Below, piece by piece: positions 1 through 39,165 of a stretch of DNA of 39,165 nt. How positions within the stretch are numbered: the stretch's first letter is position 1; each line of letters opens with the position of its first letter. Source of the DNA: a virus. The translations under genes were made by a program, and so were the position numbers. The stretch is from the IMG/VR virus record IMGVR_UViG_3300027823_000003, positions 1 to 39,165 of that record. One strand, 5' to 3'. The notes under the pieces are model-generated. The model did no database searches, was not told the DNA's origin, and saw nothing but the letters and a program-made list of their open reading frames with translations.

Positions 1-127
1 CCACGCCACGCTTCCGCCGCTTTGTTCACGCCTTCGCTTTGTTCTTTTGATTCAATCATTTTATTATTTCCGTTTTATTGTTTTGTTTACGCCACTGAAA
101 TTTCAGAGGCCAGCCTGATCACGCAGC
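1..127. repeat. Terminal direct repeat, exact copy of 39039..39165 (circular-closure overlap)
   Basis: The first 127 nt (ccacgccacgcttccgcc...cctgatcacgcagc) recur exactly as the last 127 nt. The repeat cuts through coding sequence: the 5' end of the 38504..39097 gene and the 3' end of the 87..758 gene. This fits a circular or permuted contig better than a physical DTR. Confidence 0.9.
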
Positions 128-758
128 CGCGGCCAACTTTTAAACATCCGTCATGCCGCCTAAGTAATTCTTCGGTAACGCCGCCTTCCCGCCATATAAG
201 CAGTTCAGCTTCGAGTTCCCGCATCCGCCTTTCTGCGTGTCCTAATCGGCCAGCCGCCGTAGAAAGAACAAGGTCAGCATCATAGTCAAGTTCAGCCGGG
301 ACTCTCATGGTAAATTCTCTTGCCACAGCTTCACGGCCTAACGTGACAAAATTCGATAATTCTTTTAGACGATTACAGATAACATCCGTCGGTACATCTT
401 CTCTAGTTTTATAGTTTGTGCTCATTTTTAGTTTTTCCTTTTTATTGTTTTGGCGCGTGTCTGCCTCTGCCGCCAACTGTTCTAGTTCGTTCACCCGATA
501 AATTTCAATCGTCCATTCGCGGACTACCCAGTGCCATGTAGATAGGCTCCACCCCTGTCTCCTAAAGATGCGCTTGCCCATCAGTTCCACGGCGTCAAAT
601 TGCCAAGCTTCTTCTTGGTTATCATACCATCTATTAGTAGGGAACAAGCGGTAAAGAGGTTGAGGTTTAGCCGTGGGCGGATTTTGTTCATTTAGCTTTA
701 TTGCATGAAGTGCTTCGAGAATTTTAGATACGTCGTCTTGCGTATAATTACTATTCAA
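87..758 (-). CDS. Hypothetical protein
   Basis: The ORF is open 87..803. An in-frame TTG at 758 lies 5 nt after AAGGAG and 1 nt after the stop of the upstream gene. The ATG at 803 would overlap that gene by 44 nt and has no SD. No recognisable motif. An internal Met (MSTNYK, about 426) also has AGGA upstream, so two products cannot be excluded. Confidence 0.6.
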   Translation of the reverse strand: MNSNYTQDDVSKILEALHAIKLNEQNPPTAKPQPLYRLFPTNRWYDNQEEAWQFDAVELMGKRIFRRQGWSLSTWHWVVREWTIEIYRVNELEQLAAEADTRQNNKKEKLKMSTNYKTREDVPTDVICNRLKELSNFVTLGREAVAREFTMRVPAELDYDADLVLSTAAGRLGHAERRMRELEAELLIWREGGVTEELLRRHDGCLKVGRGCVIRLASEISVA

Positions 759-759
759 T

Positions 760-966
760 TTAGCTCCTTTTAGGCGTTGAAGTTGGAGGCATAGGGATGA
801 CATCGAATGTATATTTATCCCCGATTTTATGCATAACGTGAAATGATTTTACTCCAGATTTTGCCATCTTTTCCGCGAGCCATACCGCATGATCCGCCCA
901 CCGCTCTTCAGGCGGGACCGGTATAGGAGCGGTAGTGTCATCTTCTTCATTCGATCTTATACTCAT
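760..966 (-). CDS. Small hypothetical protein, paralogue of 38279..38500
   Basis: 68-aa ORF whose ATG overlaps the upstream stop (ttATGAgt). It shares MSI...W.....AEKM...VKSF.V.HK.G.K..F..IPMP with the 73-aa product of 38279..38500. Confidence 0.7.
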   Translation of the reverse strand: MSIRSNEEDDTTAPIPVPPEERWADHAVWLAEKMAKSGVKSFHVMHKIGDKYTFDVIPMPPTSTPKRS

Positions 967-2526
967 AAATTATTCTCATCCTTTTTTGATAAAATTAAAA
1001 AAGCTTCCGCCGCGCAGAGCGGGACTTGCCCGTTTCCGATTGCCTTCAGCCGACCGACCCGCGCAGGCACCTTATGGGCAGTGCGGGGAACATCATCTTC
1101 CCATGTTTGATTTCTCCACGCTTCTTTCCCATCGCATCCCATAAAACGGGGTAGGGTCTGAATGGTTACACCTTTTTTACAAATATCCACAAGCCCCCAC
1201 GCCGCGCTAGATGATACCTTGTTTTCAAACATGACCGCCAGCAGAATCTCTGCTTCTTGGATGTCAATAGGGATTCCAGTTTTACGTTGAAATTCCTGCG
1301 CGTGGACGGAATTGCGTAACACCCGCAAAACTTCTTTAGTTCTTATCTCCGCGTTTTCGCAAAATCCCATGAGCCATGAAATAAAATAGTAGTCATTCAT
1401 CGGTTGCAAGTCCGTCCAATCCCGCGGCCACCCCATCAGTTTTTCAACCCATGTCGGATTTAGCAGTGCGCCTGCTCCACCCTCTGGACTTACCGCCGTA
1501 TTTAGGCGAACTTGCTGACCCTTTGCCTCACGCTCCGCTTGTGATTGGTTGCTCCATTTATTGCTATCGCTAGCGTTAGGCGTAGGCCATTTCACGGAAG
1601 ACGGTGGTGGAGTCGGTTGTCGGTTCCAATATTCCTCAGAGGTTTCAAACTGCATCTCGTCTGCGAAGGTGCGAGTGGGCTGCGCAGTCCAAAACTTCGG
1701 CGACATCACTTGCTCCGCCAAACCTCCGGGACTGTCCTGCCGACCAATACTTTCCCTGTACGCGGTTCGCTTCTCACGCCGCTCTTCTGTAGGTGCGATG
1801 TTGACGCATGTTGGAGTCAGCCACATTTTTACTTTCACGGCGTGAGTCAACCCCTGAATCTTTTCTGGGCAGTTAGGGTTCACGCCACTCCGCTCAGAGC
1901 TTGTTGGCGTGGGCCACATCTTCACGAACTCCGCAGGGTTCGGTTTGCAATTTTCCGCAAATTCCGAGGATCGCTCCGTCATGCTCGCTGTCGGAGTCCC
2001 AAGCCACAATCCAGATTCGTTCTCGTTTGTGATTTGCACCGACATGGACTGCTCCCAGCACTCCCCAGCGAGCATTATACCCCATCTCGGCCAAGTCCCC
2101 GAGAACTCTGCCAAGTCCCCGAGAAGTAAGTACTGGTGAGTTTTCCACGTATGCGTAGCGAGGTCTAACCTCGCCAATGATGCGGGCCATGTGAGCCCAC
2201 ATGCCGGATCGGGATCCGTCAATTCCTGCGCCTTTTCCGGCAGAAGAAATATCCTGACAGGGGAAGCCTCCAGACACCACGTCAACACGTCCGCGCCAAG
2301 GGAGTCCGTCGAAGGTTTGTACGTCATCCCAGATAGGATACGCGACGGTGCATCCATCGTTTTGCCGTGAGACCAAAACATCCCGAGCGTGTCCTTCCCA
2401 TTCGACGGCACAGACGGTAGTCCATCCAAGCAGTTTTCCGCCAAGCAGCCCGCCGCCAGCCCCTGCGAAGAGTGCGAGTTCTCGAAGTTCTGAATTAACT
2501 TGTTGCTGAAATGCCAACTCATTCAT
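963..2526 (-). CDS. DNA (cytosine-5)-methyltransferase, interrupted by a +1 frame change near 1995-1997 (frameshifted or two-subunit)
   Basis: The frame starting at 2526 (stop 1894) carries motifs I FAGAGG, IV GFPCQDIS, VI ENSP and VIII HKRERIWIVA, and is preceded by SD GGGGGAGG. The +1 frame (open 2522..963) carries LWLGTPTAS, MWPTPTSS, MWLTPTC and KWPTPNASD modules, the motif IX-like LNPTWVEKLMGWPRDWT, and motif X RLKAIGNGQVP. Confidence 0.8.
2086..2125. repeat. 20-bp tandem duplication inside the C5-methyltransferase gene
   Basis: ctcggccaagtccccgagaa (2086-2105) is followed directly by ctctgccaagtccccgagaa (2106-2125), 19/20 identical. It is read through in frame as SRGLGRVLGDLAE. Confidence 0.85.
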
Positions 2527-2573
2527 GCCTCCCCCGTTTTGTGATTTTTAATTTAATTTTCATAGGTTGCTTT

Positions 2574-3320
2574 TTAAGTGGTAGAAGTGAAGAAATCCGT
2601 TTGCGCCGTATCCTTAGCTATTCTAGCCTTGGCCGCCGCGTAGTAGTCTGGGTCAATCTCGCAGGCTGTTAAGTGCATTCCGGCGTAGTGGCAGGCTATG
2701 GCGTGAGAGCCTGATCCAAGATGCGTGTCAATGATTTTCATCCCTTGTTTTACATAGTTGGCTAGTAGCCATTTGTAAAGCGCAACAGGCTTCTGTGTTG
2801 GGTGGATTCTCAGCTCCTTGTTTCTCATGTCGCCTTGAATCATTCCATTCCATCGGAACTTAAATATCCTGACAGCTCTATCGTGGGACGTGTAAGCCAG
2901 TTCTGCATCCGCAAAATCTCCAGAGTTCTCTTTATCCCAGACTATCCATGACGGCGAAGCAAGTTTAATTTTGTCCATCATGTGATTAGCACCCCATATT
3001 ATTTGATGTTTTGAGACCCGCTGAAGTTCCTCAAAGTATTCCACAGGTGGCGTCTCTTTGTCCCATTTTTTATTAGTATACTTCGTCGAAGCCACAAGGT
3101 TACTGCGTGAATGGTTCTTTCTTCCATCCTCGCCAATCCCATAAGGAGGATCGACAATCGCCAGATCGAAGTGCCTATCTGGGAATGTCTTCATCACGTC
3201 CATACAGTCCGCCATCCGTATATCCAAAGAGCCGTAACACGGCACCGCCGCGCCAGTCTGTGACGGAGTTTCGTCGTGGTTTGAGAGGGTGAACGGAGTA
3301 GTGTCTTCTTCCATAATCAT
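2574..3320 (-). CDS. DNA amino-methyltransferase (N6-adenine or N4-cytosine), beta-class, DPPY
   Basis: Motif IV IVDPPYG comes first, then WIVWDK and HPTQKP, then the C-terminal AdoMet motif IDTHLGSGS. This is the beta-class order typical of the N6_N4 methylase family. Confidence 0.85.
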   Translation of the reverse strand: MIMEEDTTPFTLSNHDETPSQTGAAVPCYGSLDIRMADCMDVMKTFPDRHFDLAIVDPPYGIGEDGRKNHSRSNLVASTKYTNKKWDKETPPVEYFEELQRVSKHQIIWGANHMMDKIKLASPSWIVWDKENSGDFADAELAYTSHDRAVRIFKFRWNGMIQGDMRNKELRIHPTQKPVALYKWLLANYVKQGMKIIDTHLGSGSHAIACHYAGMHLTACEIDPDYYAAAKARIAKDTAQTDFFTSTT

Positions 3321-3327
3321 GATTTTG

Positions 3328-3344
3328 TTCTTTCGTTAGTGTTG
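3328..3344. repeat. 17-nt exact repeat ttctttcgttagtgttg (second copy 5055..5071) in a gene leader
   Basis: Identical 17-mers lie 9-10 nt upstream of the start codons at 3320 and 5046 (minus-strand reading CAACACTAACGAAAGAA). Flanks are also similar (ATAAAAC upstream). Confidence 0.85.
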
Positions 3345-3350
3345 CAGGTT

Positions 3351-4406
3351 TTATAGAGCAAGCCCTATGGTTACGTTTGCGCGTTGGTGAATTAGTTGTG
3401 CATAGTTCGGGTTTAGTTCAAGTAGTATGGCTCGCCTACCTAATTCTAATGCGACTTCTCCCGTTGTCCCACTGCCGCCGAATGGATCAAGAACTACGTC
3501 ACCGGGTTTCGTTCCTGCCATGATGCAAGGTTTTATTAAATCAGGAGGATATGTAGCGAAGTGTGCTCCCTTGTAAGGCTTGGTTGCCACGCTCCACACG
3601 CTGCGTTTGTTCCGAGTGCCACTTGCTCCCACGTCCTGCATTTCTCGCCCTTCGCGATTAGCTCCTTGTCCACGGAAGGCATTCTGTCCGCCGCGGCCCA
3701 CCGCCTTCATTGGTCCATTAGTTTTACCAGGCACTCGGTTACTTCCAAGCTGCGAATCCACATCTTGAGTTAACCGTTTCACCGTGCTCTCAGCAACCTG
3801 CTCTTTGATCGCCTCATTGTCGTAGTAGTAGTGAGCCGACTTCGACAGCAGGAAGATGTATTCGTGGCTTTTGGTGCATCGGTCGGTGACGCTTTCCGGC
3901 ATCGGGTTAGGCTTGCTCCAGATAATATCTTGCCTCAGATACCATCCATCCGCCCGCAGTGCAAAGGCCACCATCCACGGAATACCCACCAAGTCTTTTT
4001 GCTTTATTCCTAAATTTATTAAACTTCGAGTGCGGTCTCCCCGCCCATTTCTGTCGTCTTGTGAAGATGATGTCTTTTTCCCTATCAGGCTATTCTCCCT
4101 ATTACTTTTCGTGTCAGAAGCCGCTCCGCAGTATGAATCACCGAGATTCAACCAAAGAGTCCCGTCCTTTTTTAATACTCGCCTAACTTCACGGAAGACT
4201 TCTACCAAGGTTTTTACAAATTCATCTGGTGTTACCTCCCGTCCAATCTGTTCGGTATGTCCATAATCCCGCAGCCCCCAGTAGGGTGGAGAAGTCACGC
4301 AGCATTGGACAGACTCATTAGGCATCGCCTTGAGTAATTCACGGCAATCCCCTACGCGAACATCAAGCAAGCAACCAACGAAAGGAGTAATATTTTCAGT
4401 CGTCAT
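3351..4406 (-). CDS. DNA amino-methyltransferase (N4-cytosine or N6-adenine), beta-class, SPPY
   Basis: Motif IV CVTSPPYWGLRDYG is near the N-terminus. The C-terminal HFATYPPDLIKPCI...GDVVLDPFGGSGTTGEVA matches the N6_N4 methylase signature. Confidence 0.85.
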   Translation of the reverse strand: MTTENITPFVGCLLDVRVGDCRELLKAMPNESVQCCVTSPPYWGLRDYGHTEQIGREVTPDEFVKTLVEVFREVRRVLKKDGTLWLNLGDSYCGAASDTKSNRENSLIGKKTSSSQDDRNGRGDRTRSLINLGIKQKDLVGIPWMVAFALRADGWYLRQDIIWSKPNPMPESVTDRCTKSHEYIFLLSKSAHYYYDNEAIKEQVAESTVKRLTQDVDSQLGSNRVPGKTNGPMKAVGRGGQNAFRGQGANREGREMQDVGASGTRNKRSVWSVATKPYKGAHFATYPPDLIKPCIMAGTKPGDVVLDPFGGSGTTGEVALELGRRAILLELNPNYAQLIHQRANVTIGLAL

Positions 4407-4747
4407 AAATTATCCTTTGTTTTTATGTTTTTAGCTAGTCTGAGTTGTTCAGTAATGCAGTCGTGCATTAGCGACAGGACACTGGATTCTTTTTCCGGCT
4501 CGCCCTTTGCTTCAATGCCGCCCCTGTTCATCCGCTCCTCTGGGAACTCATCACCCCGCCCGTATGATTTCCACCAAAGGTCGATAGCCTTGTCACACTC
4601 AAAATGATATCGGCCATGGAAGAAGTCTCCATCGTGCTTGCCTTGGTGTGTCACGGACGGTTCTCCCTCGTTGATCATTTCTCCGCACCAGTCGCATTGT
4701 TTAGTTGAGCGCGTGCGCTTGATTTCGATTCTACTGTTGAAGCTCAT
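4403..4747 (-). CDS. Hypothetical Cys/His-rich (zinc-binding-like) protein
   Basis: 114-aa ORF with ATGA coupling at both ends. It contains CDWCGE...HGRYHFEC. Confidence 0.65.
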   Translation of the reverse strand: MSFNSRIEIKRTRSTKQCDWCGEMINEGEPSVTHQGKHDGDFFHGRYHFECDKAIDLWWKSYGRGDEFPEERMNRGGIEAKGEPEKESSVLSLMHDCITEQLRLAKNIKTKDNL

Positions 4748-5046
4748 GGTTTATTTTCTTTCGCTTCTATCGGTCCCTCATCTTTTTCGTTCGGCGCATT
4801 AAAAATTTCCCACATCATCTCGCGGGTAGAGGCTCCGTGCGCCCTCCTTTTCTCAGCTTTGTAAAGAGATTCAGCGAGTGTCTTACCAGCTCGTTGCAAC
4901 CTAGCTTTGGCAGCAGCCATGTCGTCGATGTATCCGCTGCATGCTGATTGGCCGCTGCGGATAGTGGAAAGATCATTTATAGCCTCTTGTATCTCCATAA
5001 GTGCCGAACAATCCGATGCTTCCGATTCTGAGTTTTGGGTGTTCAT
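4744..5046 (-). CDS. Hypothetical protein
   Basis: 100-aa ORF starting at an ATG preceded by the conserved CAACACTAACGAAAGAA leader. Its stop overlaps the next start. Confidence 0.65.
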   Translation of the reverse strand: MNTQNSESEASDCSALMEIQEAINDLSTIRSGQSACSGYIDDMAAAKARLQRAGKTLAESLYKAEKRRAHGASTREMMWEIFNAPNEKDEGPIEAKENKP

Positions 5047-5243
5047 TGCTTATTTTCTTTCGTTAGTGTTGTTTTATGCGATCCGTTTTTTACAAACCGC
5101 CCGGGCATATCCCTGGCCGATTCTGTCTCTAGCGCAAAGCCTACCGTTCGACTCCGCATATACCTACCTGTGACTCCTCGGATTGCAGATAAGGCCAGCA
5201 ACCGACTCGTCTCGTATTGGATTTTTTTATCTAAGTGTTTCAT
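5043..5243 (-). CDS. Hypothetical small basic protein (uncertain)
   Basis: 66-aa ORF that fills the gap after dnaB. Its start sits in the recurrent TAATTTATGA context. However, its 3' end overlaps a leader motif that is non-coding at its other copy, so the region could be regulatory. Confidence 0.4.
   Translation of the reverse strand: MKHLDKKIQYETSRLLALSAIRGVTGRYMRSRTVGFALETESARDMPGRFVKNGSHKTTLTKENKQ
5055..5071. repeat. 17-nt exact repeat ttctttcgttagtgttg (second copy of 3328..3344)
   Basis: See 3328..3344. Confidence 0.85.
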
Positions 5244-5246
5244 AAA

Positions 5247-6668
5247 TTAATACGTCTGCCGCCCCTCAGTTGCTTCACTTTGCCTTTCCTTGAAAGTGTA
5301 AGTTGATCCGTGATAATCAAAATATCGATAAACCCCTTTTTCACTTTCGCGAGATTTCTCGATTGACGCCTTGATGACCAAAGGCGCGCCCTCCTCCCGT
5401 TCGGCATTCAGTTTTTTGTCTTCCTCTAAGAAAATAATCGTGTGCGCATCTTGGATGATTTGCCCCGATCCGCGAATATCCGCCATGCTTGGCCGTCCGC
5501 TCCTGAGTCCTTCCTTATTAAACTGGACTAAAACAACAAACGGGATTCCGAGTGCCTTTGATGTCTGCTGGATGATCTTGCTAGCTTGCCGCGTCGTCTC
5601 CGTTTCGATGTCGCCACTCACCCTTTCTTCCAGAGAAAATAATTGTAAATAGTCCACGAACCCGATTTCAATTTTATGATGTCGGTGCATCCACCGTGCG
5701 CGTGAAGCAAATTTCTTGGGCGTCATAAACCCGTCATCATCGATATAAAGTGGGAGTGTGGATAGATCGGTAGCCGCTAAACAAATAGCATCATGCTCAC
5801 GCGTGCCCCAGTTTTGCGGATGCCGCACTAACCCGCTCCTCATAGGAGCTTGTTGAGAAAAAAAACGCCGCGTCAACTGAAGCCGCGTCATTTCGAGAGA
5901 GAAAAAACCTACACTATGTCCTGGCCTCCTCGTCTCACCTGTCTCAATATCTTTGCGACTACTCGCCATATTTTTAGCCAGGTTCATTGCAAAAGCTGTC
6001 TTACCGAGGCCAGGAGGGGCAGCTATGACGATGTACTCTCCCCCTAAAAATCCGCCTAGCAAAAGGTCCAGTTGATAAAATCCCGTGGGAATTCCGGAAT
6101 AAACATTTTTTTTACCAACCAACTTTTCTGATTCAACCAAAAACTCATTTACCGCTTCTTTTAAAACGCACACGCTAGACCTGCCAGACCCTCCTTGGCT
6201 TTTATCGACTACCGACGCTATAGCTATCTCCGTAGCCGCTAATACAGCCTCATGAGCCTCGGGCTGATCATACACCGCTTGGATTGATTCGAGGTTTTTC
6301 CGCACTAGGGCGCGCATTAAAGATTTGCTCCTCACAATTTTCGCGTGGAATTCCCACGTCAATGTTGACAACATCATTGCGCCAAGCTCGCCCACCGCAC
6401 CTAGCCCGCCGACCTGCCCATCTTGCTTGCGGTCCACTAACCACTGCATGCACGTCCCCACGTCCACCGGTTCCCCCGCCGTCCTCATAGACAGGAGTTC
6501 AGAAAATAAAATCTGATAGGCTGGACTAAAAAAATCAGCAGCATCCAGCACCATTGCGATTTCTTCGATCAATTGTGGTTCGGTCAGCATCGCGCCCACC
6601 ACCAACCGCTCCGACTCCTCCGCCCAGATTACGGGCAGCTCTGCCAACGAAATAATATTTTCTTTCAT
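5247..6668 (-). CDS. dnaB: Replicative DNA helicase, DnaB family
   Basis: 473 aa. It has a DnaB N-terminal domain-like start (ERLVVGAMLTEP), SGIPTGFYQLDLLLGG, Walker A APPGLGKT, Walker B FVDYLQL, and a C-terminal RGSGQIIQDAH. Confidence 0.9.
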   Translation of the reverse strand: MKENIISLAELPVIWAEESERLVVGAMLTEPQLIEEIAMVLDAADFFSPAYQILFSELLSMRTAGEPVDVGTCMQWLVDRKQDGQVGGLGAVGELGAMMLSTLTWEFHAKIVRSKSLMRALVRKNLESIQAVYDQPEAHEAVLAATEIAIASVVDKSQGGSGRSSVCVLKEAVNEFLVESEKLVGKKNVYSGIPTGFYQLDLLLGGFLGGEYIVIAAPPGLGKTAFAMNLAKNMASSRKDIETGETRRPGHSVGFFSLEMTRLQLTRRFFSQQAPMRSGLVRHPQNWGTREHDAICLAATDLSTLPLYIDDDGFMTPKKFASRARWMHRHHKIEIGFVDYLQLFSLEERVSGDIETETTRQASKIIQQTSKALGIPFVVLVQFNKEGLRSGRPSMADIRGSGQIIQDAHTIIFLEEDKKLNAEREEGAPLVIKASIEKSRESEKGVYRYFDYHGSTYTFKERQSEATEGRQTY

Positions 6669-6850
6669 ACTGATTTTTTTAATTCTTCCACCCGCTCAAT
6701 AAGTTCTATGTCAAATATTTCACAACAGTCCGCGCATACACCTGTTTCAAATCCTGCCCCGCCGCCGTCCACAATTTTCTCCCCGCAAAAATCGCAAACT
6801 AATGGCTTCCTCGATCGATGTAATTCTTCAATCACTGGATGCACGCTCAT
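6665..6850 (-). CDS. Small zinc-ribbon-like protein
   Basis: 61 aa with CDFCGE...CADCC. It has ATGA overlaps with both neighbours. Confidence 0.6.
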   Translation of the reverse strand: MSVHPVIEELHRSRKPLVCDFCGEKIVDGGGAGFETGVCADCCEIFDIELIERVEELKKSV

Positions 6851-7620
6851 ACTGTTTTATCCTCCCTAGCCGCCAGACGCTCCTCAGCCATCCTCTCATC
6901 CTCCGCAGCCCGCCGCCGTAGGATTTCATCCGCCGCTAACTCAGGACTCCGCACCGAGGCCACCACCGCGCCGCGAGGCACCTGATTAAATTTTTCCGCG
7001 TTCCTCTGCCAATTCCGTAAAGCAGCCTTCCAATCCTTCATTGGACCCCGCCCGCCAACCCTCCACCCATTGCTCGTAAAATGATCGAAAAACCTCCCCG
7101 ATTCACCCGCAAAGAGATTTAGCGCAAACCCTTCAGCCGCTACTTCCGATGAAGTCGGTGGCTTAAATCTCTTTGCTATCTCCCCGTTAGGGAGAGTACA
7201 AGAGGGTACAGTACTCTTATCTAATCTTATCTTATCTGGTAACGGTTTTGTAACGGTGTCAGCGTTACAATTGAAACGGTGTTTAGTTACACGCCTATTT
7301 GCTTGCGCCCTACTTTTTGCTGAAAGTCCGTTATGTTCCTCGTAGTTAGGGAGTTGCAGCCCACCGTCTTCTAGTATTTTGATCCACTCCACCACCTCCA
7401 AAGCCTTGCAGAAACCATCAATCCGCACCGTATTATCCACCACTGCATCAGTGTACAGTGGTAGCACATTACCGACCGCATACTCATCAGCCAGCGACCA
7501 TAACGCATGTAGCGCACCTACCACCGTTACAGGTGTAACGCTCAAGCGTAACGCAAGCGTTACAACTTTTGGGTGACGGTGCAGGTTCGTCCGCATTTTT
7601 ATCCAGCCCTCCATTACCAC
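6847..7620 (-). CDS. Replication initiator / replisome organizer-like protein
   Basis: The N-terminus W.K.R.NL..HPKV..L......G....LW..ADE is typical of phage replisome-organizer proteins. The gene lies directly upstream of the helicase and carries iteron-like repeats. The C-terminal motif FFDHFTSNGWRVGGRGPMKDWKAALRNW is shared with 8282..8515. Confidence 0.6.
   Translation of the reverse strand: MVMEGWIKMRTNLHRHPKVVTLALRLSVTPVTVVGALHALWSLADEYAVGNVLPLYTDAVVDNTVRIDGFCKALEVVEWIKILEDGGLQLPNYEEHNGLSAKSRAQANRRVTKHRFNCNADTVTKPLPDKIRLDKSTVPSCTLPNGEIAKRFKPPTSSEVAAEGFALNLFAGESGRFFDHFTSNGWRVGGRGPMKDWKAALRNWQRNAEKFNQVPRGAVVASVRSPELAADEILRRRAAEDERMAEERLAAREDKTV
7238..7292. promoter_or_regulatory. Iteron-like repeat cluster (candidate origin, part 1)
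   Basis: GTAACGG occurs at 7239 and 7250 (11-bp spacing) and GAAACGG at 7273. There is an inverted pair TGTAACG-N7-CGTTACA (7249-7269). The cluster is preceded by the GATAAG-type repeats ttatctaatcttatcttatc. Confidence 0.5.
7524..7564. promoter_or_regulatory. Two perfect 16-bp palindromes built on GTAACG (candidate origin, part 2)
   Basis: CGTTACA-GG-TGTAACG (7525-7540) and GTAACGC-AA-GCGTTAC (7548-7563) have centres 23 bp apart. Confidence 0.5.
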
Positions 7621-8123
7621 CTCCCTCGAAAGCGTGGAGTCCGGCCTTCGTGTGAATACAAGGTTTTAAATTCGTCTGGCCGTGCCCTTAGAATCATCCC
7701 TGCAATGAAATTCTTGCTAGACCGCACTCGTACCCTTACTGTGCGCCCGTCGCTCGCCACAGCGTCAAGTACGCGAGGATTAGGCCATGTCCTAGAAACG
7801 GTCAACTCCTCCAGGTTATCCTCCGCCGCGTCCGCAATTTTTTTAAGTAACCCGGGTAATATTTGAGATGGGGTTCTGAACTCGTCATCCGCCCCCACTC
7901 CAAGCCCCCCAGCCAGTTTTTCCGCAGTCTGGACTACCTTAGCCGCCATCCGCCCTATCACGCCCCTCAGACGGTCAATCCCGCCCTTAGTCAGCATGAT
8001 CGACCGCCCATCAAGAACAAAGTCTTCCCCTACAAACAAATTTTCGGCCCTCATTTTTTTTAGTTCATCTCGGGATAGCCCTAGATCCTTGGCTACGGAC
8101 TCTTCAGAAAACCTCTCAATCAT
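7614..8123 (-). CDS. Hypothetical protein with N-terminal HTH-like segment
   Basis: 169-aa ORF. The N-terminal SVAKDLGLSRDELKKMR resembles a DNA-binding helix-turn-helix. Confidence 0.6.
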   Translation of the reverse strand: MIERFSEESVAKDLGLSRDELKKMRAENLFVGEDFVLDGRSIMLTKGGIDRLRGVIGRMAAKVVQTAEKLAGGLGVGADDEFRTPSQILPGLLKKIADAAEDNLEELTVSRTWPNPRVLDAVASDGRTVRVRVRSSKNFIAGMILRARPDEFKTLYSHEGRTPRFRGRW

Positions 8124-8272
8124 AGAGACCTCCAGATTGCACCTAGCCAGTAGATTGTGCAGAACACTGCCACCATAGTCCCACCTATCACGCCCGCTGT
8201 GAAAGCTAGTAGTATAGTACTCGCATTAATGCCGTCCCAATCCGCGCCCGTCTTTTTTTTATAAGTCATCAT
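8120..8272 (-). CDS. Small single-pass membrane protein (50 aa, below the ORF-track cutoff)
   Basis: Read by hand: ctGGAGaatATGATG..., giving MMTYKKKTGADWDGINASTILLAFTAGVIGGTMVAVFCTIYWLGAIWRSL. The stop overlaps the next ATG (ctATGAtt). It has a clear hydrophobic helix. Confidence 0.55.
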   Translation of the reverse strand: MMTYKKKTGADWDGINASTILLAFTAGVIGGTMVAVFCTIYWLGAIWRSL

Positions 8273-8307
8273 ATTCTCCAGTTAATTTGTTCCGCTGTAA
8301 TCACACC
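8251..8307. repeat. Duplicated gene-junction cassette (copy 1; copy 2 at 8499..8551)
   Basis: It contains the 21-nt exact match ctccagttaatttgttccgct (8276-8296 = 8522-8542), a 9-nt match aatcacacc, and the tttttataag start region. Confidence 0.85.
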
Positions 8308-8515
8308 CGCTATCAAATCGCGTTTTCCACGTCCGCAACGCAGCCCGCCAATCCCGCATCACCCGCCGCCTTCCAATCTTCCAAGCATTTTGAGTATAGT
8401 AGTCAAAGAACTTCTCTGCCTCAATGTTATGCATCCGCAATGTTACCGCCGCATCCATCACTTCAAACAATGTCGGAGGCGCATCCGCCACCGCCGCCTC
8501 TTTTTTATAAGCCAT
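8282..8515 (-). CDS. Small protein carrying the W-rich motif also found at the C-terminus of the replication organizer
   Basis: 77 aa. FFDYYTQNAWKIGRRRVMRDWRAALRTW aligns with FFDHFTSNGWRVGGRGPMKDWKAALRNW of 6847..7620. SD GGAGG lies upstream. Confidence 0.7.
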   Translation of the reverse strand: MAYKKEAAVADAPPTLFEVMDAAVTLRMHNIEAEKFFDYYTQNAWKIGRRRVMRDWRAALRTWKTRFDSGCDYSGTN

Positions 8516-8551
8516 AGCATCCTCCAGTTAATTTGTTCCGCTAATCACACC
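8499..8551. repeat. Duplicated gene-junction cassette (copy 2)
   Basis: See 8251..8307. Confidence 0.85.
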
Positions 8552-8612
8552 GATCAATCACCACCCGCCACCATAAGCGCCCCCACCAATACACTCCTTG
8601 TAATAAAATTTT

Positions 8613-9377
8613 CTAGCGGCCTGAACCAGATTGAGGGGGCCCCCCTCCCGCAATATCCGACCCCCCTCCCCCCCTTTGGGGTGTGCTGGAGTTTGGAGGA
8701 TAACAGTATAGCTTTTTACCAGAACTATCCTCTAAATCCGTAGCATTGCCCGTAGCAGACATGCTTTGTAGGGGCAAAACAACAGATTCAGAATCAAGCG
8801 TTGCTGAATCGGTGAGGGTTTCGACTTTGCTATTTGTTATAGCATTTCCACCAGTCAAAACGGTTGGCTGGACGTTGGCTAGTGGCAGGCTGGCTAGGTA
8901 GTCATTGAGGGACGCATGAGCAGGGGCAGCATGACTGACTTCTACTCGTGATGTCGCTTCACCGCACAGTAGCAGGAGCTTTTCGATGGAGATGCCTAAC
9001 GCCACCGCCAGCTCGCCCGGCTTCATGTCTCCGTCAAGGAATAGTTCCCTCATACGCTCCGCTCCTATTACTACACCCAGCCGTAAATCACGGATAGCTT
9101 GCTCTTTTAGTGTGTCTATGGTGACGTTCTCTCTTTCCATTACTGCGTAGATTGTGTTTGGACTGACTTTATATGCTCGTGCGATAGCTCTGATTCCGAT
9201 CCGCTCCGCCAATCCTTTGCAAATCGCGTGATAAACATTAGGCTTTTGTGCGTAAAGGCGTTCGCCGGTGAACGTCCCAGCCGATTCTAAGGCCTGCCAC
9301 TCGGTAGACTCGAACAAGACAGGAGATGCGGACATGGCCTGTTCCGACAGAGAAATCAATGATCGGCTATCTTCCAT
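8613..9377 (-). CDS. HTH-domain DNA-binding protein with Gly-rich C-terminus
   Basis: The ORF is open to a TTG at 9401; the ATG at 9377 (MEDSRS) follows GGGGGAA. There are two HTH-like segments (IGIRAIARAYKVSPNTIYAV and MKPGELAVALGISIEKL). The tail is PQRGGGGSDIAGGGPPQSGSGR. Confidence 0.6.
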   Translation of the reverse strand: MEDSRSLISLSEQAMSASPVLFESTEWQALESAGTFTGERLYAQKPNVYHAICKGLAERIGIRAIARAYKVSPNTIYAVMERENVTIDTLKEQAIRDLRLGVVIGAERMRELFLDGDMKPGELAVALGISIEKLLLLCGEATSRVEVSHAAPAHASLNDYLASLPLANVQPTVLTGGNAITNSKVETLTDSATLDSESVVLPLQSMSATGNATDLEDSSGKKLYCYPPNSSTPQRGGGGSDIAGGGPPQSGSGR

Positions 9378-9686
9378 GGTCGATTCCCCCAGAAATTCCA
9401 AAAAAAACGCCGCGAGGTTTGAGGTGCGTTGGCTGGTGTTTCCAGTGTTTAAAAAAAGACGGTGAACATGTAATCAGGCACTGCCACCGCTGAATCAGCA
9501 GCTCCGGACGGATCCAGTTAGACTCGCCCAGAGCGATCCACAGCGGAAACATCTCCAATGGGAGAGGTAGCGGGGCAAAGACCGCAGATATTGGACTCCG
9601 TGGCCTTGGTCCATATATGATTTCCACGGTCATTGGCTGGTGTAAAAATAATACTTTAGTTGTCATAAATCAAAAAAATCAAAAAA

Positions 9687-9872
9687 TTACGCCGCGCGAC
9701 TGGGCCGGAGAAGGGATTTCTGGTTCCGCAAAAGTTGAGGCAGTGCCTGCTTGATTAGGATGCGATAAACATCGCTCTTGCTAACCCCTAGGTTGACCGC
9801 AATTTGTGTAACATGCTTTTCAGTTTTAGGGTCAACGCGAAATGCTACTGGCGTATGATATTTATTGCGCAT
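9687..9872 (-). CDS. Ribbon-helix-helix (Arc/CopG-like) DNA-binding protein
   Basis: TPVAFRVDPKTEKHVTQIAVNLGVSKSDVYRILIKQAL fits a beta-strand/helix/helix RHH layout. The ATG at 9872 is preferred over the TTG at 9908. Confidence 0.55.
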   Translation of the reverse strand: MRNKYHTPVAFRVDPKTEKHVTQIAVNLGVSKSDVYRILIKQALPQLLRNQKSLLRPSRAA

Positions 9873-9933
9873 GTTTACAGTTGTTACATGGTATGGCAAT
9901 AGAGTCAATATAATTGTTTTAAAAAAACAACTA

Positions 9934-10131
9934 CTAGCGAGGTAGCGAGCGGATAGCTAGTTCCGCTTCGCGGCTGATACTCAACTTGTTCAGCTCCCGC
10001 CTTTGAACTGTCATATAGTCGACGCCCAGGAGCCAACCCAGGCCTTTCTGCGTTAGACCACGGGTGACTCTTTCCGTGCGATACTGGGATGGAGAGATGG
10101 TAACTGGGATTGATTTTATTGCTTTTTTCAT
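9934..10131 (-). CDS. Cro/CI-type (XRE family) HTH regulator
   Basis: 65 aa. RGLTQKGLGWLLGVDYMTVQRRE is a typical XRE helix-turn-helix. Confidence 0.65.
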   Translation of the reverse strand: MKKAIKSIPVTISPSQYRTERVTRGLTQKGLGWLLGVDYMTVQRRELNKLSISREAELAIRSLPR

Positions 10132-10135
10132 ATAA

Positions 10136-10357
10136 TTATTTCAGCCGCTTAAGGCTCTTAAAAGCGAGACCTTTCAGTGCCTCTAAAAGCTCCGCATTTT
10201 CAAGTTCAAGTTTCCGCGCAAATTCCGCAGTCACGTACTTCCCTTTCGGGTCTAGGCTGAACTCTTGAGGATGTTCGTGACAGCCGTCTATCACGGTTCC
10301 ATCCGCCGCGTCGGTTCTTGGTGTGTTGGTAAAGCCCGTCAATTTCATGTTATTCAT
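10136..10357 (-). CDS. Hypothetical protein
   Basis: 73-aa ORF whose start overlaps the upstream stop (ATGA-type). No motif recognised. Confidence 0.6.
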   Translation of the reverse strand: MNNMKLTGFTNTPRTDAADGTVIDGCHEHPQEFSLDPKGKYVTAEFARKLELENAELLEALKGLAFKSLKRLK

Positions 10358-10923
10358 AACACCTCCTTCGCCAGACGGATAGGCATGAGCAGGCCAAATG
10401 TACCAGTCGCCGCGTGGGCCATCAATTTGACGCCAGCCGCCGCGGGCGTCACGACGATAGGCATGTGCTCGTCCCTGAATTCCAGCTCGACCGCCTTGCA
10501 GCCCATGGCCTGCGCCAGCTTAAATAGCATGGCTGCGTCTAACATGACTGTAAAACGAGCAGTCCCCGTTTTTGAGCGAGTGACGAGTTCTTTTATGTCA
10601 GGATATTTGTTAGTCAGCTCCTCCTTTGGCCGCGGCATCGTAGATCCATCTTTCAGAGATAGGTGTTCTTGAGCTGTGATTTCTAGGTACCTATCTCGTT
10701 TAGTTGTCACAGTTTTGACTTTGCGGGCGGCTTGTAACGCAGCAATGGTTATCAGTCCGCTAGAGTCGTGCGAGCTGACCGCGACGGGTATAGACGCTAA
10801 CGCCCGGCCGTTTGATGCTATCACCCGCGCCTCTGCTGTGTCCAGATACACCGCCGCCAGCGGGGACCTTATTAGCTTTTTTCCGATCACTTTTTCAATC
10901 AGACATTTTTTATGTAGTTTCAT
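10354..10923 (-). CDS. Hypothetical protein, weak resemblance to a single sliding-clamp (DnaN) domain
   Basis: 189 aa. NKYPDIKELV followed by a helix (FTVMLDAAMLFKLAQAMG) recalls the FPDY..V.P segment of DnaN. This rests on pattern recognition only. Confidence 0.55.
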   Translation of the reverse strand: MKLHKKCLIEKVIGKKLIRSPLAAVYLDTAEARVIASNGRALASIPVAVSSHDSSGLITIAALQAARKVKTVTTKRDRYLEITAQEHLSLKDGSTMPRPKEELTNKYPDIKELVTRSKTGTARFTVMLDAAMLFKLAQAMGCKAVELEFRDEHMPIVVTPAAAGVKLMAHAATGTFGLLMPIRLAKEVL

Positions 10924-10942
10924 TTAATTTTATTGGTTTAGA

Positions 10943-11284
10943 TTATTCCCCCACTAAGCGGGCTCCTGTAATGCGTAGCAACTGGCCTTGGCTTCCGGGA
11001 CTATGATCAATCTCGGTAACTACACCTTCCTCTACGATCATTCTGTAATATTGCGTGTAACTCTCTTTACGTGCCCGCCCTCCCTTTCCAACGTTAAGCG
11101 TGACCTGTGACCGCACCTCAATACCTGATCCAGTGACCGCTTGGCCTTCTTTGGTAGTGCCCCCGACCCACGCGTTCCCCGTAGTCGTCTCGACTACATT
11201 CCGACCCGCCTGATTGACTGCGTACCTCGCCCATCCCTTGGACCGGCTAGGGTGACTGATGACTTCGATTTTAATTGTGCTCAT
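10943..11284 (-). CDS. Hypothetical protein
   Basis: 113 aa. The ATG is preceded by the conserved AAACACTACT leader. The N-terminus MSTIKIEV parallels MNTIKITV of the next gene upstream. Confidence 0.65.
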   Translation of the reverse strand: MSTIKIEVISHPSRSKGWARYAVNQAGRNVVETTTGNAWVGGTTKEGQAVTGSGIEVRSQVTLNVGKGGRARKESYTQYYRMIVEEGVVTEIDHSPGSQGQLLRITGARLVGE

Positions 11285-11304
11285 AGTAGTGTTTCTTTTT
11301 TAGG

Positions 11305-11673
11305 TTACTGTTTGACAAATTCGATCTCATATTCTCCAAGGTCACGGTCAAGGGTGGCTAGGATGTCTGCTTCAGTCCAATCGGGCTTTTCTCCCTCCAT
11401 AAGCTCTGCACGTAAATCATGCTCCAGCTTGTCGTTTAGGCTGGCTGTAACCCGGTAGTTTGTCGTCGTCCGCTGATAATCTCTCAGCCAATTTTCGTCA
11501 TCATCGCATTCATCTTGCAAGGCGTCGCATTGATTACCTAGCGCGGCCTCAGCCTCTTTTTCGTTATCCCAACACCCGCTTACCTCAGCGATCTGCCTGG
11601 AATTAGAGCCGTTCCATCCACGGAATTCCGCGAAAAAATATTGATAGGTAACCGTAATTTTAATTGTGTTCAT
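11305..11673 (-). CDS. Small, strongly acidic protein (candidate DNA-mimic/anti-restriction type)
   Basis: The ORF track opens at 11733, but the ATG at 11673 follows the conserved AAACACTACT leader. 122 aa with about 28 D/E against 12 K/R, including QDECDDDENW. Confidence 0.65.
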   Translation of the reverse strand: MNTIKITVTYQYFFAEFRGWNGSNSRQIAEVSGCWDNEKEAEAALGNQCDALQDECDDDENWLRDYQRTTTNYRVTASLNDKLEHDLRAELMEGEKPDWTEADILATLDRDLGEYEIEFVKQ

Positions 11674-11698
11674 AGTAGTGTTTTTTTTCTTGTTTAGG

Positions 11699-12127
11699 TT
11701 ATTCTTGGGGTGGGACGGCAACGCCTTGTTCACAGGCTATGCGGTATGTTTCATATTCCGCTAGGCGTTTAGCGTTGTCGGCTGCAATTAACGCTTCGAT
11801 TTGAGGCCGAGAAATGACGGCTTCACGTCCGCTTACGCTGTTAAGACTGTCAGAATACAAACACTCTCTATCTCTTGGCGCGCGTGCTGCGTCCGCTATA
11901 CTGTGCGCCTTTGCTGCGTGCTTAATCTCTTCAGCTTGCGCTTGCGCTGTGTGGGACTCCATAATGGCTCTACCTTTTTGAGCTAGCTCAAAAGCTACTT
12001 TCTGTAGGGAGCTTGTAGCAAACGCCGAGGTGTTTTGCTGTTCGATTCTAAAACCATCAACCGCTAAACATAGCGGCGTTGAATTGGCGAGTAGTTGATT
12101 TAATTTATTTGCTGTCTTATAGTTCAT
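11699..12127 (-). CDS. Hypothetical protein (first gene after the early promoter)
   Basis: 142 aa. The ATG is preceded by the AAACACTACT leader. No motif recognised. Confidence 0.65.
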   Translation of the reverse strand: MNYKTANKLNQLLANSTPLCLAVDGFRIEQQNTSAFATSSLQKVAFELAQKGRAIMESHTAQAQAEEIKHAAKAHSIADAARAPRDRECLYSDSLNSVSGREAVISRPQIEALIAADNAKRLAEYETYRIACEQGVAVPPQE

Positions 12128-12160
12128 AGTAGTGTTTTTTTCTTTTTTTTAGTGTTTTTA

Positions 12161-12186
12161 TGAGTGATATAATTACCGCTCACTCA
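12161..12186. promoter_or_regulatory. Inverted repeat TGAGTGA-N12-TCACTCA (operator-like) just downstream of the -10
   Basis: Perfect 7-bp arms (12161-12167 and 12180-12186) start 3 nt after the -10 hexamer on the minus strand. Confidence 0.45.
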
Positions 12187-12189
12187 ACA

Positions 12190-12217
12190 ACCCTACGACA
12201 TATAGCCGTAATGTCAA
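12190..12217 (-). promoter_or_regulatory. Sigma70-like promoter (TTGACA-N16-TAGGGT) with A/T-rich upstream element
   Basis: The minus strand reads aaaaaaataaattttaaaaaatggTTGACAttacggctatatgtcgTAGGGT. It lies between the integrase stop (12255) and the first early gene (12127). Confidence 0.5.
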
Positions 12218-12254
12218 CCATTTTTTAAAATTTATTTTTTTGCTCCTGAAACCA

Positions 12255-13478
12255 CTATAAATCCACCACCGGCGCAATCGGACGGAGAAGGGTAGCGTAA
12301 TGATTGGACGTGGTCGTATGGTCCGCGTGTCCGAGATGCTCTTGCGCCGCCAGTAGTCCATCCCGCGTAGCTATTATTGATCCGTTGTGTTTTCTGAGCT
12401 CATAGACCGTTTTACGGCTCCGCCTACCCGTGGGCAGCATTTTCTTTAGCCAATCAGATAGGCGCCTATACACCATGTCATATCGATGACTCTCGTTGCG
12501 CCCCGCGGCCACTACATGCTCATGGGCTGGAACTAATCTCATCCCGTCCGCCAAAAATTCCGGCACAGCCACCCACCTAGATTTGCCCTTGGGAGAAAAA
12601 TCAGACCGCTCAATAATTCCCAAAACCCAGGAATAAAAAACTAGACCATCGATCACTTTCTCCCGCCTCTCCAGCCAGCTACCTCGACACGCCAACACCT
12701 CAATATTCCTCAGCCCGCACCTACTCACAAGCATGTACGCCAGCCAGAGATCCCGATCCGAGTCAAGTAACCCCCTCGCCGACTCCTCCACCGTGTCGAT
12801 TACGGCCCTATCGATAGGCTGATAGCCTATATCCCGTGACTCAGGCAGGAGTTGACATCCATCCAGCGGATTGCCGCCCGTTAATTTTAGTCCCGCATAC
12901 AGTGGCATTGCGGCCTTAGCAAAAATTGAGCGGGCGCATCTCAACGTACTATTGACTGATACAGCTACCCGTTTCCCCGCCCAGGGATCCTGCCCAATCC
13001 GCGCCTCCGCCGCCTTACGGGATTTTGCCACGAATTTTACAAACATGTCTGGGGTGATTTCATCTATTCTCACTGATCGCGGGTTGCCCAGATCGCCCTT
13101 AGCCGCCCTTAAAATTCTCAGCAGGCACGAGATATTTCCTCGCCGCGTTCGGGTCCGGACCGCTGTTCCTGAGTCGTATCGATCTAACACCTCGCCGACA
13201 GTCGCATAATTATTTTTGAATTTGCCGGTGTCCGAGTTTCCCTCTAAAATATCGCGCCAAATTTCCCTTGCTTTTTTAGCCGCCGCCGCGGGCACATCCG
13301 TTTTCGTGGACCGCCAGTAAGCCCGCCGACGAAACTCAAACCGAGCCACAAAAAACGGGCTCCGATCAAGAAATGTTCTAACCTGCACAGACCGTCCGCC
13401 GCAGGTCAAATGAAACTGTGTATCCTCCGTATCCTCGTTGTTCGCCGACTTAACTTTTGCGATGATAATCTTAGACAT
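12255..13478 (-). CDS. int: Tyrosine recombinase / phage integrase
   Basis: 407 aa. It has box I-like SRCGLRNIEVLACRGSW, ELRKHNGS, and the C-terminal HLGHADHTTTSNHY with the catalytic Tyr context. Confidence 0.85.
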   Translation of the reverse strand: MSKIIIAKVKSANNEDTEDTQFHLTCGGRSVQVRTFLDRSPFFVARFEFRRRAYWRSTKTDVPAAAAKKAREIWRDILEGNSDTGKFKNNYATVGEVLDRYDSGTAVRTRTRRGNISCLLRILRAAKGDLGNPRSVRIDEITPDMFVKFVAKSRKAAEARIGQDPWAGKRVAVSVNSTLRCARSIFAKAAMPLYAGLKLTGGNPLDGCQLLPESRDIGYQPIDRAVIDTVEESARGLLDSDRDLWLAYMLVSRCGLRNIEVLACRGSWLERREKVIDGLVFYSWVLGIIERSDFSPKGKSRWVAVPEFLADGMRLVPAHEHVVAAGRNESHRYDMVYRRLSDWLKKMLPTGRRSRKTVYELRKHNGSIIATRDGLLAAQEHLGHADHTTTSNHYATLLRPIAPVVDL

Positions 13479-13607
13479 AACCCCTTTTGTTGTCAGGAAA
13501 TGTTACAGGAATAGTCCCGTAATCACGCCCTAGTTGTTACGTATTATCTGTAATCAAATGGCAAGGTCAAGCCTAAAACCGTTGCACCAACAGATTAGCC
13601 GACGCCG

Positions 13608-16600
13608 CTAAGGTTCTATGAAACCTGATGATCCCGACCGTATCATCTCCCTGACCTGAGCCTTCTTCGTGGCATCATCAGATTCCGCTATAAAATCGCG
13701 ACCCGGCAAATAGTAAGCCTTATACCACAAGCTCAGCTCCGCCAGCCTTAATTGCTGATCCACTGTGCGATTATCCCGCCGCAGCGAGGTCAGCCGATCG
13801 TACTCCACCACCAGCCGCTGAACATCCTTTGGCATGGCCGCCCGGATCTTTCTGTTTTCCTTGTCCGCCTCGTTTTCCACGTCGAACTGCCTTGACCTGT
13901 ACCCAGAATCCGTAATACGAAGTACTCGGTTTAATCCAGGCACCGCGGAGACCGTAAATTCCGTAAATGACTCCGCTTCAGAATTAAATTTAACGAAATT
14001 CGTGGCTCCCGTTTGATCTAGGGACCACGCAGCCATCGTTGTCCACGCCGAACCATCACGTAGCATTTGCTCCGATCTATTGAGCACAAAACCGCCGCTG
14101 AAATCATCCACCGGATTCTGTCCAGCCAAGAAAGTTTTCCACCCACCAATTAGTTTCAATATCGGATTGATGGACGGTATCTGACCAGACGAAAACCTGA
14201 TGCCATCATACACGTCACCCGCAACACTTTCGCCCCGCGCCGCCGCGAAGGCACCCTTAACAGCATATCTCATAACGCCGTTGATTGTCCGAGCAGTTTC
14301 GTCTTGAGGCACCCGGAAATAAACAACTTTCTGGCCATGCTCCCCGCCCGGAGTAAACCCGGCAGGAATGATAAGATTTTGCTCCCGGTCATACTTGCTC
14401 GTCCCCGCAAACCAGTTCCGCAACTCCTCCCCCAGCGCACCCTCTTCAGCCAGCGTCTGCATCAACATGTACATGCCGCCACCGAATAGCATCCAAGACA
14501 TCCACCAGTACCCCGACGAATTGCCTTTCACCTTGCCGGACGCCAGCTTGATATCGCTCTCCCAGCCATTCTGGAAAACCGTGAAGAACGGTAAAAATGA
14601 ATTTGCCACCCAAGCGAACCGCCCGCGCTTCATAAAGTTTGGCACCCCAATATGGTTTCTAACGTACATGGCAGACTCAGGCTCAGTCCACCCTAAATCT
14701 CTTGTGAGAACCTTATATGCTGTCATCTTAGGCAATGCCTCGAACATTTGCCCCGCAAACTCGATCCGTAGAAAAAACTGACTGATCGGTTTTCCGACCT
14801 TAGAATTAAAAATTGATCGTTTTTCCGCCTCGGGAGCCAAATGGAACTGCTGGAGAATCATATCAAAACCGTCCACATCCGAAACCGAACGAGCAAAGGA
14901 GTCAAAAGGGGACCATATCGCAGCCACGTTTAACATCTCCATGTTAAGCTTCCAGGCCTCTACCTCCTGCGGGCTGGCATCCGTGCCCGGCTTCTTTAGG
15001 CCGGGACCTTCACCAAATTTCCCCAGCCTTTTCCGCACCGCCGAATCAGGCGAGTTAACGATAAACTTATATAAATTAGTAAAATATTCTCTGGTCATCT
15101 TCCCCCTTGATTTTGGAGGCGCGTTCACCATCAATCGCCGAAAATCACGAATAGGCGAAGTGACCAACTGGAAAGACGGGTTAAACCTAATAATTAACGG
15201 ATAGACGTAGCTCCTAAAGACATGCGACATCATACGGATAGACGTGAACATTTGTTCCGGAGAAATCCTTTCAAATGCCCTAGCAATATCCTCATCCACC
15301 ACCCACGATTCAAGTTTGCCGTCTTTCTTCAGCTCCAGCAACGCCTTACCTTTTTCCTTGGGTATCCGCGCCCGCATCCCTTTCCCGTCCCACACCATCT
15401 CCGCCACCTCAATCTCCCCAGGGAAATATTTCTTCAGAAAATCACGAAGCATCATCTTGGCTCGCTGTTCCTGGGTGGCTTTCATTAACGCTATTGATTT
15501 TAAAAGAGTCGCCTCAAGCGGATTAGCTATGTCGGAAAACGTTCCAGTTTGCGCTTTGATGCCAGCGGGCACATAAGTATCCCAGTATTTTAAGGGAACG
15601 AACGCCGCGTAGTAATCACGGTTAGGGAGGATGACATTATCAAATAATTCCTGACTAATCAGCCCCGCCGCCGCAGCGTCCTGCATGATCAAAAAAACTT
15701 GATCGTGCATCCGTTGTGCCGCATTCTCCACCGCAGCCCACCGCTGCGCACCTAACTGCCTTCTCATGCCCAATAGTTGAGTCGTGGCCGTACCCGCAGT
15801 ATGCCCACCAGGATTTGCCAAATTCTTACGCCCGCCCTCATCTACTCCTAGCGCACCCTCTACTTTAATATCATACGATTCATTGGCGACACGGCTGAAA
15901 TATAGATATTCCCCTAAAGTTTTCCTGTCCAAGTCCAGTTCTTGTAGAATATTAATCACATCAGTCTGCACCTTCGTCAAAAAAAGATAGACCTGATTAT
16001 CACCCAGCGGATGGGCATCAAAAAACCAATCCAACCGCTCCTTCATGTTTAATGTTATCCCCGTAGCCTCCACCTGCCTCTGTTTACGTATTATAGGGGC
16101 GTATTCGTTATGTAGCTCCGTTTTTAGACCCGCCATTAAACCTTTCCATGAAAGGGCGCGAGCCCGCACTTCCGCCCACTTTGCCCTAAAAATTTCATCC
16201 CCTTTTAAGAAGGCCCCCCGCATCCGCTCCGATCTGCTCGCCATTAATGCACCTGCAGGTTTTTGTAGCAATTCTTGAAGTGCTAGTAGAGCCTCTTTCA
16301 CTTCCGGCTTGCGGTCCAGAAATGCGAAAAAAGTACTGTAAAAAACGGGTGCCTTATCCTTTAGCGTTGCCGGTGAATTCAATAAAACTGAAATCGCATC
16401 CGCATATAGTTCGCGTCCACTTAATCGATAAGCCACGTATGATGAAGGTGAGCCCTCCGGAATGGGTTTCCAGTACTCCGTCAATGCCACCAGCTCCTCC
16501 CTTATTTCAGCCTCACGCAGAAGCCCCCGCTTTTTGATTTCATCCTCAACCAGCCGCCCATACTCATCCCGCACATTCTCATTCCATATAGCCAGATCCT

Positions 16601-19600
16601 CCGGTTCTTCCGCAGGAGGCCGATTGCCGTGTTTTGCCGTTACTTCCTTGGTAGCAACATATCTCAGCCTAGCTCTATCAGATGTCGATAGAGCCTTACT
16701 CGGGTTAGTGGGTAGATTAGGTAGCGTAGTATTTAAGTGCTTCCACAGCGTACCCAGCCGGCCTAGTAAATTACCTCTAAGCATGGTAATATCCGGTAAA
16801 TAATCCAAAAGATGTCCAATCTCATGGGCCAAAGTCTTGGCCGCAGAAATAGGATCTAAAAAAATTCTAGGATCCAGTTTAATCATGCCGCGCCCGATTG
16901 CGTAAAAAGCACCCCTAGCTGATTGAAATTTCTTCAGCATCGGTACATTACCGGTAAGTAATCTAACCAATTCCACCAGCTCCGGCATGGCTACGATATT
17001 CACGTTTTCCATCCCCCCTAGTTCCACTTGCACGTAAGGCGAACCCTTGTCTTGATACACTAGTGGCTTTGCTGCATTGAAAACTGGAGTAACATCCACC
17101 GCCTCCACCTCCGCCGCCTCCGCATCCTCTAACTCCTGAACCGCCTGCTCCTCACGCGGCCTCCAAATTGATAGGTCAATAGGCACAGGTCCGGTTGCCG
17201 TCTGGATAAAATTTGCGGGGCGGGCGTCAGAAACAAAAGTTCCGTCGCCGAGTCGGTGCCACTTCGCACCCTTCGACTCCGTTACGGGGACAAAACCCGC
17301 CGACCGCATGTACTCATCCACTGCCGCCGCCGTAGGATGAGGTTGCGCCGCGTCCGCAGCCTGAATGTATTTCTGCTTAGTTATTATACGGCCGTCTTTA
17401 GTTACGCCCAAAATCTGGATGTCGTCTGGGAAAACCTCCCGGGAAAGACGTAACCGATCAAAATATTGAAGAGGTGTCAGTTGTTGCATTATTGTTTGAG
17501 AACCGTCTTCCACAAATCGACCGCCATACTGACGGGTTAAAGTCGCTTTAGTAACGAAACTTGTATCATCAGGAGATAGGTACACGCCGTGCTCTGCACC
17601 CGAAAGTTGAGGCATACCCACCGGAGGCTTTGAGAAACCATTAACTTCACCCCAGCGGATTAAAAGTTGTCGCTGTACCTCGATGGGATCTATTTCTGCG
17701 CCGTCTGACGTTTCGACCCTGCGAATTGTGCTAAGGCCTGCTCGTATGTAGGCGTCGGGAGTTTCGCCCACCGCTGCCGCTCTTGTTCCGCGAAGGCTCT
17801 CGGCGATAGTATCGCGCCGCCTGGGGATTTCTGCTTCTGGTTTTGAGGGTTTGATTTGAGGTTGACTTTCACGGGTAGATTCTACACCCGTTTTTGTATT
17901 CTGTCCAGCCCCAACCGCATCTAACTCAAACGGGTTCGGCTCCTCCGGACCGGACTCCACCGCGGCCTCCACTTGGTTGACATACAAAGTCGCACCGCCA
18001 GAAATTACACTCATCCCCATCCGCTCGCCGCCGTCTAACGTAATTTCCATCGTGTCCGGATTGACGTCCACCACCACGGCCACTTCATCTCCGGATATTA
18101 ATCGATCCCCCACCGCCACCTCCGCCGCGGATACAGGCAACCGTCCTTCCGACTGTCTTAACATGGCAGCTTCAAACCGCATCCCCTGCCGTTTCACCAA
18201 CTGATCACTATCTTTAGCGGCCACCACCTCCTGCTTGACCTCCGCAGCCGGCTTGACGCGCCACTGTATTGCGGAATTGACTTCCGCCCAAAATCCGCCT
18301 ACGGTGCCATCCCCAAAGCCCCGCTCCTGCCCTATCTCAGCTAACTGAGCTGGAGCCATTACCCCGCCGAGCAAGGCTCCACGAAACACGCTAGATAATT
18401 GAGGCGCGTCATCCCACTCCGCCGCAGGCTTACGCCCAGGGTTTTTAAGTCCCCCGTTTTCTTGAATAAAATCTAAAACATCATACCCCTCTGGGTTGAC
18501 TGGTAATTTAGGACCCGTCCGCTTCGCCGCCGCGGGCACCTTAATAGTCTCACCCACGCTAGGAGCCTCCGTCATAGCCGCAGAGGCAGTCTCTGAGATA
18601 GAATTATCAGACGTAGCAGCCCGCGTTGGCACTACGCCAGGAGTCTCGCCCACCCTATCCGCTACCCCGCCCTTTTGTCCCCGCTTTTCAAGAGCAAGGG
18701 ATAAATCAGCAAATCCCTTGAAACCAATACCTAAAGCCATACCCGCGCCAAAATTGAACACCGCCCGCTCCGCAATATCTCTGTTGGAGAGTTCCTCTAC
18801 GCCAGTCTCACGCGTTACCAAATCCTGCAAAAACCCCTCCACCAGTTCTTCTGCTCCTTCCGCACCGCCTTGGCGTCCGTATTCCACTAGTGCTTTTTTG
18901 AATCCGGCGGACCCCGCCAGCGTCATCAATGCCTCCGGTCCAGTCCTACCGCCGACCGCTGTCACGCCCGCTGTAATCGCACCTTGTATAATAGCATACG
19001 CCTTAGCTTGATCTTTAGGCATCTTACCGTCCGCCTCGCGGTAAGATTGGCCGGCTTGCATCACCCCACCAGCCACCGCCGCAGCGGGCAGCCCGGCTGG
19101 AGCAAACGCTACGTAAGGGAGGGTTGAGCCCACTGCGCTGCCCGCCATTTGCGCGAAGTCCCCAGCCGCACCGCCGCCGAACTCCTGCCCCGCCGCATCC
19201 AGACCCGCCACGATACGCGCCGCTTCATCGGCGGATTGCTTAGAAAATTCCGAGAGCTTCGTAAATGCGTTTTCTTGCATTCCGATTTCTCGACCTTGTA
19301 ATACATTCTCCGACCCCTCGCCGGAAGGTACCTCCGGCTTGTCCACGCCCAGGACATCCCGCAGATTCCAATACGCCGATTTAACCGCCTCCCCCTTAGC
19401 CTTACTTAATTCAGCCAAAGAATCATAAGCCATGTCCAATGCACTCCAACCACCTTCACCCGTCGCCTTAAGAAATCCGGCCACCGCACCGATTCCAGCG
19501 CGGGCAGGCACCGCCACCGCCGCTCCGCCCTCCTCGGTCTCAGGCTTAGGATTCAACTCCAGCCCTCCGATTGAGATGTTGCCGCCCGCCGCGTACTCGC

Positions 19601-19709
19601 CCTGTAGCCGCGTCATTTCCTCTTCTGAAAGAATATCCGGAAGCCCCGCCGCATCCTCGTCTTGCAGTTTTTGCATTTCCTCGTCGCTCAAAATGTCTGG
19701 TAATTCCAT
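13608..19709 (-). CDS. Giant (2,033 aa) virion/ejection-type multidomain protein with kinase-like and zincin (HEIGH) signatures
   Basis: A single uninterrupted ORF. Its parts are: an N-terminal duplicated acidic 21-mer (LPDILS[DE]EEM..LQ.E.AAG); an Ala/Gly-rich hydrophobic region; GAEHGVY...VTK, SDARPANFI and PIDLS (aa about 700-850); AKTLAHEIGHLLDY (aa 958-970); and C-terminal hydrophobic helices (GYWWMSWMLFGGGMYMLMQTL). It sits at the end of the structural operon. Confidence 0.75.
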   Translation of the reverse strand: MELPDILSDEEMQKLQDEDAAGLPDILSEEEMTRLQGEYAAGGNISIGGLELNPKPETEEGGAAVAVPARAGIGAVAGFLKATGEGGWSALDMAYDSLAELSKAKGEAVKSAYWNLRDVLGVDKPEVPSGEGSENVLQGREIGMQENAFTKLSEFSKQSADEAARIVAGLDAAGQEFGGGAAGDFAQMAGSAVGSTLPYVAFAPAGLPAAAVAGGVMQAGQSYREADGKMPKDQAKAYAIIQGAITAGVTAVGGRTGPEALMTLAGSAGFKKALVEYGRQGGAEGAEELVEGFLQDLVTRETGVEELSNRDIAERAVFNFGAGMALGIGFKGFADLSLALEKRGQKGGVADRVGETPGVVPTRAATSDNSISETASAAMTEAPSVGETIKVPAAAKRTGPKLPVNPEGYDVLDFIQENGGLKNPGRKPAAEWDDAPQLSSVFRGALLGGVMAPAQLAEIGQERGFGDGTVGGFWAEVNSAIQWRVKPAAEVKQEVVAAKDSDQLVKRQGMRFEAAMLRQSEGRLPVSAAEVAVGDRLISGDEVAVVVDVNPDTMEITLDGGERMGMSVISGGATLYVNQVEAAVESGPEEPNPFELDAVGAGQNTKTGVESTRESQPQIKPSKPEAEIPRRRDTIAESLRGTRAAAVGETPDAYIRAGLSTIRRVETSDGAEIDPIEVQRQLLIRWGEVNGFSKPPVGMPQLSGAEHGVYLSPDDTSFVTKATLTRQYGGRFVEDGSQTIMQQLTPLQYFDRLRLSREVFPDDIQILGVTKDGRIITKQKYIQAADAAQPHPTAAAVDEYMRSAGFVPVTESKGAKWHRLGDGTFVSDARPANFIQTATGPVPIDLSIWRPREEQAVQELEDAEAAEVEAVDVTPVFNAAKPLVYQDKGSPYVQVELGGMENVNIVAMPELVELVRLLTGNVPMLKKFQSARGAFYAIGRGMIKLDPRIFLDPISAAKTLAHEIGHLLDYLPDITMLRGNLLGRLGTLWKHLNTTLPNLPTNPSKALSTSDRARLRYVATKEVTAKHGNRPPAEEPEDLAIWNENVRDEYGRLVEDEIKKRGLLREAEIREELVALTEYWKPIPEGSPSSYVAYRLSGRELYADAISVLLNSPATLKDKAPVFYSTFFAFLDRKPEVKEALLALQELLQKPAGALMASRSERMRGAFLKGDEIFRAKWAEVRARALSWKGLMAGLKTELHNEYAPIIRKQRQVEATGITLNMKERLDWFFDAHPLGDNQVYLFLTKVQTDVINILQELDLDRKTLGEYLYFSRVANESYDIKVEGALGVDEGGRKNLANPGGHTAGTATTQLLGMRRQLGAQRWAAVENAAQRMHDQVFLIMQDAAAAGLISQELFDNVILPNRDYYAAFVPLKYWDTYVPAGIKAQTGTFSDIANPLEATLLKSIALMKATQEQRAKMMLRDFLKKYFPGEIEVAEMVWDGKGMRARIPKEKGKALLELKKDGKLESWVVDEDIARAFERISPEQMFTSIRMMSHVFRSYVYPLIIRFNPSFQLVTSPIRDFRRLMVNAPPKSRGKMTREYFTNLYKFIVNSPDSAVRKRLGKFGEGPGLKKPGTDASPQEVEAWKLNMEMLNVAAIWSPFDSFARSVSDVDGFDMILQQFHLAPEAEKRSIFNSKVGKPISQFFLRIEFAGQMFEALPKMTAYKVLTRDLGWTEPESAMYVRNHIGVPNFMKRGRFAWVANSFLPFFTVFQNGWESDIKLASGKVKGNSSGYWWMSWMLFGGGMYMLMQTLAEEGALGEELRNWFAGTSKYDREQNLIIPAGFTPGGEHGQKVVYFRVPQDETARTINGVMRYAVKGAFAAARGESVAGDVYDGIRFSSGQIPSINPILKLIGGWKTFLAGQNPVDDFSGGFVLNRSEQMLRDGSAWTTMAAWSLDQTGATNFVKFNSEAESFTEFTVSAVPGLNRVLRITDSGYRSRQFDVENEADKENRKIRAAMPKDVQRLVVEYDRLTSLRRDNRTVDQQLRLAELSLWYKAYYLPGRDFIAESDDATKKAQVREMIRSGSSGFIEP

Positions 19710-19710
19710 A

Positions 19711-20475
19711 CTATTTAATTTTCACCCATTGGCCTTGCTCGTTTTTCTGGTAGCTCACCTCACGCACAGTCCGCGTTTCCGCCGCTCCGGTCGCCATACG
19801 GCTCAAGCCTGGGACACCGGCGCCTATCGGCGGAATGGATACTCCAGTAGATTCCCCCGCCACCGCCGCAGGCATATTAATAGTCAGCCCAGGAGTCACC
19901 GCCGCAGGTGCAGCCCCTTTAGCCATACGATTTAATTCAGCCATCGGGTCAAGAGGAGCGAACTTTGAGCCCTTCGGCATCGTGTACAGCACCTCGCCCG
20001 TAGTGCGATCCACCACCGGTGTTTGAGCAACTTCCACCGCTCCGCGCTCCGCTGGATTCACCAGAGGCTCATACTGTCCCGTCACCTCATTCAACTTGTA
20101 CGGGCTGCCTTTATCATAGATTATGCCACTAGATTTTCCGCCGCGCCCACTACCACGGCCACCACCAGACGGCAGGCGATCCGCCACACGCTGCTTGCGG
20201 GAGGCATCGGCTATCAGTGATGTCATGTAGCCCTTAGCTTTCGCAAAAGGCATCTTAGAAATTCCGTCCAGATCTTCCTGAGAAATCGCACCAGACTTAG
20301 TCATGTACTCGCCCATACCCAGGAAGGCATCCAAATCATCCTTATTGGCCTGATTGCGCTCGTACTCCTTGCTCAGCGAGCTCCCCAGTGCAGACCCCGC
20401 TTGTTGGATACCGTCCGCCAACATCCCCACCCCTTGCATATGCGTCCGATCCGCTGTGTATGGCACCCAGTTCAT
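19711..20475 (-). CDS. Gly-rich putative internal virion/ejection protein
   Basis: 254 aa with low-complexity SGGGRGSGRGGKSSG. It lies immediately upstream of the giant protein (stop, 1 nt, ATG). Confidence 0.55.
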   Translation of the reverse strand: MNWVPYTADRTHMQGVGMLADGIQQAGSALGSSLSKEYERNQANKDDLDAFLGMGEYMTKSGAISQEDLDGISKMPFAKAKGYMTSLIADASRKQRVADRLPSGGGRGSGRGGKSSGIIYDKGSPYKLNEVTGQYEPLVNPAERGAVEVAQTPVVDRTTGEVLYTMPKGSKFAPLDPMAELNRMAKGAAPAAVTPGLTINMPAAVAGESTGVSIPPIGAGVPGLSRMATGAAETRTVREVSYQKNEQGQWVKIK

Positions 20476-20488
20476 AATAATTTTCTCC

Positions 20489-21334
20489 TTAAAGTTTCCC
20501 GCCCCCGAAATAATCCAACTGCGAAAGATCGACGTGCGTCACCTTGTCCCCCACGTTTGTAATCTGTAGCCCCAGCTTAGGACAATCCACCACCAGCTCG
20601 CCCCCGCGATTTAAACACCTCATACACGCTGGGAAGTAATCCGGATTCTCCGATTTATCATCCCTCTCCCGCCAGAAAGTTTCTTCCCCCTGCACCACCT
20701 GCTCATACCGCTCATGGTGAATAGGTATATTATTTTTATCTGTGTACTCCCAAACATCTTCGTCTGTCCAATTCCTTAAAGGAAAAAACCAATCAGCCCC
20801 GCCCGGCATTTGACGGACATCAGTGTGTAGCGTGAGGTCTCCCCACATAGGATCATGATCGCTCGACTTGTGCCCTACTGCCGCGCCATCCCAAGGGAAA
20901 TGGAACCCGCCTAAAGGCTTCCTCAATAAATCATCGCGACCGCATAAAAACTTTTCGCCCCGCGCAATACGCTCCTCTGAGTCAGGATCAATCCCAGTTG
21001 GTACTACGCCCTGTGAGTTCCCCACCTGATAAAAATTCAAGAGCTCAAACAACCCACCCCGCCGACCTAGCGCAGTCGCGTTAGCAGGATAGTCATATAC
21101 TGTCAATCCCCATTCCTCTATGACCTCGTTAGCGAAATGATATTTCTCAGGGCAAAACGGCTCACGGTGAAAAAGGACCGGCCACATGGGTAACTGCTGC
21201 GTCTCACAAAAAGTCTTCACTAAATGCAAGAGCACCATGGAGTCCTTGCCGAACGAACACATCACCACCGGACGCCGGCATTGCGCCTGCATGATGTTTA
21301 AAATATTCTCAGTTTTCTTAACAAGTTTTTCCAT
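20489..21334 (-). CDS. Phosphoadenosine phosphosulfate (PAPS) reductase family / PP-loop protein
   Basis: PP-loop-like VVMCSFGKDSMVLLH is near the N-terminus, followed by FPLRNWTDEDVWEY and a C-terminal Cys pair CMRC. This layout is typical of the CysH/PAPS-reductase superfamily. Confidence 0.75.
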   Translation of the reverse strand: MEKLVKKTENILNIMQAQCRRPVVMCSFGKDSMVLLHLVKTFCETQQLPMWPVLFHREPFCPEKYHFANEVIEEWGLTVYDYPANATALGRRGGLFELLNFYQVGNSQGVVPTGIDPDSEERIARGEKFLCGRDDLLRKPLGGFHFPWDGAAVGHKSSDHDPMWGDLTLHTDVRQMPGGADWFFPLRNWTDEDVWEYTDKNNIPIHHERYEQVVQGEETFWRERDDKSENPDYFPACMRCLNRGGELVVDCPKLGLQITNVGDKVTHVDLSQLDYFGGGKL

Positions 21335-21342
21335 AATCCCTT

Positions 21343-22224
21343 TTAGAACGCCGCCGCCACCGCGCCCACCGCCCCGATTCCTGCGCCGATTAACCCCATC
21401 GTGCCAGCCTTACCCGCACCCTTAGCGTTCGCTTTCATGATTGCGAAGTTATTGGCTTGCTCAAAATTATCGGAATTCAACTGGGAATTATATTGTGCGG
21501 TTTGAGCCTGATTCATCCCGAACATAGTATTTTGTGAACCGAGTGAATAGCCCGCAGATCCGAACGTGCCTTGAGCTGCGCCCGTGGTATTCACTTGAGA
21601 CCCAGGGCGTCCCAACACCGCCAGCCAAGGGTCCTGTTCCATACCAGCCAACCTCAACGCGAAGTCCCGGTCTTGAAACATCTTGCCCCTACTTACTGTG
21701 TCGCGGTTTAAGAACTCGCTTACCACTGCCGGATTACTACGCACCATCCCCCGCTCCGAAAACTCTGCTCGTGTAGTTTGCTCCACGTCGCGAAGCTCCT
21801 CCGGACTCAGTCGACCCCGCAGTTTCACGTCCGTCAAAGCTTGATCGGATAATTCTGCTATGATAGGATTTGCGCCGCGGAACGCATCCCGAGCCCGCCC
21901 GCCAAGTAACTCAATATCTGTAATGTCCGCAGTGCGTTGAGTGGTTTGTAGGCTTTGCTGTAAAGCCTGATCCGCCGCGGCCTGCTCGCGGGCGAAAGGG
22001 TAAATATCATCCTTATAAAGGTCCAATAATCCCCGCTGCTCGTCGGTTCCTTTTAATGTCCGCTCCAAAGTAGCCGTGTCTAAGTCCGCGTATTTTGGCT
22101 TATATTCCTTTTCACTCTCGTAAATCTGAGGGGCCAGATCCACTTGAGCCTGTAGGCTATCGCGTGTTTCTTTGCCGACATCTCGTGGAGCCGGCTGTGA
22201 AGGTGCTGGAGGTGATCCGCCCAT
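21343..22224 (-). CDS. Putative internal virion/ejection protein
   Basis: 293 aa. It has a Q/N-rich region and a C-terminal Gly/Ala hydrophobic tail (GAGKAGTMGLIGAGIGAVGAVAAAF). The call is by position in the structural module. Confidence 0.5.
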   Translation of the reverse strand: MGGSPPAPSQPAPRDVGKETRDSLQAQVDLAPQIYESEKEYKPKYADLDTATLERTLKGTDEQRGLLDLYKDDIYPFAREQAAADQALQQSLQTTQRTADITDIELLGGRARDAFRGANPIIAELSDQALTDVKLRGRLSPEELRDVEQTTRAEFSERGMVRSNPAVVSEFLNRDTVSRGKMFQDRDFALRLAGMEQDPWLAVLGRPGSQVNTTGAAQGTFGSAGYSLGSQNTMFGMNQAQTAQYNSQLNSDNFEQANNFAIMKANAKGAGKAGTMGLIGAGIGAVGAVAAAF

Positions 22225-22233
22225 ATATTTCTC

Positions 22234-22644
22234 CTAAGTTAAGACCCGGCGTGTCATTGCATCGATAGGGAAGATCGATGTCCGGTTACCGCTCTTCAGT
22301 CGTTCCCACGCTACATAATCCGCGCCTTTGCAGCGTGCCAATAAAATTGCCCATAAAACAGCCAGTCCGCGTCGGTCTTTATTTATCAATAACTCCACCC
22401 ACGCCACCGCACCATTTTCATTATGCGAATATTCCGCCGGTCTTTCCGTAGCGTCAACCTCCGCCACCCGCCGCACCAGTCCGACCGCCACGATCTTCCC
22501 CGCCCTCTTCACCACCCCGCACCGTGCGTCGTCGTAATACCACGCCAGCCACGTTAGTAGAGCCGCCCGCGGCCAGAATCGGCAAGGCTCCCAGTTGCGC
22601 TTTAGAAAAGCGGCCACACTAATAGTGGGAGTTGCGGGGATCAT
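22234..22644 (-). CDS. Hypothetical protein (faint GNAT-like pattern)
   Basis: 136 aa. GKIVAVGLVRR...VELLINKDRRGLAVLWAILLAR loosely resembles the GNAT beta4-alpha3 region. This is not conclusive. Confidence 0.55.
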   Translation of the reverse strand: MIPATPTISVAAFLKRNWEPCRFWPRAALLTWLAWYYDDARCGVVKRAGKIVAVGLVRRVAEVDATERPAEYSHNENGAVAWVELLINKDRRGLAVLWAILLARCKGADYVAWERLKSGNRTSIFPIDAMTRRVLT

Positions 22645-23087
22645 ACTGATACTATCTCCATGTAGCTAAGTGGTGGGTTGCCCAAAGTATCAAAATCATT
22701 TTCGCCGGCAATTCCCTTAGCTATCACTAGGCTGATCCAGACATACAAATCCGCCGCCTTAGGGTTGCCGTGTAGAAGTAACACCAGCAAATGATCACGC
22801 TCGCCCAGCGTGAAAAACTTACCTATGTAATTCTCCGCCAGCCGCCGAGGATTAGCTGGATCTATTAGCGTCAACGCCACTAAATCAATCTCTTCAATCC
22901 TATTTGTTTCCGCCGCCGTTAGCGTGGCCCTGATCGCATCCTCTACCGTGAAATAGATTACACCCTTATCATCAAACAAAGGATCGGCCCACTTCGCCGC
23001 CGTATTGCCCAGCTTGTAAAAATATTCCAAAGCCCTGGCATTCAGCTGTAAGAATTCCGTTTGTGAACTGCATTTAATTATTTTCAT
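22641..23087 (-). CDS. Hypothetical protein
   Basis: 148-aa ORF with an ATGA overlap with the downstream gene. Confidence 0.6.
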   Translation of the reverse strand: MKIIKCSSQTEFLQLNARALEYFYKLGNTAAKWADPLFDDKGVIYFTVEDAIRATLTAAETNRIEEIDLVALTLIDPANPRRLAENYIGKFFTLGERDHLLVLLLHGNPKAADLYVWISLVIAKGIAGENDFDTLGNPPLSYMEIVSV

Positions 23088-23088
23088 A

Positions 23089-23808
23089 TTATATCCCTAA
23101 TCCTAAATTATACTTGACGTTAAGATACTGTCTAGCTAATAGGCCATCCCCTGAGCCGAAAGTGTGAACTCCCGTATAAATTAAGAATTCCGAAATCTTG
23201 CCGTTAAGATAGCCCGAACCTACATGGGTCGACCCCAGATAAAAAGGACTCGCTGGCACATTCGATAATGAACCTACTGTAGCTGAAGTGCTGTCAATTA
23301 TTAAAGTTCCTAACGCCGCTACAGAATCATAACTAACGCCCACCAACCGCTTACTCCCAAGGGTTGCACTCACAAGTGCGCCTGTGCTTGCGCCGTTAAA
23401 AATACCAACTTGCGGGGATGATCCCCCCTGCCATGTTGAGATGCTAGAAACTCCGTTAGTGTGTGTAAGCAGTGACCGATTTGCTGTCCATAAATCAAAC
23501 TCTACCACTATATAAAAAGTAAATGGCATGGCCGGACCGGACCGCGTGAAAAAATCATTAGTGCCGTCAAAATCTATCCCATTTAGCGTTGTGTCCAAAA
23601 CGGGTTGATTTGCACCCGTAGCTTGGGTAAGGTTCCGAGAATTTCCTGATAAATCCAAAAGCCCAGCTATAGAACCGCCATTCGTTGTCTGCCTAACCGT
23701 GCAGGCTGTGTCAGAATACACCTCCCCAGCGTGCCACCACCCCCAGAGGTTTGTAAGTGGAGGAGACCCTGCACCAGAGCCGCCCAGGCTATGAAAAAAC
23801 GCATACAT
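23089..23808 (-). CDS. Tail-fibre-associated protein with LamG/concanavalin-like pattern
   Basis: LDLSGNSRNLTQATGANQPVL...IDFDGTNDFF is typical of LamG-type lectin-fold domains in phage fibres. The gene directly follows the fibre gene. Confidence 0.5.
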   Translation of the reverse strand: MYAFFHSLGGSGAGSPPLTNLWGWWHAGEVYSDTACTVRQTTNGGSIAGLLDLSGNSRNLTQATGANQPVLDTTLNGIDFDGTNDFFTRSGPAMPFTFYIVVEFDLWTANRSLLTHTNGVSSISTWQGGSSPQVGIFNGASTGALVSATLGSKRLVGVSYDSVAALGTLIIDSTSATVGSLSNVPASPFYLGSTHVGSGYLNGKISEFLIYTGVHTFGSGDGLLARQYLNVKYNLGLGI

Positions 23809-25511
23809 CAGGCGTATCTCTTTCCACGATTAACATTCCATTTACCCTCTAAATATAAGCAGGTATAAATCCAGCTCTCCCCGCTTGGTATACTCTCCCC
23901 CGTAGCCGGTGCATACTCATCATTTTGCACCAAATAATCCGTGTTGTTAATGAAACTAAAATTCCTGGCACCTCCGCTAGCCGTCGCACGCAGTGTCACC
24001 ATTTGCCCTTCACGCGGATTGCTTAGGGTGAATATCACTGGTCCAGTTAGTGTAGCTGTCACCAGATGACTGAGTGCGCGTGATGCCAAATCAATAGTCT
24101 GATTAGTATTAATCGACCCCAGCACCGCGAGGCTTCGCAACAAATCCTGAATAAGTGTTTTGCGATTGACCGCCGCCGACACATCGAAGAACGGGATAAA
24201 ATCCGCATCCGCATCCACAGCCGCCTCAGTCGTCAGTCCATTAATATCCAGACCACCGACCACCGCCGCGCCACTCGACCTCATATAAGATACGCACCGC
24301 CAGTTACCGGCTCCCTCACTGATTAGCCGGGCTACATCACCCGCCGCCGTGGTAATGTTTGCGCCGCTAGGCAGAATCAAGGAGGTAGCGTTTTGGGTCA
24401 GCGTCAAAATTCCAGCAAACACTAAGACCCTATCCCGTCCAGCGTCCACCGAGTCAAAAGCCGTAATCGTCGTCGTGCCTGTCACCCTTAAATAACGGCT
24501 TGCACCAGCTCCGATATTGACCGTCGCCGCACTAGCTATGTCAGCCAAGGCGACACCCATAACATCCCAAGCCTGTAGGGCAGTCATGTCTTCGGGATCA
24601 CCAGCACCTGCGCTGCGACGGCCCTTAATTGTGGTGGTCGCCATATCCGCTAGCTTCGCGTTACTCACCGCATTGTCCGCTAGTTTCGTATTATTTACAG
24701 CCAAATTAAGAATGTTTTCTGTTCGCACTACGTCCAGGCCTAATACAGTCCCAGGTGTTGGGCTTAGCGGGGTGGCTGCGAGACCTAACTCAAATTTAGC
24801 CTGAGAAATAACAACGTGCTTACCGCTGGAATTCATCGAGCCGCTAGGCAGGCGCAGCACTATTTGTAGCCCGTTAGTCATATCGCTGAAGTCAGTTGCA
24901 TCTATCGTCACAGAGACCTTAGTCCATACCCCGTTAGCGCAGGCTTGCAAAGACGATGCGGATCTATTTGTAACCGCAGAAAATACATTAGCAGAATTGG
25001 CCGTATTCAGGCGCAACACAGGCACCAGCTCCGCACCCGTCCCATTGAAAATCCATGCACTGTAGGTAACAGAACGCCGCAGCCCCGCAGAAATGAAACG
25101 CGCAATCTCTTGTAGTATGTCGACGGTTGTCACGCCCGCATCCCCATCAATACGCAGGGCGTGCAGGCTGGCTGTGTTAGGCACTGTTGTAACACGGCTC
25201 GCAGAGACTGCGCCGCCAGTAGGCTCCGCTTGAAATGAGCTGTTGGTAAATGTTTTGCTCGCAGCAGGGCAGGTGATCGGCCCCGCTCCAGATAACCAAC
25301 TTGGCTCCTCGAAGTTTCCCGCCACCAAAAAATTCAGGTTATTAAACGAGGTTCCAACCACGCTTTGCAGTTCCAGAATGTTAAGCTCCCGCGAACCTAT
25401 AGCAGCTTCCGCCACTCGCGCCACAGGACGGCCTAACTGATTTAATTTATCTAATGTAACAGGCTCATTCTCGAAGCTATACCCCGGTGTTATTGTAATT
25501 TGTCCACTCAT
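23808..25511 (-). CDS. Tail fibre protein
   Basis: 567 aa. It contains the tandem fibre-repeat motif NNTKLADNAVSNAKLADMA (DNA repeat tccgctagcttcgcgtta / tccgctagtttcgtatta at about 24650-24700). It is rich in T/S/G/A/N. Confidence 0.7.
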   Translation of the reverse strand: MSGQITITPGYSFENEPVTLDKLNQLGRPVARVAEAAIGSRELNILELQSVVGTSFNNLNFLVAGNFEEPSWLSGAGPITCPAASKTFTNSSFQAEPTGGAVSASRVTTVPNTASLHALRIDGDAGVTTVDILQEIARFISAGLRRSVTYSAWIFNGTGAELVPVLRLNTANSANVFSAVTNRSASSLQACANGVWTKVSVTIDATDFSDMTNGLQIVLRLPSGSMNSSGKHVVISQAKFELGLAATPLSPTPGTVLGLDVVRTENILNLAVNNTKLADNAVSNAKLADMATTTIKGRRSAGAGDPEDMTALQAWDVMGVALADIASAATVNIGAGASRYLRVTGTTTITAFDSVDAGRDRVLVFAGILTLTQNATSLILPSGANITTAAGDVARLISEGAGNWRCVSYMRSSGAAVVGGLDINGLTTEAAVDADADFIPFFDVSAAVNRKTLIQDLLRSLAVLGSINTNQTIDLASRALSHLVTATLTGPVIFTLSNPREGQMVTLRATASGGARNFSFINNTDYLVQNDEYAPATGESIPSGESWIYTCLYLEGKWNVNRGKRYA

Positions 25512-25522
25512 ATTTTGTATCC

Positions 25523-27214
25523 TTAAACTTTAGTTTTTGTGTCTCTCTGTTTCTCAAAGCCTTCGACCGTCACAAATTTTACACCAACGCGGCCCTGACT
25601 TCCAGTGATTTCCACCGCCACCGACTCCGCCAGTTCTCGAATTTCCAAAGCCTCAATGCTTTCCTGTTCGCGCTCTGTCCACATGCCGGTTCTTACCCAC
25701 TCGCCGCCCGCCGCAGGTAGCACGCTGTAATCCTCGCGCTTTTCAAGGTTGGCGTCGTCATTAATATTAGTACTGTCATAAGGCTCGCGAGCATGGGTGA
25801 AATAAGCAGTACGGTCTCGGGTGATAATCAAATCCAAACCCTTCCGTTCCGCCACCCCCGGCTTAATCGCCGCAACACTAATAAACGGGTTCCATGTCTG
25901 GATGCCAATCCGCGTCCTGTTAAACCCCTTAAAATACTTTGAGCCGATTGCGTAAAATCGGGTGCGCAACTGATCAATCACATGCCAGCGTGAGCCGCCC
26001 ACATAATCATATTGTCCGTATTCATGTACTAGCACGCTCCCCAGACCGTTCGCCCGGTTACAAATCATCACCAACTTAGGCTCGCCCATCCACGAAATCT
26101 CCTCAAATCCCAGTATTTGCAGGCCGGCTTTTGCTCCCACACCATTCTCGTTTGCGTAATAATCTACAGACTCCCATGCGTTAGAGACCGTGTTCATCAC
26201 CACTACTACATTATTAGTTTCACTGCCGTCAATCGGTAGCGCAAGGTAATAATATTTACCCAGCACGGCACCCGCCGCGCAAGCCGCCGCATCCCAGTTC
26301 ACGCGCTCCATTAACGGCCTAATCTTTTCCGTGGCGGATACATCGGCTACATCCGTCCTATCTTGAACCACTTGTAGCACTCTATACACGCCGCCTTTGC
26401 TTAAAAATAAAACATCCCCCCCGATACGCACCGCGGATTTTGGGGCAACGCAGCCGCGAACATCACTAATAGAATCTATATATGCATCCGACATATTTCC
26501 CGAAACATTAAAAAACCCAGAAACGCTGTTTGACTTGAAAAGTAAGACCGTCCTATTTACCCACCTCATAACCCTAGTCAATTCATCACCGTCCCCTGCA
26601 TTGACTTTAAAATCAAATAAGGCCGCGTCATACTGATTAAATTCCAATATATCACTCACGGCCACACGATCCCGATTGTGTACCACTAGCAACCGATCCG
26701 CCACGGCTAACATTACCCGTGTATCAGGTATAGCAATAGTAGGCAGAGTGGGAGCGGGTAGAAAATTAAACTGCCCAGTCAAATCACCGTCCCAAGTTAA
26801 TGTCTTAGCTATACCCCGCCCCATTAAAACATGCTGAAAAACTTGCTCAAACACCACCGCGCCCACCAACGACTGCCCTACAGGCAGTCCGATTTTCACC
26901 GGATAAGTATCCTCTCGCATGGCAAAAACCCCATCCACCACCGCGATTAATAAATATTGCACGCCATTAGCAGGATTTTTAAACGTCCCGTGTCCGAGTA
27001 TTTGCCCGAAGGTCTCCAGGTTAAATTGCGCCGCCGCTGCACAACCACGTCGCGTCATAGCAACGCCGTTTTCAATTCTTTTATTTATCAGCATTGTTGC
27101 CCATCCCGCCGCTAGACTCTCGGCGGGTGACTCCATGTCAATGCCTACAAAACCCGCGTCTCCATCTTCTCTCAAAACATCCTCGCCGGGCCCGCTATAA
27201 CCCCAGCGACTCAT
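25523..27214 (-). CDS. Putative tail structural protein
   Basis: 563 aa. The call rests on size and position, between the lysis cassette and the fibre gene. Confidence 0.5.
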   Translation of the reverse strand: MSRWGYSGPGEDVLREDGDAGFVGIDMESPAESLAAGWATMLINKRIENGVAMTRRGCAAAAQFNLETFGQILGHGTFKNPANGVQYLLIAVVDGVFAMREDTYPVKIGLPVGQSLVGAVVFEQVFQHVLMGRGIAKTLTWDGDLTGQFNFLPAPTLPTIAIPDTRVMLAVADRLLVVHNRDRVAVSDILEFNQYDAALFDFKVNAGDGDELTRVMRWVNRTVLLFKSNSVSGFFNVSGNMSDAYIDSISDVRGCVAPKSAVRIGGDVLFLSKGGVYRVLQVVQDRTDVADVSATEKIRPLMERVNWDAAACAAGAVLGKYYYLALPIDGSETNNVVVVMNTVSNAWESVDYYANENGVGAKAGLQILGFEEISWMGEPKLVMICNRANGLGSVLVHEYGQYDYVGGSRWHVIDQLRTRFYAIGSKYFKGFNRTRIGIQTWNPFISVAAIKPGVAERKGLDLIITRDRTAYFTHAREPYDSTNINDDANLEKREDYSVLPAAGGEWVRTGMWTEREQESIEALEIRELAESVAVEITGSQGRVGVKFVTVEGFEKQRDTKTKV

Positions 27215-27774
27215 AATGCCCCCACTACTTGCCGGAATACCGCGTCAGAAACATCATCCTTGCGACCCGGCGCAATCGCCGCGTGCGTAGTAATCCACTC
27301 CCACTTAATGCCAAACTCCGCCATCCGCGCCCGCACCCACTCCACCGCGCTAGCTAGTTCAGGCTTCAGTAGTAACTTTTGCGGGCGTCCTACACCTGAA
27401 ACCGTGTCCCCAGTAAACGCCAGTCCGAGCATAAAATAATTGCAATACGGACGGGAATAAAAACTTGAGACGCCAGCGTGCCAAGCCACCCTATTATACG
27501 GGACGAATTCCACCCGCCGCCCGTCAGTGTTGATTAAACAATGGTATGATACTCGACTCTTGGCTTGTGTGATCCAACTTTGATCGCCAGCCCATGAGCC
27601 ACAACTATGGTGCAGTACGATGCCTTCAGGCTTTAGCACACCGCCAAGATTAGGGGAAGGCAAATAAGTTACATTAAAATTTTCGCTTGCAGCCTTAGCC
27701 CGCATCGTAGCCTTGACAGCGGGAGACCGCTTCAACACTCCGACTTTTTTAATGGATAATCCCCGGGCTTTCAT
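27211..27774 (-). CDS. N-acetylmuramoyl-L-alanine amidase (T7-lysozyme/PGRP type endolysin)
   Basis: EGIVLHHSCGS...VSYHCLINTDGRRVEFVP..RVAWHAGVS...MLGLAFTGD matches the Amidase_2 pattern. Confidence 0.8.
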   Translation of the reverse strand: MKARGLSIKKVGVLKRSPAVKATMRAKAASENFNVTYLPSPNLGGVLKPEGIVLHHSCGSWAGDQSWITQAKSRVSYHCLINTDGRRVEFVPYNRVAWHAGVSSFYSRPYCNYFMLGLAFTGDTVSGVGRPQKLLLKPELASAVEWVRARMAEFGIKWEWITTHAAIAPGRKDDVSDAVFRQVVGAL

Positions 27775-27782
27775 AATCTTGT

Positions 27783-28091
27783 TTAAAAATTTAAATCCGA
27801 CCGCGTTTGAGATTTCTTTAAAACCTCCTGAAGATCGCTATTCTCTTCAAGCAGATTCCTGTAAAGGCGTTCGGATATCCAAATCTCGTTTTGCGCCGGT
27901 GTGTAGATGCCAAGCCGCGCCTGCACTGGACTCCCTGCCTTCAAGGCCAGATAATCCGGCTGTGACAAAGGAGCCGAGTTTGAGGCGTCGCGCCCGCTGG
28001 ATGCGCATGCGCTCAGCATCAGCAAGCAGCTGAACATCACCGCCCGCACGCGTAATCTTGAATGCAACTTCGTATTTATCAGCAAGTTCAT
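27783..28091 (-). CDS. Lipoprotein, outer-membrane spanin (Rz1-like) candidate
   Basis: It has a signal peptide ending in the lipobox LSAC (RVRAVMFSCLLMLSAC|ASSG). The ORF starts inside the 27847..28203 gene in another frame and extends 64 nt past its stop (overlapped spanin architecture). Confidence 0.55.
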   Translation of the reverse strand: MNLLINTKLHSRLRVRAVMFSCLLMLSACASSGRDASNSAPLSQPDYLALKAGSPVQARLGIYTPAQNEIWISERLYRNLLEENSDLQEVLKKSQTRSDLNF

Positions 28092-28203
28092 CTATTTCCC
28101 TTTCGTTTTTTTCTAGTTCATCCAGCAGTTGCCGCCTCACTTTTAACTCCAACCACAGGCGCACAATACGGAGTATCTCCCCCACCGCGCCCCATGGTGT
28201 CAT
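27847..28203 (-). CDS. Coiled-coil protein, inner-membrane spanin (Rz-like) candidate
   Basis: It has a charged heptad-like region (RRQLLDELEKNEREIDELADKYE...AERMRIQRARR), an ATGA overlap with the upstream gene, and hosts the lipoprotein ORF. It has no convincing N-terminal TM helix. Confidence 0.4.
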   Translation of the reverse strand: MTPWGAVGEILRIVRLWLELKVRRQLLDELEKNEREIDELADKYEVAFKITRAGGDVQLLADAERMRIQRARRLKLGSFVTAGLSGLEGRESSAGAAWHLHTGAKRDLDIRTPLQESA

Positions 28204-28667
28204 CGTTTGACGCCTGTCAACTTAATGCTGGTAAGGTAGTCGATTGTCCAAATGATAATTTTGCCCACAACTGACGACTCAACCTTAGCTAGCCACGCAT
28301 CATCAGCAGGGTCCGGAGTGGATGCTATATAGCCCCGCACCGCAGAGACTAACGGTTTAATGACAACCCGTAGTGCGCCGACCAAGATCAATACAGTCCC
28401 CAGCCAGCTGTATTTATCCGTAAGCGTTTTTAGGAATCCTGGGAGTTCTATTTTAGCGGTCTCCAAAGGAGACGCAGATCCCACGCGCACATATTCCGTT
28501 GCCTCAGATTGAGCCACCATGTACATAGCGTCCTCGTGCAGTTGACCAGCAGACCAATTCAGCGCAACCGCTTGCGCAGAAGGTACAGGCTCCGTCTGGG
28601 CATTGACCATGTCCGCGCCTGCTAAAATTCCCGCTACCAATACTGTAATTCCAAACACACTTTTCAT
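28200..28667 (-). CDS. Membrane protein (possible holin-like component)
   Basis: The track ORF opens at 28751, but the ATG at 28667 follows AAGGAGAA. The N-terminus MKSVFGITVLVAGILAGADMVNAQ is signal/TM-like. There are two C-terminal hydrophobic segments (WLGTVLILVGALRVVI and VVGKIIIWTIDYL). Confidence 0.45.
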   Translation of the reverse strand: MKSVFGITVLVAGILAGADMVNAQTEPVPSAQAVALNWSAGQLHEDAMYMVAQSEATEYVRVGSASPLETAKIELPGFLKTLTDKYSWLGTVLILVGALRVVIKPLVSAVRGYIASTPDPADDAWLAKVESSVVGKIIIWTIDYLTSIKLTGVKR

Positions 28668-28716
28668 ATTTTCTCCTTTTTTATTTTCCGCGTTTACCAA
28701 AAAATCTATTAGGCGC

Positions 28717-29415
28717 CTACACTCTCGCACCATACCGCGCTTGCCGCCCAATTTGTAATCCGACCTTATCCGCCTCTTTAACTAGCAGATCTTCGGCGCG
28801 AGTTTCTTCCACGGTGGCCTTATCCGGTTGTCCGTCCTCTCTCAGCGCATCGCTCCAGACCGCCTGCTTAACGTAGCTCGCTAAAAAATCAGGGAACAAC
28901 ACCCGAACCCATGTCCCTGGAGTCATCACATCCGTATTACTATTTGCCGCTAAGGCCTTAAAACAATCCCCCGTTGACGCCTTATAAACCATATCCCCCA
29001 CCGTATACGAAAGGTTGGGCAGCCACGGTACGCTCGAAAAAATCGGGGCCTCTGTCCGGTAGTGAACCCAGCACTTGACTACTGGCCTAAATAACTGGAT
29101 ACCTTGCGGCCTCAGCTCCCAGTCCATCTCCCGCGGATTACGGACTTTATCAGGACTTGACGCATAGACTCCCAGCACCTGCCCTATGACTGGATGCCCT
29201 AGCTGATTAAAGCTAATAGTGTCCGCCACATCAGGCACGCGCTCCTCGATCCTGCATAGTGCAGGCCAATCTTGATGCTCCCACGCCTCCTTGACCCGCG
29301 AATTAATATATTCCGTCAACGTCTCCGCTTGGTCCGCTAATAAATTCTTAGACGGATCCACGCCCAGCCGCCGTGCCACGCCAAACAAAACAGACTTAAA
29401 TGTACACGTCTTCAT
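28717..29415 (-). CDS. Putative head-tail adaptor / tail tubular protein
   Basis: 232 aa. The call is by position only, downstream of the capsid genes. Confidence 0.45.
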   Translation of the reverse strand: MKTCTFKSVLFGVARRLGVDPSKNLLADQAETLTEYINSRVKEAWEHQDWPALCRIEERVPDVADTISFNQLGHPVIGQVLGVYASSPDKVRNPREMDWELRPQGIQLFRPVVKCWVHYRTEAPIFSSVPWLPNLSYTVGDMVYKASTGDCFKALAANSNTDVMTPGTWVRVLFPDFLASYVKQAVWSDALREDGQPDKATVEETRAEDLLVKEADKVGLQIGRQARYGARV

Positions 29416-29793
29416 CTATCTATACCCCACCATTATTTTGCCCGTCCCTGCCGACTTTACTTTGACTTCTGGATTACGCTTCTGCACGCTCCGCTTAAAA
29501 TCTTTATCGCCCCAACATTCTGGACCCCATCGCCGAATTGCCCATAAGTAATCCCCTAACGGCACCCTCATCACCAGCGCACCCAACCCCTCCACCGCGT
29601 GCCGTGCGACGCGGGACTCCTCCTGCGCCACCCGCTGTCGAGAAATTCCGTCTAGTACGGTCTTGACCTGAGATCCACGACGCAGCTCTTGCTCCCAGTC
29701 TCGGGAGAATCCTGGTAGCTCTTTGATTGCTCCAGCCTCAGCCTCAAAAATTTCGTTGTTTTCCATATAAAGAAAAGCCGGAGAGGAAGACAC
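29416..29793 (-). CDS. Putative head-tail connector-associated protein
   Basis: 125-aa ORF from GTG 29793 (SD GGAGAGG 6 nt upstream, both inside the terminator hairpin). An alternative ATG lies at 29766, just after the U-tract. Confidence 0.5.
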   Translation of the reverse strand: MSSSPAFLYMENNEIFEAEAGAIKELPGFSRDWEQELRRGSQVKTVLDGISRQRVAQEESRVARHAVEGLGALVMRVPLGDYLWAIRRWGPECWGDKDFKRSVQKRNPEVKVKSAGTGKIMVGYR

Positions 29794-29809
29794 TAAAAAC
29801 CTCTCCGGC
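29765..29809 (-). terminator. Rho-independent terminator after the capsid/decoration genes
   Basis: The minus strand reads GCCGGAGAGG-uuuuuagugucuu-CCUCUCCGGC followed by UUUUCUUUAU: a 10-bp G/C-rich stem (29777-29786 / 29800-29809) plus a U-tract. Confidence 0.65.
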
Positions 29810-29829
29810 CACCTTAACCCAAAACCAAA

Positions 29830-30261
29830 TTAGACGCCCGGATTAACCGAACCGATTTGTAGGATTATCCATAACTCTCCATCCGTGACCGTGGACAGCA
29901 ATTTATCTGCCGTACCCGTTAAGGTCAGATCGATTGTGTTTGCGCCATTGTAAACAAATGCATTATTGCTAACACCTGACACCGCGCTGCCTGCAATCAC
30001 TTGTATACCACCAAGATAACGGTTGGTAGATGTATCATCGCCGACGGAGGCTGTAATGCTAGTCAGTGTTCCATCGGATGAGACGAACGGTTTCTTAACA
30101 AAAATCGCCGCGCCCCGCACCGCGCTCCCACTAATTACATCCGCTATGGGCAAGACAAGTGTATTGCTCGATCCCGTCACAAAATCCTCTTTAGTAATTT
30201 GCACCGCGTAATTAAATCCCAACCGCTTCGCTTCAATATCCGATAAAGGCATTTTCTTCAT
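29830..30261 (-). CDS. Putative capsid decoration / minor head protein
   Basis: 143 aa, beta-rich and T/S/G/V-rich, with SD GGAGAA. It lies between the major capsid gene plus tRNA and the terminator. Confidence 0.45.
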   Translation of the reverse strand: MKKMPLSDIEAKRLGFNYAVQITKEDFVTGSSNTLVLPIADVISGSAVRGAAIFVKKPFVSSDGTLTSITASVGDDTSTNRYLGGIQVIAGSAVSGVSNNAFVYNGANTIDLTLTGTADKLLSTVTDGELWIILQIGSVNPGV

Positions 30262-30288
30262 ATATTGTATTCTCCAGTTATTTTAGTA

Positions 30289-30360
30289 TTGCCGGAGAGG
30301 GAATCGAACCCCCGTCCTCCAGGTTATGGGCCTAGCGAGCTACCACTGCTCCATCCGGCG
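30289..30360 (-). tRNA. tRNA-Met (anticodon CAT) with initiator (fMet) identity features
   Basis: The reverse complement folds as a cloverleaf: acceptor CGCCGGA/TCCGGCA (C1xA72 mismatch), D arm GAGC-AGTGGTA-GCTC (A11:U24), anticodon arm CTAGG-CCCATAA-CCTGG, variable loop AGGAC, T arm GGGGG-TTCGATT-CCCTC, discriminator A. CCA is not encoded. Confidence 0.85.
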
Positions 30361-30396
30361 ATAAAAATATTTATTTTAGTTTTTAAAAATCAACAA

Positions 30397-31404
30397 TTAA
30401 GTTGCGTTAATTTTGATGTTCCCTAGTGGGTTCTTACACACGAGAGCGACCATTGCTTGAGCGAAGCCTTTCGGTCCACCTCCGCCGTTAGGCAGGGATT
30501 TGATCGTAGGCAACTCAGCATAGCGGAGTTCGTGCATCAGCGGATCGATGATAAATCCCGCCTGATCCTGTAGCACAGACGTTTGTCCGACGCGAAGGAA
30601 CGCAGAAGGGATGATTTCTAATTCCGCCGCATCGCCGCTGTAGAAGTCCACCGTTGCGCAGACTTTGCGCGAGTCAGCAGATTGTGTGAATGTACGGACA
30701 GCCGCCACCGTTGCGCTCACGCCTTCAGACCACTTGGTGAAGTTTGAGATTGCTTGCTTGATGGATATGCCGACCACTGCCACCAGTCGTTGACGTTTTT
30801 TGACTTGCTTCCATCGTGCGTTTAACAAACCTTGTAGCGCAGTTTCGTTGAAGTTTGCTAATGTCCCAGCGTAAATCTGGGCCGCCGGAGTACGGAAGGC
30901 TTCAGCTACAGGTAGCTCAGCCTGAGCCGCAGTTTGTGTCCAGGAGCCGAGGCCACGGGTGATTGAACCGTTATCGCCATCGTCGGCACGGCTATCATCG
31001 GCGGACCCGAGTTGTTGTTCTATGGTTCGGCGAGCCACGAACAACGCCTTACGGCCTTGATCGCTGAATTCACCTTTAGAGCCGCCGGACAATCCAGCTA
31101 CTTCCGTGATGGAATCCGCGATAAATCCGACGCCAAAAGTTTCACGGAAAACTTGAATGCGACCTTGCGCCATAGTCCTACCCGCGGACTGGTTAGAGAC
31201 GCTGCTTACGTCCTGCCCGTCCGGCACACCTGTACGGCTACCTTCTTTGTAGGCGTCCATCTGCCACTCAAAGAGGGGATTCGTTGGCTTCTTTCCTTTG
31301 GGTAACATGGAAACTAAAGGTGTTTCCTCACTGTCAATATTAGCGATAAGATCCGCTAAGTCTTCTCTCTTCCCAGTTTGATTGCGTTCTGTCATTGCAG
31401 GCAT
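30397..31404 (-). CDS. Major capsid protein (HK97 fold type)
   Basis: 335 aa with strong SD AAGGAG. The N-terminal signature REDLADLIANIDSEETPLVSMLPKGKKPTNPLFEWQMD is typical of many HK97-like major capsid proteins. The gene follows a scaffold-like gene. Confidence 0.8.
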   Translation of the reverse strand: MPAMTERNQTGKREDLADLIANIDSEETPLVSMLPKGKKPTNPLFEWQMDAYKEGSRTGVPDGQDVSSVSNQSAGRTMAQGRIQVFRETFGVGFIADSITEVAGLSGGSKGEFSDQGRKALFVARRTIEQQLGSADDSRADDGDNGSITRGLGSWTQTAAQAELPVAEAFRTPAAQIYAGTLANFNETALQGLLNARWKQVKKRQRLVAVVGISIKQAISNFTKWSEGVSATVAAVRTFTQSADSRKVCATVDFYSGDAAELEIIPSAFLRVGQTSVLQDQAGFIIDPLMHELRYAELPTIKSLPNGGGGPKGFAQAMVALVCKNPLGNIKINAT

Positions 31405-31442
31405 ATAGATTTCTCCTTAATTTTTAAAATTGTTTTACGTTG

Positions 31443-32450
31443 TTATAAAAAACTACCGATTAGTTCATTTTGATCCGCCTCAGTGGCGGATCCTTGCCTA
31501 ACTCGTTCCCGAGCTATTTGTACGGCACCAGCCTTAACACCACTCACGCCGCGGGCAGGTGTCATAGGGACTTTAGGAGCTAGCACCGCTGCCGCAGGCT
31601 TGACCGCCAGCTTTGGCATTAACTCCTTCTCACTAGGCTTGACCGCGTCTCGCGACAACCGCAAGCGACGGCCTTCGATAAAATCGCCAACACAGATTTT
31701 AAAGTCGGGGAAACGTAACAGCTCAGGCATGGCCTTCAGGTATCCGACCGCTTCTTGATAAAGTGGCGCAGCCGCATCAAACAAATCCGGATATACCGTC
31801 TTAGCCTGAGCATCCCACACTACTTGATCTTTAAGAAATTGTCGTCGCGTCGGCGCAGTCTCTGTCAGTAATTCGTCAGCATTAGCCATGATTTGCCGTA
31901 CCTCTTGTTCGGTGTACTCACGATCTTCGCCTCCGTTTTGACTAGGCACTACCGCGCCATTGATATTCTGTAAAGCCCACCGACGCGCACGCTTTGCGGC
32001 CCCGACACGGTTATCTAGCTCGCTCTCCGTCAATACATCCGTCAATGGATTGGCCGAGGTGGGAGATAGTACCAAATGCTCCATCGTGTGCCCGTCTAGC
32101 TTTTGTTTTAGGGCCGTAATTTCTAAATCCTTTTCCGCGATCTTCGTTTTTAAATCACCTTTTTCCGCTGTGATTTTGTCAATGCGTTGTTGTACTTTGA
32201 CCGGGAGACCACTTGTAGAATTCAACTCTTCAGACCCATCCGCCTCATCCGCTTCTTTCCCAGTATCAGATTCAGAGCCTTGCAGCCCTTTATCGTCCAG
32301 CTCGTCTGCCTCAGCAGATTCCTCGCCCTCTTTCTCTATCTCATCTTCTACGCCGTTAACAACGGATTCAGAGGCTTCCGCAACGGGGACTATTCCCAAT
32401 ATGGCAGACTCGATCTCGTTTAGTTCCGCGGGTGTGATTACATTAGACAT
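31443..32450 (-). CDS. Scaffolding protein
   Basis: The ATG at 32450 (MSNVITPAEL) is preferred over the track start 32561. It has an acidic N-terminal half (EDEIEKEGEESAEADELDD) and a helical/coiled region, and lies immediately upstream of the capsid gene. Confidence 0.55.
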   Translation of the reverse strand: MSNVITPAELNEIESAILGIVPVAEASESVVNGVEDEIEKEGEESAEADELDDKGLQGSESDTGKEADEADGSEELNSTSGLPVKVQQRIDKITAEKGDLKTKIAEKDLEITALKQKLDGHTMEHLVLSPTSANPLTDVLTESELDNRVGAAKRARRWALQNINGAVVPSQNGGEDREYTEQEVRQIMANADELLTETAPTRRQFLKDQVVWDAQAKTVYPDLFDAAAPLYQEAVGYLKAMPELLRFPDFKICVGDFIEGRRLRLSRDAVKPSEKELMPKLAVKPAAAVLAPKVPMTPARGVSGVKAGAVQIARERVRQGSATEADQNELIGSFL

Positions 32451-32483
32451 AGTATTCCCTAAGTGACCAGTTGTTCGATTGTG

Positions 32484-32539
32484 AACGGGCGTCCTGCGTA
32501 GACGCAAGAGGTGTGAGCAATCCGGCAGGATCGCCCGTT
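32484..32539 (-). other. Long imperfect hairpin in the scaffold-gene leader
   Basis: aacgggcgtcctgc (32484-32497) pairs with gcaggatcgcccgtt (32525-32539): 14 bp with one bulge. No U-tract follows on the minus strand. It lies 34 nt upstream of the ATG at 32450. Confidence 0.5.
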
Positions 32540-32684
32540 TGTAATAATAATGGCTGAACAAAAGAAAGCCTCATAGCCTTCTATATGTCATGGACATGAG
32601 CGATTGTCCAACAATACCACCGCCGCTAGGAGTAAGCGGGCTTAATTGGCCTTAAAATGGCATCATCAGCCCGCAGGCTGGCTT

Positions 32685-32999
32685 CTACTTCTGCACCGTA
32701 TCCAAGCCGCGTTCTCGAAAACTTTTGAGTGCATCCTTCAGCGTCCTCAACACTTCCACGCCGCCGGCTAAATATGCCAATGCCCCTGGCTTATCCGCTA
32801 ATTCCACCCGAGCCAACATCATTACTTGGTCATCGGCATGGTCCTCAATCACTTGCATTAACGCCCGCCAAACGGGCGCGTCCTCTGACATGGCTAATAC
32901 GCTAATCAGACGATCCTCCGACAGTCGGTCACCACCAGTATTACCACTAACCCGCTCTTGTTTAATTAAAACCCGATACCCAAACATTGAAAATTTCAT
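32685..32999 (-). CDS. Hypothetical protein
   Basis: 104-aa ORF. No motif recognised. Confidence 0.6.
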   Translation of the reverse strand: MKFSMFGYRVLIKQERVSGNTGGDRLSEDRLISVLAMSEDAPVWRALMQVIEDHADDQVMMLARVELADKPGALAYLAGGVEVLRTLKDALKSFRERGLDTVQK

Positions 33000-33026
33000 A
33001 TCTTTATTTTTACTTAGTTCATTACT

Positions 33027-33452
33027 TTATTTACCTGCAGGATAATATGCCACCACCCGGACTAATATCCACACTCCAACGCCCAGCCCCGCCACAACTA
33101 CGGAAATTATAGACCCGGTTACCACCCATCCCACCTTACCGACCCAGCCCATCGCATCGATCCGCCCCCGCGCCTCCGCCTTTTCCAGAGCCATCCCTTG
33201 CTTGACCTCCAGTATATCCTTGTAGTTCGTTCGCGCCTTCAAATGCGCCTCCGCGATTAATACAGATTGCTCATTCGTCACTTGAACTAATTCGTTTATC
33301 TTAGAATGCGTAATTACCTGCCCCTCCAGTATAGCACGCTGGATAGGGCTAGCGGTCTCTAATAAGGCCACGCTCATACGTTGCGTGATTTTCCTTATCC
33401 GCTCCGGCTCAGTGTTTTCTCTCGTCATAATGCCCCTCCTTAAATACCCCAC
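33027..33452 (-). CDS. Hypothetical membrane-anchored protein
   Basis: 141 aa. It has a helical N-terminal part and C-terminal hydrophobic segments (WVVTGSIISVVVAGLGVGVWILVRVV). Confidence 0.6.
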   Translation of the reverse strand: MGYLRRGIMTRENTEPERIRKITQRMSVALLETASPIQRAILEGQVITHSKINELVQVTNEQSVLIAEAHLKARTNYKDILEVKQGMALEKAEARGRIDAMGWVGKVGWVVTGSIISVVVAGLGVGVWILVRVVAYYPAGK

Positions 33453-33455
33453 ACA

Positions 33456-35570
33456 CTAACTTAGCACGGGCTTAACACCCATCTTTCCGATTTGAGCATT
33501 TTGTTGTTGCTGAAGCATAAATTGAAAATGTTTCATCCGGTTGTCTACCATGCTTTTAAAAATTTCATCCTTGCCGTAACGGTCCTGCAACGATGGATTC
33601 TTGGAAATAATTTGCTGTAAAACTTGCAGCCGTAGTTGTGCGTTTTCTCCTCCCTCTTTTAGCATCGGCTCCACTCCCGCCGCTATCTTAGTAAATTGCC
33701 GCTCCTCATCGTCAACCTCCTGCTGTGAGGCCGCGTCTGCATCCCGTACCAGTTCATCCGCCAAACTTGGATCGACCGCCGCAACCATCACTTTTATTAA
33801 TAAATTACGGTCCATGACCCCCGTCACATCTAGCGTTGTAATTTTGGCAAGTGCTTCAAGTTTGTTGGCAACATATTCCGAGTCTAGGTTCCGAACGTCA
33901 AAGACTACCATCACATCATACTGCCCACGGATGTCCAGCGGGCCTTTAGCCATTGGCGCAGACTGACATTGTACTACTCTCACCACCTCTTCTTCCGACA
34001 TAAATTGTTGCATGAGCATCCACGTCATGCCCACGCAGAGCTCCATTTCACGTAGCCACTTACCGACCCTATAGCGTTGGTGTAGTTGTTGCCTATCCTT
34101 AGGCATGTTCGGGCTCCAGTTTGTTGATAGACCACAATACTCATCCACATCATTCCTCGTCGCTTTTTCAACTTCCATAGTTCCGCCGCTCGTTTGAGGC
34201 ATTTGCAGAAATCCAAAATCATCCGACCGCCTTGCAGGCAGCTGCATGTTAGGGCCCATGAGTATCTGCACCTTACCGCGTGAAGCGGGCACCCGGAACG
34301 GCGGTAAGATTTCAATATCCGCCCGATCATTCCGAAAATCTCTAGCCCGCTTAATATCGTTTTGTTGAGTTTTTAAAAGTTCCGGCATCCCGCGGCTCTC
34401 GATGAGACGCCGCTTAATCCGCTCTCTCACCAGCGGTATAAAAGGAAGGAGCCCGTGATCGTAATTATATAGAGCGTGCTTACCTTCCATGTCTTGGATT
34501 GCACCATGGATTACCGTCTTCCAGATTTGCGGTATATTCTCCGGTGACGATGACTTATAATAAACGTGCCACAATTCAACCAAATCCCTTTCTTCCTCAG
34601 TCGCGGATCGGGAGGCAGAACTAATCATTCTTAGAGAAGAACCATCCAACCCGCTAAAAACCGCGCCCTTATGCTCTAAGGCTTTTTCCACCCACTCCGC
34701 ATCGTAATCCTCAGACTCGATCCGCTCCCTCAATTCCGTTTCTGTGACTAGCTCCCGCTGTGCGATGAATCTCGCACGTTGGAGATCGGAGGTGGAGGCC
34801 GGAAAGACGACATCGTAATACGGCATTAACGCTTTCCAACACGGACGGCTGGAAATAACTATCGGCACCGGCACCTCCGCCGCACCCGTCTCCCGCAGAT
34901 CCTTTAGCACCTTTGCGGCCTGTGACTTAGTTAATCCTAAAGCCATTTGTTGGATGAAATTTATTATCTCTGCATCCGCCAGCGGGTCAAAAAACAACGT
35001 TAGTAACCGCGCTAACGCCTCATCTTGAGTAGCCATTTCAGTCAACGCCTCTAGCGTCACCGACTGCATTTTCAGTTGGGTTTCTTGTTTCCAAAATATT
35101 CCCATAACCGCTAATCCATATTGCTCCCGCCACTGCGCCGCTAGGTCAATCTCAGCGACTAACTCGGCCTGCATGTGAGTGAATAACATCCATCTTAAAA
35201 GACTTGTTGCCGCCGTGCCTTTGCCCGCACTTCCGAGCCCGTGCGGTATTGCTTGAGGGCGGGCATCAAAAAAAGACACTACCATCTCCATTACCCGCTC
35301 ATTGATTATAGTGTCAACGAGCCGCACGCGGGTATCAGATGCACCCTCCCACGGAAGAGGCTCTTTCTGCATGTCTTCTTTATGTTTTCGACCATCGGCG
35401 GATTGCCCGTCCCATTCACAAAAACGGATGTCATCCCCCTCCTCCGCAGTGCTCCGCCACCCGCTCATGTCCGTTATCGCCCGCGCTAGTTCACCGTGCA
35501 GGATTTTTACAGGTGAATCATCCTTGTTAATTGCCTCTAAATAATTCTTGTTGATCATATTAATCCTCAT
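33456..35570 (-). CDS. Portal protein
   Basis: About 700 aa, located after the terminase and before the scaffold and capsid genes. The N-terminal segment PLPWEGASDTRVRLVDTIINE resembles podovirus-type portal proteins. An alternative ATG at 35558 follows GAGGA. Confidence 0.65.
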   Translation of the reverse strand: MRINMINKNYLEAINKDDSPVKILHGELARAITDMSGWRSTAEEGDDIRFCEWDGQSADGRKHKEDMQKEPLPWEGASDTRVRLVDTIINERVMEMVVSFFDARPQAIPHGLGSAGKGTAATSLLRWMLFTHMQAELVAEIDLAAQWREQYGLAVMGIFWKQETQLKMQSVTLEALTEMATQDEALARLLTLFFDPLADAEIINFIQQMALGLTKSQAAKVLKDLRETGAAEVPVPIVISSRPCWKALMPYYDVVFPASTSDLQRARFIAQRELVTETELRERIESEDYDAEWVEKALEHKGAVFSGLDGSSLRMISSASRSATEEERDLVELWHVYYKSSSPENIPQIWKTVIHGAIQDMEGKHALYNYDHGLLPFIPLVRERIKRRLIESRGMPELLKTQQNDIKRARDFRNDRADIEILPPFRVPASRGKVQILMGPNMQLPARRSDDFGFLQMPQTSGGTMEVEKATRNDVDEYCGLSTNWSPNMPKDRQQLHQRYRVGKWLREMELCVGMTWMLMQQFMSEEEVVRVVQCQSAPMAKGPLDIRGQYDVMVVFDVRNLDSEYVANKLEALAKITTLDVTGVMDRNLLIKVMVAAVDPSLADELVRDADAASQQEVDDEERQFTKIAAGVEPMLKEGGENAQLRLQVLQQIISKNPSLQDRYGKDEIFKSMVDNRMKHFQFMLQQQQNAQIGKMGVKPVLS

Positions 35571-35619
35571 TTTTTAACTATAAAATTTACCAATTTACTA
35601 ATAACTCGTTTCCCTCGCT

Positions 35620-35646
35620 AGGGTAAGACCCTCAAAGTCCTACCCT
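35620..35646 (-). other. Stable hairpin in the portal-gene leader
   Basis: The minus-strand RNA reads AGGGUAGGAC-uuugagg-GUCUUACCCU: a 10-bp stem including one G-U, with no U-tract. Confidence 0.5.
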
Positions 35647-35671
35647 ATTTTGCTTGACATTACAACTTTAA

Positions 35672-35869
35672 TTATGCAGCCACAATTTTACGCTGTTGCC
35701 GCGCCTCCAGCTTCAACGCCTCGACTTCATCCCGTATAAAATAAGCCCGCCCGCCAGCCCTTAAATAAACTGGCCTCAACTTGACGGGAACCAGCAGCGC
35801 GAACTCACGCTTTTCTAAGCCGAGCTCCGCCATGACCAAACTACGCCGCATAAAAAAACCTTTATTCAT
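35672..35869 (-). CDS. AlpA/excisionase-family-like HTH protein
   Basis: 65 aa. SLVMAELGLEKREFALLVPVKLRPVYLRAGGRAYFIRDEVEAL follows the winged-helix excisionase/AlpA pattern. Confidence 0.45.
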   Translation of the reverse strand: MNKGFFMRRSLVMAELGLEKREFALLVPVKLRPVYLRAGGRAYFIRDEVEALKLEARQQRKIVAA

Positions 35870-35889
35870 ATTTTCTCACCTTCTTATTT

Positions 35890-37596
35890 TCAATACACCC
35901 CGCGCCCCCGGATTAACATTGGCAATCCAGAAACGTCTTCTAAATTCAGCAACGCCGCGTAGCGCACATTGTCCACTGGGTCCTTGCACGCGCCATGCCG
36001 CCCATCCTTACCCGTCCATTCCTGTAGCCCATAGATCGTATTAGTGCATAACTCGTTGACATAAAGTTTAGGTTGATTTAATGCATCCACCGGCATTTCC
36101 ACATCGTAATCTAACAGCGTATTAATTAAATCTACACCCTCATCAATGTCATCCCCGGGAGTAGGGAGGAATGACATGCCCAGCTCCTCCATCTCTTCAA
36201 TGAGCGTCGTAGATTCTTCTTTTCCTACCGTGGCTGCATTGCCATATCGCGAATCCATATACCTCTCCAGCACATGCTCCGCCTTCCACTCTGCCCCCAC
36301 CGGCTTCTCCAGCAACGCATTGAGCCGCTCCAACCGCTCCACCTCCTCCTTGTATCTTTTCATCCCAAAGCCAAAGCCAACTTGTGCGGGTCCCCGCCTA
36401 CCGTCCGCCTTCTTCCCGTCCGGCTCCGCCCACGCACCCGGATGCCCTACACCATCAATGTAAAGATGCTCACACGGCCATTCCCGATAAATAAATTTGC
36501 GGCCAATAGAATCCACCAGCACCCAGGTCATGAACCAGTTTCTCCCACCGCACGGATCGATTATTAGATACCTCGTTCCAGTAACAGGAATACGATTCGC
36601 AGGGATAGTGTGGACGCCTTGCTTGAACTTAGGGAACCTGCCCGAGATCGCTTTAGTAGGAACGCCATAAGCCCGCATTAAAATTGTCTCACGGCTTTTG
36701 CTTGCGAGCGTTGCTTTCATCGATTCGTAATCATTGAAAGGATTGTCCGCCGTGTGGAAGTAAAAAATTTGCATCATCGGGTTTGTGGCCTGCTGCACTC
36801 TTGGCACCCTCTCACCACCTATCACCTCCCCCACTGCATTCCGCACGGGCAAGAGATCGGGATCCGCCTCCGCATCTAGCAACGTTTTTGCTCCGCCTAG
36901 ACAAGTCTTAACCGTGGCACTATAACCTTCTACCGGTGTAAAAGTAACATGCAGCGTGCCGTTGCGGGTTACTAGCCGATACCGTAACGCCTCCATCCAG
37001 TCAGGAGTCACCAACTCGTCACACCATACCTCATCCAGCTCCGGACCTTCTAAAGTTTTTACATCTTGCGTATAAAATTTAAACCAACATTGACTGCCAT
37101 TGGGTAGAACGAATGTATCCTCTGTAAAGCCGCCCGCCTGGGAGTAAACAATCTTCGTTGACACGCCCTTCCTTAGTTTTCCCGTCGCCGTTGGTCGCCA
37201 TTCTACGGGTAGATATTTCCACATTAATGGTTGCTGGGTTTGCTGACTAATCGTCTGACTACCTTGGCAGCACCATACGCGCCGCCCCGGCTCATTCACC
37301 ATCCGCTCCATCCGCCGCTTGGCCGCACGCTCCGATTTGCTCGCACGATTTCCGCCTAGGTCCAGTTCTTCCAGCACCCCACTCGGATTTGCCAGCCTCT
37401 TCTTTACCATCCATTCATCTACCGTCTTCCACCATGTCGGTTCGTAGCCGTATCGCAACGGATCCAGCCGCTCCTTGCGTATGGCGTCTTCACGCAGCAC
37501 ATAGAATTCTTCGACCCCCTTCAGCCCCATCGCCATCACCTGCTCCTTAGTTGGGACTTTAATGACCGGATGCTTAGACCAAACTAATTCACTCAT
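35890..37596 (-). CDS. terL: Terminase large subunit
   Basis: It has Walker A-like DLGGNRASKSE, Walker B DEVWCDE, and nuclease-domain LIIDPCGGRNWFMTWVLVD. The ATG at 37596 overlaps the upstream stop (aacATGAgt); the track start 37614 is a TTG. Confidence 0.85.
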   Translation of the reverse strand: MSELVWSKHPVIKVPTKEQVMAMGLKGVEEFYVLREDAIRKERLDPLRYGYEPTWWKTVDEWMVKKRLANPSGVLEELDLGGNRASKSERAAKRRMERMVNEPGRRVWCCQGSQTISQQTQQPLMWKYLPVEWRPTATGKLRKGVSTKIVYSQAGGFTEDTFVLPNGSQCWFKFYTQDVKTLEGPELDEVWCDELVTPDWMEALRYRLVTRNGTLHVTFTPVEGYSATVKTCLGGAKTLLDAEADPDLLPVRNAVGEVIGGERVPRVQQATNPMMQIFYFHTADNPFNDYESMKATLASKSRETILMRAYGVPTKAISGRFPKFKQGVHTIPANRIPVTGTRYLIIDPCGGRNWFMTWVLVDSIGRKFIYREWPCEHLYIDGVGHPGAWAEPDGKKADGRRGPAQVGFGFGMKRYKEEVERLERLNALLEKPVGAEWKAEHVLERYMDSRYGNAATVGKEESTTLIEEMEELGMSFLPTPGDDIDEGVDLINTLLDYDVEMPVDALNQPKLYVNELCTNTIYGLQEWTGKDGRHGACKDPVDNVRYAALLNLEDVSGLPMLIRGRGVY

Positions 37597-37928
37597 GTTA
37601 ACCGCTCCGAACAAGATGCTTGCGCAGACTTCATGAAGTCGAAGAATATCTTGAGCGACTCCTCGCTGATCTGCCCCGCCTTATACGCTTGTGCTATTAC
37701 CCCAGAGCCTATCACCCAACAATCCTCCTTTTGGTTAGGCATTTCCACCACATCCATTTCAGTTAAATTGGCGAGGGTTGAAAATTTGTCACGGTAAGTT
37801 GTTATCTTCCTTATCTCAGGGAGTAGAGCCGTCTTCACGAAGTAAGTTTCACGCTTCCGCGGAAAAAACATAGCTTCAGTGTCGTTCAATAATTCTGCCG
37901 TCAACCCAAGTCTGGTTTCTTCATTCAT
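37593..37928 (-). CDS. Hypothetical protein (positional candidate for small terminase)
   Basis: 111 aa, translationally coupled to terL. No motif recognised. Confidence 0.55.
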   Translation of the reverse strand: MNEETRLGLTAELLNDTEAMFFPRKRETYFVKTALLPEIRKITTYRDKFSTLANLTEMDVVEMPNQKEDCWVIGSGVIAQAYKAGQISEESLKIFFDFMKSAQASCSERLT

Positions 37929-37945
37929 AATTTATTCTTTAATTT
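37925..37945. repeat. 21-nt exact junction repeat tcataatttattctttaattt (copy 1)
   Basis: Identical to 38497..38517. On the minus strand it reads AAATTAAAGAATAAATTATGA, that is ..IKE-stop-ATT-ATG. Confidence 0.9.
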
Positions 37946-38279
37946 CGAAGTTATCCATTTTCAATGACATCGAAATCGGGTACCACGTTGATTCTCTCAC
38001 CTTGCCATGGTAGCCGCAACATTCACACCCAAATCCCAAAGCTATACCGTTCTTATCATATTTTGTGCCGGGGGGATCGTATCCCTCCCATGTATTGAAA
38101 CACCCTGAGCATGTTTGTGTGTAAGTACTGTGATCACATACCTCGCCATCAATAATCCGGTATTTCTTTCGGCGATTAACCTTCCTGCCAAGTCGTTTTT
38201 CAACGTCCTGCCAAGAGATAAACATGGGTATCAACTCCACGTTGATCGCGTTATCCTCTTCGGTTGTTCTCTTACTCAC
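37932..38279 (-). CDS. Cys-rich (zinc-binding-like) hypothetical protein
   Basis: 115 aa with CDHSTYTQTCSGC...GCECCGYHG. Confidence 0.6.
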   Translation of the reverse strand: MSKRTTEEDNAINVELIPMFISWQDVEKRLGRKVNRRKKYRIIDGEVCDHSTYTQTCSGCFNTWEGYDPPGTKYDKNGIALGFGCECCGYHGKVRESTWYPISMSLKMDNFEIKE

Positions 38280-38500
38280 TATTCAACCTTTCCTTTGCCC
38301 GGTTGCTGCTTTGATTTCAGTGGCATAGGTATGATCGCAAATTTGAATTTTATCCCGCCTTTGTGGTCAACACGGAATGATTTCACATTCGCACGCAACA
38401 TCTTTTCGGCGACGAGGGCTGTATATCTAGCCCACCACTCCGCAGCCCCGCCGCCCGGTTGAGGAGTGCCGTTAATCTCATCATCTGGTTTGATACTCAT
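38279..38500 (-). CDS. Small hypothetical protein, paralogue of 760..966
   Basis: 73 aa. See 760..966 for the shared motif. Confidence 0.7.
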   Translation of the reverse strand: MSIKPDDEINGTPQPGGGAAEWWARYTALVAEKMLRANVKSFRVDHKGGIKFKFAIIPMPLKSKQQPGKGKVE

Positions 38501-38517
38501 AATTTATTCTTTAATTT
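38497..38517. repeat. 21-nt exact junction repeat (copy 2)
   Basis: See 37925..37945. Confidence 0.9.
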
Positions 38518-39097
38518 GCGGAGGCGGAGGAGGGGGACAAGGTTGCCAATGCGTAGGTTGCAACATGATCGGGCCTGTCACATATTCCATCACCCAGGAG
38601 CCCTGATGCTCCATCCCTACGGACGGATCCCAGAACCCAAACTCCGGCTGTGCGCAGGCCAGCATTATCCGCGTTCCATCCTTAAGGGCCGTCTCCATGG
38701 GTAGCCATCCACGGCGAATCGGCACCCGCCACAACCGATGTCGACCGTGATCGGTGTAAGATAAGAGAGTCCATTTCTCTGCATCGACATCCACGCGGTC
38801 AGATTCATTTTGTTCTTTTGGGTGTTCCTTGTTCTCCAGCCAATCCCTTGCCACAATGTAAGCTTCCCTCAGCTCCAGACGCTCCTCATGCGTGGGGGCG
38901 TCTGACATCATACGATGATAGACCGCATTACATAAACGCTCCATCACCTCACGCGTCTTGACTTCTTTTATGCGGTGCAACGAAGACATGAAACCACAAT
39001 CTGCCTGATCGGTTTCGACACCTTGCGGACCAAACCACCCACGCCACGCTTCCGCCGCTTTGTTCACGCCTTCGCTTTGTTCTTTTGATTCAATCAT
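38504..39097 (-). CDS. DUF551-like domain protein
   Basis: 197 aa. The C-terminal WLPMETALKDGTRIMLAC...GSWV...QPTHWQPCPPPPPP follows the DUF551 pattern (W..PE.G..VL....W...THW.PLP.PP). Its 5' end lies in the terminal repeat. Confidence 0.6.
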   Translation of the reverse strand: MIESKEQSEGVNKAAEAWRGWFGPQGVETDQADCGFMSSLHRIKEVKTREVMERLCNAVYHRMMSDAPTHEERLELREAYIVARDWLENKEHPKEQNESDRVDVDAEKWTLLSYTDHGRHRLWRVPIRRGWLPMETALKDGTRIMLACAQPEFGFWDPSVGMEHQGSWVMEYVTGPIMLQPTHWQPCPPPPPPQIKE

Positions 39098-39165
39098 TTT
39101 ATTATTTCCGTTTTATTGTTTTGTTTACGCCACTGAAATTTCAGAGGCCAGCCTGATCACGCAGC
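39039..39165. repeat. Terminal direct repeat, exact copy of 1..127
   Basis: See 1..127. Confidence 0.9.

Follow-up and report, generated by a model that had tools for sequence, protein, structure and literature searches.

The minus-strand open reading frame at 13608..19709 of the window (the whole 39,165-nt stretch of viral DNA analysed here, IMG/VR record IMGVR_UViG_3300027823_000003) encodes, from an ATG start, a giant protein of 2,033 aa that is a member of the already known phage-type polyvalent proteins. By homology to, and analogy with, studied phage proteins, it would be made late, most likely packaged in the capsid and then shot through the tail into the host alongside the DNA, a reading to which we give a probability of roughly 0.78. 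Its C-terminal ~1,130 aa (zincin, helical core and LPD38-equivalent region) form one conserved module, and its N-terminal ~860 aa form a variable half in which disordered linkers join a module rich in Ala and Gly, a module with a small beta-barrel and a minimal kinase. The former can be pictured as a conserved 'chassis', found in nearly every family member, that probably gets the protein into the head and lets it pass along the tail channel, or lengthen it, across the envelope, and the latter as an exchangeable 'payload' on its linkers.

Gene and genome context

The ORF list and translation agree with the sequence-only reading, which described a single 6.1-kb ORF making up about 16% of the genome. 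A 127-bp terminal direct repeat is found in the window, and the genome is therefore complete at 39,038 bp, of which the giant gene occupies 15.6%. This gene stands last in the virion (late) operon, on the same strand as the genes for an SU10-type portal, an SU10-type major capsid protein (MCP) and an amidase and the tail-size genes, and a virion-cluster context is also seen for relatives in L001, L002 and L052 and in Escherichia phage PTXU04. Directly downstream, where the sequence-only reading had placed it, lies the integrase (12255-13478, minus strand; PHROG_1, E=2.9e-12), across a 129-nt gap that holds a promoter-like site (13570-13543, minus strand). Read from this integrase context, the phage is temperate and the giant gene closes its late operon; the whole would describe a ~39-kb temperate podovirus-like phage with an SU10-type capsid and portal.

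Lysogenic-conversion cargo, too, is typically found where a late operon ends beside an integrase, which counts against a packaged protein. The giant might instead act inside the producing or lysogenic cell, as an unpackaged cytoplasmic late or lysogenic-conversion protein such as a superinfection-exclusion or toxin-like 'moron'; zeta toxin, ART and kinase domains of its family are also known from toxin systems, and some family members sit on large MAG (metagenome-assembled genome) chromosomes. We consider this improbable, however: the giant gene abuts the gene upstream and is translationally packed with it, no promoter or terminator was found between it and the virion genes, its position recurs in PTXU04, a lytic phage with no integrase close by, a homologue is abundant in phi24B virions, and the exclusion of cysteine over 2,000 residues is unexpected for a cytoplasmic enzyme.

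The genes upstream bear in part on packaging. Two Gly/Ala-rich ejection-type proteins had been proposed there, of which only the nearer is plausible, a Cys-free protein of 254 aa (19711..20475, minus strand) that has no family match and is a candidate for co-ejection; the proteins encoded at its position in L001 (251 aa) and L052 (349 aa) likewise have 0 Cys. The second gene upstream (20489-21334) encodes a Cys-rich PAPS-reductase/PP-loop-like enzyme and not a Gly/Ala-rich protein. A further candidate for co-ejection is a 293-aa protein with 0 Cys (21343..22224, minus strand), again with Cys-free positional counterparts in L001 (348 aa) and L052 (328 aa).

Purifying selection acts along the whole length of the giant. 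Against its 83%-identical orthologue P0002, dN/dS is 0.14 overall and 0.06-0.17 in every domain, as compared to 0.4-1.0 in the linkers.

The conserved C-terminal module

The giant itself has no significant match in Pfam, PHROGs, NCBIfam, PDB sequences or GenBank phages. Its C-terminal module begins with a zincin-like metallopeptidase domain (aa ~890-1125; 16335..17042, minus strand), to which no Pfam model matches. The HEIGH motif from which a zincin had been read lies at aa 962-966, within HEIGHLLD (aa 962-969; 16803-16826, minus strand), and conservation upholds that assignment: HExxH is kept in 219 of 220 family members, with Asp at +3 in 202 of the 219. H103, E104 and H107 (A1 query numbering) are invariant, and the invariant E1072 and E1100 downstream of HExxH are candidate third ligands. 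An Asp three residues after HExxH is described as the phage-type MPTase signature in PMC5512222, and the giant's zincin shows the common phage-clade pattern of HExxH, downstream Glu and Asp at +3. The best Foldseek match in the PDB is anthrax lethal factor, which is not significant (E=0.18); the same template family is reported for the N4 MPTase in PMC5512222. The zincin probably processes the giant itself, freeing the front domains.

The helical core that follows (aa 1126-1766, ~650 aa; 14409..16334, minus strand) is modelled by AlphaFold with a pLDDT mostly of 85-95, and is 86-100% identical to P0002 with a dN/dS of 0.08. Behind it lies the LPD38-equivalent region (aa ~1767-1990; 13740..14408, minus strand; dN/dS 0.065), placed by comparison with the LPD38 of the phi24B giant protein (PF18857, aa 2490-2695), which takes over at the end of the hhalign alignment, at giant aa ~1767-1781. 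The giant itself has no match to the PF18857 model, and in the relative P0104 the corresponding place scores 24.2 bits, below the cut-off of 27.

The roughly 1,000 aa of helical C-terminal sequence noticed earlier are seen in a confident AlphaFold model (pLDDT 81.9, pTM 0.73), which shows mainly helices across the C-terminal ~1,100 aa. The hydrophobic helices said to end the protein are not: no helices of transmembrane-grade hydrophobicity occur near the C-terminus, where Kyte-Doolittle means over 19 residues, averaged across the family, reach 1.04 at best. The predicted fold is globular and multi-domain, not an extended coil, and this bears on whether the giant is an ordinary tape-measure or tail-fibre protein, as might be suggested by how large it is and by its place behind the tail genes. 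Profile searches, which according to the sequence-only reading could have exposed such a protein without enzymatic domains, returned no tape-measure or fibre family; together with the SU10 podovirus type of the virion module, the globular fold and the conserved catalytic motifs, HExxH among them, this effectively refutes the idea.

Four further residues of the module are invariant, R1273, K1404, D1522 and K1661 (R414, K545, D663 and K802 in A1 query numbering), and could make up an active site. As the module (~1,100 aa) is near mini-vRNAP in size, the C-terminal ~1,000 aa could be imagined as a nucleic-acid polymerase that is packaged in the virion like N4 vRNAP and has diverged strongly, and Foldseek returns weak rows for mitochondrial RNAP, Taq and Klenow. 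Those rows have E>=0.9 and TM<0.1, however, hhalign to N4 gp50 gives a probability of 0.06%, and this phage, temperate and with ordinary early genes, has no evident need for a packaged polymerase, so that this origin of the module is very unlikely. Across the PDB, Foldseek gave no match significant by E-value for either of the two models.

A family with exchangeable front halves

A survey of homologues, suggested along with the polyvalent reading, used aa 860-2033 as query and 50%-identity cluster representatives as targets. The query is matched by 1,954 representatives (1,312 at E<=1e-30), nearly always at the C-terminus of proteins of 1,000-4,100 aa. These proteins are from uncultured phages, and the contigs that carry them cluster at 39-46 kb. 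More than 15 different Pfam domains are found upstream of the one C-terminal module: RadC, which is the commonest cargo, MuF_C, ART-PolyVal, Kinase-PolyVal, LPD3, ddrB-ParB and N6_N4 methylase, and further SNF2/ResIII, Helicase_C_4/AAA_34, SprT with lysozyme, zeta toxin, DnaJ and others. The modules of the giant's own N-terminal half occur separately in P0003, P0004, P0006, P0029, P0044 and P0060 and have thus been shuffled, as a polyvalent architecture implies. In BFVD, Foldseek finds 64 matches at E<=1e-3 across ~1,000 columns, to fragments of phage giants annotated with LPD, LT_GEWL or RelA/SpoT domains.

The first of the giant's front modules is Ala/Gly-rich (aa 44-361; 18627..19580, minus strand), in keeping with the ~300 aa of such sequence noted before; A+G content is 29-38% across aa 1-400. 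It is predicted to be helical at low confidence (pLDDT <55), has a dN/dS of 0.17, and is mobile, being common to P0003 (37% identity), P0006 and P0004. Module 2 (aa 400-590; 17940..18512, minus strand), common to P0003, P0004 and P0060, consists of helices and a small SH3/KOW-like beta-barrel (aa ~520-581) predicted at a pLDDT of ~80-85, for which Foldseek matches the eIF5A N-domain with a probability of 0.97-0.99 but E >= 0.15.

The third, at aa ~640-855 (17145..17792, minus strand; dN/dS 0.14 against P0002), is a minimal protein-kinase domain of Kinase-PolyVal type. Searched against Pfam whole and in segments, the giant has no match to Kinase-PolyVal even at E<=10 and lies below the PF18762 gathering threshold; the Pfam matches come by way of relatives, namely the orthologue P0002 (E=3.2e-6, 27.7 bits, cut-off 27), P0044 (E=2.9e-10, 40.8 bits) and P0006. 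As the giant itself lacks a significant database match, the kinase call is therefore transitive, and phmmer links the giant to P0044 and P0029 (E ~1e-22). PMC5512222 gives as features of Kinase-PolyVal the retention of ATP-binding and phosphotransfer residues, a Glu before strand 2, a Gln in the last N-lobe strand, an insert between catalytic His and Asp, and the absence of a C-lobe. Motif alignment finds this list of Iyer et al. 2017 in the giant, with key residues E706, K721, Q779, H791, D828, N833 and D845, a ~36-aa insert between H791 and D828, and an end at ~aa 855, directly followed by an acidic linker; the relatives' matches and these distinguishing residues bear out the kinase-like central part read from the sequence. 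Foldseek matches the region to the NleH1/NleH2 kinase domains (probability 0.92-0.97, TM ~0.5), without significance (E ~0.2). An NleH-like kinase of this kind would act on host proteins, phosphorylating them just as infection begins.

Indications of packaging and ejection

Two features of the giant support packaging and ejection, the first being its extreme N-terminus. Two tandem acidic-hydrophobic 20-mers (aa 3-22 and 23-42; 19584..19703, minus strand), LPDILSDEEMQKLQDEDAAG / LPDILSEEEMTRLQGEYAAG, confirm the acidic duplication of the sequence-only reading, with a unit of 20 rather than 21 residues. The copies are identical at 15/20 aa but only 38/60 nt, and the duplication is therefore old and kept at the protein level; no further copy of the motif was found elsewhere in the genome. 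Of 199 family members, 47% carry comparable short tandem motifs at the N-terminus, as compared to 5% of internal windows (Mann-Whitney p=1e-28), and PTXU04 gp25 also has N-terminal repeats, IDLS/LDLS/FDLS. Such peptides most likely serve to dock the protein on, or target it to, an oligomer encoded by the phage, be it the capsid interior, scaffold or portal.

The second feature is the avoidance of cysteine across the family. None of the giant's 2,033 residues is a cysteine (background 1.2%, P ~2e-11), and 177 of 225 family members have none, for an overall frequency of 0.019%. T7 gp15 and gp16, N4 gp50, gp51 and gp52, and PTXU04 gp25 also have 0 Cys. Avoidance of this kind would fit unfolded travel through a narrow channel and an oxidising periplasm.

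Within such a role, the weight given to the two halves may differ. The C-terminal module could be primarily a structural ejectosome part, functionally equivalent to T7 gp16 or P22 gp16/gp20, that builds a trans-envelope conduit; the giant would then be an internal virion protein first, with its enzymatic front half a secondary decoration. The chassis is indeed the most conserved part of the giant, occurs in essentially all members and also stands alone in proteins of ~1,150-1,190 aa (P0005, P0016, P0064, P0066 and P0074), the small Cys-free proteins flanking the gene resemble gp14/gp15 or gp51/gp52 partners, some of the BFVD relatives are giants with LT_GEWL, recalling the transglycosylase of T7 gp16, and knock-down of PTXU04 gp25 strongly reduces plating (PMC11879866). 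Set against these are an hhalign probability of 0.26% to T7 gp16, the lack of a PDB structural match by Foldseek and the lack of membrane-spanning-grade hydrophobic segments, and we place this version a little short of an even chance. It is compatible with the polyvalent packaged protein proposed above, from which it differs mainly in emphasis.

Comparison with known systems

N4 gp50 and T7 gp16 are, like the giant, very large and Cys-free, and travel in the head of a podovirus, which they leave through the tail; a 'beads-on-a-string' arrangement is the proposed means of passing a ~35 A channel (PMC13434306), and PMC5512222 ascribes a zincin to N4 gp50 as well. The specific relation to T7 gp16 and N4 vRNAP once suggested does not hold at the level of sequence profiles, where hhalign gives no similarity to T7 gp16 (0.26%) or N4 gp50 (0.06%); the giant, unlike them, has no transglycosylase domain and no polymerase domain or significant polymerase match in Foldseek. 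The likeness is a functional analogy of position, size and 0 Cys, and a channel-forming role of the chassis is therefore one that we purely infer. The NleH/OspG type III effector kinases, the best structural match of the predicted kinase model, resemble the giant in a minimal kinase fold without substrate-binding C-lobe and in its probable delivery into a target cell, but share 13-17% identity with it and differ in delivery machine and target organism.

Detectable homology leads to two studied phages. PTXU04 gp25 (2,197 aa), which is needed for infection, aligns with giant aa 1321-1881 (hhalign probability 95.5%, E=1.6e-8; Foldseek E=1.7e-14) and likewise stands at the end of a structural block or late operon, although PTXU04 is a lytic phage of 61.6 kb and identity is ~17%. 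The giant protein of Stx phage phi24B (vb_24B_48 in HM208303, 'gp47' in bioRxiv 10.64898/2026.04.10.717836) aligns with giant aa 1193-1781 over 523 columns (probability 97.9%, E=3.9e-13), with helical-core homology running into LPD38. It too is virtually Cys-free and the last late-operon gene of a temperate short-tailed phage, and mass spectrometry finds it in abundance in virions, where it has been proposed to be an ejection protein (bioRxiv 10.64898/2026.04.10.717836). Identity is ~18%, its payload is LPD5, LPD1 and MuF_C instead, the chassis zincin falls outside the alignment, and host phylum and capsid type (T=9 in phi24B) are not alike. Homology to a giant detected in virions, and a lack of cysteine as in proven ejection proteins, support the class of ejected giant virion proteins to which the sequence-only reading had pointed, ejection itself being probable by analogy.

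The closest correspondence is with the phage-type polyvalent proteins of Iyer et al. 2017 (PMC5512222), which are giant multidomain proteins encoded with virion genes and which share with the window's giant a zincin MPTase hub with Asp at +3, an LPD38-equivalent, domain exchange and a Kinase-PolyVal domain without kinase C-lobe. The giant, unlike them, escapes all Pfam models, including MPTase-PolyVal and LPD38, and the union of zincin, helical core and LPD38 region in one ~1,130-aa unit was not found described in the available portion of that paper, in which RadC is specific to conjugative elements, whereas here it is the commonest cargo of a phage family. Nonetheless, the giant joins at least two functionally disparate domains (a Kinase-PolyVal-type kinase, a zincin, an LPD38-equivalent and at least three unnamed modules), lies in one cluster with portal and other virion genes and has domains that are recombined among its relatives, as do the polyvalent proteins of phages.

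The giant gene and its setting

The genome bears an exact terminal direct repeat of 127 bp (1-127 and 39039-39165), and is therefore complete at 39,038 bp and either closes circularly or is terminally redundant. Every gene lies on the minus strand. A probable terminase, so called by position alone and with no family match (35890-37614), is followed by an SU10-type portal (33456-35570), an SU10-type major capsid protein (30397-31404), an Amidase_2 protein (27211-27774), two tail-size proteins of about 565 aa and several small proteins, after which come the giant gene, directly behind it an integrase (12255-13478), and then the early genes, including DnaB and two N6/N4 methylases. The giant gene is, as the sequence-only reading described, a single ORF with an ATG start encoding 2,033 aa (13608-19709, minus strand). 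It occupies 15.6% of the genome, and its start codon follows the stop of the upstream gene by one base. The 129-nt gap that separates the giant gene from the integrase contains a promoter-like site (13570-13543, minus strand; TTGACC-16-GATAAT, 10/12), which suggests that transcription of the integrase is separate from that of the late operon. The scaffold gene lies at 31443-32561. A tRNA-Met (CAT) gene (30288-30361, minus strand) sits inside the structural operon directly downstream of the capsid gene. The two methyltransferase genes of the early region (N6_N4 type, 248 and 351 aa; 2574-4406, minus strand) are adjacent; in other members of the giant's family a methylase is instead built into the giant protein.

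When the giant is compared with P0002, an orthologue of 83% identity, every domain has a dN/dS of 0.06-0.17, and values of 0.4-1.0 are confined to linkers at aa 362-399 and 591-639. The giant gene is constrained over its whole reading frame.

Architecture of the giant protein

The N-terminus had been described as a duplicated acidic 21-mer; the duplication is there, in tandem at aa 3-42, but its unit is a 20-mer. The two copies share 15 of 20 amino acids versus 38 of 60 nucleotides, and the duplication is an old one, maintained at the protein level. The Ala/Gly-rich region expected after the repeats spans aa 44-361 (Ala+Gly content 29-38%) and is predicted to be helical, at a pLDDT below 55. 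Helices and a small beta-barrel make up aa 400-590, and the barrel (aa ~520-581, pLDDT about 80-85) resembles the eIF5A N-domain with a Foldseek probability of 0.97-0.99, but at E values of at least 0.15. A profile of the N-terminal part, run against a database of 5.8 billion proteins, retrieved nothing, the query included, probably because Ala/Gly-rich words crowded its candidate list; the model of this part was accordingly built from 8 sequences, and its quality is low except at aa 510-580 and 640-850. The rest of the protein consists of a minimal protein kinase (aa 640-855), a zincin (aa 890-1125; HEIGHLLD at aa 962-969) and a large, mostly helical multi-domain body (aa 1126-2033), and the AlphaFold model of aa 860-2033 has a mean pLDDT of 81.9 and a pTM of 0.73. 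The hydrophobic helices that were thought to end this body did not hold up: averaged over the family, the highest 19-residue Kyte-Doolittle mean is 1.04, which is not transmembrane-grade, and the helices are at most amphipathic. Transmembrane helices in the C-terminal module were rejected on the same scale, no segment of the C-terminal half being hydrophobic enough.

Kinase and zincin domains

Neither the whole giant nor ten 400-aa segments of it match anything in Pfam, PHROGs, NCBIfam or the PDB sequences (phmmer), and tblastn and megablast find no match in 50,697 GenBank phage records. Searched against PDB sequences, a profile of the C-terminal module returns nothing but low-complexity noise (TolA and myosin, for example), and Foldseek finds nothing in the PDB for that module at E<=0.001. 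The kinase becomes recognizable through relatives. The kinase-like part noticed in the sequence is borne out by P0002, which matches Kinase-PolyVal (PF18762) at 27.7 bits for a cut-off of 27, while the relatives P0044 (40.8 bits) and P0006 match it clearly, and P0044 and P0029 align with aa 609-855 of the giant at E about 1e-22. The giant kinase has E706 (the Glu before strand 2), the ATP lysine K721, Q779 in the last N-lobe strand, H791, an insert of ~36 residues, catalytic D828/N833 and metal-binding D845, and is without a C-lobe; these are the features ascribed to Kinase-PolyVal by Iyer et al. 2017 (PMC5512222). Its best structural neighbours are the type III effector kinases NleH1 and NleH2 (Foldseek probability 0.92-0.97, target TM about 0.5, E about 0.2).

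As for the HEIGH zincin, 219 of the 220 family members whose sequence spans the motif have HExxH. An Asp follows three residues past it in 202 of the 219, which is the signature given for a widespread phage-type MPTase clade by the same authors (PMC5512222), and the invariant E1072 and E1100 are candidate third ligands. The zincin is distinct from Pfam MuF_C, which lies ~500 aa upstream of HExxH in the relatives P0009, P0161 and P0190. MuF_C has been called a metallopeptidase in a preprint on phage phi24B (bioRxiv 10.64898/2026.04.10.717836), whose giant gene lies at 29149-37572 of HM208303 (locus L049), and a PBECR RNase-type domain by Iyer et al. (PMC5512222).

A conserved rear module with exchangeable front ends

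When aa 860-2033 were searched against a set of 1.84 billion cluster representatives, 1,954 matched at E<=1e-3, of which 1,312 reached E<=1e-30. The matched proteins are 1,000-4,100 aa long, with the match nearly always at their C-terminus; a few proteins consist of this module only (~1,150-1,190 aa). In a Pfam listing of the domains upstream of the module, drawn from the profile search, RadC is the most frequent and MuF_C is also present, together with ART-PolyVal, Kinase-PolyVal, LPD3, ddrB-ParB, N6_N4 methylase with Cons_hypoth95, SNF2/ResIII/Eco57I, Helicase_C_4/AAA_34, SprT with phage lysozyme, zeta toxin, DnaJ, ParBc and others. The RadC/JAB domain, listed by Iyer et al. (PMC5512222) as specific to conjugative elements, often stands alongside MuF_C (e.g. 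P0009, P0015, P0153, P0161, P0190). The giant's three N-terminal modules are likewise found separately in other proteins. P0003 (L002:10001-19378), a protein of 3,125 aa encoded on a 134-kb contig next to capsid and adaptor genes of SU10 type, has the Ala/Gly-rich module, the beta-barrel module and the kinase in common with the giant, but has its own HETAGH zincin and is without the conserved C-terminal module, and thus carries the same payload on a different rear end. Such is the modular logic of polyvalent proteins, with the rear fixed and the front exchangeable.

Contigs of the family concentrate at 39-46 kb. Species-representative genomes hold 46 loci, all 46 in MAGs and from many phyla, and integrated copies, among them a Chthoniobacteraceae prophage in CP170506.1, occur in complete Chthoniobacteraceae and Vicinamibacterales chromosomes and in megabase-scale Gemmatimonadales contigs. 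The nearest species-representative loci are from Verrucomicrobiota (34-38% identity), and Iyer et al. (PMC5512222) report a concentration of Kinase-PolyVal in prophages of Verrucomicrobia-Chlamydia and Bacteroidetes; we weakly infer a verrucomicrobial host.

Links to studied phages

Against BFVD, Foldseek aligns the C-terminal module with 64 entries at E<=1e-3 over ~1,000 columns and at 11-19% identity. These are C-terminal fragments of phage giants annotated as LPD-containing, LPD38, LT_GEWL, RelA/SpoT or methylase, and they include proteins of Escherichia phage PTXU04, Ralstonia phage Alix and Cellulophaga phage phi46:3. Two of these links are borne out by profile comparison. By hhalign, aa 1193-1781 align with residues 1908-2506 of the phi24B giant (vb_24B_48, gp47; Prob 97.9%, E=3.9e-13), reaching into its LPD38 domain (aa 2490-2695), and aa 1321-1881 align with PTXU04 gp25 (Prob 95.5%, E=1.6e-8). 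According to a 2026 preprint, the phi24B giant is abundant in virions by mass spectrometry and has been proposed to be an ejection protein, and it is not visible in the reconstruction (bioRxiv 10.64898/2026.04.10.717836). PTXU04 gp25 scored as 'Fit' in a CRISPRi-ART screen, plating falling strongly on knock-down (PMC11879866). In both phages, as here, the structural block ends with the giant gene. A relation to the giant ejected proteins of N4 and T7, which the sequence-only reading had also raised, finds no such backing, hhalign giving a probability of 0.06% to N4 gp50 and 0.26% to T7 gp16.

Two sequence signatures

The giant contains no cysteine in 2,033 residues, versus a mean of 1.2% for the other 38 ORFs of the window (P about 2e-11). 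Of 225 family members, 177 are Cys-free, and the pooled frequency is 0.019%. The same absence marks the proven ejection proteins gp15 and gp16 of T7 and gp50 (3,500 aa), gp51 and gp52 of N4, as well as PTXU04 gp25. The phi24B giant (2,807 aa) has only 2 Cys, both in its first 14 annotated residues (MPGHCAGFFYGVCM..., L049:29149-29190), and the Met at position 14 may be where the protein really begins.

Two Gly/Ala-rich ejection-type proteins had been proposed just upstream of the giant gene. The first, of 254 aa (19711-20475), fits that description, but the second (20489-21334) is a Cys-rich PP-loop/PAPS-reductase-like enzyme. The window and the relatives' loci L001 and L052 share one order, namely a Cys-free protein of ~300 aa, the PAPS-like enzyme with 7-8 Cys, a Cys-free protein of 250-350 aa and the giant, which makes the two small Cys-free proteins (19711-20475 and 21343-22224) candidate ejection partners. 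Avoidance of Cys is near-total in the giant, in its family and in these two small proteins. The enzyme gene (20489-21334, minus strand; L001:2318-3163; L052:8155-8952), CysD/CysH-like below family cut-offs, is conserved with a candidate ejection protein on either side, a short way upstream of the giant gene.

The second signature lies at the N-terminus. Among 199 full-length members, 47% have a best 8-residue self-repeat score of at least 28 within residues 2-81, versus 5% of internal windows and 4.5% of shuffles (Mann-Whitney p=1e-28). About half of these homologues open with 2-5 short acidic-hydrophobic motifs in tandem (P0004-P0225; L053:22690-22850; 19584-19703, minus strand, in the window). 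The motifs combine acidic with aromatic or hydrophobic residues and differ by lineage: GAFDDLIP, FDPSQPFE, DPYAGIG, AEAFLDEA and DAFGGIPV are examples, LPDILSDEEM is that of the giant, and PTXU04 gp25 opens with IDLS/LDLS/FDLS repeats. A motif common to other proteins of the same genome was sought and rejected, the motif being unique to the giant in each genome checked. The C-terminal tip of SSB reads DFDDDIPF, and motifs of the FDDLIP type were considered as mimics of it; Tol/Ton-box-like peptides that dock in the periplasm were considered as well. The strong variation of the motifs from lineage to lineage argues instead for a phage-encoded partner.

Discussion

Apart from small corrections, the earlier observation is borne out. 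Kinase-PolyVal matches in P0002, P0044 and P0006, the almost universal HExxH and the exchange of modules among relatives support the earlier interpretation of the giant as a polyvalent protein. It is a phage-type polyvalent protein of a known kind and not categorically new. What is added here is that its rear module of ~1,130 aa is one conserved unit, very widely distributed and without a curated model; that profile alignments anchor this module to two experimentally studied coliphage proteins; and that the family bears two simple sequence signatures, the lack of Cys and the N-terminal tandem peptides. A single unannotated 6-kb gene stands for about 2,000 protein clusters in which the rear is fixed and the enzymatic front ends are interchangeable. 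Since neither Pfam nor PHROGs nor NCBIfam has a model for the rear module, such genes, which often take up about 15% of a phage genome, are labelled 'hypothetical'. Homology to virion-associated phi24B gp47 and infection-required PTXU04 gp25 provides tractable E. coli models of rear-module function, and the two signatures are cheap, widely testable predictors of ejected proteins that could help find injected effectors, including anti-defence enzymes.

The giant would be made late, loaded into the head, possibly through binding of its N-terminal repeats to a symmetric phage partner, and released through the tail at infection. Compact domains on fast-evolving disordered linkers, like beads on a string, and the lack of Cys would be in keeping with a protein that crosses a narrow channel and the periplasm in steps and partly unfolded, an argument made for the N4 vRNAP (PMC13434306). 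Processing of the polypeptide is the most plausible task of the invariant zincin, in line with the proposal of Iyer et al. (PMC5512222) for MPTase hubs, and the kinase may then act on host proteins, by analogy with the NleH effectors and with T7 gp0.7, which is named in the same paper. Because some proteins consist of the rear module only and PTXU04 gp25 is needed for infection, this module is more than a carrier, and it may itself belong to the ejection apparatus.

A broader and more tentative reading, to which we would give roughly three chances in ten, is that the C-terminal module, the N-terminal tandem peptides and strict Cys exclusion make up a general vehicle for protein delivery, without a name until now, that belongs to a very large clade of podovirus-like phages of ~40 kb spanning many bacterial phyla. 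The rear module would load into the head and escort or extend the ejection channel, the invariant zincin would cut the payload free, and any enzyme could be swapped in between the repeats and the rear module. If true, the family would be a natural, programmable injector of arbitrary Cys-free proteins into bacteria. The lineage-specific repeats would then serve as a code targeting the capsid, portal or scaffold, comparable to the capsid-targeting sequences of T4 or the cargo-loading peptides of encapsulins.
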